Source: a bacterium (GTDB taxonomy: Bacteria > Latescibacterota > Latescibacteria > Latescibacterales > Latescibacteraceae). From it: 64,000 bases of DNA. The notes under the pieces are model-generated. The model searched no databases, was not told the origin of the DNA, and saw only the letters and a list, made by a program, of their open reading frames with translations. Numbering within the stretch: the first letter of the stretch is position 1; each line of letters opens with the position of its first letter. The stretch lies in contig JAJFUH010000038.1 in assembly GCA_021372535.1 (NCBI GenBank), forward strand, positions 12,719 to 76,718. The letters are read 5' to 3'. This document shows, in pieces, positions 1 through 64,000 of the stretch. A program made the position numbers and the translations under genes.

Positions 1-65
1 AGCCTTACCAATATCATCTCAAAGACCACTGCGATCAGCAAGAACATACTCCCGCGCAATACGTT

Positions 66-281
66 TATCCGGTTATCCAGTTTGATAAGCATAGGAAACC
101 TTTTTAATCAGAATTGATACTTTCTTCCGATAGTATGTGATCCCCCCTGCCTGCGGCATCCCCCCTTTTTAAGGCGGGCGCGGCTTTTTGGGCACTTTCA
201 TCCCCCTTTCTTTAATAAGGGGGACACGGCGAAGCCGAGGGGGATCAATCATGTTAGCTGATTTAACTGGATAACCGGATA
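66..281. repeat. Element bounded by a perfect 17-bp inverted repeat (66-82 TATCCGGTTATCCAGTT; 265-281 AACTGGATAACCGGATA) enclosing nested C-tract/G-tract hairpins
   Basis: I read the inverted repeat directly. The interior holds GATCCCCCC (139-147) pairing with GAGGGGGATC (237-246), plus a CCCCC-N12-GGGGG hairpin at 202-223. Confidence 0.45.
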
Positions 282-426
282 CGTTTAAACAGCAATTTTA
301 CGCCACTGAATGATTTTCTTTCTGTCAGGATATACCCGGCATTGAATCCCCTTGCACATTCATTTCACCACCGATCAAGTCGGAGGCTGAGCTCACATTC
401 ATGTATTAATCGGATCAAAAAGGATA

Positions 427-455
427 TTGACAATTACAGGAAACACCCCTATGCT
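427..455 (+). promoter_or_regulatory. Candidate sigma70-type promoter TTGACA-N17-TATGCT upstream of the glycoside-hydrolase-like gene
   Basis: TTGACA sits at 427-432, followed by a 17-nt spacer and TATGCT at 450-455. The site lies about 115 nt upstream of the ATG at 570. Confidence 0.3.
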
Positions 456-569
456 TACACGATATTAATGGGAATTAGGCTATCAGCTCCTTTATCAGGA
501 GCTGCATTGCGGTTTTGTGTCATACACGGTGATTATCGTGTTTTTCATCATGTACATACGGAGGTAACC

Positions 570-2765
570 ATGGCATCATCCGGTCAGACATACCTTTCAC
601 GCCGTCATTTTATGCGGAACGCGGGAATTGCCGCAGGAACAGCTTTCGCCGCCGGTATCAGGCCCGTCTACAACGCATCAGCCGAGGAAACCGGACATTC
701 CGCGGGCTGGTTTGACACTATGTACCGGCAGTTTCACATCGATGCACATTTCGGAGGCTTCAGAGAGATATACAGGAATTTCGATGCCGAAGCGACCGCT
801 CAGATGTATGAAGAAGCCGGAATACAGATGGTCAGCTACTTCTCGAAATGCTGGGCGGGATATTCGTACTATCCCACGAAAATCGGCGTCGTGCATCCCG
901 GGCTTGACAGGGATTTCACCGGGGAATTGACCGCCGCGCTGAAAAAAAGGGGAATACGGCGAATCCTGTATTTCATGCTCGGTATGGAGCGCCGTCACCA
1001 GTACGAGCACCCCGAGTGGATCCGTAACACCGATTCAAAGAAGACGGTTGTCGAAAAAAGCGCAATCCCCGAATCCGCCATGATGTGCTTCAATTCTCCC
1101 TATGTCGATGAAATCGGTATACCCCAGATGAAGGAAATTATCGCGCTCTACGACATCGACGGATTTTTTGTGGACATTGTCATGCAGCAGTATCTCCAGG
1201 ACAACTGCTGGTGCAAATACTGCCGCGAATATTTCGCCAATGAGGTTGGGGGCGCGATGCCGTCCGGTGACAGCGATCCGAAAGCGTTCGCCTATCGCAA
1301 ATGGGCGAACCGTCACATGGAAGCGCACATGGAAAAGGTCCAGCGCGCCCTTGCCGAAGTCAAGCCCGATATTGAAATCATCAATAATTACGCATGGATG
1401 ATGCGGTATCCGGTAACCCCGCCTCGGTATGTCCACCATATAACATGGGACACTCCTGTACCGAAAGTCGGTCTTTATTCATGGAATTTTTCCCTCGAAG
1501 CCCGGTATGTCTCCACACTCCCGGATATTACCTGGAGCTGCATGAACACCCGCGGAAATACCTGGGGAGAATACTCGCTCCGCGAGCCCGAGGCGTTCAT
1601 GAGCGAATGCGCCATTCTTCTCGCCGCCTGCGGAAGAACCTATCTCTCCGATATCCCTTACCCGCACGGCAACCCCGATCCGGCGGTCATGGAAGTGTTC
1701 GGCGCTGTCAACAGGCGCACCCGCGAGCTCGAACCCTATGTGAAGAACTGCATGCCGGTCACCGATACAGCGGTGCTTCATTCGCCCGACTCGGTCTGGT
1801 CAAAAATGCCCATGGCGCCTACACCGGCATGGATTCCCAGTCCGGCATACTACCCTGTGTGCGGCGCCCACAAGGCGCTAATCGATGGGCATATCCAGAT
1901 GGGAATCCTCAACAGCGGAGGCTTATGTGACAGTCTGAGCCTTTACCGGGCGCTTGTACTACCCGACCAGCGCATCCTGAGCGACCGTGAATGCGAAACG
2001 ATACGGGCCTTCGTAAAGAACGGCGGGGCGCTCCTTGCAACCGGTGAGACAGGAACGAGAGATACGGACAACAAATCCCTCAAAAACTGCGCGCTCGCCG
2101 ATGTACTCGGTGTGGATTACCTGGGCACATCCGATACGGCGAACTGTTACCTCCGGACAAAAACCGGAATCGACAGTCACGGCATTCCGGCAATGGATAT
2201 ACAGGTCATGGGCCCGTATGGCCGGGTTAAAACCACGACCGCGAAGACACTGATCGAACTGGTTCCGCCGTTCGAGGGAATCAAAAATGGCACACCGCCG
2301 CCCGCTCTTTCACCGGAAGGCCCCGGGGTGACGGTGAACATGTATGGAAAAGGCAGGGCTGTCTACTGCGCCGCGAAACTGTTCGACTCATACTACCGTG
2401 AAAGCACACCGGTGCAGCGGAAGCTCGGCCTCTGGATGCTCGAACAGGTGTACCCGCCCGAAGCTCGCACCATTGTTCTCGAAAACACCCCTGTCAACGT
2501 CGAGGTTTTCTATAACCGCCGGGGGAAGGAACTGTTCGTCCACCTCGTCAACTACTCCGGCGACAAGCGCGAGGTCGGTACCCCGCAGGTACAGGATTTC
2601 GCCGTCGTGCATGGTATTCGTATCAGGCTGCAGCTTGCCCGGAAACCGGCGGGAGTCACAACCGTTCCCGGCGGGAAAACCATACCGTCCGCCTATTCGG
2701 ACGGCTGGCTGACCTTCACCGCGGAGCCGCTCGCGATCCACGAGGTGTACAGGATAGAGACGTAA
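570..2765 (+). CDS. TAT-exported glycoside-hydrolase-like protein with a beta-galactosidase (GH42) trimerisation-like middle domain
   Basis: GGAGG at 561-565 precedes the ATG at 570. The N-terminus SRRHFMRNAGIAAGTAFAAG is a twin-arginine signal. LVLPDQRILSDRECETIRAFVKNGGALLATGETG matches the GH42 middle-domain pattern. The track ORF 342-2765 is shortened to the start supported by the ribosome-binding site. Confidence 0.55.
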   Translation: MASSGQTYLSRRHFMRNAGIAAGTAFAAGIRPVYNASAEETGHSAGWFDTMYRQFHIDAHFGGFREIYRNFDAEATAQMYEEAGIQMVSYFSKCWAGYSYYPTKIGVVHPGLDRDFTGELTAALKKRGIRRILYFMLGMERRHQYEHPEWIRNTDSKKTVVEKSAIPESAMMCFNSPYVDEIGIPQMKEIIALYDIDGFFVDIVMQQYLQDNCWCKYCREYFANEVGGAMPSGDSDPKAFAYRKWANRHMEAHMEKVQRALAEVKPDIEIINNYAWMMRYPVTPPRYVHHITWDTPVPKVGLYSWNFSLEARYVSTLPDITWSCMNTRGNTWGEYSLREPEAFMSECAILLAACGRTYLSDIPYPHGNPDPAVMEVFGAVNRRTRELEPYVKNCMPVTDTAVLHSPDSVWSKMPMAPTPAWIPSPAYYPVCGAHKALIDGHIQMGILNSGGLCDSLSLYRALVLPDQRILSDRECETIRAFVKNGGALLATGETGTRDTDNKSLKNCALADVLGVDYLGTSDTANCYLRTKTGIDSHGIPAMDIQVMGPYGRVKTTTAKTLIELVPPFEGIKNGTPPPALSPEGPGVTVNMYGKGRAVYCAAKLFDSYYRESTPVQRKLGLWMLEQVYPPEARTIVLENTPVNVEVFYNRRGKELFVHLVNYSGDKREVGTPQVQDFAVVHGIRIRLQLARKPAGVTTVPGGKTIPSAYSDGWLTFTAEPLAIHEVYRIET

Positions 2766-2879
2766 TACCGCTATTTTTCAGGAAGAAGGAAAAACCGTAA
2801 GCCGCATGCGTGTGAACAATCCGGGTAACAACGATTGCTGTGGATGCCGTCTGAAAACGGAGACCCTGCTCCGGAGATG

Positions 2880-3335
2880 TCACAGGTCTTTACGCATGAT
2901 TATGCGTGTCTCCCCGGGCCCGAAATAATCATCCACGGTCTCCGTCTCACGGAAACCGAGGGCGCGATAACATGCCCGTGCATCTGTGTTTCCGGGTGCA
3001 ACGGTCAGAAACACTTCATCCGCTCCTTTGGAGGACAATACGTCGATCGCATCGAGCATGAGTCCCGTCGCAATACCCATGCGGCGGTATTCATTTTTCA
3101 CGGCGAGCGAAAGTATCCAGCACGCTCCGTTTTCCGGCTTCAAAGCGCCGAGAACATACCCGGCGATGGTTCCCGTATCGTTTACGGCGATGCGGAGCAG
3201 ATTGCCGAACACATCAAGCGCCTGACGGAAAAAAAACAGTGGATAGCCATGAACCCCGAACACTTCCTGTTCCAAAGAAAATACATCCGCTAAATCACCC
3301 ACGGCAGCTGTCCGTATGGTTATATGAGAATCCAA
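2880..3335 (-). CDS. GNAT family N-acetyltransferase (RimI-like)
   Basis: The segment ...LAVKNEYRRMGIATGLMLDAIDVL...VFLTVAPGNTDARACYRALGF carries the GNAT acetyl-CoA-binding motif R-x-x-G-x-A. Confidence 0.75.
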   Translation of the reverse strand: MDSHITIRTAAVGDLADVFSLEQEVFGVHGYPLFFFRQALDVFGNLLRIAVNDTGTIAGYVLGALKPENGACWILSLAVKNEYRRMGIATGLMLDAIDVLSSKGADEVFLTVAPGNTDARACYRALGFRETETVDDYFGPGETRIIMRKDL

Positions 3336-3365
3336 GGATGGCCTTTCGTTTTAAAAAAAATTTGG

Positions 3366-3556
3366 TTATTCAATTAGTGCATAAAACTTACAGATGAGAT
3401 GTTTTTTTCATGTTAACGTGTCATTCCCGTGAAAACGGGAATCCATCACCTGATGCTCATGACAGAGCGAAGTTAATACTGGATTCCCAATTCACTTCGT
3501 TCTTGGGAATGACAATACTTGGGAAATACATTAGTGATTATGAGCTTATTGAATAA
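3366..3556. repeat. MITE-like interspersed element, copy 1 (TIR TTATTCAATWAG; internal GTCATTCCCG/CGGGAATCC and GGATTCCCAA/TTGGGAATGAC hairpins)
   Basis: It is near-identical to 29978-30197. The terminal inverted repeats are GGTTATTCAATTAG at the left end and GCTTATTGAATAAAC at the right end. Four copies of the 8-mer GGGAAT/ATTCCC form nested stems. Confidence 0.7.
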
Positions 3557-3717
3557 ACAAAAAAGAGAAAAAACCAAGCTTTTCAGAAAATATGCAAAAC
3601 CGGAAATGAAAACAACACCATTGTACCATAAACCTTCCACAAAAAACGCCGCTGCATCTTCTGTTTTACAGAATGCACAGCGGAGCTCAATGAAAAAGTA
3701 CAACATTTTACGGTGTA

Positions 3718-5187
3718 TCAAGGCTTGATTGTTGTAATCTCCGTCCAGCTGCCGATGTTTGAACCGCCTTCGAGTTCGGTATCGTTGACATTGACGCGGT
3801 TGACATTCATTCTTGTACCGTCCTCGCTGTTATAGCTGTAACCGGACTGGTGGATCACATAATGCTTACCGTCCACCTCGCCGAGATACGTCGATATATG
3901 GCCGCCGTCACCGACAAAGCATATTCCGGGCTCGCATCCCTTGAGAAACTCGTATTTTTTCTCTTTCGGAGTCGAGCGGGGGAACATGACGACATGGTCT
4001 GAAGCATGCAGCTCGTGGGTTGTCCATCGGCCGGTATAAATACCGCACGTTCTGAGGACAACACGAACCATCCCGCAGCAGTCTCGTTCGTTGTATGAAT
4101 CCGCCCAGCCGTAGGGACGGTAGAGCAGGGTGAAAAGGGTATTGATGACATTACGCTGGGTGAAAGGCTGGTAGCCGACACTGACCCGCGCATCGGGTTT
4201 CACCCATCCGGCAGCCATGCCGAACGAGCCATCCGGCTTGCGGTACGGATAGCTTACCTCGTAACCGTCGGCGGTTTTCCTGGTGAGCCTGACTTTTGCG
4301 CCCATGTAAAAATCCTCGATAAACACATCGAAGTTTTTGTCGGCATAAATCGGCACCTTGTGGCAGGTAGCGACGATAAAATCCGTGCTGTTGATGTAGT
4401 CGCCGATTTCCTTCGGAGAGCCGAAAGCCACATTGACCGCGGGTATCCAGCCGAAGCAGATTTCGCTCCGCACGTAATACCAGTCATGATCCTTCGACAC
4501 ATGGAGAACCGCAACCGGCTGGCCGTAATCAATCATTCCCGACTGGAAACTATCGAGCCAGCCGCCCGGACCGCCGCTTGCCGGCAGGTTGGTGGGCATC
4601 ACTCTGTCGAGCGTATGCTTCACGAGAATTCCATACCGCGGGGTAATGATCTTTGCGGGAATCGAAGACACATTGGTCATGTCGATGAGCTCATTTTTCA
4701 TGTCCTCGTCGTACTTCATGTTTCTTCGATCGTAGAGGTTACGGTTATTGAACCAGTTGTTCGAGCGCTCGATACGAGCGCGGAGGCTGTCGGCGGGAAA
4801 AGAAGTGATCGAGAGCGGATCCTCGACATGGTACATGATTCCGATGAGGTCCTTATCGTCGAGTACCTGCTGAATCGAATAAGGATTCCCGAAAGCATCG
4901 GTGAATTCTGAACCGCGCGTGCTGTTCTTTTTATTGAGCTCCCGTATCTGTGCCGGGGTCAATATGATCTTGTCGGGATCCTTGATACGGGAAATCCAGA
5001 AATCGGCCGACTGCATCTCTGCAGTCGATCCGGGAACGACTTTCGGAGCGGTAAGCGCCTGTCTACGCTCGCCCTGACGTTCACCTTGACGTTCACCACG
5101 GGGCGCGTTTGCCTGGCCCTGTGCAACGGAAACAATCATGGCGAATAATGCAAAGCATACGCTCATACTCTTCAGCACTTTACTCAT
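3718..5187 (-). CDS. Secreted NlpC/P60 family cell-wall hydrolase-like protein (paralog of 31813-33282)
   Basis: It has a signal peptide (MSKVLKSMSVCFALFAMIVSVAQG) and a GERQGERQGERRQ tandem repeat. The C-terminus carries a DCCGMV...GGHISTYLG...VIHQSG Cys/His/His NlpC/P60-type triad. GGGAGA precedes the ATG. Confidence 0.6.
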   Translation of the reverse strand: MSKVLKSMSVCFALFAMIVSVAQGQANAPRGERQGERQGERRQALTAPKVVPGSTAEMQSADFWISRIKDPDKIILTPAQIRELNKKNSTRGSEFTDAFGNPYSIQQVLDDKDLIGIMYHVEDPLSITSFPADSLRARIERSNNWFNNRNLYDRRNMKYDEDMKNELIDMTNVSSIPAKIITPRYGILVKHTLDRVMPTNLPASGGPGGWLDSFQSGMIDYGQPVAVLHVSKDHDWYYVRSEICFGWIPAVNVAFGSPKEIGDYINSTDFIVATCHKVPIYADKNFDVFIEDFYMGAKVRLTRKTADGYEVSYPYRKPDGSFGMAAGWVKPDARVSVGYQPFTQRNVINTLFTLLYRPYGWADSYNERDCCGMVRVVLRTCGIYTGRWTTHELHASDHVVMFPRSTPKEKKYEFLKGCEPGICFVGDGGHISTYLGEVDGKHYVIHQSGYSYNSEDGTRMNVNRVNVNDTELEGGSNIGSWTEITTIKP

Positions 5188-5656
5188 GAATTCTTCTCCC
5201 TCAGTACTTTTTTACACTTATAGTTTATAGGTGAATAGTTCTCCAAATCGCCTGATATGTGAACCACCTTCCGGTCCCGATATCATTGAGGCTTAAACGA
5301 CCGACTCCGAATTCAGTTCCCGCTTTGCAAAAAGACAAATAAATCCCCATTCTGCAGAAAGCAGTTTGTATGAATGTACATATGTATATATTTAATAAAA
5401 TAATTTACCCGCTATTATAATTAAAAACAGTGCCGGAAACAATCGAATAAATGGAGCGACAAGCACAGTACAGGTAATCTCAATCCCGATTATACCTGAG
5501 TTTTATAGGCCTCGGGAGGGTGACCTGCCGTATAAACAGCATATGCCTGTACGACACCGCATCAGGGATGTATTGCACTGGCAGACGAAAGATGGTATAT
5601 TATAACCGGTTGAAATTCTCGACAGTTAGTTTTCATGAATACCGTTTGAAAGTACT

Positions 5657-6349
5657 ATGAGATATCTGACGCTGCTCTTAAGTTTAATCCTTGTTCTCGG
5701 AACTGCCGGCTGTATTTTCGACAGCGATAAAAAGGACGACATCAAGGGGGAGTATCTCGATTCATACTTCCCGCTCAATCCGAAGCTGACAAGGAACTAC
5801 ACGGTAACGACCTTTCTGGATTCGCTCGAATCCCGCAGTACCATGATCCGGTTTTTTTCCGGGATAATGAACTTCCATGGTACTCCCTACTATATTCTTC
5901 AATCGACCGACAGCGACAAGTATTCGTATTACCGTATCGACAACGGTATTCTCTATCGTTTTTACTTTGAAAACGAAAAATATTTCGTTCCCTTCGCTCA
6001 CGAGGAGCCTCTTCTCGACTTTACGAAAAATCCCGGTGAATCCTGGCTTGTCGTCGACAACACCATTCCGGAAACAAACGGAGAAACCACCTATACTCTC
6101 ACCGCAACGTATGTCGGGCTTGAAACGGTTCAGGTACCGGCCGGAACATTCGAAGGGTGTACGCGGTATGATAATTACGAAACATTTGTCAATGTATACA
6201 GCACCGGGGAAGGCGAGAACACGCAGAGAATGGAGATGAGATACAGCACATGGTATGCGAAGAGCGTCGGACTTGTCAAGGCGACATCCGAGGGGGATTT
6301 TTTCGGAAATTATCTGATCGAGCTCGAGACCTATACCCTGAAGAAATAA
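5657..6349 (+). CDS. Lipoprotein of a repeated uncharacterised domain family (paralog of 11813-12544 and of both halves of 40744-42432)
   Basis: The lipobox is LGTAGC followed by IFDSD. It shares the pattern YFPL...W.Y...G..VpAGTFegC...W.A..vGLVK with three other domains in the window. Confidence 0.6.
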   Translation: MRYLTLLLSLILVLGTAGCIFDSDKKDDIKGEYLDSYFPLNPKLTRNYTVTTFLDSLESRSTMIRFFSGIMNFHGTPYYILQSTDSDKYSYYRIDNGILYRFYFENEKYFVPFAHEEPLLDFTKNPGESWLVVDNTIPETNGETTYTLTATYVGLETVQVPAGTFEGCTRYDNYETFVNVYSTGEGENTQRMEMRYSTWYAKSVGLVKATSEGDFFGNYLIELETYTLKK

Positions 6350-6441
6350 CCATAAGCCTGAAAACCATTCCGCCCATCGAAATCATTCCCTATCCGGTGC
6401 GACTCCGGTGAAGTTCCTGCCGGGAGTGAAAAACTCCGGAG

Positions 6442-7263
6442 TTATTGTTCGAACATATTCGCCATTTTGAGACGGTTCTGTTTCGACAGGTTGATGAATT
6501 TCAATCCCGCCGTATTATCGGGTCTCACATGCAGCATGATTGACTCCGCCACCCAGTTGCTGAGGGGCGGCTGGTCGATTTTCAGGAGCACTCTGTATGT
6601 ATCCTCGGGATTGAGCTTTTCATCGAGGTTTATATTTGCAAGAAAGGCGCCGGTGCTGCTGATGTTTTTTACCTGTGCAGAGCCGTTGATGCAATGGATG
6701 GGATCGGAAGTACTGTAAACCTGGATCTGCGCCGCGATATCCACATCGAGGCGGGGCCATCGCCGTTTCAGAGCGGGAATCTGATTGGACGAAAATAAAA
6801 GTGTGTTCAGTTTTCTCGTCATGTAGGTATTGTCTTTATTGGATTTGTAAAAATAATCGTCAATTTCCCCTTCAGGAGGCGGCGCGCTCTTTTCGGACTC
6901 CATGGCATACAGTATCCTGGTATCTTTCAATTCATCACGTCTCTTGATGCACTTTATCACTTCCGATGAAGGAATGTCGGGGAATTTTTCATCGATGATC
7001 GCGAGATGGGGAAGAATCCTGGAACAGTCGACGAGGGTATCGCATCCTGTCTGCGCAATGGTGATGTTGATCCGATGATCGTTCTCGAAGAGTTCCGCCA
7101 CAAGTTTACACAGGGCATCGTCCGGAGACCCTATCAGTATCTCCCATTTTGTTTCCTGGGAGGATGAAAAATTCATGAGGAGGTCCGCATCCTCATCGGT
7201 GATCAGCCTCGTTATATCATTGAATCCGAACTGTTCGGACGCGTTGTCTTGTTTCTGGTCCAT
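6442..7263 (-). CDS. Receiver(REC)-like plus PilZ domain protein (predicted c-di-GMP receptor)
   Basis: The C-terminus has the PilZ motifs RRWPR (RxxxR) and NISSTGAF (D/NxSxGG). The N-terminus is CheY-like, with LIGSPDD...LAIIDEKFPD. Confidence 0.6.
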   Translation of the reverse strand: MDQKQDNASEQFGFNDITRLITDEDADLLMNFSSSQETKWEILIGSPDDALCKLVAELFENDHRINITIAQTGCDTLVDCSRILPHLAIIDEKFPDIPSSEVIKCIKRRDELKDTRILYAMESEKSAPPPEGEIDDYFYKSNKDNTYMTRKLNTLLFSSNQIPALKRRWPRLDVDIAAQIQVYSTSDPIHCINGSAQVKNISSTGAFLANINLDEKLNPEDTYRVLLKIDQPPLSNWVAESIMLHVRPDNTAGLKFINLSKQNRLKMANMFEQ

Positions 7264-7745
7264 CGTAAGTTCTCCATATCATGAGGAACAGGTTTTTTCA
7301 AGTGAAACAGGAGTTGTTATATAATACGACAACAATTCCATTCTGACAAGAGCGCTTATGGTCTTTATCAGACATTGACAATACAGGGTATAAATCACTT
7401 CTATCATTTATAAAATTTTTTAATGGAACAATTTACCGGGCATTGTCACTATGAACAATAAAAATCACTGCCCGCCTCGATTCTTTGCACCATTTGTCCC
7501 TGCCATACAACCATCCTGTCTTCAGGATTCTTTTGGAATCACTAATTATGTCTTGACATTATATCAACCTCATATAATAATATAATCAATAATGTTACGC
7601 ATTAACAATAAAATATGTGGTTTTTTTTCTTATAATGTGCATTATTTAACAGATATAAAGCATAGCGAAAAACACTGTCTGAGCCGTCAAGGGTCAGAAC
7701 TGATCCCCGATTAATGATTCGGGGACAACAACCTGGCCCGCTCTA

Positions 7746-7794
7746 TTCACATATTTTAATTGAACACAGATTTTTGCGGATCGGGTGGATTTTC
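7746..7794 (+). promoter_or_regulatory. Conserved intergenic motif, copy A (TTCACAT...GAACACAGATTTTTGCGGAT...GGATTTTC)
   Basis: It shares about 45 nt of alignable sequence with 12554-12600 and 31699-31750. It lies about 200 bp upstream of the first HD-GYP gene. Confidence 0.45.
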
Positions 7795-7991
7795 AAGAAT
7801 TGTTAATACCTTTTAAGATGTGAACGATTAATAATTACTAATGATAGTAAAAATAATCTATTATGTGTGTTTGTGTTTTAGTGGTAATTTTTTTTATGAA
7901 TTAAACAACCTGACAACATTTTTCGCCGTCGAGCATGCAAGAAGATATCTTTTCTTCGATCTCTTGATGAGCACCGGAATCCGGAAAAACC

Positions 7992-8972
7992 ATGAATGCC
8001 GTTCCTGATCAGGAAACGTATGTACCGATATATCTCGGCACCATGAGAGCCAACACATTACAGCTATTCAGTATTTATATCAAGATTGCTGATAATTATG
8101 TGCTCTATCATACCGGGGGTGAACGACTCAACGAGGAGGTGCTCAATAAACTCATCTATAATAAAATAACGTTTGTGTATATCAGGAAAAAAGATACCGG
8201 TGCTTATAATGAGTACCTTGCCGAAAATCTTTCCTTGATTCTTCGGGATCCAGTTACATCTGTCGAAGAAAAAGCCGAAATAGCTAATTACTCCATTAGA
8301 ACCATCGCCCATTATATTTTCGAACAGCCTGACCCCGCCAATCTGAAACTCTTCAGGCAGTCCGTTGTTTCGGCAACGGATTTTATCCTTAATTATGAAG
8401 AAGCAATATATGCACTCATCCGTATGACATCATACAATTTCACCATTCCGAATCATTCCATTAATGTTGGTATTTTTGCCACGGGACTCGCAAAAACAAT
8501 TTTACGCAATGATCCGGCGCACAAAATACAGGAAATTGCAATGGGATTTTTCCTCCATGATATCGGCAAGAGCCTGATCCCCGAGAGTATCATGAACAAA
8601 CCGGGACCCCTGACCCACAGCGAATGGAAAACCATGAAACTCCATCCGTCAGAGGGATTCAAGCTTCTTACGAACAACAATATCCGCAGCGAGGAAATCA
8701 AAATAATCGTTACCCAGCACCATGAGCGTAACAGCGGAAAAGGGTATCCCCGGGGTTTGAAAGGGAATCAGATCCACATGTACAGCAAGATATGCCTGAT
8801 CGCAGATATTTTTGAGGCGCTCACATCCCACCGGCCTTATAAAAAACGTCACGACAGCTCGTTCAACGCTCTTCTCACCATGAAAAATGAAATGCTCAAG
8901 GAATTCGATCCGTTCTTTTTTCAGCAATTCGTTCTCCTTTTCCGAAATACCTTCGGGACATCCCATATATAA
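7992..8972 (+). CDS. HD-GYP domain c-di-GMP phosphodiesterase, paralog 1 of 3, with an uncharacterised roughly 150-aa N-terminal domain (possibly DUF3391-like)
   Basis: Motifs present are HSINVG, FFLHDIGK, HPSEG, HHERNSGKGYP and IADIFEALTSHRPYKK. Confidence 0.8.
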   Translation: MNAVPDQETYVPIYLGTMRANTLQLFSIYIKIADNYVLYHTGGERLNEEVLNKLIYNKITFVYIRKKDTGAYNEYLAENLSLILRDPVTSVEEKAEIANYSIRTIAHYIFEQPDPANLKLFRQSVVSATDFILNYEEAIYALIRMTSYNFTIPNHSINVGIFATGLAKTILRNDPAHKIQEIAMGFFLHDIGKSLIPESIMNKPGPLTHSEWKTMKLHPSEGFKLLTNNNIRSEEIKIIVTQHHERNSGKGYPRGLKGNQIHMYSKICLIADIFEALTSHRPYKKRHDSSFNALLTMKNEMLKEFDPFFFQQFVLLFRNTFGTSHI

Positions 8973-9373
8973 AAAAATACCATACGTAATACATGAATCG
9001 GATTCATGCTCTGCATATAAAAGCCCGGAATTCCCGTTCATCCGGTATGGTTGCCCTGTTTGATCATACCTTATTATAAGAAATTCCGTGAGGATACTGA
9101 GTATTTCCCACGGCACAACCATGAGAAGTATTTTAAAAAAATAGGGGGTTGCTAAAAAATAACTTTCCTCTTGCTCAAGATTTTTATATCCTTCCTACTA
9201 CGGATCAGGTTTTGACAACACCTGCATTATCTGATATGGCTTTTGATTAATCGTATTACAATGAAACACTCCGTTCCTGACAAAGGTTATTAATAATAGT
9301 TACCTGTACCAGGAATGTTTATGGTTTGTACTGAAAAATATAATACGGTACTTTTTCGAGGTTATAGACTGAA

Positions 9374-10372
9374 ATGGATCAGACACCACCTGCAGAATTC
9401 ATTCCCATTTATCTCCGAACTATGCGTGTCAACACATTGCAGTCTTTCAGTATATACATTAAAGTTGTCGATAATTATGTACTCTATCACAGCGGAGGCG
9501 AAAAATTAACCGAGGGTGTTCTCAACAAGCTTATTGAAAATAAAATAGTTTATGTCTATATCCGTAAGCAGGATACGGAGGCTTATTTACAGTATCTTTC
9601 GGAAAATCTTTCAAAAACGCTCAAAGACCCCGATGTTTCTCTCAAGGAAAAATCCGAAATCGCCAATGTTTCTATACGCAGCATCGCCTTTACCTTTTTT
9701 GATAAACCCAGCGAAGAAACCCTTAAACAGTACATGACATCCGTCGCAACATTGGCCGAATATATCCTTACATATGAAGAAGCAATTTATACCCTCATAC
9801 GCCTGACTTCGAACAAATACGGTATTTCAACCCATTCTATCAATGTCGGTATGTATGCGACAGGCCTCGCGAAAAATCTCCTGGCCGACGATCCCAGTCA
9901 TAATATCAAGGAAATTTCGGCGGGATTTTTTCTCCATGATGTCGGTAAAAGTCTCATACCCGGACAGATTCTCTATAAAAACGGTCCGCTGACTCACAGC
10001 GAATGGAAAACCATGAAACGTCACCCCACCGAAGGATTCAAACTCCTCAATCAGTTCAATCTCAACAGTAATGAAATAAAAATCATCACAACACAGCACC
10101 ATGAAAGGAAAAACGGTAAAGGTTATCCCATCGGCATCAAAGGTGACGGTATTCACATATACAGTAAGATATGCAGTATCGCCGATTCGTTCGAAGCCCT
10201 TACTGCGACCAGACCATATAAAAAAAGGAACGAAAGCTCCTTTAACGCTCTCCTGATATTGAAGAATGAAATGATGAATGAATTCGATCCGTTCTTTTTC
10301 CAGCAGTTTGTCCTTCTGTTCCGCGAAGCACTCGAGCAGTCGAAACCTAAAACTGTCGTACAGTTATCGTAA
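9374..10372 (+). CDS. HD-GYP domain c-di-GMP phosphodiesterase, paralog 2 of 3
   Basis: Motifs present are HSINVG, FFLHDVGK, HHERKNGKGYP and IADSFEALTATRPYKK. It is colinear with paralogs 1 and 3. Confidence 0.8.
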   Translation: MDQTPPAEFIPIYLRTMRVNTLQSFSIYIKVVDNYVLYHSGGEKLTEGVLNKLIENKIVYVYIRKQDTEAYLQYLSENLSKTLKDPDVSLKEKSEIANVSIRSIAFTFFDKPSEETLKQYMTSVATLAEYILTYEEAIYTLIRLTSNKYGISTHSINVGMYATGLAKNLLADDPSHNIKEISAGFFLHDVGKSLIPGQILYKNGPLTHSEWKTMKRHPTEGFKLLNQFNLNSNEIKIITTQHHERKNGKGYPIGIKGDGIHIYSKICSIADSFEALTATRPYKKRNESSFNALLILKNEMMNEFDPFFFQQFVLLFREALEQSKPKTVVQLS

Positions 10373-10737
10373 TGATTGCCTGATACTTTTCCTTGAATAT
10401 CCTCTGTTCCTGACAGATATCATTATCTGGCTTCCGATAATCATTCCTGCTGTTCCCATGCCCTCCGTGTCTCAGTAGTGAAAATATTTGAACTTCCATG
10501 CTTTTTATAAGATATAACCGGATAAGTATATGTGTTTGATGAAATAATCGAGTGTCCGGCTGTTCCGGTTTTTGTATGTCCTTTTAATCGTTTTAAATTA
10601 CAGCCAAATACATAAAACATTTACTGATTTTTGATTTAAGATTGTTTTTAAACTTGACTTTAGTAAATTCAGGTAGCATAGTAGCATGATAGTGAGTATT
10701 TCAACAAGAAATACGTTTATTCGGGAGACAGAGTTTT

Positions 10738-11712
10738 ATGTTTCAGACTATGGATCAGGTTTATTATGAGGTACCACTTAATTCGATAAGGATCGATTCA
10801 GAGCCGTATTTCAATATTTATAATAAGATAGAGGATGAATATAAGTTCTTTCATTCTAAGGGAGAACCGTTTACCGATGAAAATCTCGACGGGTTTCTCA
10901 GCAAAGGAATCATGTCGGTTTTTATCCATGCGAACGATTCCAAATACTACAGCCAATATCTGGCCGATAATCTCACTGACATTCTCGGCAATCCGAACAT
11001 GACTGTCAATGAAAAGGCGCAATTTTCCCATGCGGGAATCACCGGTGTTGCCCGGATTCTTTTCGAACAGCCAAAGCTTGAAATAATACGGTTATTCAAA
11101 TCCTCGATATCATCCGTGACTGATTTTGTACTCGAAGATGAAGATGCCATCAGCGAGCTTATTCGCCTGACATCATACAGTTTCAGTCTGTCGACACATT
11201 CTGTCAATGTCGGTATCTTTGCGCTGGGTCTGGCAAAAATGCTTCTGGGTAATGACCCGTTCCATAATATGCGTGAAATCGCCGCCGGATTTTTCCTCCA
11301 TGATATCGGTAAAAGCATGATACCTCAGTCAGTTCTGCATAAAGCCGGCCCTCTGACTCATAACGAGTGGAGAAGTCTCAAGCTGCATCCGACGGAAGGT
11401 TATAAACTCCTGAATCAATTTAAAATCTGCAATAATGACATAAAAACAATCGTCATGCAGCACCATGAACGTAACAACGGGAGAGGGTACCCGTACGGTT
11501 TACATGAAGATGAAATCCACCTGTACAGTAAAATCTGCAGTATTGCCGATGTTTTTGAAGCGCTCACATCTCATCGTCCTTACAAAAAGGAGAGTAAAAG
11601 TTCGTTTTCCGCATTACTTATCCTGAGAAAGGAAATGGCAAAAGAGTTCGACCCGCATATGTTCCAGCAGTTTGTTCTCCTGTTCCGTAACGCATACGAT
11701 ATTCAATCATGA
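10738..11712 (+). CDS. HD-GYP domain c-di-GMP phosphodiesterase, paralog 3 of 3
   Basis: Motifs present are HSVNVG, FFLHDIGK, HHERNNGRGYP and IADVFEALTSHRPYKK. GGGAGA lies 8 nt upstream of the ATG. Confidence 0.8.
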   Translation: MFQTMDQVYYEVPLNSIRIDSEPYFNIYNKIEDEYKFFHSKGEPFTDENLDGFLSKGIMSVFIHANDSKYYSQYLADNLTDILGNPNMTVNEKAQFSHAGITGVARILFEQPKLEIIRLFKSSISSVTDFVLEDEDAISELIRLTSYSFSLSTHSVNVGIFALGLAKMLLGNDPFHNMREIAAGFFLHDIGKSMIPQSVLHKAGPLTHNEWRSLKLHPTEGYKLLNQFKICNNDIKTIVMQHHERNNGRGYPYGLHEDEIHLYSKICSIADVFEALTSHRPYKKESKSSFSALLILRKEMAKEFDPHMFQQFVLLFRNAYDIQS

Positions 11713-11812
11713 AAAATGGCAGCAGATTTTTTTGTTCTTTTCATTTCTGCCGGGCGTACTATATCATATAGTTTGTAAGTTATCGAAAATCATATAACGG
11801 TGGATTTTATAT

Positions 11813-12544
11813 ATGAAACGGTTTTCATTTATCGCTCCGGCGCTTCTTGTACTTTCTCTGGCAGGTTGTATTTTCGATCATGATGACAGCGGAGACAGGC
11901 TTCGGGCCGAACGGTATTTTCCCCTGAAGGAAAACACTTCATGGACATACCGGGATACGTACGGAAATGGCCTTGAAGGAACCAGCACCCTGGCTATAAC
12001 CGGGAAAAAAACACAAGAAGGTCATGAATACGCTGTTTTTTGTGTAGAAGGGACAGAGACCGAAAACTATTTCCGTATCGAGAATAACGTTGTCTACGTC
12101 TACATGGGCAATACCGCAGCGCTGCCTCTGCCGGAAAATTCACAGCGCCGGCGAGCGGCGATGCCTGCCTTCGTAATGAGTGCCGGAGAGCACGAATGGC
12201 CTTATTTCGATTTCTCTGCGAAAATCGGGGATACGTGGGAAATTTACCGGGATAAGCTCAGTCTCGTTGATGCGGTAACGGATGTTGTGATTACGGGAAA
12301 ACTGACAACCGGCGCTGTTGAAGTCGAAAGCGGGTCATACGGGGACTGCGCGATATTCGCCATAACCACGGTAAGGGAAACCGTCTATTCCGATAACCGT
12401 CCCGCCAGGAATGAGAAAAACACGGTGACATGGTGGCTCGCCCGCGATATAGGTCTGGTTAAACAGACCCAGGAAATTCAGAGCGGCGACAATCCGCCGG
12501 AAATCATCGAATCCGAGCTCCTGTATTACTCCGTTCCCTTTTAG
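11813..12544 (+). CDS. Lipoprotein of the repeated uncharacterised domain family (paralog of 5657-6349)
   Basis: The lipobox is LSLAGC followed by IFDHD. It carries the same YFPL...W.Y...G..VesGsYgdC...WWLARDIGLVK pattern. Confidence 0.6.
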   Translation: MKRFSFIAPALLVLSLAGCIFDHDDSGDRLRAERYFPLKENTSWTYRDTYGNGLEGTSTLAITGKKTQEGHEYAVFCVEGTETENYFRIENNVVYVYMGNTAALPLPENSQRRRAAMPAFVMSAGEHEWPYFDFSAKIGDTWEIYRDKLSLVDAVTDVVITGKLTTGAVEVESGSYGDCAIFAITTVRETVYSDNRPARNEKNTVTWWLARDIGLVKQTQEIQSGDNPPEIIESELLYYSVPF

Positions 12545-12553
12545 CTCGATCTG

Positions 12554-12600
12554 TTCACATTTTTAAATAGAACACGGATTTTCGCGGATTTGATTTTTAT
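12554..12600 (+). promoter_or_regulatory. Conserved intergenic motif, copy B (TTCACATTTTTAAATAGAACACGGATTTTCGCGGATTTGATTTTTAT)
   Basis: It lies between convergent genes (lipoprotein stop at 12544, amidohydrolase stop at 12754). It has the same core as copies A and C. Confidence 0.45.
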
Positions 12601-12753
12601 ATACCGTTGTATGCATGTCGACTTTTTTAATTGTAGCTATATATAGTATTAATAATATATTATGTCTCTTTCTGCCTTTATGGTTAAGCATATTTCACGA
12701 ATAGTCAGTCTTTGGTGACGGCTGAGAATCCTGTCCATTTACCGCTCAGCTCC

Positions 12754-14085
12754 TCATTCCAGCCTGAACAGATTTCGGGCGTTTCCGCTGAGAATCCGTG
12801 CCGCGACGTCCACAGCCTCGGTTTCGGTCATGAGCCCCATGGTCACCTTCTCCGCAAGAACATGGGCGATATTTTCCCGCGCAATCTCGAGAGAACCCCA
12901 GACCGTTTCCGGTACGAGCGCATCACCGCCAAATCCGTGGATTTTATTTACCGGAACCAGGTCGAGCATATGCGAAAGCCCCTCACGGGCGCCTTCCGGG
13001 ACAATGATATGTACCCATGTCAGGTCGAGCGACACATTGGGGAACTGTTTGGCAAGGCATGCCGTTTCCTTCATCCACGGGTAGCCCGAATGAAGGAGAT
13101 GGAACCGTACTTTCGGGTATTTGACAAAAAGATTCGTAAGCAGGGAAGCCCGCGAATTTACAACTTCGTTGCCCATGTGGGTCTGGATGCCGGTGTGAAC
13201 AATCACCGGGAAACCATGCTCCTCGGCGCGGTCGAGGATACGGTGCAGGACGAAATTCTCGAAGGGGCGGGCTTCTGCGAACGAGAGAGTTTCTTCGAGA
13301 TGCGGGAGCCGCCGCAGCGTAAAGATACGCTTCATCACCCGCTCGGCCTCGTCACGGGTGCTGTCTTCGTAGTGCAGGTCCCGCAGGTAGGCATCGGCAA
13401 TCTTGAGCGCGATCCGTTTGTCCTTTTTCCAGCGGTCGAACTGTTCGTCCATGACATCGAGGAGATGATCGATGTTACGGATTGTCCTGCCGAACATTTT
13501 TTCCAGATTGGCAAGTCCTCCCGGCAGGTACATATAGGAAAAATGCCTGAACCGCGAGACAAACCGCAGGAGCTCGCGGTCCATCCGCTCGTATGCCCCC
13601 GGAAGCGCCATGGTGTCGATATCGTTCACAATGTGCGTGATTCCGCAGATTTCTCCGAACAGTTTCCGATAGACGCCCGGTTTCATGAGCGCAGCGAGTT
13701 TTTCCGTAACTTCATGGTATGTGCCGTCGGTCAGGTCGTCGATTCCGAGCAGTTTTTTCATTGAATACCGCGCGGCGCGGCAGTATCCGGTATAGCGGGA
13801 ATGTTCCCAGTACGGCTTTATATACTTCCATTTCTCATCGAGCGAAAGCGCTCGCCCGTTGATACGCAGCACCGATCCGAGTGTCTCCCTGTATTCCAGA
13901 AGATTGGGAATTTCCATACCCGCGCTCATGAGATCATCGATGGTATACCACGATGTGAATCTCCCGAAATCGGCGTTTTTTTCAAGATAGTCCTCTTCCG
14001 GATACATGAGGTGTTCATGCATGTCTACAACCGCCATGGAATCGATTTCGGTTTTCAAACGTTGGTAGAGCTCCCTGCCTGGCAT
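12754..14085 (-). CDS. Amidohydrolase-superfamily (amidohydrolase-2-like) metal-dependent hydrolase
   Basis: The N-terminus has VVDMHEHL, an HxH metal-binding motif, followed by HTGIQTH and LLHSGYPW. AAGGAG lies 8 nt upstream of the ATG. Confidence 0.6.
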   Translation of the reverse strand: MPGRELYQRLKTEIDSMAVVDMHEHLMYPEEDYLEKNADFGRFTSWYTIDDLMSAGMEIPNLLEYRETLGSVLRINGRALSLDEKWKYIKPYWEHSRYTGYCRAARYSMKKLLGIDDLTDGTYHEVTEKLAALMKPGVYRKLFGEICGITHIVNDIDTMALPGAYERMDRELLRFVSRFRHFSYMYLPGGLANLEKMFGRTIRNIDHLLDVMDEQFDRWKKDKRIALKIADAYLRDLHYEDSTRDEAERVMKRIFTLRRLPHLEETLSFAEARPFENFVLHRILDRAEEHGFPVIVHTGIQTHMGNEVVNSRASLLTNLFVKYPKVRFHLLHSGYPWMKETACLAKQFPNVSLDLTWVHIIVPEGAREGLSHMLDLVPVNKIHGFGGDALVPETVWGSLEIARENIAHVLAEKVTMGLMTETEAVDVAARILSGNARNLFRLE

Positions 14086-14500
14086 GCGATTCTCCTTTTT
14101 ATCGAGTCGTATTATCGAGTGAACGTAATCGATATGATGCTTAAAAAGGTAATATGGATAATGTTAATAGTTTGTTCTCTCGTTTCAAATGAAAATTCTA
14201 CCTATCAATACCCGGTAACGATAATTGTCGCCCATCGGCTTCTGAGAGTAAACCGATTCCTGACACAGGAGTGTTCCTCTGCTGCAACGGTGTAGCACAG
14301 TACCAGTACTCAATCGGACTAACATTTTGCACCGCGACCTCCCGGGCAGCTCCGGTATCGGAGAAACACGATTGATGTACACGGATTACTTATTTTTTTG
14401 ATGTACATATGCAAAAGAGAATTGTAAAATGCGATAAAAGCAGTTAATATAAGGAATATGGTAAACTGTCCACCCGGCTTGTTATACAGGAATAACGATT

Positions 14501-15619
14501 GTGATACGTATTATCTGTGTTTGCGGGGCACGTCCCAATTTTATGAAGATTGCCCCCCTCATGCATATTTTGAAACAAAAACCGGATTTTGAAACTCTTC
14601 TCGTGCATACCGGACAGCACTATGATAAGAACATGTCCCGCCAGTTCTTTGAAGAGCTCGATATCCCCAAACCCGATATAAATCTGGAGGTCGGCTCCGA
14701 CAGTCATGCTGTCCAGACTGCGAAAATCATGATGGGATTCGAGCCGGTTGTCCTCGATTTCAAGCCCCGCTATGTTCTCGTGGTTGGTGATGTCAACAGC
14801 ACCATCGCCTGCGGTCTCGTTGCGGTGAAGCTCGGCGTGAAGCTCATCCATGTCGAAGCCGGCCTGCGAAGCTTCGACCGGACGATGCCGGAGGAGATCA
14901 ACAGGATTCTGACCGATTCCATCAGCGACATGCTGTTCGTCAGCGAGCAGTCGGGTGTCGACCAGCTTCTCAGGGAAGGTATCGACCGGAAAAAGATTCA
15001 TTTTGTCGGCAATGTCATGATCGATACGCTCCTCGCCAACATCAAAAAAGCCCGGGAATCGTCAATTCTCGGCAGGCTCGGTCTTTCGCCACGCCGCTAT
15101 GTCGCCGTGACGCTTCACCGTCCGAGCAATGTCGATGACTACAAAAATTTCGGGAGTATTCTCGGCGCTTTCGAGACAATCGGGCATGAGATGAAGATCG
15201 TGTTTCCCATCCATCCCCGGACACGTAAAAATATCGGGAACATGGGATTTTCGGATCGTATAGCTTCCATGAAAAATCTTGAAATTACCGACCCGCTCGG
15301 TTATCTCGATTTTCTGTGGCTCATGAATAATGCCGCTGTCGTTCTGACAGACTCCGGCGGAATTCAGGAGGAGACGACGATTCTCGGTGTTCCGTGCATG
15401 ACGCTCCGTGAAAATACGGAACGGCCGGTGACGATAACTGAAGGAACCAACCGTCTCGTTCCCCTGACCACCCGTGATATCCTCTTCCACTTCAACACCA
15501 TCATCGGTCAGGGAATCACACCTGCTCCCCGAGTGCCGAAATTCTGGGATGGGAAAGCCGCGGAGCGTATCGTCGCGATCATTGAAAGCGATCACGGCCT
15601 ATCGGGTGAGACAGCATGA
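14501..15619 (+). CDS. wecB: UDP-N-acetylglucosamine 2-epimerase (non-hydrolysing)
   Basis: The segment MIRIICVCGARPNFMKIAPL...HTGQHYD...EAGLRSFD... is a characteristic WecB/MnaA N-terminus. The start codon is GTG. The stop overlaps the next gene (ATGA). Confidence 0.85.
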   Translation: MIRIICVCGARPNFMKIAPLMHILKQKPDFETLLVHTGQHYDKNMSRQFFEELDIPKPDINLEVGSDSHAVQTAKIMMGFEPVVLDFKPRYVLVVGDVNSTIACGLVAVKLGVKLIHVEAGLRSFDRTMPEEINRILTDSISDMLFVSEQSGVDQLLREGIDRKKIHFVGNVMIDTLLANIKKARESSILGRLGLSPRRYVAVTLHRPSNVDDYKNFGSILGAFETIGHEMKIVFPIHPRTRKNIGNMGFSDRIASMKNLEITDPLGYLDFLWLMNNAAVVLTDSGGIQEETTILGVPCMTLRENTERPVTITEGTNRLVPLTTRDILFHFNTIIGQGITPAPRVPKFWDGKAAERIVAIIESDHGLSGETA

Positions 15620-17829
15620 ATCCGGTATCACTGGCAGGAAGAATATTCAGGGGATTGATGGGACGGCTCCGTAACTACGGTAATCGCATGGCGACGATCA
15701 CACTGTCGGGGGGAATACGTACGGTGTTACGCAGGATTAAAGCTCGATGGTCACGTAAAATACGAATTCTTCAGGCAAAGCTCGGGAAAACCGAACTTTC
15801 CGACGCCGCTTTTTTACAGAGTCTCGAGCTGCCTTTTTCGCAGTCGTGGAAATCGTATCTCGACCATATGGCCACCCGGAGCGAGCCCCGTTTTTTCTTC
15901 GCAGGTACGTCCACGGAAGAAATCCGTATGGCAATCGAAACCGGATTCAAAGAGCATGAATTGCAGACTATAATCGCCGCCGACCGTGTGTGCGGTCATG
16001 TGTTCGATCTCCTCGGTTCGGGTCCGATACGGCTCGGTGACACGATAGACTGGCATACGGACTTCAAGACGGGCCACCGGTTCGACCCCTGGGTATATTA
16101 CACCGATGTCCGGTATGCGCCGTATAAAGTGGGCTTCGACATCAAGGTTCCATGGGAGCTGAGCCGCGCCCAGCACCTTGTCTGGCTCGGTCAGGCGTAT
16201 CTGCTCGCCAAAGATGAACGGTACGCCCGTGAATTTGTCTCCGAAGTGACCGGCTGGATAAAACACAATCCCCCCCAGTTCGGAATCAACTGGACCTGCA
16301 CGATGGATGTGGCGATACGGGCGGTCAACTGGATATGGGGGTATTACCTCTTCAGACAATCGCCGTCGCTCACCAAACCGTTTCTCGAAAAATTATTCAA
16401 AAGCCTCCTCATTCACGGCCGTCATATCAGAAACAATCTCGAATGGTCGGAATGGCTGACAAGCAATCACTACCTCTCGAACATCGTCGCTCTCGTATAC
16501 CTCGGAATTCTCTTTACCGAATTCGGGGAGGCGCAGTCATGGCGCGAATTCGGCCTCAGGGAGCTGGAAAACGAGATGTTCAGGCAGGTTTACGAGGACG
16601 GTGTCGATTTCGAGGCATCGGTGACCTACCACCGGATGGTGACGGAGTTTTTCCTGTCGGCCACGATTCTCGCCCGGCTGAACGGACATACGTTCAGCGC
16701 CGGGTATATGGAGCGGCTCGAAAAGATGGTGGAGTTCGTCATGCACCTCACCAAGCCGGACGGCACCGTACCCATTGTCGGCGACAACGACAATGGCCGC
16801 CTGCACAGGCTGAAAGCATGGATGGACGACCCGCTCAGGGAATGGTACGATCACCGGTATCTTCTTTCCATCGGGGCGGTGCTGTTCGACCGTAAAGATT
16901 TCGCCCGTTCGGCGGGAAACGAATGGGAAGAGGCGCTCTGGCTTTTTGGGAAGAAGGCATATGACCTCAAAGTGGCGTTCGAAAGCACCGATAATCTGCC
17001 GCTTGAATTATCTTCATGTTGTTTCAGGGATTCCGGCTTTTATATTATGAGGAGCGGATCGTGGTACATGAATATCAACGCCTGCCCGAACGGCCAGAAA
17101 GGGAACGCCGGTCATGCGCATAACGACTCGCTCGGATTCGAGCTCTACGGTGCAGGCACGACATGGATCATGGACCCGGGAACGTATGTCTACACCTCCG
17201 ATTACGATGCGCGGAATCTTTTCCGATCATCGAAGATGCACAGTACGGTAACTGTCGATGATGAGGAACAGAACCGCGTTGATCCCATGATCCTGTTCCA
17301 GATGAAGGACGACGCTCATCCCCGTGTTCTCCGGTGGGAAGAAACCGGCGCATACAGCCTGTTTGTCGGGGAACATGACGGTTATATGCGGCTGGAAAGC
17401 CCGGTAATGCACCGTCGGGCAATTTTTTTCGACAGGCGCGACGAGGTCTGGCTCATTCGTGATACGTTTGCCGGAGACGGGAAACACACGTATATGTTCA
17501 CGCTCCCGTTTACTCCGGGAATCAGCATCGGAACGCCGGGATTCTATGAACACCGTACCGCGGCAGTCGACAGTGCAATGCATAAACTTCACGTGGTATC
17601 CCTCGGCCCGGAATCGTCCGTGATGACCGTGCAGGATAGCTCGGTAGCACCCGGGTATGGCTCGAAGCTGAGCGCCCCGAAAGTTGTGTTTACATGGGAT
17701 ACCACACAGGAATTTCTGCTGGCGCTTGCCATCGAAACGGATGCGGAACCGGTGGACGGGCGGATTTCAAGGGCGCTTGAACACATGAAAACGGTTGATA
17801 AGGATGAGATAAACGGGACTTATACATGA
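15616..17829 (+). CDS. Heparinase II/III-like family protein (cytoplasmic type, often co-located with WecB and Gfo/Idh/MocA oxidoreductases in polysaccharide loci)
   Basis: Motifs present are WELSRAQHLVWLGQAYLL, NWTCTMDVAIRAVNW, NHYLSNIVALVYLG and HAHNDSLGFELYGAG. The start is translationally coupled to wecB. Confidence 0.75.
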   Translation: MNPVSLAGRIFRGLMGRLRNYGNRMATITLSGGIRTVLRRIKARWSRKIRILQAKLGKTELSDAAFLQSLELPFSQSWKSYLDHMATRSEPRFFFAGTSTEEIRMAIETGFKEHELQTIIAADRVCGHVFDLLGSGPIRLGDTIDWHTDFKTGHRFDPWVYYTDVRYAPYKVGFDIKVPWELSRAQHLVWLGQAYLLAKDERYAREFVSEVTGWIKHNPPQFGINWTCTMDVAIRAVNWIWGYYLFRQSPSLTKPFLEKLFKSLLIHGRHIRNNLEWSEWLTSNHYLSNIVALVYLGILFTEFGEAQSWREFGLRELENEMFRQVYEDGVDFEASVTYHRMVTEFFLSATILARLNGHTFSAGYMERLEKMVEFVMHLTKPDGTVPIVGDNDNGRLHRLKAWMDDPLREWYDHRYLLSIGAVLFDRKDFARSAGNEWEEALWLFGKKAYDLKVAFESTDNLPLELSSCCFRDSGFYIMRSGSWYMNINACPNGQKGNAGHAHNDSLGFELYGAGTTWIMDPGTYVYTSDYDARNLFRSSKMHSTVTVDDEEQNRVDPMILFQMKDDAHPRVLRWEETGAYSLFVGEHDGYMRLESPVMHRRAIFFDRRDEVWLIRDTFAGDGKHTYMFTLPFTPGISIGTPGFYEHRTAAVDSAMHKLHVVSLGPESSVMTVQDSSVAPGYGSKLSAPKVVFTWDTTQEFLLALAIETDAEPVDGRISRALEHMKTVDKDEINGTYT

Positions 17830-17985
17830 CGAAATATTTTATTACGCTTCTTTTTGAAATAGATGCCGAAACGAGTTCGGCATGACGGTCATCCCGAACT
17901 CATTTCAATATCTAACCATTTATAATACAATTAGTTATGTAAATACGCAACCATTTCGATATACAGTGATATTACGGGGTAATGA

Positions 17986-20031
17986 ATGAAACAGATTACA
18001 GTGCAGGACGGCCGGGTGATGTTTCATGAAGTTCCCGTTCCGGCTGCGGGCGACGATGAGGTACTGGTAAAGATCGAGCGGTCGTATCTGGCAATCGGTA
18101 CAGGAAGCGCACCGGGCAATGGAAACGTCCGTTCAGGGGAAAATCCGCCACCTCTGTTTTCGGCTGCAGGAACGGTGGCGGAGGCAGGAAAGAACGTTCA
18201 TGACCTGTTCCCCGGCGACAGGGTAGCCTGCGTTTGCATGGATGCCGCAGGTCATGCCGGGTATAAGAGCTTCCATCACAGTCTTACGGTTCCCGTGCCG
18301 GATAAACTGAACATCGAAGAGGCCGCTCTTGTCGCGCCGGGAGCCGCTGCATTACAGGGTGTACGGAGGGCGCGGCCAACGCTCGGGGAGCACTTTATTG
18401 TCGTGGGAATGGGACTGACCGGCCAGATTACCTTCCAGCTCCTGAAAGCGGAGGGATGCAGGGTAACGGGTATCGATACGGTGTCCGGGCGGTTACAGCA
18501 AGCGCTTGAACATGGTCTCGATTCGGGTTTCGATCCCGGAAGCGGCGACTTTGTTGCAAATGTTAAACGCATAACCGGGGGAATGGGCGCCGATGGTATC
18601 ATACTCACCGTTCCCTGTCCGGATGACATCCTCATGGCGGTATATGCCGTATGCCGTAAAAAGGCCCGCGTAGTGCTGGTTGATGAGGGAATCTGTTCTC
18701 TTTCCCTCGCCGGTATTCAGGGGAATGAGTTCGATATCTCCATCGCGGCTTCAATGGGACCCGGCATATCGGATAGCGAGCGGGAAAGGGGAAGTGTCGA
18801 TTTTCCCCTCGGATACGTGCGCTGGACAGACAGCCGGAACATGGCGGAATATCTGCGCCTTGCGGCGGAAGGCATAGTCACCGCCCGTTATCTTGTCGAG
18901 GGAGTCTATCCTCTCGAAAATATTCAGGATGCCTGTGACGCGATTAACGGTTCCCTCCGAAAACCTTCCGCGATTCTCGTGTCCTTTCCGGAAACGGCGG
19001 AGACCGGACAGCCCGTACAAACGGTGTGTGATACTCCCATCAGGACAGTGAAAACAAAACCGCTCCGTGTTGCCGTTATCGGCGCGGGATCGTTCGCTCA
19101 GGCGGTACATATCCCGAATATCAGGCAGAATCCCGACCTGTATGCGCTTGAAGCGGTTGCCTGCCGCACCGGGGAACATGCCCGAGCTGCCGCCGAAAAG
19201 TTAGGGATCAGCCGTTTCACTGCCGACTATGAAGAGATTCTGGAAAATCCCGAAATCGATGCGGTTGTTATCGCGACCCGTCACAACCTCCATGCGCACA
19301 TTGCCCTAAAGGCGCTGAAGTCGGGCAAACATGTGCTTGTGGAAAACCCTCTCGCAATGAACAGGACGGAGCTCGATACGATTCTCGATTTCTATTCGCA
19401 ATCCGGGGAAAAGAGAGCGCCGCTGCTCATGACAGGATTCAACAGGCGGTTTTCACCCCTTGTCAGCCGTATCCGTGAGATTTTGGAGAACCGTACGAAT
19501 CCGATGGTGATCAACTACCGTATGAACGCGGAGTTCCTCCCGCCCGACCACTGGTTATACGGCGCGGAAGGCGGCGGCAGAAATATCGGCGAAGCATGCC
19601 ACATATACGATTTATTCACCTGTCTGACCGATTCTCCCGCTCTGTCTGTCGAAGCACTGTCCATACGGCCTCCGCAGGGGAAATTTAGTAGCCGCGATAA
19701 TTTTGTCGCCACGATTACATTCGGGGACGGCTCGCTCGCGACACTGACCTGTACAACGCTCGGTTCATCCGGATATCCGAAGGATCTCCTCGAGATTTAC
19801 TGTGACAACCGGGTGTTTGTTCTTGACGATTTTTCCGCGCTCACCGGGTATGGTATCGCCGATGTCCGCATGTCCGGCCAGAACGGGAAAGGGGAGAGGG
19901 AGGAAATCGAAGCATTCGCCCGTGCTGTAGTCGAAGGAGGCCCGTGGCCGGTTCCCCTCTGGCAGCAGGTTCAGGCAATGGATATTGCATTCGAGATGAA
20001 AAGGCTCCTGATGGATACATCGCCGGAATAA
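17986..20031 (+). CDS. Bi-domain oxidoreductase: N-terminal MDR/zinc-type alcohol-dehydrogenase-like domain plus C-terminal Gfo/Idh/MocA NAD-binding domain
   Basis: The N-terminus has VLVKIERSYLAIGTG...GDRVAC. The C-terminus has LRVAVIGAGSFAQAVHIPN...EKP and GFNRRFSP. It is a paralog of the next gene. Confidence 0.75.
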   Translation: MKQITVQDGRVMFHEVPVPAAGDDEVLVKIERSYLAIGTGSAPGNGNVRSGENPPPLFSAAGTVAEAGKNVHDLFPGDRVACVCMDAAGHAGYKSFHHSLTVPVPDKLNIEEAALVAPGAAALQGVRRARPTLGEHFIVVGMGLTGQITFQLLKAEGCRVTGIDTVSGRLQQALEHGLDSGFDPGSGDFVANVKRITGGMGADGIILTVPCPDDILMAVYAVCRKKARVVLVDEGICSLSLAGIQGNEFDISIAASMGPGISDSERERGSVDFPLGYVRWTDSRNMAEYLRLAAEGIVTARYLVEGVYPLENIQDACDAINGSLRKPSAILVSFPETAETGQPVQTVCDTPIRTVKTKPLRVAVIGAGSFAQAVHIPNIRQNPDLYALEAVACRTGEHARAAAEKLGISRFTADYEEILENPEIDAVVIATRHNLHAHIALKALKSGKHVLVENPLAMNRTELDTILDFYSQSGEKRAPLLMTGFNRRFSPLVSRIREILENRTNPMVINYRMNAEFLPPDHWLYGAEGGGRNIGEACHIYDLFTCLTDSPALSVEALSIRPPQGKFSSRDNFVATITFGDGSLATLTCTTLGSSGYPKDLLEIYCDNRVFVLDDFSALTGYGIADVRMSGQNGKGEREEIEAFARAVVEGGPWPVPLWQQVQAMDIAFEMKRLLMDTSPE

Positions 20032-20140
20032 CCATTACGAGTCTGATTCCACCGTGAAGCAAGCGGAACGATGTCAGGAATAACAAATGCCCTGACAACA
20101 TGGATAATATAAAGATACGCAGCTCTATACGAGGTTTGGA

Positions 20141-22510
20141 ATGAAACAGGTTTTTCTGAGAGACGGTAAGGCAGTCGTTGAGGAAATACCGCCCCCGACG
20201 CCGGGTGCTGATGAGGTTCTCGTCAAAGTCGTTCGCTCGTGCATCTCGACCGGCACGGAGCTTAGCGGAATAACCGCGATGAAGCCGCCCGAGCCGGTTC
20301 CTGAAGCTATTCCCGAAGCAGTTCCTGAACAACCGGTTGTGCACATCCCTCTCTGGAAGCAGATACTCACCGATCCCGGTATGTGGGAGCGGGCGATCAA
20401 AGACCCCCGGAAAATCGTACGCTTCCTGTGGAGGCTTTTCGTGAGCGCACTGAAATGGCCGATAAACAGGCTGAGATCCTACCTGTTGGTTCAGATTCTC
20501 ACATCGCCCGGCATGTGGAAACGGGCGATCAAGGACCCGAGAAAAATACTCCGCTTCCTGGGAATCATCAGGGAGCGCGGACTGGAGTTCGCGACGACAT
20601 CGGTCGCGGCGCAGATATCAGTGGCTTATCCCCTTGGATACTCTGCTGCCGGTATCGTGCTTGAAACGGGAGAAAACATCCGCGACATCTCTCCCGGCGA
20701 CCGGGTTGCCTGTGCGGGAGCCCAGTGTGCGCATCATGCCGAATATATCGTTGTTCCGCGGAATCTCCTCGTTCCCGTGCCGGACAGCCTGGATTTCGAT
20801 ACGGCAAGCACTGTAGCGCTCGGTTCGATAGCCATGCAGGGTGTGCGCCGTGCTCAGCCGGAGATCGGGGAAACGTTCGTGGTCATCGGACTTGGCCTTT
20901 TAGGGCAGATGACCGTCCAGCTTCTGAAAGCGAACGGCTGCAGGGTAATCGGGACAGACCTCGATCCGCAGCGTATCGACCTCGCAAAAAAGCTGGGGAT
21001 GAACACCGGACTCTACCCCGGCCAGGGAGTTCCAGTCGAACTGGTGAACCGTCTTACCGGAGGAACGGGAGCAGACTGTGTCATCATCACCGCCTCCGGC
21101 CCGTCAGCTATACTGGCGACGGCTTTCCAGATGTGCCGGAGAAAGGGGAGAGTTGTTCTGGTCGGCGATGTGGCCATCACAATCAGTCGCGGCGATATTT
21201 ACCGCAAGGAGCTCGATTTCTTCATCTCAACATCGTACGGTCCCGGACGATATGATGCACGGTATGAAGAAAAGGGGATCGATTACCCGCCGGGTTATGT
21301 GCGCTGGACCGAGAACCGTAACATGATGGAATATCTACGTCTTGCGGCGGAGAAGAAAATTTCGGTCGGCCCCCTCATACAGAAGGTGTTTCCGGTCGAA
21401 ACGGCGTCGGACGCTTATTTTACCCTGAAATATTCCCCCGACAAGCCGCTCATTGCCCTTCTGTCGTATCCCGAAGCCGGAATGGACGTTCAGCCCGGAC
21501 GGAAAATACCGAATCCCGAAGTCCATCCCGTAGTGGTGGATAAACGCATACATGTCGCCGTGGTCGGCGCTGGCGGATTTGCTAAGGGCATCCATCTGCC
21601 TAACTTTAAAAAGCTGTCCGAGGTGTATTCCATCCATGCCATAGCGGATGTAGTGGGGCATAATGCGGTGGCGACGGCAAAGCAGTTCGGAGCCGCTTAT
21701 TCGACGACGGATTTCCAGGAGGTCATCGAAGACCCCGATATCGATGCAGTTTTCATCACAACCCGCCATCATCTCCATGCCCTGCTTACCGAAAAGGCTC
21801 TCAGGGCAGGCAAACATGTCTTCGTGGAAAAACCGCTCTCCATGGACAGGAAAGGGCTCGAAGCTATCAGGCAGGTCTTTGAATCGTCCGGCGAAAATGC
21901 GGCTCCGGTTCTGCTGACCGGTTTCAACCGTCGATTTTCGCCATTCGCCCGGCGGATACGGGAGCTCACGAACGGCCGTAAAAATCCGATGATACTCAAC
22001 TACCGCATGAATGCCGGATACATTCCGCTCGATCACTGGGTGCACGGCGAGGAGGGAGGTGGACGGAACATCGGCGAGGGATGTCATATTTACGATCTTT
22101 TCACCTATCTCGTCGATGCACGGGTAACCGCCATCGAGGCAAAATCCATCAGGCCAGCGACCGATTACTGCAGTTACCGCGATAATTTCGCCGCGACGAT
22201 GACGTTCGAGGACGGTTCGATTGCGACTCTTACCTATACGGCGCTCGGTTCAGCCGAATACCCGAAGGAAAACCTCGATGTTTTCTGCGACGGCATGGTG
22301 CTTGTGCTCGATAATTACACTACGCTCACCGGGTACGGCACAAGCGAAGCGGATATTTCCTCAGCGGGTGTCAAGGGGCATTTCGAGGAGATTCAAGCCT
22401 TCGCGGCTGCAATTTCGGAGAAAAAAACCGCGCCTATTCCTCTCTGGCAGCAGTATCAGGCGATGGAAATCGCCTTCGAGGTAGACCGCATCCTTGCAGC
22501 GAAGAAATAG
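20141..22510 (+). CDS. Bi-domain MDR + Gfo/Idh/MocA oxidoreductase, paralog 2, carrying a roughly 100-aa in-frame insertion with an internal 22-aa direct repeat
   Basis: It is colinear with 17986-20031. The extra segment lies at about 20270-20620 and includes ILTDPGMWERAIKDPRKIVRFL and ILTSPGMWKRAIKDPRKILRFL. Confidence 0.75.
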   Translation: MKQVFLRDGKAVVEEIPPPTPGADEVLVKVVRSCISTGTELSGITAMKPPEPVPEAIPEAVPEQPVVHIPLWKQILTDPGMWERAIKDPRKIVRFLWRLFVSALKWPINRLRSYLLVQILTSPGMWKRAIKDPRKILRFLGIIRERGLEFATTSVAAQISVAYPLGYSAAGIVLETGENIRDISPGDRVACAGAQCAHHAEYIVVPRNLLVPVPDSLDFDTASTVALGSIAMQGVRRAQPEIGETFVVIGLGLLGQMTVQLLKANGCRVIGTDLDPQRIDLAKKLGMNTGLYPGQGVPVELVNRLTGGTGADCVIITASGPSAILATAFQMCRRKGRVVLVGDVAITISRGDIYRKELDFFISTSYGPGRYDARYEEKGIDYPPGYVRWTENRNMMEYLRLAAEKKISVGPLIQKVFPVETASDAYFTLKYSPDKPLIALLSYPEAGMDVQPGRKIPNPEVHPVVVDKRIHVAVVGAGGFAKGIHLPNFKKLSEVYSIHAIADVVGHNAVATAKQFGAAYSTTDFQEVIEDPDIDAVFITTRHHLHALLTEKALRAGKHVFVEKPLSMDRKGLEAIRQVFESSGENAAPVLLTGFNRRFSPFARRIRELTNGRKNPMILNYRMNAGYIPLDHWVHGEEGGGRNIGEGCHIYDLFTYLVDARVTAIEAKSIRPATDYCSYRDNFAATMTFEDGSIATLTYTALGSAEYPKENLDVFCDGMVLVLDNYTTLTGYGTSEADISSAGVKGHFEEIQAFAAAISEKKTAPIPLWQQYQAMEIAFEVDRILAAKK

Positions 22511-22516
22511 CGGTGC

Positions 22517-23383
22517 TCAGGCACCCCCGTTGCCTGTATAGAGAAGGTCGAACCAGATAAAATCGCTGTCATGAAATTCCCGGCACAGAACGACCTCGAA
22601 TTGGGCATGATCGAACAATCCGAGCAGCTTATCGACGTCATACCATTCCGCCCATGGTGTCCCGGCGCCGTCGGTCATCTCGCCCCATGCGCCGAACGAG
22701 GGAGAGCCTTCACGTTCCCAGCGCGTCCTGGGGTACGCAAGCTGAAGCCACCGCCCGCCGATCCTGAGATGCCTGATCAGCTCGTTGACCTCGGGCCTGA
22801 TAACCGTGACAGGGGCATGGTGAAGCGACCCCATTGCCATGATCACATCGTAATCCGTATCGAGCTGTGTGAGCGACTCCATGTTTTCGAGTAGGCAAAA
22901 CCGGGCGTCCCCGATTTCAAAGATGGCGCAGAGCCGTTTCAGTACATTCAAATTGCTCTCATGGATATCCACAAAAGTCACCTTTGCGCCATGCAGGGCA
23001 TAGGTGATGCTGTCAATGGCAAAACCGCTTCCAACATCGAGCACCTTTTTACCGTTCATGCTGTCGGCATAGAGCGCATGGTACCAGCCGCGGTGACGGA
23101 ACTGGGTGCCCGTTGTGATATCCGTCCGGCATGACAACCATTCATGACGCAGTTTTTCATCGGAAAGCTTGTATAAACTTTGTGTTTTCTGCCGTTTGGC
23201 GCGGCTTGTGGGAACCTCGTTCCACTTTCTCCGGAGGACATCGAACGGCTGTGACCATTCCTGGGTCGCTGTAGACTCCGAACCGGCGTCCATTGTATCT
23301 GATGCGTGTTTCCGATACCCTGTTCTGCGTATTTCATAGCCGAAACGACGCAAAGTCCCGTTTATTATTTTTTTCAGTCCCAT
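22517..23383 (-). CDS. Class I SAM-dependent methyltransferase
   Basis: The segment KVLDVGSGFAIDSITYALHGAKVTFVDI is the glycine-rich motif I. The gene is convergent with the previous gene, with 6 bp between the two stop codons. Confidence 0.7.
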   Translation of the reverse strand: MGLKKIINGTLRRFGYEIRRTGYRKHASDTMDAGSESTATQEWSQPFDVLRRKWNEVPTSRAKRQKTQSLYKLSDEKLRHEWLSCRTDITTGTQFRHRGWYHALYADSMNGKKVLDVGSGFAIDSITYALHGAKVTFVDIHESNLNVLKRLCAIFEIGDARFCLLENMESLTQLDTDYDVIMAMGSLHHAPVTVIRPEVNELIRHLRIGGRWLQLAYPRTRWEREGSPSFGAWGEMTDGAGTPWAEWYDVDKLLGLFDHAQFEVVLCREFHDSDFIWFDLLYTGNGGA

Positions 23384-23597
23384 TCGATCTCCATATTCAA
23401 TTTGTTTTCCCTGTTTTCACATGATCCCGCCCGGCTCCCGCTGCGACGCTGCGCAGCGCGGCGAGTCGCCGTCTCCCCTTATTAATGAAAGCAGGAGCCA
23501 CACCCTCTTTCCCTTCAAAAAGAGAGAATGCCATCAGGCAGGGAAATAATTGTCATAAGAAAAAAAATACAAATTTATGCATTATTCTGGTTATCGA

Positions 23598-24548
23598 TTA
23601 CCGGAATACTTTTAAAATATTTTTAATGACTGTATAACACAAATAATTATTTCTTATAGAGTTAAGAAGCGAAAATCTTTTTTTCAGCAGCGCCGGGAAA
23701 TGGTAGTCGCCATTCGATTCATTGAGGCTGAAGTACACCCAGTGATTGATCTCCGAGAATACATGTCCGGGGATAAACGATTGAATTTCCCGTATGATTT
23801 CCGGATGGTCTCTTTTGATCTCATACAGCTCGAAATCGGCTGAATGGAGCTCGATGGAATTTCTCCAACAGAAATCGACGAGCGGAATGGCCTGATCAAC
23901 GACGGTATTAATCCAGAAAAGATTGAGCCGCTCACGTTTATCACTGTTTATATCAAAGTCGTTCATCCCCATCCAGAATGATTTTCCCCCATAACTCCTC
24001 GGGCAGGATACGACGCGATTGTCAGAGAAATCATGGCATATAACAATGTGCTGTTTCTGCTGTAAGAGAGGCATGATATGCCCGAGAACGTGATTGGCGA
24101 CCTCATAACCATGCGCATCCCACAGTACCATTACTCGTTGAAAAGGCTGAATATGCGGTGAAAAATCGACCCGTGTGAGATCACCGGAATATATTTCGAG
24201 CCGAGAGAACCAGTCCGCATCCACGAGGGGTACGATGTTCTTCTTCTTATCCCAGCCCGGGCCGAAACAGAAACTTTTCACGATGGTGTTTTTCAGGCGC
24301 CGGGATGCCTGGCAGAAAACACTCGTGGAATTACCGGGGCCGCGTCCAAGTTCGATAATGAGATCGGGCTTGAAGGCAAAAACCATGGCATACCAGTGGA
24401 AATACTGAGAAAGGCTCAGACTGACCGGTGTATCGATTGCCCTGGACAACCGTTCCAGAATAACGGCATCTTCGCCAATCGTATCTTTCAAGGCGTAATA
24501 ACAGCCCACGGAAAGGGGCAGATCGGATGTCGAAAAAGGTTCGGTCAT
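23598..24548 (-). CDS. Hypothetical protein with a possible TylF/CmcI-like methyltransferase fold
   Basis: The segment LIIELGRGPGNSTSVFCQA resembles the E-x-G-x-x-x-G-x-S motif of CmcI/TylF-type proteins. The remainder is uncharacterised. AGGGA lies 9 nt upstream of the ATG. Confidence 0.4.
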   Translation of the reverse strand: MTEPFSTSDLPLSVGCYYALKDTIGEDAVILERLSRAIDTPVSLSLSQYFHWYAMVFAFKPDLIIELGRGPGNSTSVFCQASRRLKNTIVKSFCFGPGWDKKKNIVPLVDADWFSRLEIYSGDLTRVDFSPHIQPFQRVMVLWDAHGYEVANHVLGHIMPLLQQKQHIVICHDFSDNRVVSCPRSYGGKSFWMGMNDFDINSDKRERLNLFWINTVVDQAIPLVDFCWRNSIELHSADFELYEIKRDHPEIIREIQSFIPGHVFSEINHWVYFSLNESNGDYHFPALLKKRFSLLNSIRNNYLCYTVIKNILKVFR

Positions 24549-24606
24549 AACAGATATTCCCTGTGACCCGGATTATTTGTAAAAGCCAGTATATGTAAAA
24601 TAAAGC

Positions 24607-27600
24607 TTATGCCGAAAAAATTCCCGAACCCGATATCGGGGTACAGATCAGAACCTGCTGCGGCAGACCGTGCTTTGCATAGAACAGCGTTTCGATTTTC
24701 ATCCGGAAATCGTTGACAGCGCCGTTTTTCACGAATGCCATGATACATCCGCCGAGGCCTGCTCCGGAAAGCTGGACTCCGAGGACACCGTCTATGGTCA
24801 GGGCGGTATCGACCATCTCATCGATCAACGGCGTCGAACACCCGTATCCTCCCGGCTGCAGATGGAGCGCCGCGCCCGGATCGCCGGCTTTGAGACGATC
24901 ACGGAGTGACCGCATCAGTGAATCGGGGGCGGAATTATCATACCTGACCCGCTCACCCTTCTCGTTGAGACGGGTGACACGATCACCGTCATGCGAAATG
25001 TTCATGAGATGAGCCGCCCGTTCGATATCACCCTGTTTGATGATGCGGGCGAACTCCCGGGCACGGGCTATCTCCGCCATCCCGAAAAGCGCCACACTTC
25101 TCGCCTCATAACCGCCCCCGGGCTCTTCATGGGTCGAAAATACTTTCCCCATGCGGTTTTTCCCTTCATTGTCGAGTATCCCAAGGAGCTCTTTACGGGA
25201 GACACGTTCGGGGATTGCCAGAAGGATATCGTATATCTCGTGAGGCTCAAGGCAGAGATGCCCGGCATCGATATCACGGAAGTATGCGAGGCGCTCCCTG
25301 AACTTCGGAAACCGTAATCTGACAATCTCATAAGCAATCTCGTATGTTGCGACTTTTTCATTGAATATCTGCATGGCGCCGCCGGATTTTTTCGCATACT
25401 GATGGGACTGGAGAATCACGAGCGATACTCCTTCGGGGAACGGAATGACATCCTCGATCCTGACCTCGTGAAATCCCATATGGAGAATATTGCCCCGCTC
25501 GCCGAATTTCATCGCGGCATGATCGCCGCTGCCGCCCCTCGTTCCGACAAACCACTCCCCCTCACCGCAGAGGTCGACAAACTCCTTTGGGACAAACGAC
25601 AGGCTGTTGATAAATGTCAGCGCTTCCGCGGCGGAAACCACAACCGCGGACGAGGAGCTCAGCCCTGCTGCCAGAGGTATCTGGCCGGATAGCACGCCAT
25701 CGAAACCGAAGAGCAGCCGGCCTTTGAGTTTTTCCTGAAGCCTCAGGGCGGCAGCTTTAAAATAGTTTGCCCAGTCTCCCCGGCTCGACCGTATCATCGA
25801 GCTCACTGTCTCGGAGTTTATCATATTGAGCCAGTCATCCCATGGAAGCCGTGAGAGCTCCTCCCCGACTGAAAAGCTCCGCGGTCTGAAGTTCTGCGCA
25901 TCGACATTGTGTATGGTGATGACATCGTCTTCCCTGACCCCGGCGACAAGGATCACCTCACGGTTGATGGTCATGTAGTTGGTGTATCCGCCGCGGTGCT
26001 CGACATGACGGCCCATCAGGTTGACACGCCCGGGGCTGCGGGCAATGATGACCGGCTTGTTTTTTCCGAATACCCTGAGATATTTGAGCAGAGCCTGATG
26101 ATATGCCTCGCGGCGTTCCTCCAGCACATCTTCGTCGCCTCCGTACACACCGGCAAGACCGGCTTTCACCTCTGGATTCAGATCCTCGAAGATACGGAGC
26201 CATTCATCCACGGGCCTCAGCGCCTTATTGAGATGCTTTATATCGATCCGTCCGAAACAGGAATTTTCAAACGATGGCTGGGATTCCTTCCTGCTGTAAT
26301 ACTCCTCTATCTTTAACAGCTCCTCCGGATTGTTGAAGGACATGACCTCATACTGCCCCCTGACGGGAACCGGGATGATTTTACGGGATTGCGCGGTGTC
26401 ACGGGCCAGAATCCGGACTGTATCGGTGATATACTCTTCTTTCTGGGCATTATCGGAGCGTATCCTGAACAAAGAATCGATGAACGCATCCGCTGAGTAC
26501 AGATAAACAGCGGCATTGATCGCAGGAGTAGTATTTTCAAGCGCTTCCCCCGATATTGCTTCCTCGCCGGTTTCCGTATCAACCATATAGAACGTATCCC
26601 GTTCCGGGACCAGAGTATTGAGCTCGCCGAACGACAGAGCGGTATTCTTTTCAAGAACCTCGATGAGACCCGGAAACATCTTGTGAGCTTTCGCAAGCGA
26701 GGGAATCACATCGAGGATTTCCCTGAGCAGCATGCGCGGCGAGGTTTTCGGTTTTTCACGTTTCAGGGTGTGAAGCCTTCGGGCAAGGATCATCTTCTGG
26801 ATGTCGCGTTTCTCCACGATGTCTATCGGGCGTCCTTTACGGTCGAAAACGACCCGTCCCGAATCCGGCCAGAATGTCTTTTCGGCGGTCATGACAGCCA
26901 GATCGGCTCCGCTTTCCCTGAAATTACCGAGCAGCCGTTCGAGAGCGCTCGTTTCGACAACCTTGTCGCCGTATATAACCAGCACATTACCCTTGAAACT
27001 CCGGGCTTTGAGAAGATGAGCGGCCTGCTTGGCGGCATTGCCGGTACCATTCTGGTTTATCTGAAATACATATGCGACATTGTCCCTGATTTCGGATACT
27101 TCGTTCACCACCTGTCTCCCCTTTTCGCCGACAACAACGATATGTTCATGAATTCCCACCGATTCGAGCTGGTCGATAAGACGGTTGATTGCGGGCCGTC
27201 CGGCAATGGGGAAACAGACCTTGTGGAGGTCTTTCGACTGCATCCGGGTTCCCTTGCCGCCGCAGAGGATAACGGAGACGATCCCGGAAGAGGCATCGAT
27301 CGTTCTCTTCGGGAATTGAGCGACAGTTCCCAGCGCATCGAGCAGCGCCAGAGTCAGAGGCCGGGTGTCTTTCCCGGAAGGTGTGTACGCTTCGTTATGG
27401 TCGAAATCCAGAAGGAGACTTCCCTTTTCCATGCACTGTTCGAGAACCGAGTATATTTCGGGAGAATATTCCGAACAATATGCCACGATATCATCGTTGA
27501 CTTTCCCTTTGATGACAAGATATGATACTGTCCGGTTATCCTGAAAATATCCGTACATGAGCAGACCGTTTTTTCTCCCCGTCTCGAGCGCGGTGACTGA

Positions 27601-27672
27601 GCCGGCGGGAAGCAGGAAGGATTCCAGCAATGTAAAACGCGAACCGGGGGGCGTATCGCTCTTTTTTTTCAT
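24607..27672 (-). CDS. Fused sugar-1-phosphate nucleotidyltransferase and GHMP sugar kinase (Fkp-like bifunctional kinase/pyrophosphorylase), 1021 aa
   Basis: The nucleotidyltransferase part has ILCGGKGTRM and VIYGDKV. The GHMP kinase part has ARSPGRVNLMGRHVEHRGGYTNY and AGLSSSSAVVVSAAEAL. Confidence 0.65.
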   Translation of the reverse strand: MKKKSDTPPGSRFTLLESFLLPAGSVTALETGRKNGLLMYGYFQDNRTVSYLVIKGKVNDDIVAYCSEYSPEIYSVLEQCMEKGSLLLDFDHNEAYTPSGKDTRPLTLALLDALGTVAQFPKRTIDASSGIVSVILCGGKGTRMQSKDLHKVCFPIAGRPAINRLIDQLESVGIHEHIVVVGEKGRQVVNEVSEIRDNVAYVFQINQNGTGNAAKQAAHLLKARSFKGNVLVIYGDKVVETSALERLLGNFRESGADLAVMTAEKTFWPDSGRVVFDRKGRPIDIVEKRDIQKMILARRLHTLKREKPKTSPRMLLREILDVIPSLAKAHKMFPGLIEVLEKNTALSFGELNTLVPERDTFYMVDTETGEEAISGEALENTTPAINAAVYLYSADAFIDSLFRIRSDNAQKEEYITDTVRILARDTAQSRKIIPVPVRGQYEVMSFNNPEELLKIEEYYSRKESQPSFENSCFGRIDIKHLNKALRPVDEWLRIFEDLNPEVKAGLAGVYGGDEDVLEERREAYHQALLKYLRVFGKNKPVIIARSPGRVNLMGRHVEHRGGYTNYMTINREVILVAGVREDDVITIHNVDAQNFRPRSFSVGEELSRLPWDDWLNMINSETVSSMIRSSRGDWANYFKAAALRLQEKLKGRLLFGFDGVLSGQIPLAAGLSSSSAVVVSAAEALTFINSLSFVPKEFVDLCGEGEWFVGTRGGSGDHAAMKFGERGNILHMGFHEVRIEDVIPFPEGVSLVILQSHQYAKKSGGAMQIFNEKVATYEIAYEIVRLRFPKFRERLAYFRDIDAGHLCLEPHEIYDILLAIPERVSRKELLGILDNEGKNRMGKVFSTHEEPGGGYEARSVALFGMAEIARAREFARIIKQGDIERAAHLMNISHDGDRVTRLNEKGERVRYDNSAPDSLMRSLRDRLKAGDPGAALHLQPGGYGCSTPLIDEMVDTALTIDGVLGVQLSGAGLGGCIMAFVKNGAVNDFRMKIETLFYAKHGLPQQVLICTPISGSGIFSA

Positions 27673-27875
27673 GGAATTATTACCCTCACCCTCGGTCCCT
27701 CTCCCGTAAACAGAAGAGGGAAGAAAAGCATTATATCAAACATTCAAGTATGTTACTCATAATTATTTCAAATGTTTCTTCAAGTATAACAATACATAAG
27801 AGGAATACAATTTATCCGCAGACAGGTGAATCTCATTCCCGTGAGCCAATGGCCCTGACAGGGGGCAGGGTTATC

Positions 27876-29780
27876 TCATGAACCGATATATTCCTTCCAC
27901 CACAGCGCAAAATTGAGCAAAAACCAAATATCGACTCCCTGCCCGTTGTCCAGAAATTGGGAAATCTGTTTTTTGTCGAGAAAATCGGTTTTGTCGCAGA
28001 ATGAATTCATCTCGGTTCTCGATTTTTCCCCGAGACGGTCGAAAAACCATTCGTACACAGGCACTCCGAATCCCTGTTTGGGACGGTCGATGAGCTCATC
28101 GGGGATGATGCCGCGAACCGCTTTTTTCAGGATATATTTTGTCACGCCGTTCTTCGTTTTTACTTTTTCCGGGATGCTCATGGCGAGCTCCACGAATTTG
28201 TGGTCGAGAAACGGCACACGGCATTCGAGGCTCACTCCCATGCTCATCTTGTCGACCCGCATCAGGAGCAGCTCCGGCAGCCGGACGCTCAGATCGGCAT
28301 AGCTCATCCAGTTCAGGTTCGATTTTTCCCATGCTTTTTCTTCGAACCGTTTCCGGATTGGCTGGAGCGCTTCCCATGTGGAGAAATTCTTGAATTTCTG
28401 CCGCAGGCGCGGGCTCAGTATCGTGGCTTTCTGACTGTCGCTGTAAATGTCACACCCTCCCCAGAAGATGGGCTGGCCGAGCGATATGCGGCGAAGCCAT
28501 TCGAGCTTGAAATCATTACGGAATATGGGCCGGTCTTTCAAAAAAGACATCCCGATATTCTTCAGCCAGGGGAAAAGGAAATAATCGCTGAAATTCGCCG
28601 CATTGAGCGGACTCTTCCACCACGGATATCCCCAGAAGAGCTCATCGGCGCCCTCGCCGACCTGACAGACGATGACGCCGTTGTCCCTGGCCAGCTTCGA
28701 TACATAATAGACGGGAATACATACAGGATCGGCTATCGGCTCGTCCTGCAGCCAGACCATTCGGGGGAGAAAATCGAGGAGATCGTCGATGGTCAGGAGC
28801 TTTTCATGATGTTCCGCTCCAAGAATGTCAGCCATCTTTTTTGCATAGTAGCCTTCGTTCTTGTAGCTCTGGTATTCGCCGACATACCCGATGGTGAAGG
28901 TCTTGACCGGGTTCTTTTCGCCCTCCGAGAAAAATGCCGCATTGGTGCTCGAATCGATCCCGCCGGAAAGGAAAACGCCCACCGGGACGTCGCTCACCTT
29001 GCGGTACCGTACCGTCGTGCGCAGCTCATCGACAATGCGATGGGCTATTTCGTCCTCGCTGACTCCGGTGAGAGGCTCGGTATGATCCCAGACATCCCAG
29101 TACCTGTTCTCCTGAATCCGGCCGTCCTCATGTACTTTGAGCCATGTTCCGCCGGCAAGTTTCCCGATGCCCTCGAACAGGGTCAGCGGAGCGGGAGTGG
29201 TGATGAACGTCAGAAAATGATACAGGGCCTCCTCGTTGACCGCGCGGTTCTGTTCGGGGTCCTGGAGCAGGGCCTTGATCTCGGAGGCGAAGACGATACG
29301 GCCATGATGGATGCTGTAGTAGAGCGGCTTGATGCCGATGCGGTCACGGATAAGCCAGAGCTCGCGTTTTACCGAGTCCCAGAGCGCTATGGCGAACATA
29401 CCCCTGAAACGGTGGAGACATTCGATGCCCCACTGCTCGAACGCATGGATGATCACCTCGGTATCGGAGTGATCGGTCTTCCAGCGGTGGCCGCCGATCG
29501 CTTCGAGCTCGGCGCGTATTTCCTGGTGGTTGTATATCTCGCCGTTGAACGATACCCAGAGCGTCTCGTTCTCGTTGCTCATAGGCTGCGTGGCGCTTTC
29601 CGAGAGATCGATAATGGAAAGCCTCCTGTGCCCCAGACCGAAGCGCCCTTTTTCATCGATCCATAATCCGGCGCCGTCCGGTCCCCGATGATCCATGACA
29701 TCACGCATGTTCATGATATAGGCAGGTGTAACGATAAAATTACTGTTTTTAAAAACAAGAGCACCGGCTATTCCACACAT
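27876..29780 (-). CDS. asnB: Asparagine synthetase (glutamine-hydrolysing) family amidotransferase (WbpS-like context)
   Basis: The N-terminus MCGIAGAL is the class-II glutamine-amidotransferase nucleophile. The gene also has SGGIDSS (PP-loop). AGGAAG lies upstream of the ATG. Confidence 0.85.
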   Translation of the reverse strand: MCGIAGALVFKNSNFIVTPAYIMNMRDVMDHRGPDGAGLWIDEKGRFGLGHRRLSIIDLSESATQPMSNENETLWVSFNGEIYNHQEIRAELEAIGGHRWKTDHSDTEVIIHAFEQWGIECLHRFRGMFAIALWDSVKRELWLIRDRIGIKPLYYSIHHGRIVFASEIKALLQDPEQNRAVNEEALYHFLTFITTPAPLTLFEGIGKLAGGTWLKVHEDGRIQENRYWDVWDHTEPLTGVSEDEIAHRIVDELRTTVRYRKVSDVPVGVFLSGGIDSSTNAAFFSEGEKNPVKTFTIGYVGEYQSYKNEGYYAKKMADILGAEHHEKLLTIDDLLDFLPRMVWLQDEPIADPVCIPVYYVSKLARDNGVIVCQVGEGADELFWGYPWWKSPLNAANFSDYFLFPWLKNIGMSFLKDRPIFRNDFKLEWLRRISLGQPIFWGGCDIYSDSQKATILSPRLRQKFKNFSTWEALQPIRKRFEEKAWEKSNLNWMSYADLSVRLPELLLMRVDKMSMGVSLECRVPFLDHKFVELAMSIPEKVKTKNGVTKYILKKAVRGIIPDELIDRPKQGFGVPVYEWFFDRLGEKSRTEMNSFCDKTDFLDKKQISQFLDNGQGVDIWFLLNFALWWKEYIGS

Positions 29781-29977
29781 GGAATTCTTCCTGTTCTGTC
29801 AAAAGCACAATTCACCGTTATTATGCTGTTGTGTGTGTCTGTGACACATTCACCGATTCGTTTATAAAGCTACAAGTTACAAAAATAAGTCGTATAAAGT
29901 CAAACGCAATAATATTCATGGGTTATTTCCCGAGAAAGAAATGCAAATCGGGAAGGTTTTTTAATTGTATTTTCTGG

Positions 29978-30197
29978 TTATTCAATAAGTGCATATAATT
30001 AACGGATGTGATGTTTTGACACATTAAAAATGTCATTCCCGTAAAAGACGTCACCCATCGAATCATTAATCGGGGGCGGGAATCCATCGCCCCATACTCG
30101 ATAAAGAGTAGTGTCAATACTGGATTCCCAATTCACTTCGTTCTTGGGAATGACAGTACTTGTACAATAAATTAGTGATTATGAGCTCATTGAATAA
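29978..30197. repeat. MITE-like interspersed element, copy 2, with a roughly 40-nt internal insertion carrying a GGGGGCG...CGCCCC hairpin
   Basis: It aligns end-to-end with 3366-3556 and has the same terminal inverted repeats (GGTTATTCAATAAG ... GCTCATTGAATAATC). It sits in the divergent asnB/dehydrogenase promoter region. Confidence 0.7.
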
Positions 30198-30305
30198 TCA
30201 GATTGTATTTTATTGAATCAATCACTATTATCTTTTATATACCGGTGCAGTATGGAATTATCCATGACTTTTCACATACCATAACAAGATACAAGGGAAA
30301 GCGTG

Positions 30306-31673
30306 ATGAATAACGAGAAAGTTTATTCCGTAATCGGTCTCGGGAAGCTCGGCGCTTCGATGGCCGCGGCTGTTGCAAGCCGGGGATTTCAGGTTATCGG
30401 CGTTGATATAAATAAAAAAGCTGTCGATCTGCTCAATGCCGGTCATGCTCCGGTGCATGAGACGGACCTCGAAAACTATGTTGCCGCCAACAGGGAACGG
30501 CTCCGTGCAACCATGAGTCACTACGATGCGGTGATACATTCTGACATTTCGTTTGTCATCGTTCCCACGCCGAGTGACAAACGGGGCGCATTCTCTCTCC
30601 AGTATGCCGCATGGGCGTTCCGTGAAATGAGCAGGGGGCTCAAAGATAAAAATTCATATCATCTCGTCGTTCTCGTAAGCACGGTACTTCCCGGTTCCAC
30701 CCGTTACGGCCTGCTTCCAGTGCTGGAAAAAGGATCGGGGAAAACATGCGGGCCCGATTTCGGGCTCTGCTACAGTCCCGATTTCATCGCGCTCGGGAGT
30801 ATTATACATAATTATCTGAATCCCGATTTTAATCTCGTCGGCGAATTCGACAGGCGCTCGGGCGATCTTCTCGGGGAATTTTACTCGCAGGTCATGCTCA
30901 ATAGTCCCCCGTGCAAACGTATGACCCTCGAAAACGCCGAACTCGCGAAAGTTGCGCTCAACACCTTCGTAACCACGAAAATCGCCTATGCCAACATGAT
31001 CGCCGAAATCTGCGAGCAGATTCCCGGCGGCGATGTTGATGCGGTTACCGATGCCATCGGAACCGATTCGCGCATCGGGAAGCAGTACCTCAAGGGCGCT
31101 CTCGGTTATGGCGGCCCGTGTTTCCCGAGGGATAACCTGGCGCTCAGCTTCTTCGCTTCACGCATGAATGTAAAAGCCGAAATTGCGGAAACCACCCATC
31201 GCTCAAACTTTCAGTGGGCAGAAAAAATTGTCAGACGGCTGATCAGCGAAATTAAACACCCCGCTACCGTGGCAGTACTTGGGCTGGCATATAAACCGTA
31301 TTCGGACGTTGTCGAAGAATCTCAATCGCTGTATATAGCACAGGCTTTATCGGAAGCGGGGGTCAGAGTCATCGGATATGACCCGCTCGCGGGGAATGCC
31401 GCCCGGAACGAGATTGGCGACAGAACGGTGATACTCGATTCCCTTAGAGAATGCCTCGATCAGGCTGATGTCGTGCTCATCACCACACCGGACCCGGAGT
31501 TCAAGGCTCTCAGGGCAGAGGATTTCGGAGATAAAAAGGTCGTTGTTTTCGATTTCTGGCGCATCCTCGAAAAAGAGCTCGCGGGAAAGGCCACCATACG
31601 GTATATCCCGGTGGGCAGAAGCGTCGACGATAAGACAAACAGGGACAGACTTTTTTCATTATGGAATAATTGA
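30306..31673 (+). CDS. UDP-sugar (UDP-glucose/GDP-mannose family) dehydrogenase, WecC/WbpA-like
   Basis: The N-terminal Rossmann segment is VIGLGKLGASMAAAVA. The catalytic segment is GYGGPCFPRDNLAL. An ATG at 30306 sits next to a GTG at 30303. Confidence 0.8.
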   Translation: MNNEKVYSVIGLGKLGASMAAAVASRGFQVIGVDINKKAVDLLNAGHAPVHETDLENYVAANRERLRATMSHYDAVIHSDISFVIVPTPSDKRGAFSLQYAAWAFREMSRGLKDKNSYHLVVLVSTVLPGSTRYGLLPVLEKGSGKTCGPDFGLCYSPDFIALGSIIHNYLNPDFNLVGEFDRRSGDLLGEFYSQVMLNSPPCKRMTLENAELAKVALNTFVTTKIAYANMIAEICEQIPGGDVDAVTDAIGTDSRIGKQYLKGALGYGGPCFPRDNLALSFFASRMNVKAEIAETTHRSNFQWAEKIVRRLISEIKHPATVAVLGLAYKPYSDVVEESQSLYIAQALSEAGVRVIGYDPLAGNAARNEIGDRTVILDSLRECLDQADVVLITTPDPEFKALRAEDFGDKKVVVFDFWRILEKELAGKATIRYIPVGRSVDDKTNRDRLFSLWNN

Positions 31674-31698
31674 AACGGGAATTCCCTGATCCGAGCCG

Positions 31699-31750
31699 TT
31701 CATAATAATCTGATAGAATGCGGATTTTCGCAGATTTGTTATAAATATTT
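31699..31750 (+). promoter_or_regulatory. Conserved intergenic motif, copy C (TTCATAATAATCTGATAGAATGCGGATTTTCGCAGATTTGTTATAAAT)
   Basis: It has the same core GGATTTTCGCRGATTTG as copies A and B. It lies 60-110 bp upstream of the second NlpC/P60 gene. Confidence 0.45.
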
Positions 31751-31812
31751 TTAAATAATCCGGATCAGCATAAATTTTAATCCCGGTAATCTTTCAATTC
31801 CGGAGGTTCTGC

Positions 31813-33282
31813 ATGAAGAATCAGGTCAGGGTCTTTCTTTTTATTGCCGTTGTGTTTGGCTGCTTTTCCACGGTAATTATTTCCGATAAAATTGACCCTG
31901 AAACGCAGTTTGTTATTCCCGAAACCGGAGATGCCCTCTATAACAGAGCTCCCGATCCCCTTCCCTGGATTCTTCCTGAAATGCTCGATCCGGCTTACTG
32001 GACAGCGCGGATGAAAAACCCGGATGAGGTTATACTGACCCCGGATAAAATTGAGATCATGAATGCGGTCTACAAACGGTTCATAACCTCTCCCGATCCC
32101 TTCAGGGATGTTCCGCCGGAACGCAGGCCAGTTCTGATTCAATGGTGGCCCGGATTTTCTATTTCCGTTCCGAATATTGGCTCTTTATCTCCTCAGGCTG
32201 TTGCCGATACGGTCAGAAACAGGCTCCAGGCCGAAACAGCATATCTCCGTCAGCAGGAGTATGGAAACGCGCTGGCCATACGGTACAGCGCAGAGGAAAT
32301 CGATGCATTCGAACGCGAAATATCGCTCGATACGGCGAAAGATACGGTCACCGTACATCATGGTATCGCTGTCCGCACCGCACGGCTCAGGAATATACCC
32401 TCTTTTTTCCCCCAGCAGACCGGTCTGACGCAATCGAGGAAAGAACGCTGGGACCTCTGGAATATCGGAGTAATCAAAATAGGCATGCCGGTGCAGATAC
32501 TCCATGTATCGAAATCGGGCGAGTATCTGTTCGTGCTGTGCGAGGCGGGATATGGCTGGACGAGGAGCGATGATATCGCATTCTGCACCGTGAAAGAGAT
32601 CGATGAATTTGTCAATGCCCCTGATTTTATTGTGGCAACAAACGACCGTGTGCAGTTTTATACCGATGAGAGCTGTACTTATGCTTCAGGGTGGTTCGGC
32701 CTTGGAACACGGCTCCCCCTTGTTTCCGGAGCAAATCCCCGTCTAGTGAAGGTTCCTGTCCGTAAAATGAACGGGAAGTTCGCCACCGAGACGGCGTGGA
32801 TTGCCGATACGGGTGATGTCCATGTCGGCCTTGTTCCCTATACGCGGCGCAACATTGTCACGATAGCATTCAGGCTCCTCGGCACTCCCTATGACTGGAG
32901 CGGCGCCTGGTTCGGCCGTCAGCACGAGACAATCTACCGCGATATTTTTGCCTGTTTCGGATTCGTTCTGCCCTGTCACAACGCCCTGTTCACCTTTTAT
33001 AACAACAACAATGCCACGGTTCTTCTCCCCGACATGGGCGCGGAGAAATATTATGAAAAGATGAATGAAAACGAGCCATTTGTCACCCTCCAGAGCTGCG
33101 GCGACCACTGCCAGCTCTATCTTGGAGAATACAGGGGAAAACCAATTGTTTTCGACCAGCATGGCTACGGTTATCCCGACGAAAAGGGTGTATGGTGGGA
33201 AGTCAGACGGTGTACTGTCGGGGATATGCGCCTGCCGCGGAATTTTCTCAGGGAGAAAGTGACATTTCTGGAGCTCATGTGA
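31813..33282 (+). CDS. Secreted NlpC/P60 family hydrolase-like protein (paralog of 3718-5187)
   Basis: It is colinear with 3718-5187, sharing YWTARMKNPDEVILTPDKI and PVQILHVSKS...DFIVAT. The C-terminus has ACFGFV...GDHCQLYLG. It starts with a signal peptide. Confidence 0.55.
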   Translation: MKNQVRVFLFIAVVFGCFSTVIISDKIDPETQFVIPETGDALYNRAPDPLPWILPEMLDPAYWTARMKNPDEVILTPDKIEIMNAVYKRFITSPDPFRDVPPERRPVLIQWWPGFSISVPNIGSLSPQAVADTVRNRLQAETAYLRQQEYGNALAIRYSAEEIDAFEREISLDTAKDTVTVHHGIAVRTARLRNIPSFFPQQTGLTQSRKERWDLWNIGVIKIGMPVQILHVSKSGEYLFVLCEAGYGWTRSDDIAFCTVKEIDEFVNAPDFIVATNDRVQFYTDESCTYASGWFGLGTRLPLVSGANPRLVKVPVRKMNGKFATETAWIADTGDVHVGLVPYTRRNIVTIAFRLLGTPYDWSGAWFGRQHETIYRDIFACFGFVLPCHNALFTFYNNNNATVLLPDMGAEKYYEKMNENEPFVTLQSCGDHCQLYLGEYRGKPIVFDQHGYGYPDEKGVWWEVRRCTVGDMRLPRNFLREKVTFLELM

Positions 33283-33389
33283 CAGGGGATGTATGAATCA
33301 AGGATTAAGCGGATTGATAGGGAATGAAAATTTATACATCGGGGAATGATTTCAAACTTTATAATTTATAAAATCAAGGAGTCCGCTGT

Positions 33390-34259
33390 ATGAAATCACG
33401 TAAATCTCTCTCCCGCCGCTCGTCGCTTTTCCGGCTCGGCGGCATCGGTGCGCTGACAGCGCTCGGGACGGCTGTTTTTCCAAAGCGTTCACATGCAGCC
33501 CTTAAAAAAGCCACGGCGTTCGCCCTCGTCGGAGACCGTTATCACAACTCCGACTACATCCGCACTTCGCTCGGCAGGACACTCGTCCGTGAGGCGGGTC
33601 TCTCAATCGATTTCACTGACGAGGTCACCCTGCTCAATGCGGAGACGCTCGATGGCTACAAGATGCTCATCGTCTTTCGGGACGGCATGCTCTGGCCGGA
33701 CGGCTACATGGGCTCGTATCCGGGGTACGAATCCGGGTCCGGCGCGGATATCAAGAGCGTTCCGCCACTGCCGGAAATGAAAAGCGAGCCGGTCATGTGG
33801 ATGCAGCCCGACCAGGGCCGTGCGGTGAAGGAATTCGTGGAGAACGGCGGCTCGGCCTTTTTCTTCCACAACAACAGCCACGTGTCGCTCTCGAACAAAG
33901 ACTACCGCGATGTCGAGGGTGCCATCTACACCGGGCATCCGGCGGTCCGCCCCTTTCATGTGCGGATCACGAACCGCAGCCATCCCATAACGAGGGGAGT
34001 GAACGATTTCCTTGTCACCGACGAGCAGCACTATGTGACGTACGATAAGGACCCGAAGTACGTGCTCATGCGGAGTGTTAACGCTGACGGCCTTGTCTAT
34101 GGCGACCAGGGTATATCGTGTGAGGCAGGCTGGGCGTATGAGTATGGCAAGGGACGTGTGTGCTTCATGGCGCCGGGACACATGATCTCGGTGATGTGGA
34201 ACCCGGAGTATATGAAACTCCAGAAAAACGCGGTCAGGTGGCTCCTGCGGGAGACTTGA
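33390..34259 (+). CDS. TAT-exported ThuA-like / type-1 glutamine-amidotransferase-fold protein
   Basis: The twin-arginine signal is SRRSSLFRLGGIGALTALG. The rest is a ThuA-like region of about 250 aa. The family call is tentative. Confidence 0.4.
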   Translation: MKSRKSLSRRSSLFRLGGIGALTALGTAVFPKRSHAALKKATAFALVGDRYHNSDYIRTSLGRTLVREAGLSIDFTDEVTLLNAETLDGYKMLIVFRDGMLWPDGYMGSYPGYESGSGADIKSVPPLPEMKSEPVMWMQPDQGRAVKEFVENGGSAFFFHNNSHVSLSNKDYRDVEGAIYTGHPAVRPFHVRITNRSHPITRGVNDFLVTDEQHYVTYDKDPKYVLMRSVNADGLVYGDQGISCEAGWAYEYGKGRVCFMAPGHMISVMWNPEYMKLQKNAVRWLLRET

Positions 34260-34301
34260 GTTGGTTACGCCCGGCATGGAACTGTTAAAGCGGAGGAAGC
34301 A

Positions 34302-37106
34302 ATGGTAAGATGGTCGATGTTTTTTATGCTTTTGATGGTTGCGCTGTGTCCGGGGTGCTCGAAAAAGACCGGTACCGGGCCATTCACACTGTATAAGGAG
34401 CAGGATGTCGCTCGTGCCCGCGAGAATGTAAAGCGCTACCCCTGGGCGCAGGAAATCGTGGAAGGCTGGAAGCGCAATGTCGATTATGCCATGAAGCAGG
34501 AACCTGAGTTCTTCGAACACATGATCTCCGAGCTGACCATGTGGCCCACCTACGGCCAGAACTGTCCCGCCTGCGTGGGCAGGCTTTCCTCGATGGGCGA
34601 GACGGGCCTCTACCGGTGGAGTGTCGAAGACCCCGACAAGCTGACCTGCAAGTACTGTGGCACGGTGTATCCCAATCCCGAATACCCGGAAACGGGCAGC
34701 ATGACAGCTCCGAAAACAGGGCAGACGTTCACTTTCTTCCTGACCGATGAAGAGCGGGCGCACCCCGGTGATACATCGGGGAAATACGCGTTCAGATGGG
34801 CTTCATGGCCGGTGCATACGAGTTTCAGCGGCGTCATCCGCTACTGCAAGGCGAGCTGGTGCATCGGCAGGGTACTTACACTTGCCAGACTCTATGCGGT
34901 CACCGGCGATGTGAAATATGCCGAGCGCGCCGCCCTGATCATGGATATTATGGCACGGCGGTATCCGAACTGGCTGTATCATTCCTACAACGGAACCTAT
35001 GCGGACTGCCCGCCCGCCGAAGCAGCGAAATCGCTCGGCGAATATCCCCGCGGCGGCAGATTTCCCATCGAAACCATCATAACCGCTTTCCCGGGCCTCC
35101 ACACCCAGGGCGATCATGCAGTGCTGAACAACGGATTCTGGGGAGCCGGGCGATTCGGCTGCAGCGGAACCGACGGCGATTTTATCCTCGATATGACGGT
35201 CGCTTATGATCTCATACGAAATGCACGAACAGCCGATGGGAAACCGGTCATCAGCGTTGAGATGAAAAAACACATCGTAAACGACCTCATCATTGCGGGC
35301 TGCGTCGATTCGGAGAACTGGGATGAGATCAACAACAAATGCGGACCCTCCCGTGCGTTGAGCGCCGCAGTGGGCATCCTGTTCAACCGTCCCGAAAGCG
35401 CCCGCCGTGCCCTCGAGGGTCTTGAAGCGCTCATGGAGCACAGCTTCCATTTCGATGGCTTCTGCAGGGAATCGCCTTCCTATTCGGCAATGCATCTCGG
35501 TCTCATGCGCGATATTCCCGAAATTCTCGCGGGTTACTCCGACCCCTCCGGATATGTCCCGGAAAAGGGCGAACCGCTCCGCGATTTCAACCCGTTCACA
35601 AGCCTCGACCGCTACCGTCTCGCACAGGAGAGCATGGTGCGCATGCTCGATCCCAATCGCCGGTATCCGGTTGTCGGCGACACTCATTACGGAGAGGGGA
35701 TCAATCCAATGTACGCCGAGCTTCTTGCCGACCGTTACGATCCCTCGTACGCCGGTCTGCTCGAAGAGGCCCAGGGCGCCCCGCTGGCTAAAAAGGGCAG
35801 CGAATATGCCCTCTGGCACCGTGACCCCGACCTGAAAGTAACCGGAAGCGGAGGTTTTCCTCTGTATACCGAATGGTTCCCCGGATGGCATGTGGCTGTC
35901 TTGCGCGGCGGTTCCGCAAAGAAGCATACCGCACTCTATCTGAACGGCTACGAGCATGGCGGACACCGTCACTACGACACTCTCGGCCTCATCTATATCG
36001 CCCACGGCAAGGAAGTTGCCACCGACCGCGGATATATCTGGGACGACCCGCGGAACGCCTGGACGAAGAGCACCCTGTCGCACAACATCGTGACCGTGGA
36101 CGGCATGTCGCAGGACGGCGAAGGATGCCATTCTGTGCTTGAGCTGTTCGGCGCCGCTCCCGGAGTGGAAGTCGTTCAGGCTTCGGCCAATGCCTACAAA
36201 CAGTGCGACCGTTACCGCCGCACGACGGCGCTCGTGCAGATACCCGGCGGGCAGACGTATGCGGTCGATTTTTTCCGCGTCCGCGGCGGTACCCGTCACC
36301 AGTATTGTTTCAACTGCAACGGGAACCTGGTCGCTGTAACCGGCGGCAAACCCCAGCCGTGCAGGGATAAGATCGAATGGCTCGGCAATCTCCGCGCCAT
36401 GCAGCCGAAAGGACCGTTCACCGCGACATGGGAACAGGACGGCGTCCGTATGGACATGACCATGCTCACCGGAGTCGACCGTCTCATCATCGCCGATGCG
36501 CCGGGCTGGCGGAGCTACCACGGCGATGAACTCAATGCCCCGCCCATTCAGCAGATACTGGCCGAGCGGACCGCCCGGAAAGATGCGGAAAGCGCATATG
36601 CGGTCGTTCTCGCGCCTTACACCGGCGGAGTATCTCCGGTCAGGTCGGCACATCTTGTGGCCGAGGATCCCGTGAGCGGCGCTATGGCGGTTGCTGTTGA
36701 GCTCGAGGGAAGAACCGATTACATTATATCATCACCCGACGATGAGCAGCGTTCGTACGGGCCTGTCACGATGGCGGGACGGTTCGGATTCGTATCGCTC
36801 GATTCCGGCGGAACGATGATGCAGGGATACCTGCTCGACGGCACCGGGCTGCGCTGCGGAGAGACTGCCATTACAATCCCCGAAGCCCGCACGACTCTCA
36901 GGGTTTCGGCTGCCGGGGGAAGGAACTTCACCTGTGCCGATCCCGTTTCGGCGGGCAATGATCTCAAAGGCAGTTATGTTCTTGCGGGCGAGACGGGCTT
37001 CGAAATCGAATCCGTGGCGGGGAACACCATAACCGTACGGGATTATCCCGTTCAGGCTTGCGATACGGTGACTGTCCTCCGTTCGCGGTGGTATGAAAAA
37101 AACTGA
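34302..37106 (+). CDS. Heparinase II/III-like family lipoprotein (polysaccharide-lyase-like, cell-envelope type)
   Basis: The lipobox is MLLMVALCPGCS. The C-terminus has HGGHRHYDTLGLIYIAHGKEVATDRGY...LSHNIVTVDG, typical of the heparinase II/III C-terminal domain. Confidence 0.7.
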   Translation: MVRWSMFFMLLMVALCPGCSKKTGTGPFTLYKEQDVARARENVKRYPWAQEIVEGWKRNVDYAMKQEPEFFEHMISELTMWPTYGQNCPACVGRLSSMGETGLYRWSVEDPDKLTCKYCGTVYPNPEYPETGSMTAPKTGQTFTFFLTDEERAHPGDTSGKYAFRWASWPVHTSFSGVIRYCKASWCIGRVLTLARLYAVTGDVKYAERAALIMDIMARRYPNWLYHSYNGTYADCPPAEAAKSLGEYPRGGRFPIETIITAFPGLHTQGDHAVLNNGFWGAGRFGCSGTDGDFILDMTVAYDLIRNARTADGKPVISVEMKKHIVNDLIIAGCVDSENWDEINNKCGPSRALSAAVGILFNRPESARRALEGLEALMEHSFHFDGFCRESPSYSAMHLGLMRDIPEILAGYSDPSGYVPEKGEPLRDFNPFTSLDRYRLAQESMVRMLDPNRRYPVVGDTHYGEGINPMYAELLADRYDPSYAGLLEEAQGAPLAKKGSEYALWHRDPDLKVTGSGGFPLYTEWFPGWHVAVLRGGSAKKHTALYLNGYEHGGHRHYDTLGLIYIAHGKEVATDRGYIWDDPRNAWTKSTLSHNIVTVDGMSQDGEGCHSVLELFGAAPGVEVVQASANAYKQCDRYRRTTALVQIPGGQTYAVDFFRVRGGTRHQYCFNCNGNLVAVTGGKPQPCRDKIEWLGNLRAMQPKGPFTATWEQDGVRMDMTMLTGVDRLIIADAPGWRSYHGDELNAPPIQQILAERTARKDAESAYAVVLAPYTGGVSPVRSAHLVAEDPVSGAMAVAVELEGRTDYIISSPDDEQRSYGPVTMAGRFGFVSLDSGGTMMQGYLLDGTGLRCGETAITIPEARTTLRVSAAGGRNFTCADPVSAGNDLKGSYVLAGETGFEIESVAGNTITVRDYPVQACDTVTVLRSRWYEKN

Positions 37107-37149
37107 GAGCACCAGATGATACAACATCAATAGACCGGGGAGGCTGGTA

Positions 37150-38331
37150 ATGGTTAACGGATTCCGCAGCATGGTTGCGCAGCTCCGATTTCAGGAGATG
37201 ATAAAGGGTATGTTTTTGCTCGCTGTGATCTGTTGTCCGGAAATGCTGTATGTCCACGCTGCCGAAGCACAGGGCTGGGACGATTTCACCCGCATGCGGT
37301 TCATCGTGCCGAGGGGATACGTGTGCTACCGTGCGACAAAACCGGTGGTGATCGACGGCAAACTCGATGAAGAGGCATGGACATACATTCCCTGGACCGA
37401 GTATTTCGGCGATATCGAGGGCGATGCAAAACCGAGGCCGCGGTTCCGCACACAGGCGAAAATGCTCTGGGACGACACCTATTTCTACGTGGGCGCATTC
37501 ATCGAGGATACCCATGTCTGGGCGACGCTCACCAAACACGATGCGGTTATATTTTACGACAACGACTTTGAGATATTCATCGATCCCGACAGCGACAACC
37601 ACGAGTACTACGAAATCGAAATCAACGCCCTCAACACAGAATGGGACCTCTTTCTTAAGCGGCCGTACAAGGATTTCAGTCCCGGCATGGGTGCCGATAA
37701 TGGCTGGGAAATCCCCGGTCTCAAGACCGCGGTTCATGTCTACGGCACACTCAACGACCCGAAGGATGAGGATCAGGGATGGTCGGTCGAGTTTGCGCTG
37801 CCGTGGGCAGTGCTCAAGGAATTTGCCCATAAACCGGCGCCGCCTCGTGATGGCGACCAGTGGCGCGTGAACTTTTCACGGGTCGAGTATCTTCCCGAAA
37901 TCATCCTTACCACGAATGTCCGGAAAACGGAAAAGAGTTTCCTCACGAAAGCGGATGGAACGCGGTGCGAAAACTGGATATGGTCGCCCCAGGGCATCAT
38001 CAATATGCATTGTCCGGAAAAATGGGGATATGTCCAGTTCTCGACCGGTATTCCCGGAACGGTTGAGTTCCGGCCCGACCCGACTGAACCCGCCCGGATG
38101 ATCCTCCATGAAATCTATTATGCACAACGCGATTTTTTCAGGAAAAACAACCGGTGGGCAACGACGATCGATGATCTCGGTCTCGCTGTTCCGACACACA
38201 AGAGCGTGGTCAAGGCGCCGGTCATCAAACGGTCCGGCGACGGATACACTGCCACACTTACGGTCAAACTGCCGGACGGCAGCCAGAAAACCGTGAGCAT
38301 AGACCAGTTTTCAAAAGTAACCGTCGAATAA
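37150..38331 (+). CDS. CBM9-like (carbohydrate-binding family 9 / DOMON-like) domain protein, paralog 1
   Basis: The segment KMLWDDTYFYVGAFIEDTHVWAT...DNDFEIFIDPD...YYEIEINALN fits the CBM9-like pattern. GGGGAGG lies 6 nt upstream of the ATG. Confidence 0.55.
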   Translation: MVNGFRSMVAQLRFQEMIKGMFLLAVICCPEMLYVHAAEAQGWDDFTRMRFIVPRGYVCYRATKPVVIDGKLDEEAWTYIPWTEYFGDIEGDAKPRPRFRTQAKMLWDDTYFYVGAFIEDTHVWATLTKHDAVIFYDNDFEIFIDPDSDNHEYYEIEINALNTEWDLFLKRPYKDFSPGMGADNGWEIPGLKTAVHVYGTLNDPKDEDQGWSVEFALPWAVLKEFAHKPAPPRDGDQWRVNFSRVEYLPEIILTTNVRKTEKSFLTKADGTRCENWIWSPQGIINMHCPEKWGYVQFSTGIPGTVEFRPDPTEPARMILHEIYYAQRDFFRKNNRWATTIDDLGLAVPTHKSVVKAPVIKRSGDGYTATLTVKLPDGSQKTVSIDQFSKVTVE

Positions 38332-38355
38332 CAGATACAACGGAGGCTGTAAACG

Positions 38356-39537
38356 ATGAAATGTCAAAAAGCACAGGAGCGACCGGTACTTATGCCCGGG
38401 TTGAAAACCACCAGCGTCTGTTTCATGGTATGCGCCATTATTGTATCTGCCTGTGCAGCATATGCCCAGGTACCCGACCGTGCACGGTGGCAGCATATGA
38501 GAACAGTAGACCAGGAGCAGTACATCTGTTATCGAACCGCCGGCGGCATCGAGCTCGATGGCAGGCTCGACGAAACGTCCTGGAAACAGGCGCCGTGGAC
38601 AAACTATTTTACCGATATCGAGGGGGGGCTTCAGCCGATCCCGCGGTTCAGGACACGGGCGAAGATGCTCTGGGACAACTACTACTTCTATTTCGGAGTC
38701 GAGATCGAGGAACCGCACGTCTGGGGAACGCTCCTTTACCGTGACCAGATTATCTGCAACGACAACGACATCGAGGTTTTCATCGACCCGAACGGAGACA
38801 ACCAGGAATACTACGAGCTCGAAATGAACGTGCTCAACGTCGCGTGGGACCTTTTCCTGAAAAAAGCGTACCGTGACGGCGGCCCGGCGGATTGTTCGTG
38901 GAATATCGCTGGTCTCAGGACAGCGGTATTTGTAGACGGCACGATCAACGACCCCCGTGACACCGACCGGGGATGGTCTATCGAGATAGCCATGCCATGG
39001 ACAACGCTCGAACAATACGCACACCGTCCCTGCCCGCCCCGTAACGGCGACCAGTGGAGAGTCAATTTTTCGCGGGTCGAATGGCCCTTCGAGATCGTAA
39101 CCGCCGACTTGACACCGCAGGATGTACCGAACAACGCCTACAAGCGTACCAGACGGGAAGGCCCCATCGCCTGTGACAACTGGACATGGTCGGATCAGGG
39201 TGTCTGCAACATGCACTGCCCGGAAATGTTCGGGTATGTCCAGTTTTCCACAGCACCCATGGGAACGGATACGTTTCGTCCGGACCCGACTATATCTGCG
39301 CGTCGTGTGCTGCTCGATATCTATTATGCACAGCGCGATTTTTACGGTAAAAATAAACGGTGGGCAGCAACCCTCAAGGAGCTCGGCTACACCTTTGCGC
39401 GTCAGGAAAGCCTCGATGGTCCGCCGGTAATGGAGACGACCGGCGACGGGTGGCATGCCCGGGTGACAACGACTGTTCCCGGCGGGTCGAAGAGGACGGT
39501 ACACATATACCAGGACTCGAAGATAGTGGAGGAATAA
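38356..39537 (+). CDS. CBM9-like domain protein, paralog 2 (signal peptide)
   Basis: It is colinear with 37150-38331, with KMLWDNYYFYFGVEIEEPHVWGT...DNDIEVFIDPN...YYELEMNVLN. It has a signal peptide. Confidence 0.55.
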   Translation: MKCQKAQERPVLMPGLKTTSVCFMVCAIIVSACAAYAQVPDRARWQHMRTVDQEQYICYRTAGGIELDGRLDETSWKQAPWTNYFTDIEGGLQPIPRFRTRAKMLWDNYYFYFGVEIEEPHVWGTLLYRDQIICNDNDIEVFIDPNGDNQEYYELEMNVLNVAWDLFLKKAYRDGGPADCSWNIAGLRTAVFVDGTINDPRDTDRGWSIEIAMPWTTLEQYAHRPCPPRNGDQWRVNFSRVEWPFEIVTADLTPQDVPNNAYKRTRREGPIACDNWTWSDQGVCNMHCPEMFGYVQFSTAPMGTDTFRPDPTISARRVLLDIYYAQRDFYGKNKRWAATLKELGYTFARQESLDGPPVMETTGDGWHARVTTTVPGGSKRTVHIYQDSKIVEE

Positions 39538-39608
39538 CAGTCGAAGCACTACGACAGCCATAATTTTTCACGGAAAAAGCGTAAACGAATAATGCCGGAG
39601 TTACCAGT

Positions 39609-40595
39609 ATGGACAGCAACAGCACACGTCGCTCCTTTATCGTGAATTCAACGGTTGGCCTGACAGGCTTGGGGTATATATCATCAGGCATGACCCCGAC
39701 CGATGCACATGCCGCCGCCGCACAAAAAACACGTATGAAACCCGACCGTAAGCTGACCGAAAAGATCGAAAATCTCATCAAGCCGTTTCGCGGCGATGTG
39801 GGAGTCTATGTTCACCACCTGCCGAGCGGGAGAACGGCGGAGCACCGCGCCGATGAGCTCTTTCCCACAGCCAGCCTCATTAAGGTTTCGATCATGCTCG
39901 CCCTTTTCGACCGCATGAACCGCGGAGAACTCTCGTTCCATCAGGTGCTTGAATATGACGGGACGTATACATACAAAGGTATGAACGAGGATATCCTCGC
40001 CTGTTTCAAGATTGGCGAAAAAATCAGGCTCAGCAAGCTCATCATGCTCATGATCACCATCAGCGACAATTCCGCCTCCATCTGGTGCCAGGAGCTCGCC
40101 GGTTCGGGAATGAATATCAACCGTGTGCTCGAAGAAAACGGCTTCGGATCGCTACGGATCAATGCCCGCACACCGGGAAGAGAGGACGCCTACGAGCAGT
40201 ACGGCTGGGGACAGACATCACCGCGCGAGCTGTGTGATCTCTTCGTCAGAATCCGCAGGAACGATATCATAAGCCCCTCTGCGTGTGAGGCGATGTACCG
40301 AATACTCACCCGCATTTACTGGAACGGCGAGGCGCTCTCGCAGATACCGCCGTATGTGCAGGCCGCATCGAAACAGGGGGCGTTGAACCGGTCGCGATCC
40401 GAGGTTGTGCTCGTCAATGCGCCATCCGGTGATTATGTGTTCTGTGTCATCACCAAGAACCAGGAAGACCAGAGCTGGGAAGAGACCAACGAGGGTTTTG
40501 TGCTCTTGCGGGATATATCGAGGCTCCTCTGGCGGCATTTCGAGCCTGATTACGGCTGGGAACCTGCACCCCCGGTCGATGTGCTCAACCGGTGA
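39609..40595 (+). CDS. TAT-exported class-A beta-lactamase-fold serine hydrolase
   Basis: The twin-arginine signal is STRRSFIVNSTVGLTGL. The catalytic motifs are SLIK (S-x-x-K) at FPTASLIKVSIMLAL and SDN (ISDNSAS). Confidence 0.6.
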   Translation: MDSNSTRRSFIVNSTVGLTGLGYISSGMTPTDAHAAAAQKTRMKPDRKLTEKIENLIKPFRGDVGVYVHHLPSGRTAEHRADELFPTASLIKVSIMLALFDRMNRGELSFHQVLEYDGTYTYKGMNEDILACFKIGEKIRLSKLIMLMITISDNSASIWCQELAGSGMNINRVLEENGFGSLRINARTPGREDAYEQYGWGQTSPRELCDLFVRIRRNDIISPSACEAMYRILTRIYWNGEALSQIPPYVQAASKQGALNRSRSEVVLVNAPSGDYVFCVITKNQEDQSWEETNEGFVLLRDISRLLWRHFEPDYGWEPAPPVDVLNR

Positions 40596-40743
40596 AATAC
40601 GGATCCATTCGTATAATTCAACAGAATCCGGTTTTATGGTTTCGGAACTCGACGTAACAGCATAAAAAGATGGCTGGGTCAGAACACCCAGCCATCTTGA
40701 TTTTTCGGTTTGAAGAATAATATATCAGGGTTATTGCCGCCTG

Positions 40744-42432
40744 TTAAGGAATTGTATAGCCCGTTACCTCGTCAACAGTAATATCGGAGACCACCATATC
40801 GATTGTCCGGGTCGATTCTTTCTTGATCATTCCTACACCGGCAGCGAACCATCGCTGGGAAGCAAGCACCGTCGTTTCGGTTATGTAGCTGTTGGTGATG
40901 AGCGAGTAGTGCTTTTCGGTTTTCGTGAATGTCAGCAGGATTTTAGCGCAATCGGAGAATGTTCCCGCCGCGACCGTCACCGCTTCTTTTCCGAGGTATG
41001 TTCCCTTACAGGTGATAAGCGTGTTCTCGTCATACTGGTATGAAAACACATCCCAGGATGCCTGCGCCGAAACGCCGAATTTATAGAAGGGGAAAGTACC
41101 TCCTTCGTCCGCGGCGTTTGCAGCTGCTTTAAACCAGATATATGAATCGTCATCGTAATGGAAATAGACAACATTTTCGGAAGTTTCATACCTGACGAAC
41201 GGATCGTTCCAGTCGTTTGAAATGTCCATGAGGACGAAATCTTTACCGTCAAAGGGGCTCGAGATCGACATCGTCACATGGTACGTATCATCGTATAAGA
41301 GGTCGCCGTCGGCATTCTTGATGACAGACTTCCAGTTCCATGTAGCGTCCTTTGTAGTCGGGAAATAGGTACCGCCGGTAGTTCCGCCGCCACCACCGCT
41401 TTCGGTTTTTCCGACTATTGCCGTTGTCGCTGAGAAATCATCTCCATTGACTGTAACGGTTATATATGCGGGTGTGAACGTATAACCCGATTTTGAAGGA
41501 GTGAGGGTATAGGTTCCGTTGGGGACTTCGATTATCAGATATTCGCCATCGGAATCGGTATATGTTTCGAGCTTCTCGCCGGAAACGGTAATGCTTACCA
41601 GGACGTTCTGGAGCGGTTTGCCGGTGGAATCCGTGATATATCCCGAGACATTGTATGTTCCGCTTCCGCCGCCGCCGGTATTGTCGCCTCCGCTCGGACC
41701 GCCGGGAATATTGTAATAAATCACCTCGTCGGTAGAGGTATAATCATAGGAAAGTTTGCCGTCTTCATAATCCGTGTATTTATCAATGGTTTTGACGGGA
41801 CCTATGCCCTGAGCGAAATAGGTGGTGCTGATCTCGTCATAGCTCCCTTTTCCCCACTCTGATGTGTATTCTGTCTTCATGGTACTTTCGAATACAGCGC
41901 AGTTCTTAAACGTTCCGGAAGGAACGGTTACGTCTTTGAGGCCGATATACTTTCCGGTCCAGTTTATGGTTGCAGAATATCCCTCTTCGGACATGGTATC
42001 GGAAAAAATTGTCCATGTCTGGCCGACAGATTTGTTGAAATTATATAACGGGATTTCGGTACTCCCGAGATTGAACTGTTGGGCATGAGCTTTTTCGAGG
42101 TATTCACCCTCCGCGTATGAATACATGATGTTATTTGACAGGCGGAACAGATTGTCTGAACTATCTTCATTCATGACCCAGTATGTTTTCCCGTCCCGTG
42201 TCGTTGTGCCGGTCAATACATCGGTATAGGTGTAGGAATAACCTGATTCATCGGTGCTTTGCCATTTCCATGTGGCGTTTTTCACCAGCGGAATGTAGTT
42301 TTCCGCTTTGAGCGACCCACCTGTTCCGCCGCCGTTATCGACCTCGTCATCGTTTTTGCTGCTGTCACTGGTCAGACACCCGACGGCAAAGACCATGGAA
42401 ACGATCAAGAGCAGTGCAAGGATCTTTTTCAC
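40744..42432 (-). CDS. Lipoprotein with two copies of the repeated uncharacterised domain, separated by a carboxypeptidase-regulatory-like beta-sandwich domain
   Basis: The lipobox is VFAVGC. Repeat 1 is NYIPLVKNATWKWQ...GTFKNCAVF...YFAQGIGPVK. The middle segment is NVSGYITDSTGKPLQNVLVSITVSG. Repeat 2 is TYFPTTKDATWNWK...GTFSDCAKI...WFAAGVGMIK. Confidence 0.6.
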   Translation of the reverse strand: MKKILALLLIVSMVFAVGCLTSDSSKNDDEVDNGGGTGGSLKAENYIPLVKNATWKWQSTDESGYSYTYTDVLTGTTTRDGKTYWVMNEDSSDNLFRLSNNIMYSYAEGEYLEKAHAQQFNLGSTEIPLYNFNKSVGQTWTIFSDTMSEEGYSATINWTGKYIGLKDVTVPSGTFKNCAVFESTMKTEYTSEWGKGSYDEISTTYFAQGIGPVKTIDKYTDYEDGKLSYDYTSTDEVIYYNIPGGPSGGDNTGGGGSGTYNVSGYITDSTGKPLQNVLVSITVSGEKLETYTDSDGEYLIIEVPNGTYTLTPSKSGYTFTPAYITVTVNGDDFSATTAIVGKTESGGGGGTTGGTYFPTTKDATWNWKSVIKNADGDLLYDDTYHVTMSISSPFDGKDFVLMDISNDWNDPFVRYETSENVVYFHYDDDSYIWFKAAANAADEGGTFPFYKFGVSAQASWDVFSYQYDENTLITCKGTYLGKEAVTVAAGTFSDCAKILLTFTKTEKHYSLITNSYITETTVLASQRWFAAGVGMIKKESTRTIDMVVSDITVDEVTGYTIP

Positions 42433-42824
42433 ATGTAGCTCCTTTCGTGAAAATGAAACAGTACAAATGGTGATAATAACGAATATAAATTATAATTAAA
42501 ATATACAAATGAACATATATTCTAAATGCTTTAAACCGCAAAACCGTTCAATCAGAGGCACGAATGAAACTGAATATAGAAGGATTAAAATGTTTGGGGA
42601 GTAAAAAACAATTCAATGAACAACTTATATATGTATCAGGAAAAAATATTAGTAATCATTATTTAAAGTATAACATTGAAACTTGAAATATCAAAGAGAA
42701 AAAATATCCCGGTTATATATTTTTATCAGTTAACAATCGGCTCCAACTTTGCAGCGTCAGAACGGCAGCACGGCGAGTCACCGTATTCTCGTTAAGACAA
42801 AGGAAATCTTAATCGGAAAATACA

Positions 42825-45320
42825 TTACCGTATACCGGATAATATGAACCGTCGGGCAACCACCTTGTACAGTATCTGCGCCGCTGTGCCACGGCTTATA
42901 TTGTCATGCTGACCTCCGGGAGCAGCTGCTTGTATATCAGGAACAACCGATGCGAGCATCGATGAAAATTCTTCTGTCGATATCGGCATGTCAGGCTCGA
43001 ATATACTTCCCCCGATCCATCCGAGCGCGCCTTTTTGTTCCAGAAACGAGAGCGCCTCGATCAGGCTGCGGTTATCGAACGACACATCGGTGAACCGGAT
43101 GGTGCATATGCCGTCTTTGCGCGGCTCCGGAGCCATGCGGGCGAGAGCGAGCGCCGCTTCCGCGCGGCTGAGCGGTGCATCCGGCTCGAACCGGGGACCG
43201 TGAGGTTCCATAATTTCGAGGAGGCATGCCCACTGAACAGATTCGAAATTTCCGGTATCCCAGCCGCAGTCCTCGTTCCAGAACAGAGGCACATGACGGC
43301 GGATCAGCTCATGCTGGAGTTGTCTGAGCCGCTGTTCCGCTTCTCCCGGAGTTGCGCCCGGCGCCTCGACCCAGAAGTCGCGGGGCTGGCAGTTCCATTT
43401 CAGACAGAGGGCGGCAGCGGCTCCGGCAGCCTGGCCGATCTGGAATTCAACGGGATGGAGACGGTACGTGGATGCCGCGATCCGCGAAAGGCCAATGTTT
43501 TTTGCCGCCGCAAGGAGACCGTCGGTTTTCTCCGGTACGAGCGAGCCGAACGGTATCTGGAACCGGCCGGTCGAGTTCTCTCCGCCCCAGCTTCCGTCCT
43601 CGAACTGGACATGCTTGAACTGAACGTCGATTTTCTTGTCGGTGTGAAGATCGCAGCGGTGGATGTCGAGGAAATAGTGCCCGATACCGACCGTGTCGTG
43701 GAACAGTTTCGCGCGTCCGGTCCGTGGTCCCATAAGTTCCTGCTGACGGACGGTATAGAGCGCTTTCACACGCCGTGATTCACGGATGTAGGGGTACATG
43801 CTCAGCCCGTCCTCCGTGCCCATGACATCGGGGCGGTATTTCAGGTTTGCCCACCCGCGGTTTTTACCGGTGACCGGGTCGACCGACCAGTTTTCCTCCT
43901 TCGATGGATCGAGTTTCGGGTCGCCCGGGTCCCTTGGCGCTTCATACCAGAGCCAGAACATGAATCCGAGAGACAGTTCACGCGCCCGCTGAAGAACTTC
44001 TGCGCATTCCTCCGGAGTGACATCGATGATGGTTTCGCCGGCGTAATCGTTGCTGATCCAGTTGACCTCAATGATATCGCCTGCGGCGGGACGGTTGTGC
44101 TGCCAGTTCGGGATGAAATAGAGGGGGTCTTTTTCAGGATCGAACGCCGTTTTCCAAGAGCCGTCGATAAAGCGCGGGAAAAGATCGGCCTTGATGTCGG
44201 GATTCAGAAGCCGCGCATCGAGCATACGGCGATAGGTCCAGAACGAGGGTATCCATGGCAGGATATCCTTACTGCCGGTTCTGCGGTTTTTTTCCCAAAC
44301 CTTTGCACGGGCGTAATCGTTCCATCGTGTCATGAGAAACCAGCGGTCGCTGTCAACCATGGTGAACCGGTAACGGTTACGCTCGTAGCTTGCGGGACGG
44401 TTTTCCCATGGGAGACGGTTGTCCTCGCCCTCCGGGCGCCACTCGACTGCGAACGGATAGGTGAACGCCTGCGTGCAGTGAGGAAGCGGCTCGGGATAGA
44501 GAACGTTTCCTTTCTCGTCGAACAGCGAGGGCTCGTTCGTATCGGTCGATGCCTCGATTCCCACGCGGTAGGGTGTTCCCGAGAGCGGGAAGAGGTCTCC
44601 CAGTTCGGTCGCATCGAGGGTAATGGAGGCTCTGATGACAGTCTCTCCGCCTTTCTTGGTATCACGTACTCTCACCGCCGTTACACGGTCGCCGTCCTTA
44701 ATCACCGCAACCGGGACTGTGTTGTACATGACAGTAAGCAGGCCGCTTGAGAGATATGGTTTGAGCATCGCATCGATTGCCCTGACTCCGTCCTCCGGAA
44801 GGAAACTCATACGCGAGTCCCATGCGTTCCCCGGCGAGAATTTCGTACCCCGTATCCACTCTATCTCGGCTTTTCGCGCTGCTGTTTCTCCGGCGCCTGT
44901 CCGCCCGGTTTTTTCGGCTGTTTCAAGGGCCTTCGGCCTGTAAAGGTCGCGAACAGTCTCGTGAAACCGGAAATAGAGCTCGGAAGCGGCTTCATAATAG
45001 CGGCCCTGCTCCACAAGACCGTTGTCGTCCGAGGCGGTCACTCCCTGCGAGGTATACTGTCCGCCGAGCCATGATGTCTCCTCGGTAATGATGATCCTTT
45101 TTATTCCGCATTCATCTGCCATGTCGCAGGCCTGAAGCGCCGCAGCGACACCACCGGTACCTCCGCCGGCGATCAGGATATCGCATGTTTCACCTGACGG
45201 TTTCGTTCCGTTTCCGCCGGAACAGGAAATACCGGCGAAGACAAGGAGAGCGGCTGTAATGACAATACCCGGAATGATATGCTTTTTCACGAAACAGAGA
45301 TTTTTATTTCTGCTACCCAT
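42825..45320 (-). CDS. FAD-dependent oxidoreductase (FAD_oxidored family) with a C-terminal SLH-like cell-surface anchoring region
   Basis: The N-terminal dinucleotide-binding motif is DILIAGGGTGGVAAALQA. The C-terminal region of about 150 aa carries SLH-like repeats (LSRAEAALALARM...ISRGTAAQILYKV). Confidence 0.6.
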   Translation of the reverse strand: MGSRNKNLCFVKKHIIPGIVITAALLVFAGISCSGGNGTKPSGETCDILIAGGGTGGVAAALQACDMADECGIKRIIITEETSWLGGQYTSQGVTASDDNGLVEQGRYYEAASELYFRFHETVRDLYRPKALETAEKTGRTGAGETAARKAEIEWIRGTKFSPGNAWDSRMSFLPEDGVRAIDAMLKPYLSSGLLTVMYNTVPVAVIKDGDRVTAVRVRDTKKGGETVIRASITLDATELGDLFPLSGTPYRVGIEASTDTNEPSLFDEKGNVLYPEPLPHCTQAFTYPFAVEWRPEGEDNRLPWENRPASYERNRYRFTMVDSDRWFLMTRWNDYARAKVWEKNRRTGSKDILPWIPSFWTYRRMLDARLLNPDIKADLFPRFIDGSWKTAFDPEKDPLYFIPNWQHNRPAAGDIIEVNWISNDYAGETIIDVTPEECAEVLQRARELSLGFMFWLWYEAPRDPGDPKLDPSKEENWSVDPVTGKNRGWANLKYRPDVMGTEDGLSMYPYIRESRRVKALYTVRQQELMGPRTGRAKLFHDTVGIGHYFLDIHRCDLHTDKKIDVQFKHVQFEDGSWGGENSTGRFQIPFGSLVPEKTDGLLAAAKNIGLSRIAASTYRLHPVEFQIGQAAGAAAALCLKWNCQPRDFWVEAPGATPGEAEQRLRQLQHELIRRHVPLFWNEDCGWDTGNFESVQWACLLEIMEPHGPRFEPDAPLSRAEAALALARMAPEPRKDGICTIRFTDVSFDNRSLIEALSFLEQKGALGWIGGSIFEPDMPISTEEFSSMLASVVPDIQAAAPGGQHDNISRGTAAQILYKVVARRFILSGIR

Positions 45321-45402
45321 GCCTGGTCCCTTCAGTTAAAGCAAATAGAAACGTAAACATCACATCTGTAAGATATGCATGCGGGAATTAAGCCCGGATT
45401 GT

Positions 45403-45714
45403 TCACTCCTCGATACGTTCAAGGCAGAAAACGACCGGTCTGAAACCATCGGTGCAGCAGGCCAGCACTTTCCCTTTTTCGTTCATCCAGTGATAGTCGG
45501 CGCCAGCCCTAAGACCGCTCATATACCGCGCAAGGTCCACAAACGCAAAGGTGCAGAAGCCTTCGGGCACAGTGGTCATGTCGGTGACAAATTCCTGTCC
45601 CTCTGAAAACACCTCGCAAACCGGGGCGAGATCAGTCGAACAGGGAAGATTCGAGCCGGAATGAATCTCATTGAAATCGAGACGTTTGACGACGGTGATT
45701 TTTACCTTGTTCAT
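45403..45714 (-). CDS. Small Cys-rich hypothetical protein (possibly TIGR04076-like)
   Basis: The protein MNKVKITVVK...CPEGFCTFAFVDL... is about 104 aa and is conserved-looking but uncharacterised. I chose the start at the second Met. Confidence 0.35.
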   Translation of the reverse strand: MNKVKITVVKRLDFNEIHSGSNLPCSTDLAPVCEVFSEGQEFVTDMTTVPEGFCTFAFVDLARYMSGLRAGADYHWMNEKGKVLACCTDGFRPVVFCLERIEE

Positions 45715-45905
45715 GCCGCAGTCCTTTTTAGTAAATCTGTTCAACAGAGAGAAACAATATTAATCATGAATATAAATGTCATATAATCTGTAAGAAATTT
45801 CAAGTATTTGTTTTAGAATACGGTTGTGGAGTATACAATAAAAAGGGTGTCCGATAGTACCGGACACCCTTCGGGAGCTTTACAGGCAGGTGTTGCGGGT
45901 AAAGC

Positions 45906-47267
45906 TTATTTCATGAGTATCATCTTGCTGGTTTCAGCAGCACCGTTCATTTCGAGCCTCGAAAAATATATACCGGCCGAAACCTGAATGCCCGCATCAT
46001 CACAGCCGTTCCAGACAACCGAATGAATACCGGAACTCATGGACCCTGAAACAAGGGTACGAATTTTCTGACCCGCTGCGTTGTAGACGGAAAGCGTTAC
46101 CTGTCCGGCATCGTGCAGCGAGAATTCAATGGTCGTCGAGGGATTGAACGGATTCGGGTAGTTGCCTTTCAGGGCAAAGTCCACCGGAGCATTATCCTCG
46201 ACATCCAGCTGCAATTCTTCCTCCGCAAACTCGAAATCGAGAATGCGCAGTTCAGAGGTGTCTTTGTTTCGAAGAATGTAACATATCTGCCTGCCGTCCG
46301 GAGACCAGCACCCATAGTAATTCCAGTAAGGACAATCAGGGAGCAGTGTGGTCACTTCCCCCGTTTCGACATTGTAGACACAGAGCTGGGCGAACTGGTC
46401 CGGATAAGGTCCGTAATTGGTACCCCCATAATTTTTCAGCCACCAGTTCGTATATAAAATCCATTTCCCGTCAGGAGAATATACCGGATATAACGGCGAT
46501 CCCTGCGATACGAGCAGCACGGGAGCGCCACCGTCGAATGGAATCTTGTAAAGTGCCCACTCGTCATCGATATCGGTGTCCTCTTTTTCATAGAGCGATG
46601 TAAGAAAGTGTGTATTGTCATGGCTGATACTTGAAATCCCAAATCCGAACCGGGGCCATGCATCTCCCGGAAACGTGCTGGCATATACTTCGCTGCCGGT
46701 GTCATATTCCACCACTCTGAATTCAAATTCATCCTGATTCTCTATCACCGGCCTGTCCGTCATGTCGATATAAACCATATACCGCCCGTCATTGTTCCAA
46801 TACCCGAGATTTGAGTTTTTCCCCAGGATAACACGTTTTTCGCCGGTGGTGATATTGATGCCTTCTATGGTAAATTCCTGTCTGCGATCATCCCCATCGA
46901 ACACATCGAACATTTTTGTGAAGGTTACTTCGCTGCTGTCGTATGTAAAATCCGGCCAGCCGAAACAACCAGTGTAAATCCCCTGTGCGGGATCGTTTTT
47001 CGTAAGGTTGATCGCGGTGCCTTCCTCGGTGGGGACAATCCAGATATCGCTTGTGGAGGCATCCTGTTCTGCGTGAATAATGATACTTTTCCCCTGCACC
47101 GCCATCGCAATCCATTTGCCATCGGGAGACCAGTCAATTGCGGTAACGGATTTGAAGCTATTCCCGCCGGTGGATACGGGAGTTCCGTACTTGTCCGCCA
47201 GAGCGAATCCGGTGAGGACCGCAACAATGATTACGACGGAAAGCATACATATAGTGACCGGTTTCAT
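45906..47267 (-). CDS. T9SS C-terminal-domain cargo protein with TolB-like beta-propeller repeats, paralog 1
   Basis: It has DWSPDGKWIA propeller motifs. The C-terminus GNYPNPFNPSTTIEFSL...SAGIYFSRLEMNG is a type-A T9SS sorting domain. AAGGAGG lies upstream of the ATG. Confidence 0.7.
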   Translation of the reverse strand: MKPVTICMLSVVIIVAVLTGFALADKYGTPVSTGGNSFKSVTAIDWSPDGKWIAMAVQGKSIIIHAEQDASTSDIWIVPTEEGTAINLTKNDPAQGIYTGCFGWPDFTYDSSEVTFTKMFDVFDGDDRRQEFTIEGINITTGEKRVILGKNSNLGYWNNDGRYMVYIDMTDRPVIENQDEFEFRVVEYDTGSEVYASTFPGDAWPRFGFGISSISHDNTHFLTSLYEKEDTDIDDEWALYKIPFDGGAPVLLVSQGSPLYPVYSPDGKWILYTNWWLKNYGGTNYGPYPDQFAQLCVYNVETGEVTTLLPDCPYWNYYGCWSPDGRQICYILRNKDTSELRILDFEFAEEELQLDVEDNAPVDFALKGNYPNPFNPSTTIEFSLHDAGQVTLSVYNAAGQKIRTLVSGSMSSGIHSVVWNGCDDAGIQVSAGIYFSRLEMNGAAETSKMILMK

Positions 47268-47303
47268 ACACTGCCTCCTTTTAAAAAAAAGTAGTCAGAG
47301 AAT

Positions 47304-48605
47304 TCATTTCACGAGTATCATTCTTCCGGTCGCTGTCTGCCCGTTCATTTCGAGCCTCGAAAAATATACGCCGGCGGAAACAGGGGCACCCGTATTGTCA
47401 CGGCCGTTCCAGACTACAGAATGAACGCCGGTATTCACCATACCGGACACGAGGTCACGGATTTTCTGGCCGGCCGCATTGTAGACTGTAAGGTTGACCT
47501 GTCCGGCATCGGGCAGCGAAAATTCGATGGTCGTTGTCGGGTTGAACGGGTTCGGGTAATTACCGCGAAGTGCGAACGGCATAGGTGATTGTTCATCGAC
47601 ACCGAGCTGAAGGCCATCGTCGACCGGAGTATAAAATTCAAAATTACGGATATAGAGTTCATACTCCCCGTTTTTATCGAGAATATAGCAGATTTTACTT
47701 CCATCCGGGGACCAGCTTCCACAGAGGCTGCCATAGGGATTGTCCGGAAGGAGATTCGTTGATTCACCCGTTTCGGTGTTAAAGACATACATGTCGCGGG
47801 CGGGCAGGTTCCGTGCAGTGTCCATGTCGGTATAGTCATGACGTGTGTACAGTATCCACTTACTGTCGGGCGAATACTTCGGATACCACGGATCAGCGTC
47901 GTTAAGTATCATTTCCGGCGCTCGTCCATCAAAAAAAATCCTGTAGAATGCATGCATATTACTTGCATCCCTGTTTTCCGAAGGCTCAATGAGTGTGGTC
48001 ACGAAATTGGTATTATCGGGGCTGATTGACGAATGACCAAAATTAAAAATCGGCTCTCCGTTATGAAAATCGATACCGAGGTTTATGGGACTTTGAGTTC
48101 CGAAATCGTATACTGCATAGGTCATGTTCTCTTTTTTTTCCGGATCGGGCCAGTAAATATAAACGAACAGGGAACCATCCTGTGACAGTGTACCGGCGAA
48201 TGCCTCGTTCATGAACGTCATGCGTTTTTCGGAATCGATGTCGATACTTTCTATTTTGCATCGCGCCTGTTTCGTTTCCGAATCGACGATCATCCTTGAA
48301 TATGTGACTGCGCTCCCATCAGGGGTAAATTCCGGAACACTGCAACGATCGTCGATATCGGCAGTGAGATTTTTCATTTCGCCGGTTTCGGTAGAAACGA
48401 TCCATATATCCTCATCCCCCCCGAATGCAATCCATTTCCCGTCTGGCGACCAGTCTGTTTTCCACAAAGTAACATTCTCGGTCGTCCCGAACCGGAGCGG
48501 AACCATGGTGCCATAGTCGAGCGAAAAAACAGGGGCGGCGATCATCATGACCGCGAGGAGCAGAATACACGATTTAACAGTTTTCAAGGTTTTTCTCCTT
48601 TGCAT
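47304..48605 (-). CDS. T9SS C-terminal-domain cargo protein with beta-propeller repeats, paralog 2 (tandem duplicate)
   Basis: It is about 80% identical at the DNA level to the gene at 45906-47267 over the C-terminal roughly 270 bp. It has the same NYPNPFNPTTTIEFSL tail. I placed the start at MQRRK (48605); the track's start is 48662. Confidence 0.65.
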   Translation of the reverse strand: MQRRKTLKTVKSCILLLAVMMIAAPVFSLDYGTMVPLRFGTTENVTLWKTDWSPDGKWIAFGGDEDIWIVSTETGEMKNLTADIDDRCSVPEFTPDGSAVTYSRMIVDSETKQARCKIESIDIDSEKRMTFMNEAFAGTLSQDGSLFVYIYWPDPEKKENMTYAVYDFGTQSPINLGIDFHNGEPIFNFGHSSISPDNTNFVTTLIEPSENRDASNMHAFYRIFFDGRAPEMILNDADPWYPKYSPDSKWILYTRHDYTDMDTARNLPARDMYVFNTETGESTNLLPDNPYGSLCGSWSPDGSKICYILDKNGEYELYIRNFEFYTPVDDGLQLGVDEQSPMPFALRGNYPNPFNPTTTIEFSLPDAGQVNLTVYNAAGQKIRDLVSGMVNTGVHSVVWNGRDNTGAPVSAGVYFSRLEMNGQTATGRMILVK

Positions 48606-48818
48606 TGAAAGTGTGACTGCTGTTATACCGATTAAAATCATTCGTCCGGAATTGAAAACCACTGAATGGGTATTTGTGCATCTTCTATTAAGGGAAATCT
48701 ACCATAGTAAATTATTTTTGTCAAGTGATTTTTTCCTAAAAAATTTTATCAAAACAATACATTCGTTGACAAACGCCCCCCGGTGCAATATGTTCAAAAC
48801 ATACGGGGATATGTAATT

Positions 48819-48847
48819 CGATTTACGATTTACGATTTCAGATTTAC
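48819..48847 (+). repeat. Heptamer tandem repeat (GATTTAC)x4: CGATTTACGATTTACGATTTCAGATTTAC
   Basis: I read it directly. It lies about 75 bp upstream of the sulfatase start codon. Confidence 0.5.
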
Positions 48848-48920
48848 AAATTCTTAAAATTCGCAATGTGAATGGTCTGTTTTCATATCAATCCTGATTC
48901 CTCATGACAGGAGAATACGC

Positions 48921-50405
48921 ATGAACAGTCATCATGGTTCGAGCCCGGGGAACACGTTCAGCCGGAGAAATTTCATGAAAGTCGCCGGAGCGGCTGCTGC
49001 TGCCTCGCCGCTTGTCGCGGGAGCACAATCCTCACGGCGGAACATCGTTTTCGTTCTCATCGACGATCTCAGGTATGATGCCATGGGATTCATGGGACAT
49101 CCTGTGCTCAGGACACCCCACATTGATCGTCTGGCAGGGAACGGCGTCCATCTCAAAAATGCTTTCGTGACTACATCCCTCTGCTCGCCGAGCAGGGCGT
49201 CGATCCTCACCGGTCTCTATGCGCACGAGCACCAGATTCTCGATAATTCAACCCGTCTGCCCGATTCGACGATCACCTTTCCGAAACTGCTCCAGAAAGC
49301 TGGCTACACGACCGGATTTACCGGGAAATGGCATATGGGCGGCGAGACCGATGAGCCCCGGCCCGGGTTCAACCGCTGGGTGTCGTTCAGGGGACAGGGA
49401 GTGTACGAAAACCCGACCTTCAACATCGACGGACAGCAGGTGAAACGCGAGGGATATGTTACCGACCTCATAACCGATTATTCGGTGGACTTCATCAAAC
49501 AGAACAGGAACCGCCCGTTTTTCCTCTACATGTCGCACAAGGCGGTGCATGCAAGCTTTGTCCCGGCGCCCCGTCACAAAGGGAAATACAACGGCGTTAC
49601 AGTCCCCAAGCCGGCTTCGTTTTACAACACCGAGGAAAACTACCGGGGGAAGCCCGACTGGGTCCGCCGTCAACGCAAGAGCTGGCACGGTGTCGACGGG
49701 ATGTACAACCATACGACCGATTTCGACCAGTTTTACCGGGATTACTGCGAGACGGTGCTCGGGGTGGACGACAGCATCGGCCGTCTCATGGAAACGCTCG
49801 AAGAGGCCGGGCTTGCGGACGACACCCTCGTCATCTTCATGGGCGACAACGGATTCCTGTTCGGCGAGCACGGGCTCATCGACAAGCGGTGCATGTACGA
49901 GCCTTCCATGCGCGTTCCCATGCTGGCGCACTGTCCCGCGCTTACCGGGAAAAATTCAACCCGCACCGAGATGGTGCTCAATATCGATATTGGGCCGACA
50001 ATCCTCGATGCCGCGGGGATTCAGATACCCCAGTCCATGCACGGACGGTCTTTTCTGCCGCTCATCCATGGCGAAAAACCGCAATGGCGCACCGAATTCC
50101 TCTACGAATACTTCTGGGAGCGCGCGTATGCCCAGACACCGACCGTGCTCGGCCTCAGAACGGACAGGTACGCGTACATGCGCCATCAGGGAGTCTGGGA
50201 TGTGTATGAGCTGTACGATGTCGAGAAAGACCCCGACGAGATGGTCAATCTCCTCGGCCATGTTCGCGAAACTTCCGAGCCCAACGACGTGCTCACCCTG
50301 CTCAAAGAGCCGGAGCTCAGGAATCTCGTGAACGACCTCGAAAAGAGAATGTTCGGTATCATCAGGGAAACAGGAGGCCGTATCGATCCGACATGGAAGG
50401 GGTAA
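48921..50405 (+). CDS. TAT-exported formylglycine-dependent sulfatase (arylsulfatase family)
   Basis: The twin-arginine signal is RRNFMKVAGAAAAASPLVAGAQS. The sulfatase signature is SLCSPSRASILTGLY (C-x-P-x-R). Confidence 0.85.
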   Translation: MNSHHGSSPGNTFSRRNFMKVAGAAAAASPLVAGAQSSRRNIVFVLIDDLRYDAMGFMGHPVLRTPHIDRLAGNGVHLKNAFVTTSLCSPSRASILTGLYAHEHQILDNSTRLPDSTITFPKLLQKAGYTTGFTGKWHMGGETDEPRPGFNRWVSFRGQGVYENPTFNIDGQQVKREGYVTDLITDYSVDFIKQNRNRPFFLYMSHKAVHASFVPAPRHKGKYNGVTVPKPASFYNTEENYRGKPDWVRRQRKSWHGVDGMYNHTTDFDQFYRDYCETVLGVDDSIGRLMETLEEAGLADDTLVIFMGDNGFLFGEHGLIDKRCMYEPSMRVPMLAHCPALTGKNSTRTEMVLNIDIGPTILDAAGIQIPQSMHGRSFLPLIHGEKPQWRTEFLYEYFWERAYAQTPTVLGLRTDRYAYMRHQGVWDVYELYDVEKDPDEMVNLLGHVRETSEPNDVLTLLKEPELRNLVNDLEKRMFGIIRETGGRIDPTWKG

Positions 50406-50478
50406 AGACAGGCATAAGGCATAAGGCACAAGGGAAAAATACATCGGCTCCCGCTGCGATTTTCGCAGGAAGCTATGC

Positions 50479-50775
50479 TCAGTCCCGTGTTTGACTTTCC
50501 TTCAATTTCTTGGAACAGTACTGAGTAATTGGTATCAGCATACCCGTAATCATGAAAAGGAGAAAAATAACCAATAAGAGAAGGAACCCTAATAATCTCT
50601 CGGGCGCAGTAAGTATGAGGGACAAGAGAATCTGGATTCCGAGAAATAATGCCCCGCCTCCTATGATACTGAATAATACCAATCCTATCTGTGCATCAAC
50701 ATAATCTGACGACAATTTGCGTGTGAGGAACTGTGGTGTTTTCATGGTGATGACTCCTTTTCGGAAAGGACTCAT
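50479..50775 (-). CDS. Small two-TM membrane protein (hypothetical)
   Basis: Two hydrophobic helices, LVLFSIIGGGALFLGIQILLSLIL and LLLLVIFLLFMITGMLI. The ORF has no conserved features I can name. Confidence 0.3.
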   Translation of the reverse strand: MSPFRKGVITMKTPQFLTRKLSSDYVDAQIGLVLFSIIGGGALFLGIQILLSLILTAPERLLGFLLLLVIFLLFMITGMLIPITQYCSKKLKESQTRD

Positions 50776-50886
50776 GGGATTGCAGGCGTTGTGGATTTCG
50801 CCGGGCCGCCGTTTCGATGACAGCCGGTAAACTGGAGCAGTGCTTTTTTCCCGGATGTAGCCTGAATTTACCGGTTAACCACAAAC

Positions 50887-51747
50887 TCACTGTTTCGAAT
50901 CGATCAGTTCGCTGAGCTTTTCCATGTTGAGCTCGCGTTTTATGATGGGGCTGGCGCTGTCCTGGTAGACAGCAAGGCTTTCCTCGAATGTTGGCTTGTC
51001 CGGGTTTTCATACAGGATGCCGAGGGGAAGCCGCCCCTTTTCGGTCGCCCGTGTGAACGCCGCATTCCGGTCGTGGAAATCGTGGGAATCATCGAGATAA
51101 TAGGTGTGTTCCCTGAACCATGCGAAGGTATTGATCTTGTTGAACGAAACGCAGGGGTGGAGAATATCGACGAGGGCGTAGCCTTTGTGGGTAATCGCCT
51201 TTTTGAGAATATCCACCGTCTTGTCCATGTCCCCGCTGAATGCCCGTGCAACGAACGAAGCATCGAGCGCCACCGCGACCGCGAGCGGATTGAACGGCTC
51301 GAGAATGACCCCGTTCACCTGAACCGGCGTGACAAACCCTCTCGGACTCGTGGGAGATGCCTGCCCCTTTGTGAGGCCGTATACCATGTTGTCGTGGACT
51401 ATATTCGTGATATCGGGATTTCTCCGGATGGTGCTCATGAAGTGGTTGCCGCCCTCGCCGTACATGTCGCCGTCGCCGCTCTCAGCGATGACCGTAAGGC
51501 CGGGATTCGACGCTTTTATCCCAGTCGCGGGAGGAAGCGCCCTGCCGTGGAGGCCGTTGAACGTGTTGCATCTCAGGTAGTGCGGCATTTTCGCCGCCTG
51601 CCCGATACCGGATACCATGACGAGGTTGCGGGGTTCGATACCGAGTTCCGTCAGGGCTTTCATAATGGCGTTCCGTATTCCGAAATTGCCGCACCCGGGG
51701 CACCATGCCATATCCCTGACGCCGCTGTCAAATATATTCGTTTCCAT
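50887..51747 (-). CDS. 2-oxoacid:ferredoxin oxidoreductase beta subunit (TPP-binding, KorB/OorB-like)
   Basis: The motif [11 protein letters not shown] and the GDG TPP-binding region ([13 protein letters not shown]) are present. I set the start at METNIF, with AAGGGGGAAA as the ribosome-binding site, because the longer track ORF overlaps the alpha subunit. Confidence 0.75.
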
Positions 51748-51760
51748 GATTTCCCCCTTT

Positions 51761-53479
51761 TTATATAACTTCAAGAAGTCTCTTTTCGAGTTCCTCGACC
51801 GAAAACGGAAGACCGTCGTACTTGAGAATCCTGGTTGTAATGTCAATGTCCGCATGCAGTTTCAGCAGGCGGCCAAACTGCGATGTCGCGTTGTTTTCCA
51901 CGATCACCCGTTTACGGGCGTGCTTGAAAAAACTGCCGGTACCGGGATGGAGCGGGTAGACCTGTTTGAAATAGAGCACCGCCATATCGTTACGACTTAA
52001 CCGCTCGACCGCCTCGCGGACAATGGGGAAGGTCGAGCCCCAGCATATGACGACCGTCGAGGCGTCTTTTTTCCCGATAAGCTCGGGCGGAACCGCTTCA
52101 TTGACAACCGCATCGAGTTTTTTGAGCCGTTTATCCATCATTCGGATTCGCATGTCGTGGTTTTCCGTGATATGGCCTTCCTCGTCATGCTCGTCGCTGT
52201 CAACCACGACAAGTCCCTTGCCCAGACCGGGAATCCCGCGGGGAGAGATACCGCTATCGGAAAAAGCGTACCGTTTGTACCCGGTGTCGGTTTCCACGAT
52301 ATGCCGGTCGATCTTTCCGTCGGATATATCGAGTTGAGGGATGTTATAGTAGGAATCGATGAAATACTGGTCGGTCAGCACAAAAACCGGAACCTGGTAT
52401 TTGTCGGCGACAGCGAATGCCTTCCGGGTGAGATGGAACGCATCCTCGAGAGTGCCGGGCGCGAATAAAACCCGGGGAAATTCGCCGTGCCCCGCATAAA
52501 GTGCGAACTCGAGGTCGCCCTGTTCCGTCCGTGTCGGGAGGCCGGTTGCCGGTCCGGGGCGCTGGGCGAGATGGATAACCATCGGCGATTCGATGATACC
52601 GGCGAGGCTCAATCCTTCCGCCATGAGGGCGAATCCGCCTCCCGATGTGGTCACCAGGCCGCGCGCTCCCGCATACCATGCGCCGAGAGTCATGTTGATC
52701 GCCGCGATCTCGTCCTCCGCCTGCTCGACGATGATGCCGAATTCCTTCGAATGCTGGGCGAGAAATGTCAGGACCGGCGTTGAGGGAGTCATCGGGTATG
52801 ACGACATGAAATTGCATCCGCCTGCAATCGCTCCCAGACCGACAGCTTCACCGCCATTGATGATGATATCGTCCTCAACACCGGCATCCCTCGTCAGCTC
52901 GATGGATACCGTCCCCGATGAGGTCAATCCATCCCCGAATTCATAACCTGCGTCAACAGCTTCGATGTTCTTTGCGACAACCTGCTCGCCTTTTTTCCCG
53001 AAACGATCCCTGAGATACTCTTCGATAGCTTTCCGGTCAATGTTGAAAAGCGCGGCGATTACACCGACGATGATAATATTCGAGTAGATGGCGCCGCCGA
53101 TTTTCTGCGAAAGCCCGGAAAGCGGAATATCGACAATTCCGGGAATGTCATCGCCGCCGGGTGCGAGTTTTTCCTTTTCGCCGATTATGATTGTGCCGGG
53201 CGAAATACGTCGCCTGACATGGTCAAGGGCTTCCCGGCTCAGGGGGAACAGGAGGTCGATGGTGTCCAGATAAGCCTGAACTTTGTGTGAGGACACCCGG
53301 AGCTCGGTTGAATTGCTGCCGCCCCGGACACGCGACATATACTCTTTCGTGGAGAAAAGATTGTACCCGGTCTGTTTGAACAGGTGAGTAAGGAGCTGCT
53401 CGACCGTCTGCACTCCCTGGCCTGCGGCGCCGCAGAGGACAATGGTAATGTCGTCTTTTTTTACCGGAAATGATATCAT
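51761..53479 (-). CDS. 2-oxoacid:ferredoxin oxidoreductase alpha subunit with a fused N-terminal gamma domain (KorA-like)
   Basis: The N-terminus [14 protein letters not shown] is a gamma-domain motif. It is followed by a pyruvate-flavodoxin/ferredoxin oxidoreductase core domain and sits adjacent to the beta subunit. Confidence 0.75.
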
Positions 53480-53865
53480 AAACGACTCCTGTTGGTGATT
53501 GCACTTCGGTTATAGTATAAGATGCATGATTGTTTTCACGATCTTTTATGTTTCCGTCATCATGTACAGGAACATTAGAAATCATGAAAAAGATCATACT
53601 CGTATCGGTCATGAGTTCGGTTGCATCGCGGCATCCGTAATGATCCATATAGCTCCGTTCTCTGCCAATGGGAGAAAAGTATTCTGTCTCCGGCATTGCC
53701 TGCCAGGATAGTATAATAATAAGCGAAGTAAATGTATATATAAATAAAAAGAAGTGAAAAACGATGACAATACTGTTGAGCGGAAACGGTTATACCGGGA
53801 GATGGTTGCCTGATATTCACCGCATGGAATGCTCGTATTACCGCTTTGTCGCTCTGTCCCTTAGG

Positions 53866-54513
53866 TTAAATATACACGGGCTGTTCGACACCTTCATACC
53901 TCGGCAGCGGGACATTCCACTGGAAAAGCTCATCGCTGGGGGAATGCCCCTTGAGCTTCCGTTGCAGTCTCTTACGGGCTCTGCTTACCCGCGATTTAAT
54001 CGTACCGACCTGGAGACCGGTAATTTCTGAAATCTGTTGATAACTCATACCGTCGATATCGCGGAGAATGAGAATTTCTTTATATTTCATATTTAAGGTA
54101 TCGATGGCTTCCTGTACCTTCTCATCGAGAATTCTGAAAGCGGCTATCTGGTCAGGTTTCATATGGGGATCGGGGATATCGTATTTTACCTGATTGTCAT
54201 TATCCGCATCGATGACGAGGTATTTCCACCGTTTTCTTCGCCTGAGCTCGCTTTTGGCAAGGTTTCCCGCAATAGTGAAAAGCCATGTTGAAAAATGCGC
54301 GATAGCCCTGTACTCACCGCACTTTGTGAATACCCGTAAAAACGTCTCCTGCACAATGTCTTCCGAAGTCTGGTAATCATTGGTGAAACGGAATACGAAA
54401 TTAAGAAGGCGGTCTTTGTACCGGTTGACCAGTATATCGAAATGTTCGGCATTTCCGTCTCTGACACTGTACAGAATGTCTTTATCCGAAAACAGTGCAG
54501 TATCGTTTTTCAT
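53866..54513 (-). CDS. ECF-type RNA polymerase sigma factor (sigma-70 region 2 / region 4)
   Basis: Region 2 is DIVQETFLRVF. Region 4 has the HTH SYQQISEITGLQVGTIKSRVSRARKRL. Confidence 0.8.
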   Translation of the reverse strand: MKNDTALFSDKDILYSVRDGNAEHFDILVNRYKDRLLNFVFRFTNDYQTSEDIVQETFLRVFTKCGEYRAIAHFSTWLFTIAGNLAKSELRRRKRWKYLVIDADNDNQVKYDIPDPHMKPDQIAAFRILDEKVQEAIDTLNMKYKEILILRDIDGMSYQQISEITGLQVGTIKSRVSRARKRLQRKLKGHSPSDELFQWNVPLPRYEGVEQPVYI

Positions 54514-54603
54514 AGTACGCTCATTTTTTAATTGTTTAAAATGTGTATCTATTAGTAAAACAAGGATAATATGAAATAGTGATGCCTTATCGCTTACCGC
54601 CGG

Positions 54604-54879
54604 TTATTTCACTCTCAGCGGATAGGACGGTGTCGGGATAAGCGGGCAGTAGTATGTATAGTCGCCGCTCTTCAGTTCCACCTGCACGGACACTTTTTCT
54701 CCGGTTTTTATCATGCGAGTTATCGGTTTCTCACCTTCCCTCATCAAAACAAATCCCGCATCCTTGTTCGATTTATTTTCCACTTCAAACTGATAAGTCC
54801 CGGGATTGATGTCATAAATATCCCCGATTGTTTCAAAATATCCGGGATGCTCAATTACTCTGATCGTCCTGTTGTGCAT
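54604..54879 (-). CDS. Small hypothetical protein (91 aa) upstream of the ECF sigma gene
   Basis: The ORF has a beta-rich composition (YTYYCPLIPTPSYPL) and no recognisable family. Confidence 0.3.
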   Translation of the reverse strand: MHNRTIRVIEHPGYFETIGDIYDINPGTYQFEVENKSNKDAGFVLMREGEKPITRMIKTGEKVSVQVELKSGDYTYYCPLIPTPSYPLRVK

Positions 54880-55036
54880 GGTTTCCGCCTTACTGTATTG
54901 GACAACGTCTGCATCAGTCCCGCCGATGTTCCATGATCCTGTCTGTTACCGATAATTATCGTGATCCGCTGTTATTCGCTCCGAAATCATCAGTACTCTC
55001 TGCATGTTTTGCGGTGTGTTAACCCGCGTGCGCAGT

Positions 55037-55393
55037 TCAATCGTTCCCTATGGCATTTATAGCATTCATGAATATGTTGATTTCAAATGGTTTATGAAAA
55101 AAGGCATATGCTTTTTCCCTGATTTCTTTCATGGCCGTCGTTTCAAAGGGATATCCTGTCAGTATTATCACTTTTACCTGAGGGTCGTGCTCTTTGACAG
55201 TCCTGAACACATCGAGACCGGTCATCTCGGGCATGGAGAAATCCGATACGACGACATCGAAATTCCCCCTTTTATATGCCTCAACCGCTTCACGAGGATC
55301 AGAAAACGCCTGGTGAGGAAGCCCCAGAAGATCAAACGCGAAACTCATGATTTCAAGCGAACGGATATCATCGTCGATCACAAGAATGTTCAT
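55037..55393 (-). CDS. Single-domain CheY-like response regulator (receiver only)
   Basis: The segment MNILVIDDDIRSLEI...VVVSDFSMPEMTGLDV...KVIILTGY shows the receiver fold. I set the start at the internal Met of the track ORF. Confidence 0.7.
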   Translation of the reverse strand: MNILVIDDDIRSLEIMSFAFDLLGLPHQAFSDPREAVEAYKRGNFDVVVSDFSMPEMTGLDVFRTVKEHDPQVKVIILTGYPFETTAMKEIREKAYAFFHKPFEINIFMNAINAIGND

Positions 55394-55679
55394 TGGTAAC
55401 TCCGTCCTTTGAATCGAATAATGAAGCTTTATCCGGGATGCTTTATATTCATCATCTCCCGAACCTTTAAAGGGCCTTATGGCTGCTTGTATACTGTAAA
55501 TTCGTGCCAATGTGCCCGTATCGTAAGTACAAACCGTGCAAATAAATTATTTTCAAGATGATAGATTATATTGTGAAAAAAGTATTTGGTGGGCGATATA
55601 ATGCAGTGGCTCATTCCAGCCGGTTATAATGGGCCGATGGTTCATTTTAACCGGTGACGGGTGCGGTAATGCAGAAGAT

Positions 55680-57128
55680 TCACAGAAGTTTCCTGAGCTT
55701 TCCGCGAAGAGCGCTCCGTGTCATGCCGAGGTAGGCTGCTGCTTTTGTTTTATTCCCTTCGAACATGGCAAGCGCTTTTTTGATAATGGTGTTTTCGAGG
55801 CTCTGAAGATCGAGACAATCCGCAGGGAGGCACAGTGTATCCGGATCGAGCAGTACACTATCGAGTTCGGGTGTTTTTTCCGTATCGGAGAGGAGAAACC
55901 GGATATGGTGCGGTCTGATTTCAATATCGTCATAGAGGATTACCACCCGTTCAATGGCATTCTGAAGCTCGCGGACATTACCGGGCCAGGAATGGTTTTC
56001 GAGAATTTTTACCGTTTCCTTCGATATAAACCTGAATCTACGCTTTTTTTCGCGGGCATACTGTTCGAGGAACATCTGCGCCAGAGGGGCTATGGCCTGT
56101 TTCCGCTCACGGAGCGGTGGGATAAACATTCTGCCCATGTTGAGACGGTAATAGAGATCCCGTCTGAACGAGTTTTCCTCGACAAGCCTTGCCAGGTCAC
56201 GGTTGGTGGCGCAGATAAAGCGGACATCGAGTATGATTTTTTTGAATCCCCCGACACGGTACATTTCCCGTTCCTGGAGGCACCGTAACAGTTTGGGCTG
56301 GAGCTCGATCGGAAGATCGCCGATTTCATCGAGGAATATCGTGCCGCCCTGCGCCGATTCGAGTTTGCCCTTCATGCCCTCTTTCCGTGAACCGGTGAAT
56401 GAACCGCCCTCGTACCCGAACAGCTCGCTTTCAAAAAGAGTAGGTGAAATAGCCGAACAGTTGATTGATACGAACGGTGCGGTCTCATCTCCTTTTCCAT
56501 AATGTACCAGGCGGGCGACAACCTCTTTCCCGGTTCCGGTTTCACCCTCGATGAGCACCGGAACGGAACGGTCCCCGTGGAGTTGTTCCGCCATGGTCAC
56601 GACATGACGCATTTCATCGGAAAAAACACCGATTCTGCCTATGCCGACGATCTCTGCATATGCCTCTCTCAGGCTGCTGAGCTTTGATACGGTTTCACGG
56701 GTTGCTTCCGCAACTTTTTCTTCAAACCGGTGTGTCAGCTCATTGTACTCATGCCGTAAGGACAGATGGTCGGCTATACGGTTGACGACGGCAGCGAGCT
56801 CGTCGACATTGACCGGCTTCTGGAGATAGTCATAGGCGCCGGCACGGAGAGCTTGAATCGCCGATTTCATGTCTCCGAACCCGGTAATGATGACGATAAG
56901 GGTATTCTGAGCCTCCCGAAGAGCTTTCAGGTTACGGAGGAACTCGAGTCCATCCATCTCCGGCATACGGATATCGGTCAGAACAAGGGGAACCGGATTG
57001 TTTTTAAAGAGATCGATAGCTTCCCGCGCGTTATCACACTGTAAAACCCGGTGTCCGAGTATATCCTCAAGAAAAACGGCCAGAGAGTCTCTGACAAGGG
57101 GTTCGTCGTCAACGAGCAGAATGTTCAT
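55680..57128 (-). CDS. Sigma-54-dependent response regulator (NtrC family: REC + AAA+ sigma54-activator + Fis-type HTH)
   Basis: The receiver is MNILLVDDEPLV. The Walker A is GETGTGKEVVARLVH. It has the GAYDYL/GAFTG loop region and a C-terminal HTH. It overlaps the kinase gene by 20 nt. Confidence 0.85.
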   Translation of the reverse strand: MNILLVDDEPLVRDSLAVFLEDILGHRVLQCDNAREAIDLFKNNPVPLVLTDIRMPEMDGLEFLRNLKALREAQNTLIVIITGFGDMKSAIQALRAGAYDYLQKPVNVDELAAVVNRIADHLSLRHEYNELTHRFEEKVAEATRETVSKLSSLREAYAEIVGIGRIGVFSDEMRHVVTMAEQLHGDRSVPVLIEGETGTGKEVVARLVHYGKGDETAPFVSINCSAISPTLFESELFGYEGGSFTGSRKEGMKGKLESAQGGTIFLDEIGDLPIELQPKLLRCLQEREMYRVGGFKKIILDVRFICATNRDLARLVEENSFRRDLYYRLNMGRMFIPPLRERKQAIAPLAQMFLEQYAREKKRRFRFISKETVKILENHSWPGNVRELQNAIERVVILYDDIEIRPHHIRFLLSDTEKTPELDSVLLDPDTLCLPADCLDLQSLENTIIKKALAMFEGNKTKAAAYLGMTRSALRGKLRKLL

Positions 57129-59739
57129 TGTCCGGCCTCACAGTGTCAGGTGAAAGTGGAAAACGAACGGTGAAGGTTACACCCCCGTCAGAATTATTAC
57201 ATGCTTCGATCGATCCATTGTGCTCGTCAACAAATCGTTTCACTATGGCAAGCCCGAGACCTGTTCCTTCTCCCGGTTTACTCGTGGAATAGAACGGATC
57301 GTATATTTTTTCGCCGATTCCTTCGGGAAGACCGGTTCCGTTGTCGATAACTTCGAGCACCGCTTCCGTGTCGTTCTGACCGGTGGAAATTGTTATGGTT
57401 TTATCTTTCCGGCTGGTACTGTCAAGGGCATTCATGGCATTGGTAACCAGATTGATGACAATCTGTTCGAGATGAATGGGATTTCCTGAAACCATCAGAT
57501 TCCGGTCGAACAGGGAAAGCACCGGTTTGATGCCATGCGCATGGAGCTGACGGTTGACGAGGGAAGCTGCTTTGTTCACGGCCTTGTTCATGTCGGTGGT
57601 TGTCTTTTCTATCTGATCGGTGGCTACCCAGAATGAGCGCATATGCCGGATAATGTCGCTGATACGGTCCACGCTTTCCGAAATTTTATTGAGCATGGTG
57701 ATAAATGTTTCCGGCAGGATTCCTTCGTTATGCTTGTGCCAGAACAGGATGCTGTCCGCCGTTACCTTTATGGCGCTCAGGGGCTGGTTGATTTCATGGG
57801 TTATTCCGCCGGCGATCACACCGATGGAAGCGAGGCGCGATGCGCGCTCGACAATCTGAATCGCCTCGGTCTGCTTCTTTTCCGCCTCGATACGGGCATG
57901 GATATGATAGTGTCTTTTCAGGGTGCTTGCGATTATTTCGGTGATTGTTTTTAAAAGATCGAGTTTTTCCTGATGCCATGTGTATGGATGGTTCTGGCAG
58001 AAACAGATGGATGCCATGAGGTCCCCGGATATCTTCATCGGGAAATTGACAACCGAAAGGATATTTCGCTCGGCGAAGTACTTTTTTTCTTCCGCTGTCA
58101 GACCATCGAGATTCGAAACGATGATTGCCTGCCCTTCCTGCAGTAATTTCTGGAAATGGGGCGAAAAAGCCGGCCTGTCTTCTGCATACCGCATGGATTT
58201 GCCCTGTATCCGATAATGGAAGCTCAACGTATCATCGCTCCGGGAAAAGGGATTCCACATGCAGACATTATCGATTTCAAGCTCCGAGGAGATCATTTTC
58301 AGTATATCATTCATGCTTTCATGAAGAGAATCGGAGGAATTGAGGCTGAAGGCGACTGTGGCAAGCAAACGCTCGTTATTGAGCAAAACTTCCATTTTCG
58401 ACCGTTCTTCACGGAGAGCCTGCTCGGTCTGTTTGAGGTCGGTGATGTCGATGATAATACCTCTCGCTCCGACAGGTTTGTTGTCCCGGATTATAGCGTT
58501 CGAATAGGTAATAATGTGAACCGGCGTGCCGTCTTTCTTTTTGATGGCATATTCACCGGGACCAGATCGCAGCCCTTTTATAACATCACCAAGGTTTTTC
58601 CGCGCTTTATCACGGTCTTCGAGGCTGATTATATCGAAAATGTTTATACCCTTTTTGAAATCATCGATGGAGTAACCGAAGATTTCGAAACCGCTCCTGT
58701 TAATAAAGGTCAGGTTACCGTTCATGTCGAATTCGACGACTGTCTGGGGCAGAAAATCCATGAGTTCCCTGTATACCTTCTCGCGTTCGTCGAGTTTTTC
58801 CTGAACCCTGATCCGCGCGGTAACGTCCACGAGTCCGAGGATAACTCCCTCAACTTTTCCCGAGATATCTATCACCGGTATCAGGGACCAGTCCCAGAAT
58901 GTCATTCCCCGCTCGGGGTGTTCGGGGTACACGAAGGGTTTTGCGTACACTGTAAATATTTTGCCGGTCTCGATCACCCGTCTGAAAATTGCTTCGTTCT
59001 CTTGATTCGGGTATAAAGTGAAATGATTCTTACCATTGAAAAATTCCGGTGTTCTGCCATCCGCTTCGGCATAAGCGCGGTTGACCCGGATAAAGTTGAA
59101 ATCCCTGTCCATGTATGCGATCATGAGATGGGTATTGGAAAATATTTTCTCCAGAAGCTCGTTGTTTTCGCGAAGCTTTTCTTCCGCAAAAAAACGGCTT
59201 ATGATCTCCCGCTGGAGCTCTTTGTTGGATTTTTCCAGCTCGGATGTGCGTTCACTGACCCGTTTTTCGAGCTCCTCGCGGGCTTTTTCAAGCATTTCTT
59301 CGGTTTTTTTATGTTCGGTAATATCGATAAACTGAATGATATGAAAGCCCTTCTGCTCATCCATCGAGGGTATATTAAGCATGATACACCGGACAGTGTG
59401 TTTTCCGCCCGTTTTGCAGATGATACTATACTCATGGGTTCTTGCATGCTTTACCAACAGGGAATTATTACATTCTTCCCACGCTTTTTTCCGGTATTTT
59501 TCATCCGGAAAGAACTTCGGCAGCATTGTTTCGATATCGGGCAGCTCTTCGTGCATATAACCTGTCAGCTCAGCCATGGCCTGGTTATACCTGATAAGAG
59601 CCCCTTCAACGTCAACTATGAGCGTGGGAACGGGGCTTAAAGCATAAATATCCCAGAAAAAATCGGGATTATGGCCCTGAAGAGTTTTTTCGAGTTCCCT
59701 GACTTTTTCTTCAAGTGCCCTGTATGAAAGTTTACTCAT
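57109..59739 (-). CDS. Multi-PAS sensor histidine kinase (PAS x about 4, HisKA, HATPase_c)
   Basis: The H-box is GGITHEINQPLSAIK. The ATPase G-box is GTGLGLAIVKRFV. It has several PAS-like repeats. Confidence 0.8.
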   Translation of the reverse strand: MSKLSYRALEEKVRELEKTLQGHNPDFFWDIYALSPVPTLIVDVEGALIRYNQAMAELTGYMHEELPDIETMLPKFFPDEKYRKKAWEECNNSLLVKHARTHEYSIICKTGGKHTVRCIMLNIPSMDEQKGFHIIQFIDITEHKKTEEMLEKAREELEKRVSERTSELEKSNKELQREIISRFFAEEKLRENNELLEKIFSNTHLMIAYMDRDFNFIRVNRAYAEADGRTPEFFNGKNHFTLYPNQENEAIFRRVIETGKIFTVYAKPFVYPEHPERGMTFWDWSLIPVIDISGKVEGVILGLVDVTARIRVQEKLDEREKVYRELMDFLPQTVVEFDMNGNLTFINRSGFEIFGYSIDDFKKGINIFDIISLEDRDKARKNLGDVIKGLRSGPGEYAIKKKDGTPVHIITYSNAIIRDNKPVGARGIIIDITDLKQTEQALREERSKMEVLLNNERLLATVAFSLNSSDSLHESMNDILKMISSELEIDNVCMWNPFSRSDDTLSFHYRIQGKSMRYAEDRPAFSPHFQKLLQEGQAIIVSNLDGLTAEEKKYFAERNILSVVNFPMKISGDLMASICFCQNHPYTWHQEKLDLLKTITEIIASTLKRHYHIHARIEAEKKQTEAIQIVERASRLASIGVIAGGITHEINQPLSAIKVTADSILFWHKHNEGILPETFITMLNKISESVDRISDIIRHMRSFWVATDQIEKTTTDMNKAVNKAASLVNRQLHAHGIKPVLSLFDRNLMVSGNPIHLEQIVINLVTNAMNALDSTSRKDKTITISTGQNDTEAVLEVIDNGTGLPEGIGEKIYDPFYSTSKPGEGTGLGLAIVKRFVDEHNGSIEACNNSDGGVTFTVRFPLSPDTVRPDNEHSAR

Positions 59740-59878
59740 GGTATTCCCCGGGTATCAATATCCGGTAATCGTATGAATTGTACCGGCCTTTTATAACATC
59801 GTAAAACGATTTCTACAAAAGTCTTATGGTAAATATAATGATAATAAAATAATTGTCAGGTAATATTTTTTAATTGGA

Positions 59879-59907
59879 GGTTCTCCCATTTTTTAAGAGA
59901 ACCTTTT
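59879..59907 (+). terminator. Intrinsic-terminator-like hairpin (GGTTCTC-N11-GAGAACC followed by TTTT) in an intergenic region with no upstream plus-strand CDS
   Basis: The stem-loop is read directly. It could terminate a small RNA or act as a regulatory hairpin upstream of 60152. Confidence 0.25.
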
Positions 59908-60151
59908 AAGATTATGCATTCTTTTGCACTCTCACCCGTCACGATGAAACGTAAAGAAAGGAACGTATCCCTTTGACAGTGAGTGGTTGCCTGAATACAT
60001 ATAGAATATTGATTTTATCTGGTGTATTCATACTTGTATCTGACTATATAAATTTTGTTAAAATTTCTTGACGATACAATAAAAGTATGTATATTAAAAT
60101 CAATCAGTGCTTATGTTTATTAAATTATTTCATTTGCCATGCAGATTTACC

Positions 60152-62290
60152 ATGAAACGCTTTTTTTCATATACCGCACTATGTTTTCTCATGCTCTGTA
60201 ATCGCTCATACTGCATCGATGGAATCACGCTCTATTTCAACAGCAACGATGTGAACGATATCGCCGCCGATGACCGTCACATCTGGTGCGCCACATCGGG
60301 CGGACTCGTGCGATGGGACATCAGGGATGACACATACCGTGTGTTTTCATCCCTGGACGGCCTCCCGTCGAACGATGTTCATGCCGTCACCGCAACACCG
60401 GGTGGAGTGCTCTGGCTTGCCGGAAGCTGGTACGGCCTCACCAGTATGGACGGCGGCACTTTTCACACATATGACAATCCCGGCCTGTACGGTGGAAACG
60501 TGCAGCGGATAGCCGTGGACTCCCAAGAAAACGTCTGGTGTACGGGCGCTTCGGCCTGGCGCTTCGATGGTGATTCGTGGACCGACTGCGCCCTCGGCGA
60601 GGGCAGCTCGGAGCCGGTTGTCATGGACGGCGACGGTCATGTATGGATCGGGACGCGAAAGGGACTCGTCTGTATCGATGGGGCTGACCGGATAACGTAT
60701 ACGACTGAATCGGGCCTCCCCGACAACAGGATTCTTTCACTGGAATCGGACGGCAGGGGTAATCTCTGGGCCGGGACATCGAAAGGCCTGGCGGTATTCG
60801 ACGGTGCATCGTGGAGGTCGTATTCAAAGGAGTATTATACCGATAAAACCGTCAACGACGATATAGTCTGGAATCCCGTGTATGCCGTCGCCATCGACAG
60901 CACCGGCGTCGTCTGGCTTGGCACGCCATGGGGTGCCGCATCGTTCGATGGGACATCATGGGCAGTGTACACACCCGGCAACAGCGGGCTCAAGGATCGC
61001 GAAATCCGCAACATCGCAGTGGACTCCGACAACACCAAGTGGTTCGCGTATCTTGCCGGGTCTCCGGTGCACGCCCTGTCCAGTTTCGACGGCTCCGTAT
61101 GGCGCATCCATCAGACCGAAGGGCCGCCGAGTAACACCGCCCTGCGGATTGGAATCGGCGCTGACGATATCGGGTGGTTTGCCTTTGTCGGCTATGGAAC
61201 ATCGATCTTTGACGGAAAGACATGGACAAAGGTCACACCGCCGGAATTACCTTCATACTGGACATTTTACGATTTTGCGGCGAACGGCGGTGTCTGCTGG
61301 TTCGCGACGGGCGCCGGGGCGCTGAGCTACGACGGTTCCCGGTGGACTCACTACACTGTCGAAAACAGCGGGCTTGCTTCGGATAACGTGACTGCGGTGG
61401 CGGTCGATCACGACGGAGCCGTATGGTTCGGAATGGAGGGCCGTGTCTCGAAATTCGACGGGGCCGCTTGGGAAACGTACACGGTCGGCGCGGGGATGGG
61501 GGATTTGGCCGTAACGGTCATCGCCGTCGATGAACGCAACTGTCTGTGGGTTGGAACCAATCGGGGTCTTGCCTGTTTCGATGGCTTGGAATGGACAACG
61601 GGCGACTCACACGGTCTGTTCGATGGAAAAGTTGTCAAGGATATTGCCATTGATCTCGACCGGACAGTCTGGGTGTGTACCTATTTCGGAATCGGGCGGT
61701 ACGACGGCTCCTTGTGGACAATGTTCACCACCGAAAACTCCGGGCTCGCTGACAACTCGATCGTCAGAGCCGCGGTCGACAGGAACAATGTAAAATGGTT
61801 CGCGTACGGTCAGCCTTATGGTATCATCAGGTACGACGGTTCCTCGTGGCAGACGATTACCTGCCGCGACGGGCTTGCATCCGACCAGATGACCGACATT
61901 GCAGTCGACAGTAAAAATCGTAAATGGTTCACCTCGTATAACGGCATAACAAGCTTCCTTGACCAACCGGGTCAGGATCCTTCGAATATCGAACCGGCTT
62001 CCGCCGTTCCCGAACGGTGCATCATTCAGGGTGTTTATCCGAATCCCTTCAATTCTGCGGCCACAATACGGTATACACTTCGTGCCGGGGATTCCATCGA
62101 GCTGGCCGTTTTCGCGATCAACGGCCAACGTGTCCGTACGCTTGTCGACGAGCCCCGGCAGGCGGGAGACTACACCGTTTCATGGAACGGAACCGATGAG
62201 AACGGGCATCAGGTTTCGACCGGTCTCTATATCGCGCGCCTGCAATCGGGCGACAGAATCTCGCTGGCGAAAATACTGCTTGTCAGGTAA
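60152..62290 (+). CDS. T9SS C-terminal-domain cargo protein with two-component-regulator-propeller (Reg_prop) beta-propeller repeats
   Basis: It has a signal peptide after MKRFFSYTALCFLMLC. It has repeated WxGTxxGLxxFDG propeller blades. The C-terminus VYPNPFNSAATIRYTL...TGLYIARLQSG is a type-A T9SS sorting domain. Confidence 0.7.
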   Translation: MKRFFSYTALCFLMLCNRSYCIDGITLYFNSNDVNDIAADDRHIWCATSGGLVRWDIRDDTYRVFSSLDGLPSNDVHAVTATPGGVLWLAGSWYGLTSMDGGTFHTYDNPGLYGGNVQRIAVDSQENVWCTGASAWRFDGDSWTDCALGEGSSEPVVMDGDGHVWIGTRKGLVCIDGADRITYTTESGLPDNRILSLESDGRGNLWAGTSKGLAVFDGASWRSYSKEYYTDKTVNDDIVWNPVYAVAIDSTGVVWLGTPWGAASFDGTSWAVYTPGNSGLKDREIRNIAVDSDNTKWFAYLAGSPVHALSSFDGSVWRIHQTEGPPSNTALRIGIGADDIGWFAFVGYGTSIFDGKTWTKVTPPELPSYWTFYDFAANGGVCWFATGAGALSYDGSRWTHYTVENSGLASDNVTAVAVDHDGAVWFGMEGRVSKFDGAAWETYTVGAGMGDLAVTVIAVDERNCLWVGTNRGLACFDGLEWTTGDSHGLFDGKVVKDIAIDLDRTVWVCTYFGIGRYDGSLWTMFTTENSGLADNSIVRAAVDRNNVKWFAYGQPYGIIRYDGSSWQTITCRDGLASDQMTDIAVDSKNRKWFTSYNGITSFLDQPGQDPSNIEPASAVPERCIIQGVYPNPFNSAATIRYTLRAGDSIELAVFAINGQRVRTLVDEPRQAGDYTVSWNGTDENGHQVSTGLYIARLQSGDRISLAKILLVR

Positions 62291-62459
62291 AACGGGAATC
62301 CTCCGGTTTTTATCCCGACCCTGTCTCAAAAAATTTAATTGACTCCGGAAAAACACACATTAATATTCATTCAGTCACAATCCGCAGTGGATCGGTTTAT
62401 TCGGGCACTGCCGAATCGCTCTATGATAAAACCGACATAGCAGGAATGGAATCATTCGA

Positions 62460-63566
62460 ATGGACATCGATTCAATCGGGATTTTTCGTGTCAGCATGCC
62501 GCTTGTCTACCCGTTCAGAACGGCGTGCGGCGACGATTACACCACCGAATCGGTGATCGTACGGCTCGGTTCGGGCGACCGGTACGGCTGGGGCGAATCG
62601 GCTTCCGGAAAAGAGCCTTCCTATCTGGCGGAATGCTCCGTAACTCAGTTTGTCCTGTCACGGGATATCATCGCCCCACTGATACTCGGAAGGGATATCC
62701 GTTCGGGAGCGGAGCTTTCGGAGTTGCTGTCGGGAATAAAGGGCAATCAGTTCGCCAAAGCCGCCTTTGACCTGGCGTGGTGGGACCTTCATGCCCGGAT
62801 ACTCGGCGAACCGTTGTGGAAGGTTATCGGGGGAGTAGGGCCGACCGTGGATGCCGGCGCGGATTTCGGTATCATGGAGAGTTTCGGCCTCCTGCTCGAT
62901 ACAATCCGTGAGGCGAACGAACATGGATACCGGCGGATCAAGCTCAAATGCCGTCCCGGATGGGACCTCGACATGATCGATACGGTTCGCGGGGAATTTC
63001 CCGATATCACCATCCACGTCGACTGCAACAGCGCCTATACCCTCGATGATCTCGACATGTTCCGCCGGATGGACCGTTACGGCCTTGCCATGATCGAACA
63101 GCCGCTCGCGTACGACGATCTCATCGATCATGCCGCCCTCCAGCGGCATCTGAGTACACCGATCTGCCTCGACGAGAGTATCACTTCTCCCGACAAAGCC
63201 CGCAAAGCTGCCGGGATCGGCGCCTGCCGCTATATAAACATCAAGCCCGGCAGGGTCGGCGGAATCACGAATTCCCTGATCGTACATGATGTCTGCCGCG
63301 ATGCGGGAATACCCTGCTGGATAGGCGGAATGCTCGAATCCGCTGTCGGAGCCTCACACTGCCTTGCTCTCGCAACGCTTCCCAACATCCGTTATCCGTC
63401 GGATATTTTCCCGACCGCACGGTTCTATGAGCTCGACATCGCTGCGCCGCCCATGGTTCATTCCGGGCCATCGCAGTTCACCGCACATGATGCGCCGGGC
63501 ATCGGCGTCGAGCCCGATCCGGCAGCGATCCGGAAATGTACTCTCGATCACGTTGTTATCGAATAA
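62460..63566 (+). CDS. Enolase-superfamily enzyme (mandelate racemase / muconate lactonising enzyme family; o-succinylbenzoate synthase or N-acyl amino acid racemase-like)
   Basis: The segments KLKCRPGWDLDMIDTVR (the K-x-K region), HVDCNSAY, MIEQPL and ICLDES are metal-ligand and acid/base positions typical of MR/MLE-family members. Confidence 0.7.
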   Translation: MDIDSIGIFRVSMPLVYPFRTACGDDYTTESVIVRLGSGDRYGWGESASGKEPSYLAECSVTQFVLSRDIIAPLILGRDIRSGAELSELLSGIKGNQFAKAAFDLAWWDLHARILGEPLWKVIGGVGPTVDAGADFGIMESFGLLLDTIREANEHGYRRIKLKCRPGWDLDMIDTVRGEFPDITIHVDCNSAYTLDDLDMFRRMDRYGLAMIEQPLAYDDLIDHAALQRHLSTPICLDESITSPDKARKAAGIGACRYINIKPGRVGGITNSLIVHDVCRDAGIPCWIGGMLESAVGASHCLALATLPNIRYPSDIFPTARFYELDIAAPPMVHSGPSQFTAHDAPGIGVEPDPAAIRKCTLDHVVIE

Positions 63567-63598
63567 CCGGTTAAAAATGATTAACATGGAGGTCAGTC

Positions 63599-64000
63599 AT
63601 CAAACAGAACATTCTGGTACGGCCCGGCGAAGAACGCGACGCGGATGCGCTCGTCAGCTTCAACAAAGCCATGGCATATGAAACCGAGGGAAAGGAACTT
63701 TCAAACGAGGCTCTTTCGGCAGGTGTGCGATATCTGCTGAATCATCCGGAGCACGGTTTTTACGTGGTTGCGGAAATCGATGGAGAGGTCGCCGGCTCGC
63801 TCATGGTGACATACGAATGGAGCGACTGGCGGAACGGAGTTATATGGTGGATACAGAGTGTGTATGTCCGGCCTGAATACCGTCGCCGTGGAGTCTACAG
63901 AAGCCTCTATGCGGAGGTGAAGAAGATGGCGGCCGCGCAGAAAAACGTATGCGGCTTCAGGCTCTATGTGGAAAAGAGAAACACAGCTGCCCAGAGAACA
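63599..64000 (+). CDS. GNAT family N-acetyltransferase (3'-truncated by the window end); start codon uncertain, possibly non-canonical
   Basis: The translation ILVRPGEERDADALVSFNKAMAYE...VRPEYRRRGVYRSLYAEV is GNAT-like. There is no in-frame ATG/GTG/TTG after the upstream stop at 63578. GGAGG (63588-63592) lies 6 nt before ATC at 63599. Confidence 0.5.
   Translation, partial: MKQNILVRPGEERDADALVSFNKAMAYETEGKELSNEALSAGVRYLLNHPEHGFYVVAEIDGEVAGSLMVTYEWSDWRNGVIWWIQSVYVRPEYRRRGVYRSLYAEVKKMAAAQKNVCGFRLYVEKRNTAAQRT

Follow-up and report, generated by a model that had tools for sequence, protein, structure and literature searches.

The 64-kb stretch of DNA analyzed here (the window) carries two copies of what is probably a non-autonomous MITE of ~197 bp with a pair of Ssn-related motifs (SRM) as its core, i.e., a new MITE family packaging a hairpin motif that is already known. 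Copy 1 occupies 3362..3560 (+ strand, 199 nt; nhmmer E = 8e-59) and copy 2 occupies 29974..30201 (+ strand, 228 nt; E = 7e-54), the latter in the asnB/UDP-glucose dehydrogenase intergenic region. A terminal repeat together with flanking duplications argues for a genuine MITE, and the core, judged by its sequence, is a tail-to-tail SRM pair with one hairpin readable per strand. The study that introduced Ssn nucleases together with their hairpin motifs, in 2025, left open how the motifs multiply and what role they have outside Neisseria. In the window, an Ssn-type hairpin pair is found packaged in a transposon-like shell in an uncultured FCB-group bacterium, and the main value of this observation is that it suggests a concrete dissemination route by which SRM motifs may spread.

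Copies, ends and genomic setting of the element

The first-pass annotation had described two intergenic segments aligning end to end, which they do, and the start and end strings quoted for them are correct; the limits given (3366-3556 and 29978-30197) fall 4 nt short on each side of the element, which spans 3362-3560 and 29974-30201. Between the copies 159 of 199 aligned positions are identical (80%), and the longest identical run measures 40 nt (3475-3514), not the 60 nt attributed to the common core. Copy 2 does hold an insertion able to form a small hairpin of its own, as had been proposed, but its length is 29 nt instead of about 40 (30047..30075, + strand; GACGTCACCCATCGAATCATTAATCGGGG) and it lies inside the loop of the first of two internal hairpins (hairpin 1, below). 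Copy 1 is an older copy, with decayed termini (TTGG.../...ACAA).

Five copies are known in total, two in the window and three on other contigs, 197-228 nt in size and 71-97% identical; a profile built from all five (nhmmer) finds only copies 1 and 2 within the 64-kb window. The three others stem from a metagenome scan whose query was 22 nt of the loop and stem of hairpin 2, and which returned three contigs (L121-L123; JGI Ga0172366, Ga0180432), each with a full-length homologue 71-79% identical to the window copies. The element is the sole sequence common to these contigs, flanks of the copies are unrelated and copies occur in either orientation. The lack of variation in hairpin 2 among the three metagenome copies was imposed by the query of the scan; the identity between window copies is unaffected by this. 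The L121 copy had been considered as a mosaic broken at hairpin 1, a reading rejected after profile alignment showed that the copy is full-length and that its left end has decayed. A viral scan with a core pattern gave 0 matches and one with a left-end pattern gave 2, both of them chance matches in coding DNA.

L122 and L123 carry the 14-bp terminal inverted repeat CTGGTTATTCAATT without any mismatch and the window copies carry it with 1-2 mismatches, in agreement with the initial view that the ends are inverted repeats of each other. In copy 1 it is found at 3362..3375 (+ strand; TTGGTTATTCAATT, 1 mismatch to the consensus CTGGTTATTCAATT) and, at the right end, at 3547..3560 (+ strand); in copy 2 it is found at 29974..29987 (+ strand; CTGGTTATTCAATA) and at 30188..30201 (− strand; minus-strand reading CTGATTATTCAATG). 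Over the final 24 nt of the element, identity between copies is 83-96%. Target-site duplications, which along with further copies had been suggested as worth seeking, were found at three of the five copies. Copy 2 is flanked by ATTGTATTTT on the left (29964..29973) and again ATTGTATTTT on the right (30202..30211), 10/10 identical; L123 has ATAATTTTTT on both sides (10/10); and L122 has ATTGAATAT / ATTGAATAA, an 8/9 match, or one of 10 bp if a 1-nt deletion is allowed. Each of these duplications starts with A and finishes with T, which allows an alternative reading of the ends as a 15-bp repeat, TCTGG...CCAGA, plus an 8-bp duplication. Copy 1 and L121, both with mutated ends, show no recognisable duplication.

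Copy 1 is situated between two genes with convergent ends (2835-3293 on the + strand upstream and 3718-5187 on the − strand downstream). The neighbours of copy 2 are the divergent asnB (27876-29780, − strand) and UDP-glucose dehydrogenase gene ugd (30303-31673, + strand), coordinates and strands that agree with the previous placement of this copy between asnB and a UDP-sugar dehydrogenase gene. In this control region the insertion may alter expression or create recombination hot spots. Elsewhere the window encodes functions in polysaccharide degradation, cell-surface proteins and regulators, with heparinase II/III, sulfatase, CBM9 and GHL6 domains and type IX secretion sorting tails. The window AsnB is identical to NCBI protein MCE5249350.1; its next relatives, one of them from Latescibacterota, are 75% identical and offer no synteny for an empty-site comparison.

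No ORF is conserved among the copies, which hold only short unshared ones, and the element can indeed be considered non-coding as first stated. A small ORF at 3410-3556 is spurious, being accounted for by copy 1. Scanning ~46 window ORFs against Pfam revealed no transposase domain, again as first stated, and neither the 64-kb window nor the short contigs L121-L123 contain a GIY-YIG / ssnA gene. Searches of the window, the retrieved loci and the plasmid and phage collections revealed no autonomous element that shares these termini.

A tail-to-tail pair of Ssn-type hairpins

The Neisseria Transformation Sequence (NTS; CGTCATTCCCGCGMAVGCGGGAATCYRG) extends dRS3 (ATTCCC-N8-GGGAAT), and the degenerate SRM was defined in the same study (PMC11893778, Nat Commun 2025). 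SsnA, a 94-aa GIY-YIG nuclease, binds the hairpin as ssDNA and cuts upstream of it; cleavage is governed by the three bases GTC 5′ of the palindrome and binding by the C immediately 3′ of it, and neither RNA nor the opposite strand is a substrate (PMC11893778).

Read from left to right, the window element consists of a 14-15-bp terminal repeat, (T)CTGGTTATTCAATT, followed by a variable arm (~45 nt), hairpin 1, a ~32-nt spacer, hairpin 2, another variable arm (~25 nt) and the conserved 24-nt right end. Conservation is far higher in both hairpins and the right end than in the arms: considering copy 1, L122 and L121, hairpin 1 is 96-100% identical, the right end 83-96% and the arms 25-77%. In copy 1, hairpin 1 (3419..3446, + strand; TGTCATTCCCGTGAAAACGGGAATCCAT) has an 8-bp stem, a GAAA loop and a DNA fold of −7.8 kcal/mol. 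It is followed by a 32-nt spacer (3447..3478), partly conserved with a mean pairwise identity of ~0.64, and by hairpin 2 (3479..3514, − strand; TGTCATTCCCAAGAACGAAGTGAATTGGGAATCCAG), which has an 8-bp stem with an enlarged 12-nt loop and is contained in the 40-nt run identical in both window copies. In copy 2, hairpin 1 (30031..30087, + strand) keeps its outer stem, its loop being interrupted by the 29-nt insertion, and hairpin 2 (30120..30155, − strand) is identical to that of copy 1. Hairpin 2 is the motif of hairpin 1 on the opposite strand, and each of them retains the GTC that flanks the palindrome on its 5′ side and the C on its 3′ side, hairpin 1 on the plus strand and hairpin 2 on the minus strand.

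Applying the SRM pattern HGTCWYN(0-2)YYVSBRHN(0-5)WNVSBRGN(0-2)RNCYNB, hairpin 1 of copy 1 is the sole match in 64 kb, order-1 Markov resamples averaging 0.31 matches; neither hairpin 2 nor the interrupted hairpin 1 of copy 2 fits this strict pattern. The simpler ATTCCC...GGGAAT pattern occurs 4 times in the window vs 0.27 expected, three of the four inside the elements. Both window copies fold as long imperfect palindromes, the whole-element fold reaching −61.3 kcal/mol as RNA (z = −6.0 vs shuffles) and z = −4.0 and −6.8 vs shuffles as DNA, and both strands fold well, as expected of a DNA palindrome. The nested GGGAAT/ATTCCC hairpins reported in the first-pass annotation are not specific to this family, and their identity as SRM had gone unnoticed. 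Within the plasmid collection, similar DNA is confined to the hairpin, present in two records of N. gonorrhoeae (hairpin 1 of L122, the homologue in that copy, shows 93.5% identity to N. gonorrhoeae over 31 nt); the phage collection contained no similar DNA.

A genome-collection scan with CTGGATTCCC-N12-20-GGGAATGACA, a pattern for which our own estimate is ~10 chance matches, returned at least 120 loci from many phyla, including Nitrospirota, Desulfobacterota, Omnitrophota, Chloroflexota, Ignavibacteria, Methylocystis and others, with no full-length family member among the matches listed. For 60 of the 129 hairpins among the matches listed there is an inverted partner ending in GGGnnTCCA 0-51 nt upstream, and for 3 of the 129 the same motif is found downstream. 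What the window family and the other phyla have in common is the tail-to-tail pair only (profile positions ~50-155), not the arms. Stem variants across loci are compensatory (ATTCCC/GGGAAT, ATCCCC/GGGGAT, ATGCCC/GGGCAT, CCCGT/ACGGG; examples are ATTCCCGT/ACGGGAAT, ATTCCCGC/GCGGGAAT and ATTCCTGC/GCAGGAAT), indicating that the hairpin itself is under selection.

In several of these other lineages the pair is central in short elements whose terminal repeats differ completely from one lineage to another. Loci L034 and L120 have 24-bp repeats starting with CCTGATT, L034 with an 8/8 duplication; L054 and L055 have repeats starting with GTAACTATTCA and duplications of 8/8 and 7/8; and L018 has an 18-bp repeat and a 7/8 duplication. 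Six more loci (L047, L117, L050, L027, L032 and L074) show clear inverted ends and no clear duplications. Packaging similar to that of the window is seen in Desulfobacterota and Chloroflexota MAGs, and Nitrospirota MAGs have inverted ends without confirmed duplications. A terminal motif 'TATTCA' common to the lineages was also considered and discarded, as it fits 1 of 125 loci.

The layout of the core recurs around genes for GIY-YIG nucleases. A consensus of small GIY-YIG proteins, which reaches 84% identity to genuine 95-aa PF01541 proteins, retrieved 23 gene loci, at least 13 of which present a stereotyped 370-390-bp cassette: SRM(+), 7-16 nt, an ORF of ~100 codons, 0-19 nt and SRM(−). Flanks of these cassettes are unrelated, homology stopping at the outer edges of both SRMs, and the cassettes have no further inverted repeat and no flanking duplication. 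On sequence grounds, the window core is this SRM(+)-GIY-YIG gene-SRM(−) layout minus the ORF, with hairpin 1 forward, the 32-nt spacer and hairpin 2 reverse. Near the 120 hairpin loci a motif regex and tblastn with E. coli YhbQ detected no GIY-YIG gene; a GIY-YIG consensus detected one gene start, at the end of L045.

Mobilization, origin of the hairpin pair and alternative readings

The element could be moved in trans by a staggered-cut transposase encoded elsewhere in the genome, in which case the mobilizing insertion sequence would end in TCTGGTTATTCAATT; a CTG terminus and an 8-10-bp duplication would presumably fit an IS4-like or other DDE family. Given that Ssn cassettes lack a flanking duplication, the duplications around the MITE point to a second mobilizing activity. 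Whenever DNA becomes single-stranded (replication, repair, transformation), each strand of the element would present one correctly oriented hairpin, and in a host that encodes an Ssn-type GIY-YIG nuclease an exposed hairpin could be a target for this enzyme. The element may in this manner act as a single-strand cleavage site during replication, repair or DNA uptake.

As for the core, it could go back to an ORF-less Ssn cassette that an older short MITE either captured or received by insertion; alternatively, the core could derive from a larger element by internal deletion. We further speculate, while regarding the idea as unlikely, that tail-to-tail SRM pairs in general are ORF-less derivatives of selfish SRM-ssnA-SRM cassettes that spread by entering the single-stranded loops of extruded palindromes. 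Spread by loop entry would explain why pairs lie precisely in the middle of unrelated inverted-repeat elements in several phyla, each element having its own termini, as well as why hairpins are nested in the loops of other hairpins, as in copy 2. If true, the window element would illustrate a previously undescribed route in which Ssn target sites colonize MITEs and then hitch-hike on them.

That the hairpin pair is itself mobile, an ORF-less Ssn cassette inserted into the single-stranded centre of a ~100-bp palindromic MITE through independent events in several phyla, seems to us unlikely; the window element would then consist of two elements, one nested in the other. It agrees with terminal repeats that are wholly different between lineages around a pair that is conserved and always central, with the recurrence of hairpins within hairpin loops (copy 2, L133, L139, L142, L146, L018) and with Ssn cassettes that end exactly at the SRMs in different contexts. 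Nevertheless, all five family members (5/5) carry the pair, which argues that the composite moves as one unit at present, and we know of no mechanism for hairpin insertion. Published Ssn activity, moreover, consists of cleavage only (PMC11893778). We consider it quite unlikely that the element is no transposon but a REP/BIME/NIME- or REPIN-type mosaic of palindromic repeats, spread by recombination or by a hairpin-specific enzyme with coincidental duplications. The tail-to-tail pair does resemble REP doublets (REPINs) and NIMEs bounded by dRS3, duplications are lacking at copy 1 and L121, and the insertion sites are AT-rich and of low complexity. Coincidence would nonetheless have to account for two independent perfect 10-bp duplications and one of 8/9 placed exactly at the ends of a perfect 14-bp inverted repeat, and for duplications at elements of other lineages; Y1 transposases specific for hairpins are not known to leave duplications around the elements that they move.

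The first-pass annotation had left the choice between a MITE and a structured-RNA repeat family, and here the copies, the terminal inverted repeat and the duplications speak for the former. A structured non-coding RNA gene or cis-regulatory RNA repeat, very unlikely in our view, would account for the strong predicted fold (z = −6) and for the compensatory changes that keep hairpin stems across phyla. Good folding of both strands is, however, what a DNA palindrome predicts. The checks proposed earlier for an RNA, i.e., folding, covariation and Rfam, gave that strong fold but no co-variation in the arms (complementarity within a copy is not above cross-copy levels) and no meaningful Rfam match, none rising above noise. 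A scan of both window copies likewise found no promoter-like or terminator-like site, and copies lie in either orientation in convergent and divergent intergenic regions; SsnA, too, acts on ssDNA and not on RNA (PMC11893778). Finally, a segmental duplication or an assembly artefact has next to no probability. Its appeal comes from two 489-aa SH3_6 paralogs located within 2 kb of both copies, but these are 27% identical, which excludes a segmental duplication, and their positions and orientations relative to the element differ between copies. Homology between the copies does not extend past the element ends, 20% of positions differ and related copies exist in independent metagenomes, so the initial statement that flanks are unrelated and no larger duplication is involved stands. 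The outcomes named there as fatal to the claim, a lack of further copies or duplicated flanks, were not observed.

Comparison with known systems

Read as a probable non-autonomous MITE with an SRM-pair core, the window element shares some traits with several described repeats and differs from each in others. Its motif has the ATTCCC-N8-GGGAAT form of dRS3 and, as in SRM/NTS, both window hairpins retain the 5′ GTC and the 3′ C; from the NTS consensus hairpin 1 differs at four positions (the first and last bases and one compensatory stem pair). Unlike SRM/NTS, the window motif is not a free-standing high-copy repeat, with four hairpins in 64 kb, every one of them within the two elements; the loop of hairpin 2 measures 12 nt, this hairpin does not fit the strict pattern, and there is no ssnA within the window. 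The host is an uncultured FCB-group bacterium instead of a proteobacterial symbiont.

An 'NTS-ssnA-NTS' architecture has been noted, and the cognate ssnA (GIY-YIG, cd10448) in a genome is often flanked by SRMs (PMC11893778). As in SRM-ssnA-SRM cassettes, the left hairpin of the window element is forward and the right one reverse, with the GGGAATCCAG...CTGGATTCCC ends pointing inward. In contrast to them, the window element has a 32-nt spacer in place of the ~100-codon GIY-YIG ORF, and the cassettes examined are without the extra arms, extra inverted repeats and flanking duplications of the window element.

Classical MITEs such as the Correia elements of Neisseria are non-coding, intergenic and 100-250 bp long, with terminal inverted repeats and a target-site duplication; Correia elements in particular have 26-bp repeats and a TA duplication and are not known to carry dRS3 hairpins. 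The window element resembles them in being a whole-element palindrome that is intergenic and non-coding, and departs from them in its 8-10-bp duplication and in that conservation falls on the internal hairpin pair. In NIMEs, dRS3 brackets the repeat units, and REPINs are inverted REP doublets moved by RAYT transposases and not known to make duplications. Like NIME, REP/BIME and REPIN, the window element is built on short inverted hairpin pairs in intergenic DNA, repeats that are presumably linked to a dedicated small nuclease or transposase; unlike NIME and REPIN, it also has, outside the hairpins, true terminal repeats and duplications. With respect to REPIN/RAYT systems, the doublet layout is present but is accompanied by duplications and outer repeats, and there is no RAYT gene in the window. 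The window element links three repeat classes that are usually treated apart, namely MITEs, NIME/REP-like hairpins and small nuclease cassettes.

Inverted SRM hairpins around GIY-YIG genes and in short elements

Small GIY-YIG (ssnA-like) genes are enclosed by inverted SRM hairpins, forming compact cassettes of 370–390 bp. Such SRM-bounded cassettes are found at L125:1458–1843, at L133:1411–1875 and in L134–L154, most of these at about 1140–1525. In four loci (L136, L137, L138 and L144) the downstream hairpin immediately adjoins the GIY-YIG stop codon, and among unrelated cassette loci the hairpins mark the limit of homology. Target duplication was absent at the cassettes of L125, L133 and L134–L154.

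A tail-to-tail SRM pair also forms the centre of 150–220-bp elements in other phyla, whose terminal inverted repeats differ by lineage. These central-pair elements were seen at the genome-scan loci L034, L120, L054 (5763–5910), L055, L018, L047, L117, L050, L027, L032 and L074; 8-bp duplications flank four copies, matching at 8/8 positions in L034 and L054 and at 7/8 in L055 and L018.

Nested hairpins and half-site arrays

Loops of SRM hairpins repeatedly carry inserted secondary hairpins, as at window 30047–30075, L139:1523–1569, L142:1574–1620, L146:1524–1570 and L133:1455–1505. Since these insertions recur with the outer stem kept intact, they suggest that the loops are favoured points of insertion or rearrangement.

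In Nitrospirota loci, the 3′ half-site of the reverse hairpin (...GGGAATGACAG...) is repeated in tandem arrays after the hairpin, at L073:3127–3540, at L133:1876–1985 and in many downstream flanks among the genome-scan matches listed. These arrays repeat every 24 nt in L073 and, as estimated from the L133 sequence, about every 17 nt in that locus.

Other repeats and paralogs in the window

Three tandem paralogous HD-domain (HD_5) genes, with DNA 66–69% identical between copies, occupy positions 7992–11712, where G+C is 0.41 against about 0.51 elsewhere. Three tandem paralog pairs are also present: fused zinc-dehydrogenase/GFO-IDH-MocA oxidoreductases (17986–22510), CBM9-domain proteins (37150–39537) and PD40/FlgD-Ig proteins with type IX secretion tails (45906–48662). 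The motif TTATCCGGTTATC / GATAACCGGATAA occurs at 65–92, 257–281 and 10498–10525, and at the window start two of these three occurrences, separated by 166 nt, make up an inverted repeat of 25 nt; the motif may be a further small repeat or a site bound by a regulator.

The MITE and its surroundings

The window (40744–42432 and 5657–6349) encodes lipoprotein-like proteins that carry CarboxypepD_reg and DUF3108-like domains, and so does the DNA beside the further MITE copy on the metagenome contig L123 (1708–3045); the proteins share 25–30% identity. Their presence in both places suggests that the organisms from which the MITE-bearing contigs derive are broadly related.

At 10 of 14 positions the left terminus CTGGTTATTCAATT (window 3362–3375) agrees with CTGGATTCCCAATT (3479–3492), which forms the 5′ half of hairpin 2; the MITE ends may be hairpin halves that have degenerated, or the resemblance may be due to chance. 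A spurious 48-aa ORF (3410–3556; MLTCHSRENGNPSPDAHDRAKLILDSQFTSFLGMT...) traverses MITE copy 1; in database ‘hypothetical proteins’ these hairpins are typically translated as peptides such as ...SRENGNP... or ...LDS...GMT....

Follow-up and report, generated by a model that had tools for sequence, protein, structure and literature searches.

The four copies of a β-rich domain found in three predicted lipoproteins of a Latescibacterota bacterium very probably belong to a divergent and largely metagenomic branch within the Pfam family DUF3108_like (PF21347). The explanation that best accounts for the evidence as a whole is that these domains are DUF3108-like, outer-membrane and probably surface-exposed modules with a non-catalytic binding role, a reading to which we assign a probability of roughly 0.55. 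All three genes lie within the 64,000-nucleotide stretch of DNA that was analysed, hereafter called the window, where they were initially annotated as encoding an uncharacterised lipoprotein domain present four times and possibly linked in function to neighbouring HD-GYP genes.

Three lipoprotein genes and four domain copies

The genes and their domains are arranged in the window as follows, with the two shorter genes named lipoA and lipoB and the third protein referred to by its length.

5657-6349, + strand: lipoA, an ORF for a predicted lipoprotein of 230 aa with one DUF3108-like β-barrel domain at residues ~33-228
11813-12544, + strand: lipoB, an ORF for a predicted lipoprotein of 243 aa with one copy of the DUF3108-like domain
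40744-42432, - strand: the ORF for the predicted 562-aa lipoprotein, with a GTG start and two DUF3108-like copies
41689-42315, - strand: N-terminal DUF3108-like domain of the 562-aa protein, residues ~40-248, located by HMM and BLASTP
41407-41661, - strand: CarboxypepD_reg (transthyretin-like) β-sandwich spacer of the 562-aa protein, residues ~258-342
40747-41370, - strand: C-terminal DUF3108-like domain of the 562-aa protein, residues ~355-562, located by HMM and BLASTP

Pairwise BLASTP bears out a shared domain in these four segments of three ORFs, with E-values that run from 2e-22 (lipoB against the N-terminal domain of the 562-aa protein) to 3e-05 (lipoB against its C-terminal domain). Between these extremes, lipoA matches lipoB at E 3e-18 with 26% identity, and the N- and C-terminal domains of the 562-aa protein at 2e-17 and 2e-07, respectively, while the two domains of the 562-aa protein match each other at 9e-17. 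All pairs are far below the E of 0.01 beyond which the initial annotation was prepared to give up the family, and chance similarity among the four copies can be ruled out, as every pairwise E is 3e-05 or lower. The motifs that had been picked out by eye are all visible in a four-way alignment, namely Y-[FI]-P close to the beginning of the domain, G-x-W in its central part, and then V-x-x-G-[ST]-[FY]-x-x-C together with W-x-A-x-x-[IV]-G-x-[IV]-K. Only the domain length needs revision, being nearer to 210 aa than to the 190 aa first suggested. Searches of the six-frame ORFs of the window with a four-domain HMM and with an HMM of 64 relatives recovered exactly four copies of the domain, and neither model revealed a fifth.

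The 562-aa protein does consist of two copies around a carboxypeptidase-regulatory-like sandwich, as had been proposed. Its middle domain scores 50.4 bits against PF13620 over residues 262-330, above the threshold of 32.3, and 41.9 bits against PF13715, and the AlphaFold model of the protein contains three β-modules at residues 40-248, 258-342 and 355-561. Judged from these sequence comparisons, lipoA, lipoB and the 562-aa protein are paralogs of one lipid-anchored all-β barrel family. The sequence of lipoB is identical to MCE5249340.1, which is deposited as 'hypothetical protein [bacterium]'. Downstream of lipoB, a 350-aa ORF at 12712-13764 (+ strand) runs antisense to an Amidohydro_2 gene (12754-14085, - strand), wholly inside it, and is in all likelihood a shadow ORF rather than a gene.

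Family placement and predicted fold

Where the initial annotation saw no named family, the domain falls within PF21347. This model scores the 562-aa protein at 34.9 bits (cut-off 27), with the best stretch at residues 481-542, and matches 53 of 64 single-domain relatives at E <= 0.01. The score of lipoA, 23.0 bits (E 8e-05), is under the same cut-off of 27, and lipoB alone is matched neither by PF21347 nor by any other Pfam model; PF21347 aligns only to roughly the C-terminal third of the domain. The sister family PF11306 (DUF3108), to which the YmcC fold of 3FZX has been ascribed (PMC4364669), matches 14 of the 64 single-domain relatives and none of the three window proteins, and an NCBIfam scan of the three returned nothing meaningful.

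A profile of the 64 relatives, with lipoA and lipoB among them, connects the domain to two crystal structures, 4FVS (E 1.8e-11) and 3FZX (E 1e-07), and its next match has an E of 0.2. These homologous structures were reached only with the 64-member profile; when the PDB was searched by sequence with just the 562-aa protein or with a four-domain profile, both were missed. The alignment of the profile to 4FVS and 3FZX passes through the VPAGTF-xC...W[FY]ApnVGlVK motifs, and the C-terminal pair PAGTFxxC ... W[FY]AxxVGxVK is present in all four copies and aligned to its counterpart in both structures. The domain is not a new family and represents a divergent subfamily of one that has already been named and structurally solved.

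The two structures are the prototypes of PF21347, BDI_3050 from Parabacteroides distasonis (4FVS, a putative lipoprotein) and BF2203 from Bacteroides fragilis (3FZX, described as a 'YmcC-like fold'). In common with these prototypes, the members of the window branch are exported or lipoprotein barrels of ~200-240 aa that carry a C-terminal V-x-V-P-A-G-T-F-x-x-C followed by W-[FY]-A-x-x-V-G-l-V-K and, in the Pfam-positive relatives P0017, P0023 and P0029, an N-terminal Y-F-P-L-x-x-G-x-x-W-x-Y. However, sequence identity of the window branch to 4FVS and 3FZX is just 11-14%, an Asp-rich tether typically stands in front of the domain, and the domain often occurs in tandem or fused to CarboxypepD_reg stalks. 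Whereas the prototypes come from Bacteroidales, the named close relatives of the window branch are Latescibacterota MAGs.

Although the family now has a name, the description of its function as uncharacterised stands. In the literature on DUF3108, YmcC, PF21347, 3FZX and 4FVS we found no functional study, and DUF3108 is mentioned there only in gene-neighbourhood or proteomics listings that give no function. The initial annotation had agreed to yield to a well-characterised Pfam family with known function; PF21347 is a DUF without one, and the proposal therefore survives on this point.

An exhaustive HMM search shows how far the family extends, with 1335 cluster representatives at E <= 1e-3, mostly metagenomic and many of them multi-domain, 154 at E <= 1e-10 and 34 at E <= 1e-30. 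A word-indexed protein search yielded just 31 relatives, among which the close named ones belong to Candidatus Latescibacterota MAGs and the distant ones contain a PF21347 or PF11306 domain; when the 562-aa protein served as the query, the word-indexed search was dominated by CarboxypepD_reg matches. Orthologs of lipoA share 48-91% identity with it, and none above 32% identity was found for lipoB. Across the wider family, the domains fused to the barrel are overwhelmingly CarboxypepD_reg/transthyretin-like repeats and Ig-like domains. A Type IX secretion (T9SS) sorting domain (Por_Secre_tail) is present in at least one member, and in some members the barrel is repeated in two to four tandem copies. 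Together, the fusions, tandem copies and T9SS tag point to a displayed, modular and non-catalytic unit.

The AlphaFold model of lipoA (pLDDT 89.3, pTM 0.80) is a 12-strand antiparallel meander in which no helices follow the signal peptide, and the model of the 562-aa protein has a pLDDT of 75 overall and of about 90 in the N-terminal module. In a Foldseek comparison with the PDB, 3FZX and 4FVS were the best matches of the lipoA model (E 9e-07 to 4e-06, probability 1.00, TM 0.44-0.50), and the separately built 562-aa model again returned 4FVS and 3FZX as its best single-domain matches, with a target TM of 0.50-0.51. Over both models the E-values span 9e-07 to 8e-05 with alignments of 225-230 columns, and the TM-scores are moderate, at 0.44-0.51 (0.46-0.51 for the target TM) with an rmsd of 7-9 Å. 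As modelled, the fold of the whole domain agrees with that of 4FVS and 3FZX. An integral outer-membrane barrel was also considered and rejected, because porin/OmpX fold matches have a probability of 0.35 at most and the proteins carry a lipobox.

The next matches of the lipoA model are LolA from several species, LprG (also in complex with PIM or triacylglyceride), VioE and EPDR1, all of which have the LolA-like superfold. They raise the alternative of a periplasmic orientation, in which the proteins would carry lipids or lipoproteins, or serve in envelope biogenesis, with acyl chains held in the barrel as in LolA, LolB, LprG or RseB. LolA, LolB, LprG, RseB and VioE are likewise antiparallel β-sheet barrels of similar size, several of them lipoproteins that bind acyl chains, and the window proteins possess a predicted lipoprotein anchor of their own. 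However, these fold matches are weak, with E about 1e-2, TM 0.16-0.28 (0.21-0.28 for LolA) and rmsd 12-17 Å, no Pfam or NCBIfam model for LolA, LolB or LprG matches the three proteins, and the lipoA model has no helical plug. The T9SS sorting domains and long sandwich-domain stalks fused to the family point instead to an extracellular location, and three paralogs in 64 kb, together with the huge diversity of the family and its many singleton clusters, are unlike a housekeeping carrier. We consider such a carrier unlikely; the resemblance is at most one of working principle and not of membership.

Lipid anchor, acidic tails and a putative binding role

A lipobox Cys ahead of the domain, as initially annotated, is present in all three proteins. 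Each N terminus comprises one or two basic residues, a hydrophobic stretch and a lipobox that fits the [LVI][ASTVI][GAS]C criterion (TAGC in lipoA, LAGC in lipoB and AVGC in the 562-aa protein), with the Cys at residue 19, and lipidation at Cys19 is predicted from these sequences. A lipobox recurs in 53 of the 64 relatives. The Cys is followed by an Asp-rich tail, which reads IFDSDKKDD in lipoA and IFDHDDSGD in lipoB; in the 562-aa protein the tail is LTSDSSKNDDEVD, with LTSDSSKNDDE following the Cys. Among the relatives, positions +2 to +11 from the Cys contain a mean of 3.75 Asp/Glu and 0.7 Lys/Arg, with Asp frequently in unbroken runs, and the same stretch in the small sample of other putative lipoproteins from the window contains 0-1 acidic residues.

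Latescibacterota and Bacteroidota belong to the same superphylum. In Bacteroidota, acidic residues located right after the lipidated Cys form an export signal that directs lipoproteins to the cell surface, and the forms tested are K-(D/E)2, SDDDD and CS(D/E)2 (PMC5080379, PMC6222051). The criterion derived from this signal, a minimum of two Asp/Glu around positions +3 to +5 relative to the lipidated Cys, was defined in Bacteroidota and not in the host phylum, and the acidic run of the window proteins starts at +4. Surface lipoproteins of Bacteroidota such as SusG, SusD-like proteins, MucG and BtuG resemble the window proteins in their lipobox Cys, in an Asp/Glu run within a few residues of it and in a genomic setting with an abundance of glycoside hydrolase-like and T9SS-tagged genes, but they have an unrelated fold, belong to another phylum and show an acidic run from +3 rather than +4. 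By this analogy, the three proteins are probably exposed on the surface at the outer membrane, and the Asp-rich tails raise the possibility that lipoprotein surface export of the Bacteroidota type is at work in Latescibacterota. The acidic tether could also be a mere flexible linker and not an export signal.

The mechanism that we favour, which we hold tentatively and at somewhat below even odds, can be put as follows. Lipidation at Cys19 would bring the protein to the outer membrane, from where it would probably be flipped to the cell surface under the guidance of the Asp-rich, export-signal-like stretch. The barrel on the surface could then bind or capture, without catalysis, a putative ligand that is hydrophobic or a glycan, and in the 562-aa protein the sandwich spacer would keep two such binding modules apart. 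Ligand binding is here inferred from the modelled fold.

A different account would make the barrel an enzyme, with an active or metal site built from the Cys of PAGTFxxC or from the HEEP and GEYLDS motifs of the lipoA subfamily. One non-lipobox Cys is shared by at least 90% of relatives and by the sequences of both crystal structures, and VioE, which figures among the weak fold matches, is an enzyme with a LolA fold. The two motifs, H115-E116-E117-P118 and G31-E-Y-L-D-S, do not vary among nine lipoA orthologs and form part of the longer subfamily signatures HEEPxLDF (residues 115-122, 5999-6022) and GEYLDS[YF]FPLNP (residues 31-42, 5747-5782); they could mark a catalytic or metal site. However, in the four-way alignment neither motif occurs in lipoB or in either domain of the 562-aa protein. 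Being confined to the lipoA subfamily, they may therefore mark a subfamily-specific site. The window proteins and their domains match no catalytic family, the fusion partners are structural rather than catalytic, and a lone conserved Cys on a strand is equally compatible with core packing. An enzymatic role is therefore highly improbable in our estimation, and a non-catalytic binding module remains the preferred reading.

Gene neighbourhood and implications

Two of the domain copies, those of lipoA and lipoB, flank three HD-GYP genes, in agreement with the initial annotation, and the region between them contains the following genes.

6442-7263, - strand: PilZ-domain protein of 273 aa (PF07238, 27.2 bits, cut-off 22.5), convergent with lipoA; not a member of the family
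7992-8972, + strand: HD-GYP-type (HD_5) paralog 1 (PF13487, 83-96 bits over the three paralogs); not a member of the family
9374-10372, + strand: HD-GYP-type (HD_5) paralog 2 (PF13487); not a member of the family
10738-11712, + strand: HD-GYP-type (HD_5) paralog 3 (PF13487); not a member of the family

The three HD-GYP paralogs are 50-65% identical to one another and have a single ortholog in locus L001. Recent tandem co-duplication of lipoprotein and HD-GYP units was rejected on the basis of these values, given the 26% identity between lipoA and lipoB. The interval 7264-11712 is a low-GC patch, with a GC content of 41-43% in the HD-GYP genes and of 34-36% in the spacers between them, which measure 365-730 bp, against 53-55% in the flanking genes. 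Further low-GC patches occur in the window at 54001-56000 and 58001-60000, with 44-45% GC against about 51% overall and a strongly negative AT skew.

The arrangement led the initial annotation to suggest a functional link, for example as a surface sensor or ligand-binding module. On this idea the lipoproteins would be extracytoplasmic sensors of, or ligand-binding inputs to, the adjacent c-di-GMP module of PilZ and HD-GYP phosphodiesterases. The neighbourhood counts that bear on this idea rest on 10 loci including the window, to which a tight lipoA alignment search added one genome locus and four metagenome loci; L009 is too short to tell, which leaves nine assessable. A convergent PilZ gene (orthologs 41-68% identical by tblastn) adjoins the lipoA ortholog in six of the nine (the window, L001, L002, L007, L008 and L010), and an HD-GYP gene follows beyond PilZ in both loci that are long enough, the window and L001. 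Neither a PilZ nor an HD-GYP gene lies by the lipoA ortholog in L003, L004 and L006. Since lipoA identity is 49-72% in the PilZ-positive loci and 54-56% in the PilZ-negative ones, the adjacency looks ancestral to the lipoA subfamily and lost in one lineage, and its retention even where the proteins have diverged by about 50% speaks for a selective tie of some kind. The position of lipoB, which begins 100 bp beyond the third HD-GYP gene and on the same strand, also fits a sensor role.

Two of the loci in which PilZ is missing have unrelated REC-containing signalling genes in its place, convergent downstream of the lipoA ortholog: a response regulator and a kinase at 4109-5946 of L004, and a hybrid 5TMR-LYT histidine kinase at 4865-10089 of L006. 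These could be counted in favour of a signalling connection, but the pattern was recognised post hoc and carries little weight. In L006, the lipoA ortholog starts 24 bp after an M23 peptidase-PKD gene.

Several observations count against a direct connection. The PilZ and HD-GYP proteins show no membrane-spanning segment by Kyte-Doolittle analysis (maximum 19-residue mean 0.89-1.22) and, because they have no hydrophobic segment, are expected to be cytoplasmic; since no membrane transducer gene is encoded between the lipoA, PilZ and HD-GYP genes either, an exported lipoprotein would have no evident path to them. Furthermore, lipoA and PilZ converge and are thus not co-transcribed, and the combination of co-oriented linkage and a membrane route, by which a c-di-GMP module would be recognised, was not found at these loci. 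The GC content is mismatched, with 41-43% in the HD-GYP genes against 46.6% in lipoA and 50.5% in lipoB. A conserved neighbourhood is found for lipoA and PilZ, whereas the other paralogs show no such link: lipoB offers no ortholog above the 32% level with which its adjacency could be compared, the gene for the 562-aa protein is 28 kb distant and has a beta-lactamase-family gene as its neighbour, an arrangement that recurs in L005, and distant family members occur in unrelated gene contexts and operons.

As for the functional link to HD-GYP, the adjacency part of the claim is supported by PilZ and HD-GYP neighbours, while the convergent orientation, the missing membrane segments and the three loci without these genes count against the rest. 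The PilZ/HD-GYP adjacency is most likely an inherited gene order in one Latescibacterota lineage with no direct signalling tie. We regard a sensor role for the lipoproteins as improbable, and the c-di-GMP link, which is the attraction of the finding, as only weakly supported. Distinctly improbable, too, is a Latescibacterota-specific module of the lipoA subfamily, PilZ and HD-GYP in which the surface barrel would report an external cue to c-di-GMP turnover via some partner, although, if true, such a module would give the DUF3108-like DUF a first function.

Other gene contexts of the family can be noted in their own right. The neighbour of the 562-aa protein gene is a Beta-lactamase2-family gene at 39609-40595, convergent to it, and the same pairing in L005 (3513-4487, 70% identity) is interrupted by one Por_Secre_tail gene. 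In L011, a string of genes at 1030-6717 encodes Lactamase_B_2, TENA_THI-4, PqqD, radical-SAM-SPASM and three unknown proteins, and ends with a distant DUF3108_like lipoprotein, P0028, whose start overlaps the preceding stop. This string looks like a peptide-maturation cluster.

Probably surface-exposed binding modules of the outer membrane remain our preferred reading of the four domains. Family placement alone reveals no new mechanism. It does, however, place three 'hypothetical' or mis-named proteins, one of which had been annotated only from its carboxypeptidase-regulatory-like spacer domain, in a family with two crystal structures, and there is a reasonable case for ligand screening on one of these small lipoproteins. 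More broadly, the DUF3108-like barrel emerges as a modular unit that is widespread among environmental bacteria and probably displayed on their surface. If surface export of the Bacteroidota type indeed operates on these proteins in Latescibacterota, this would provide the DUF3108-like DUF with its first function.
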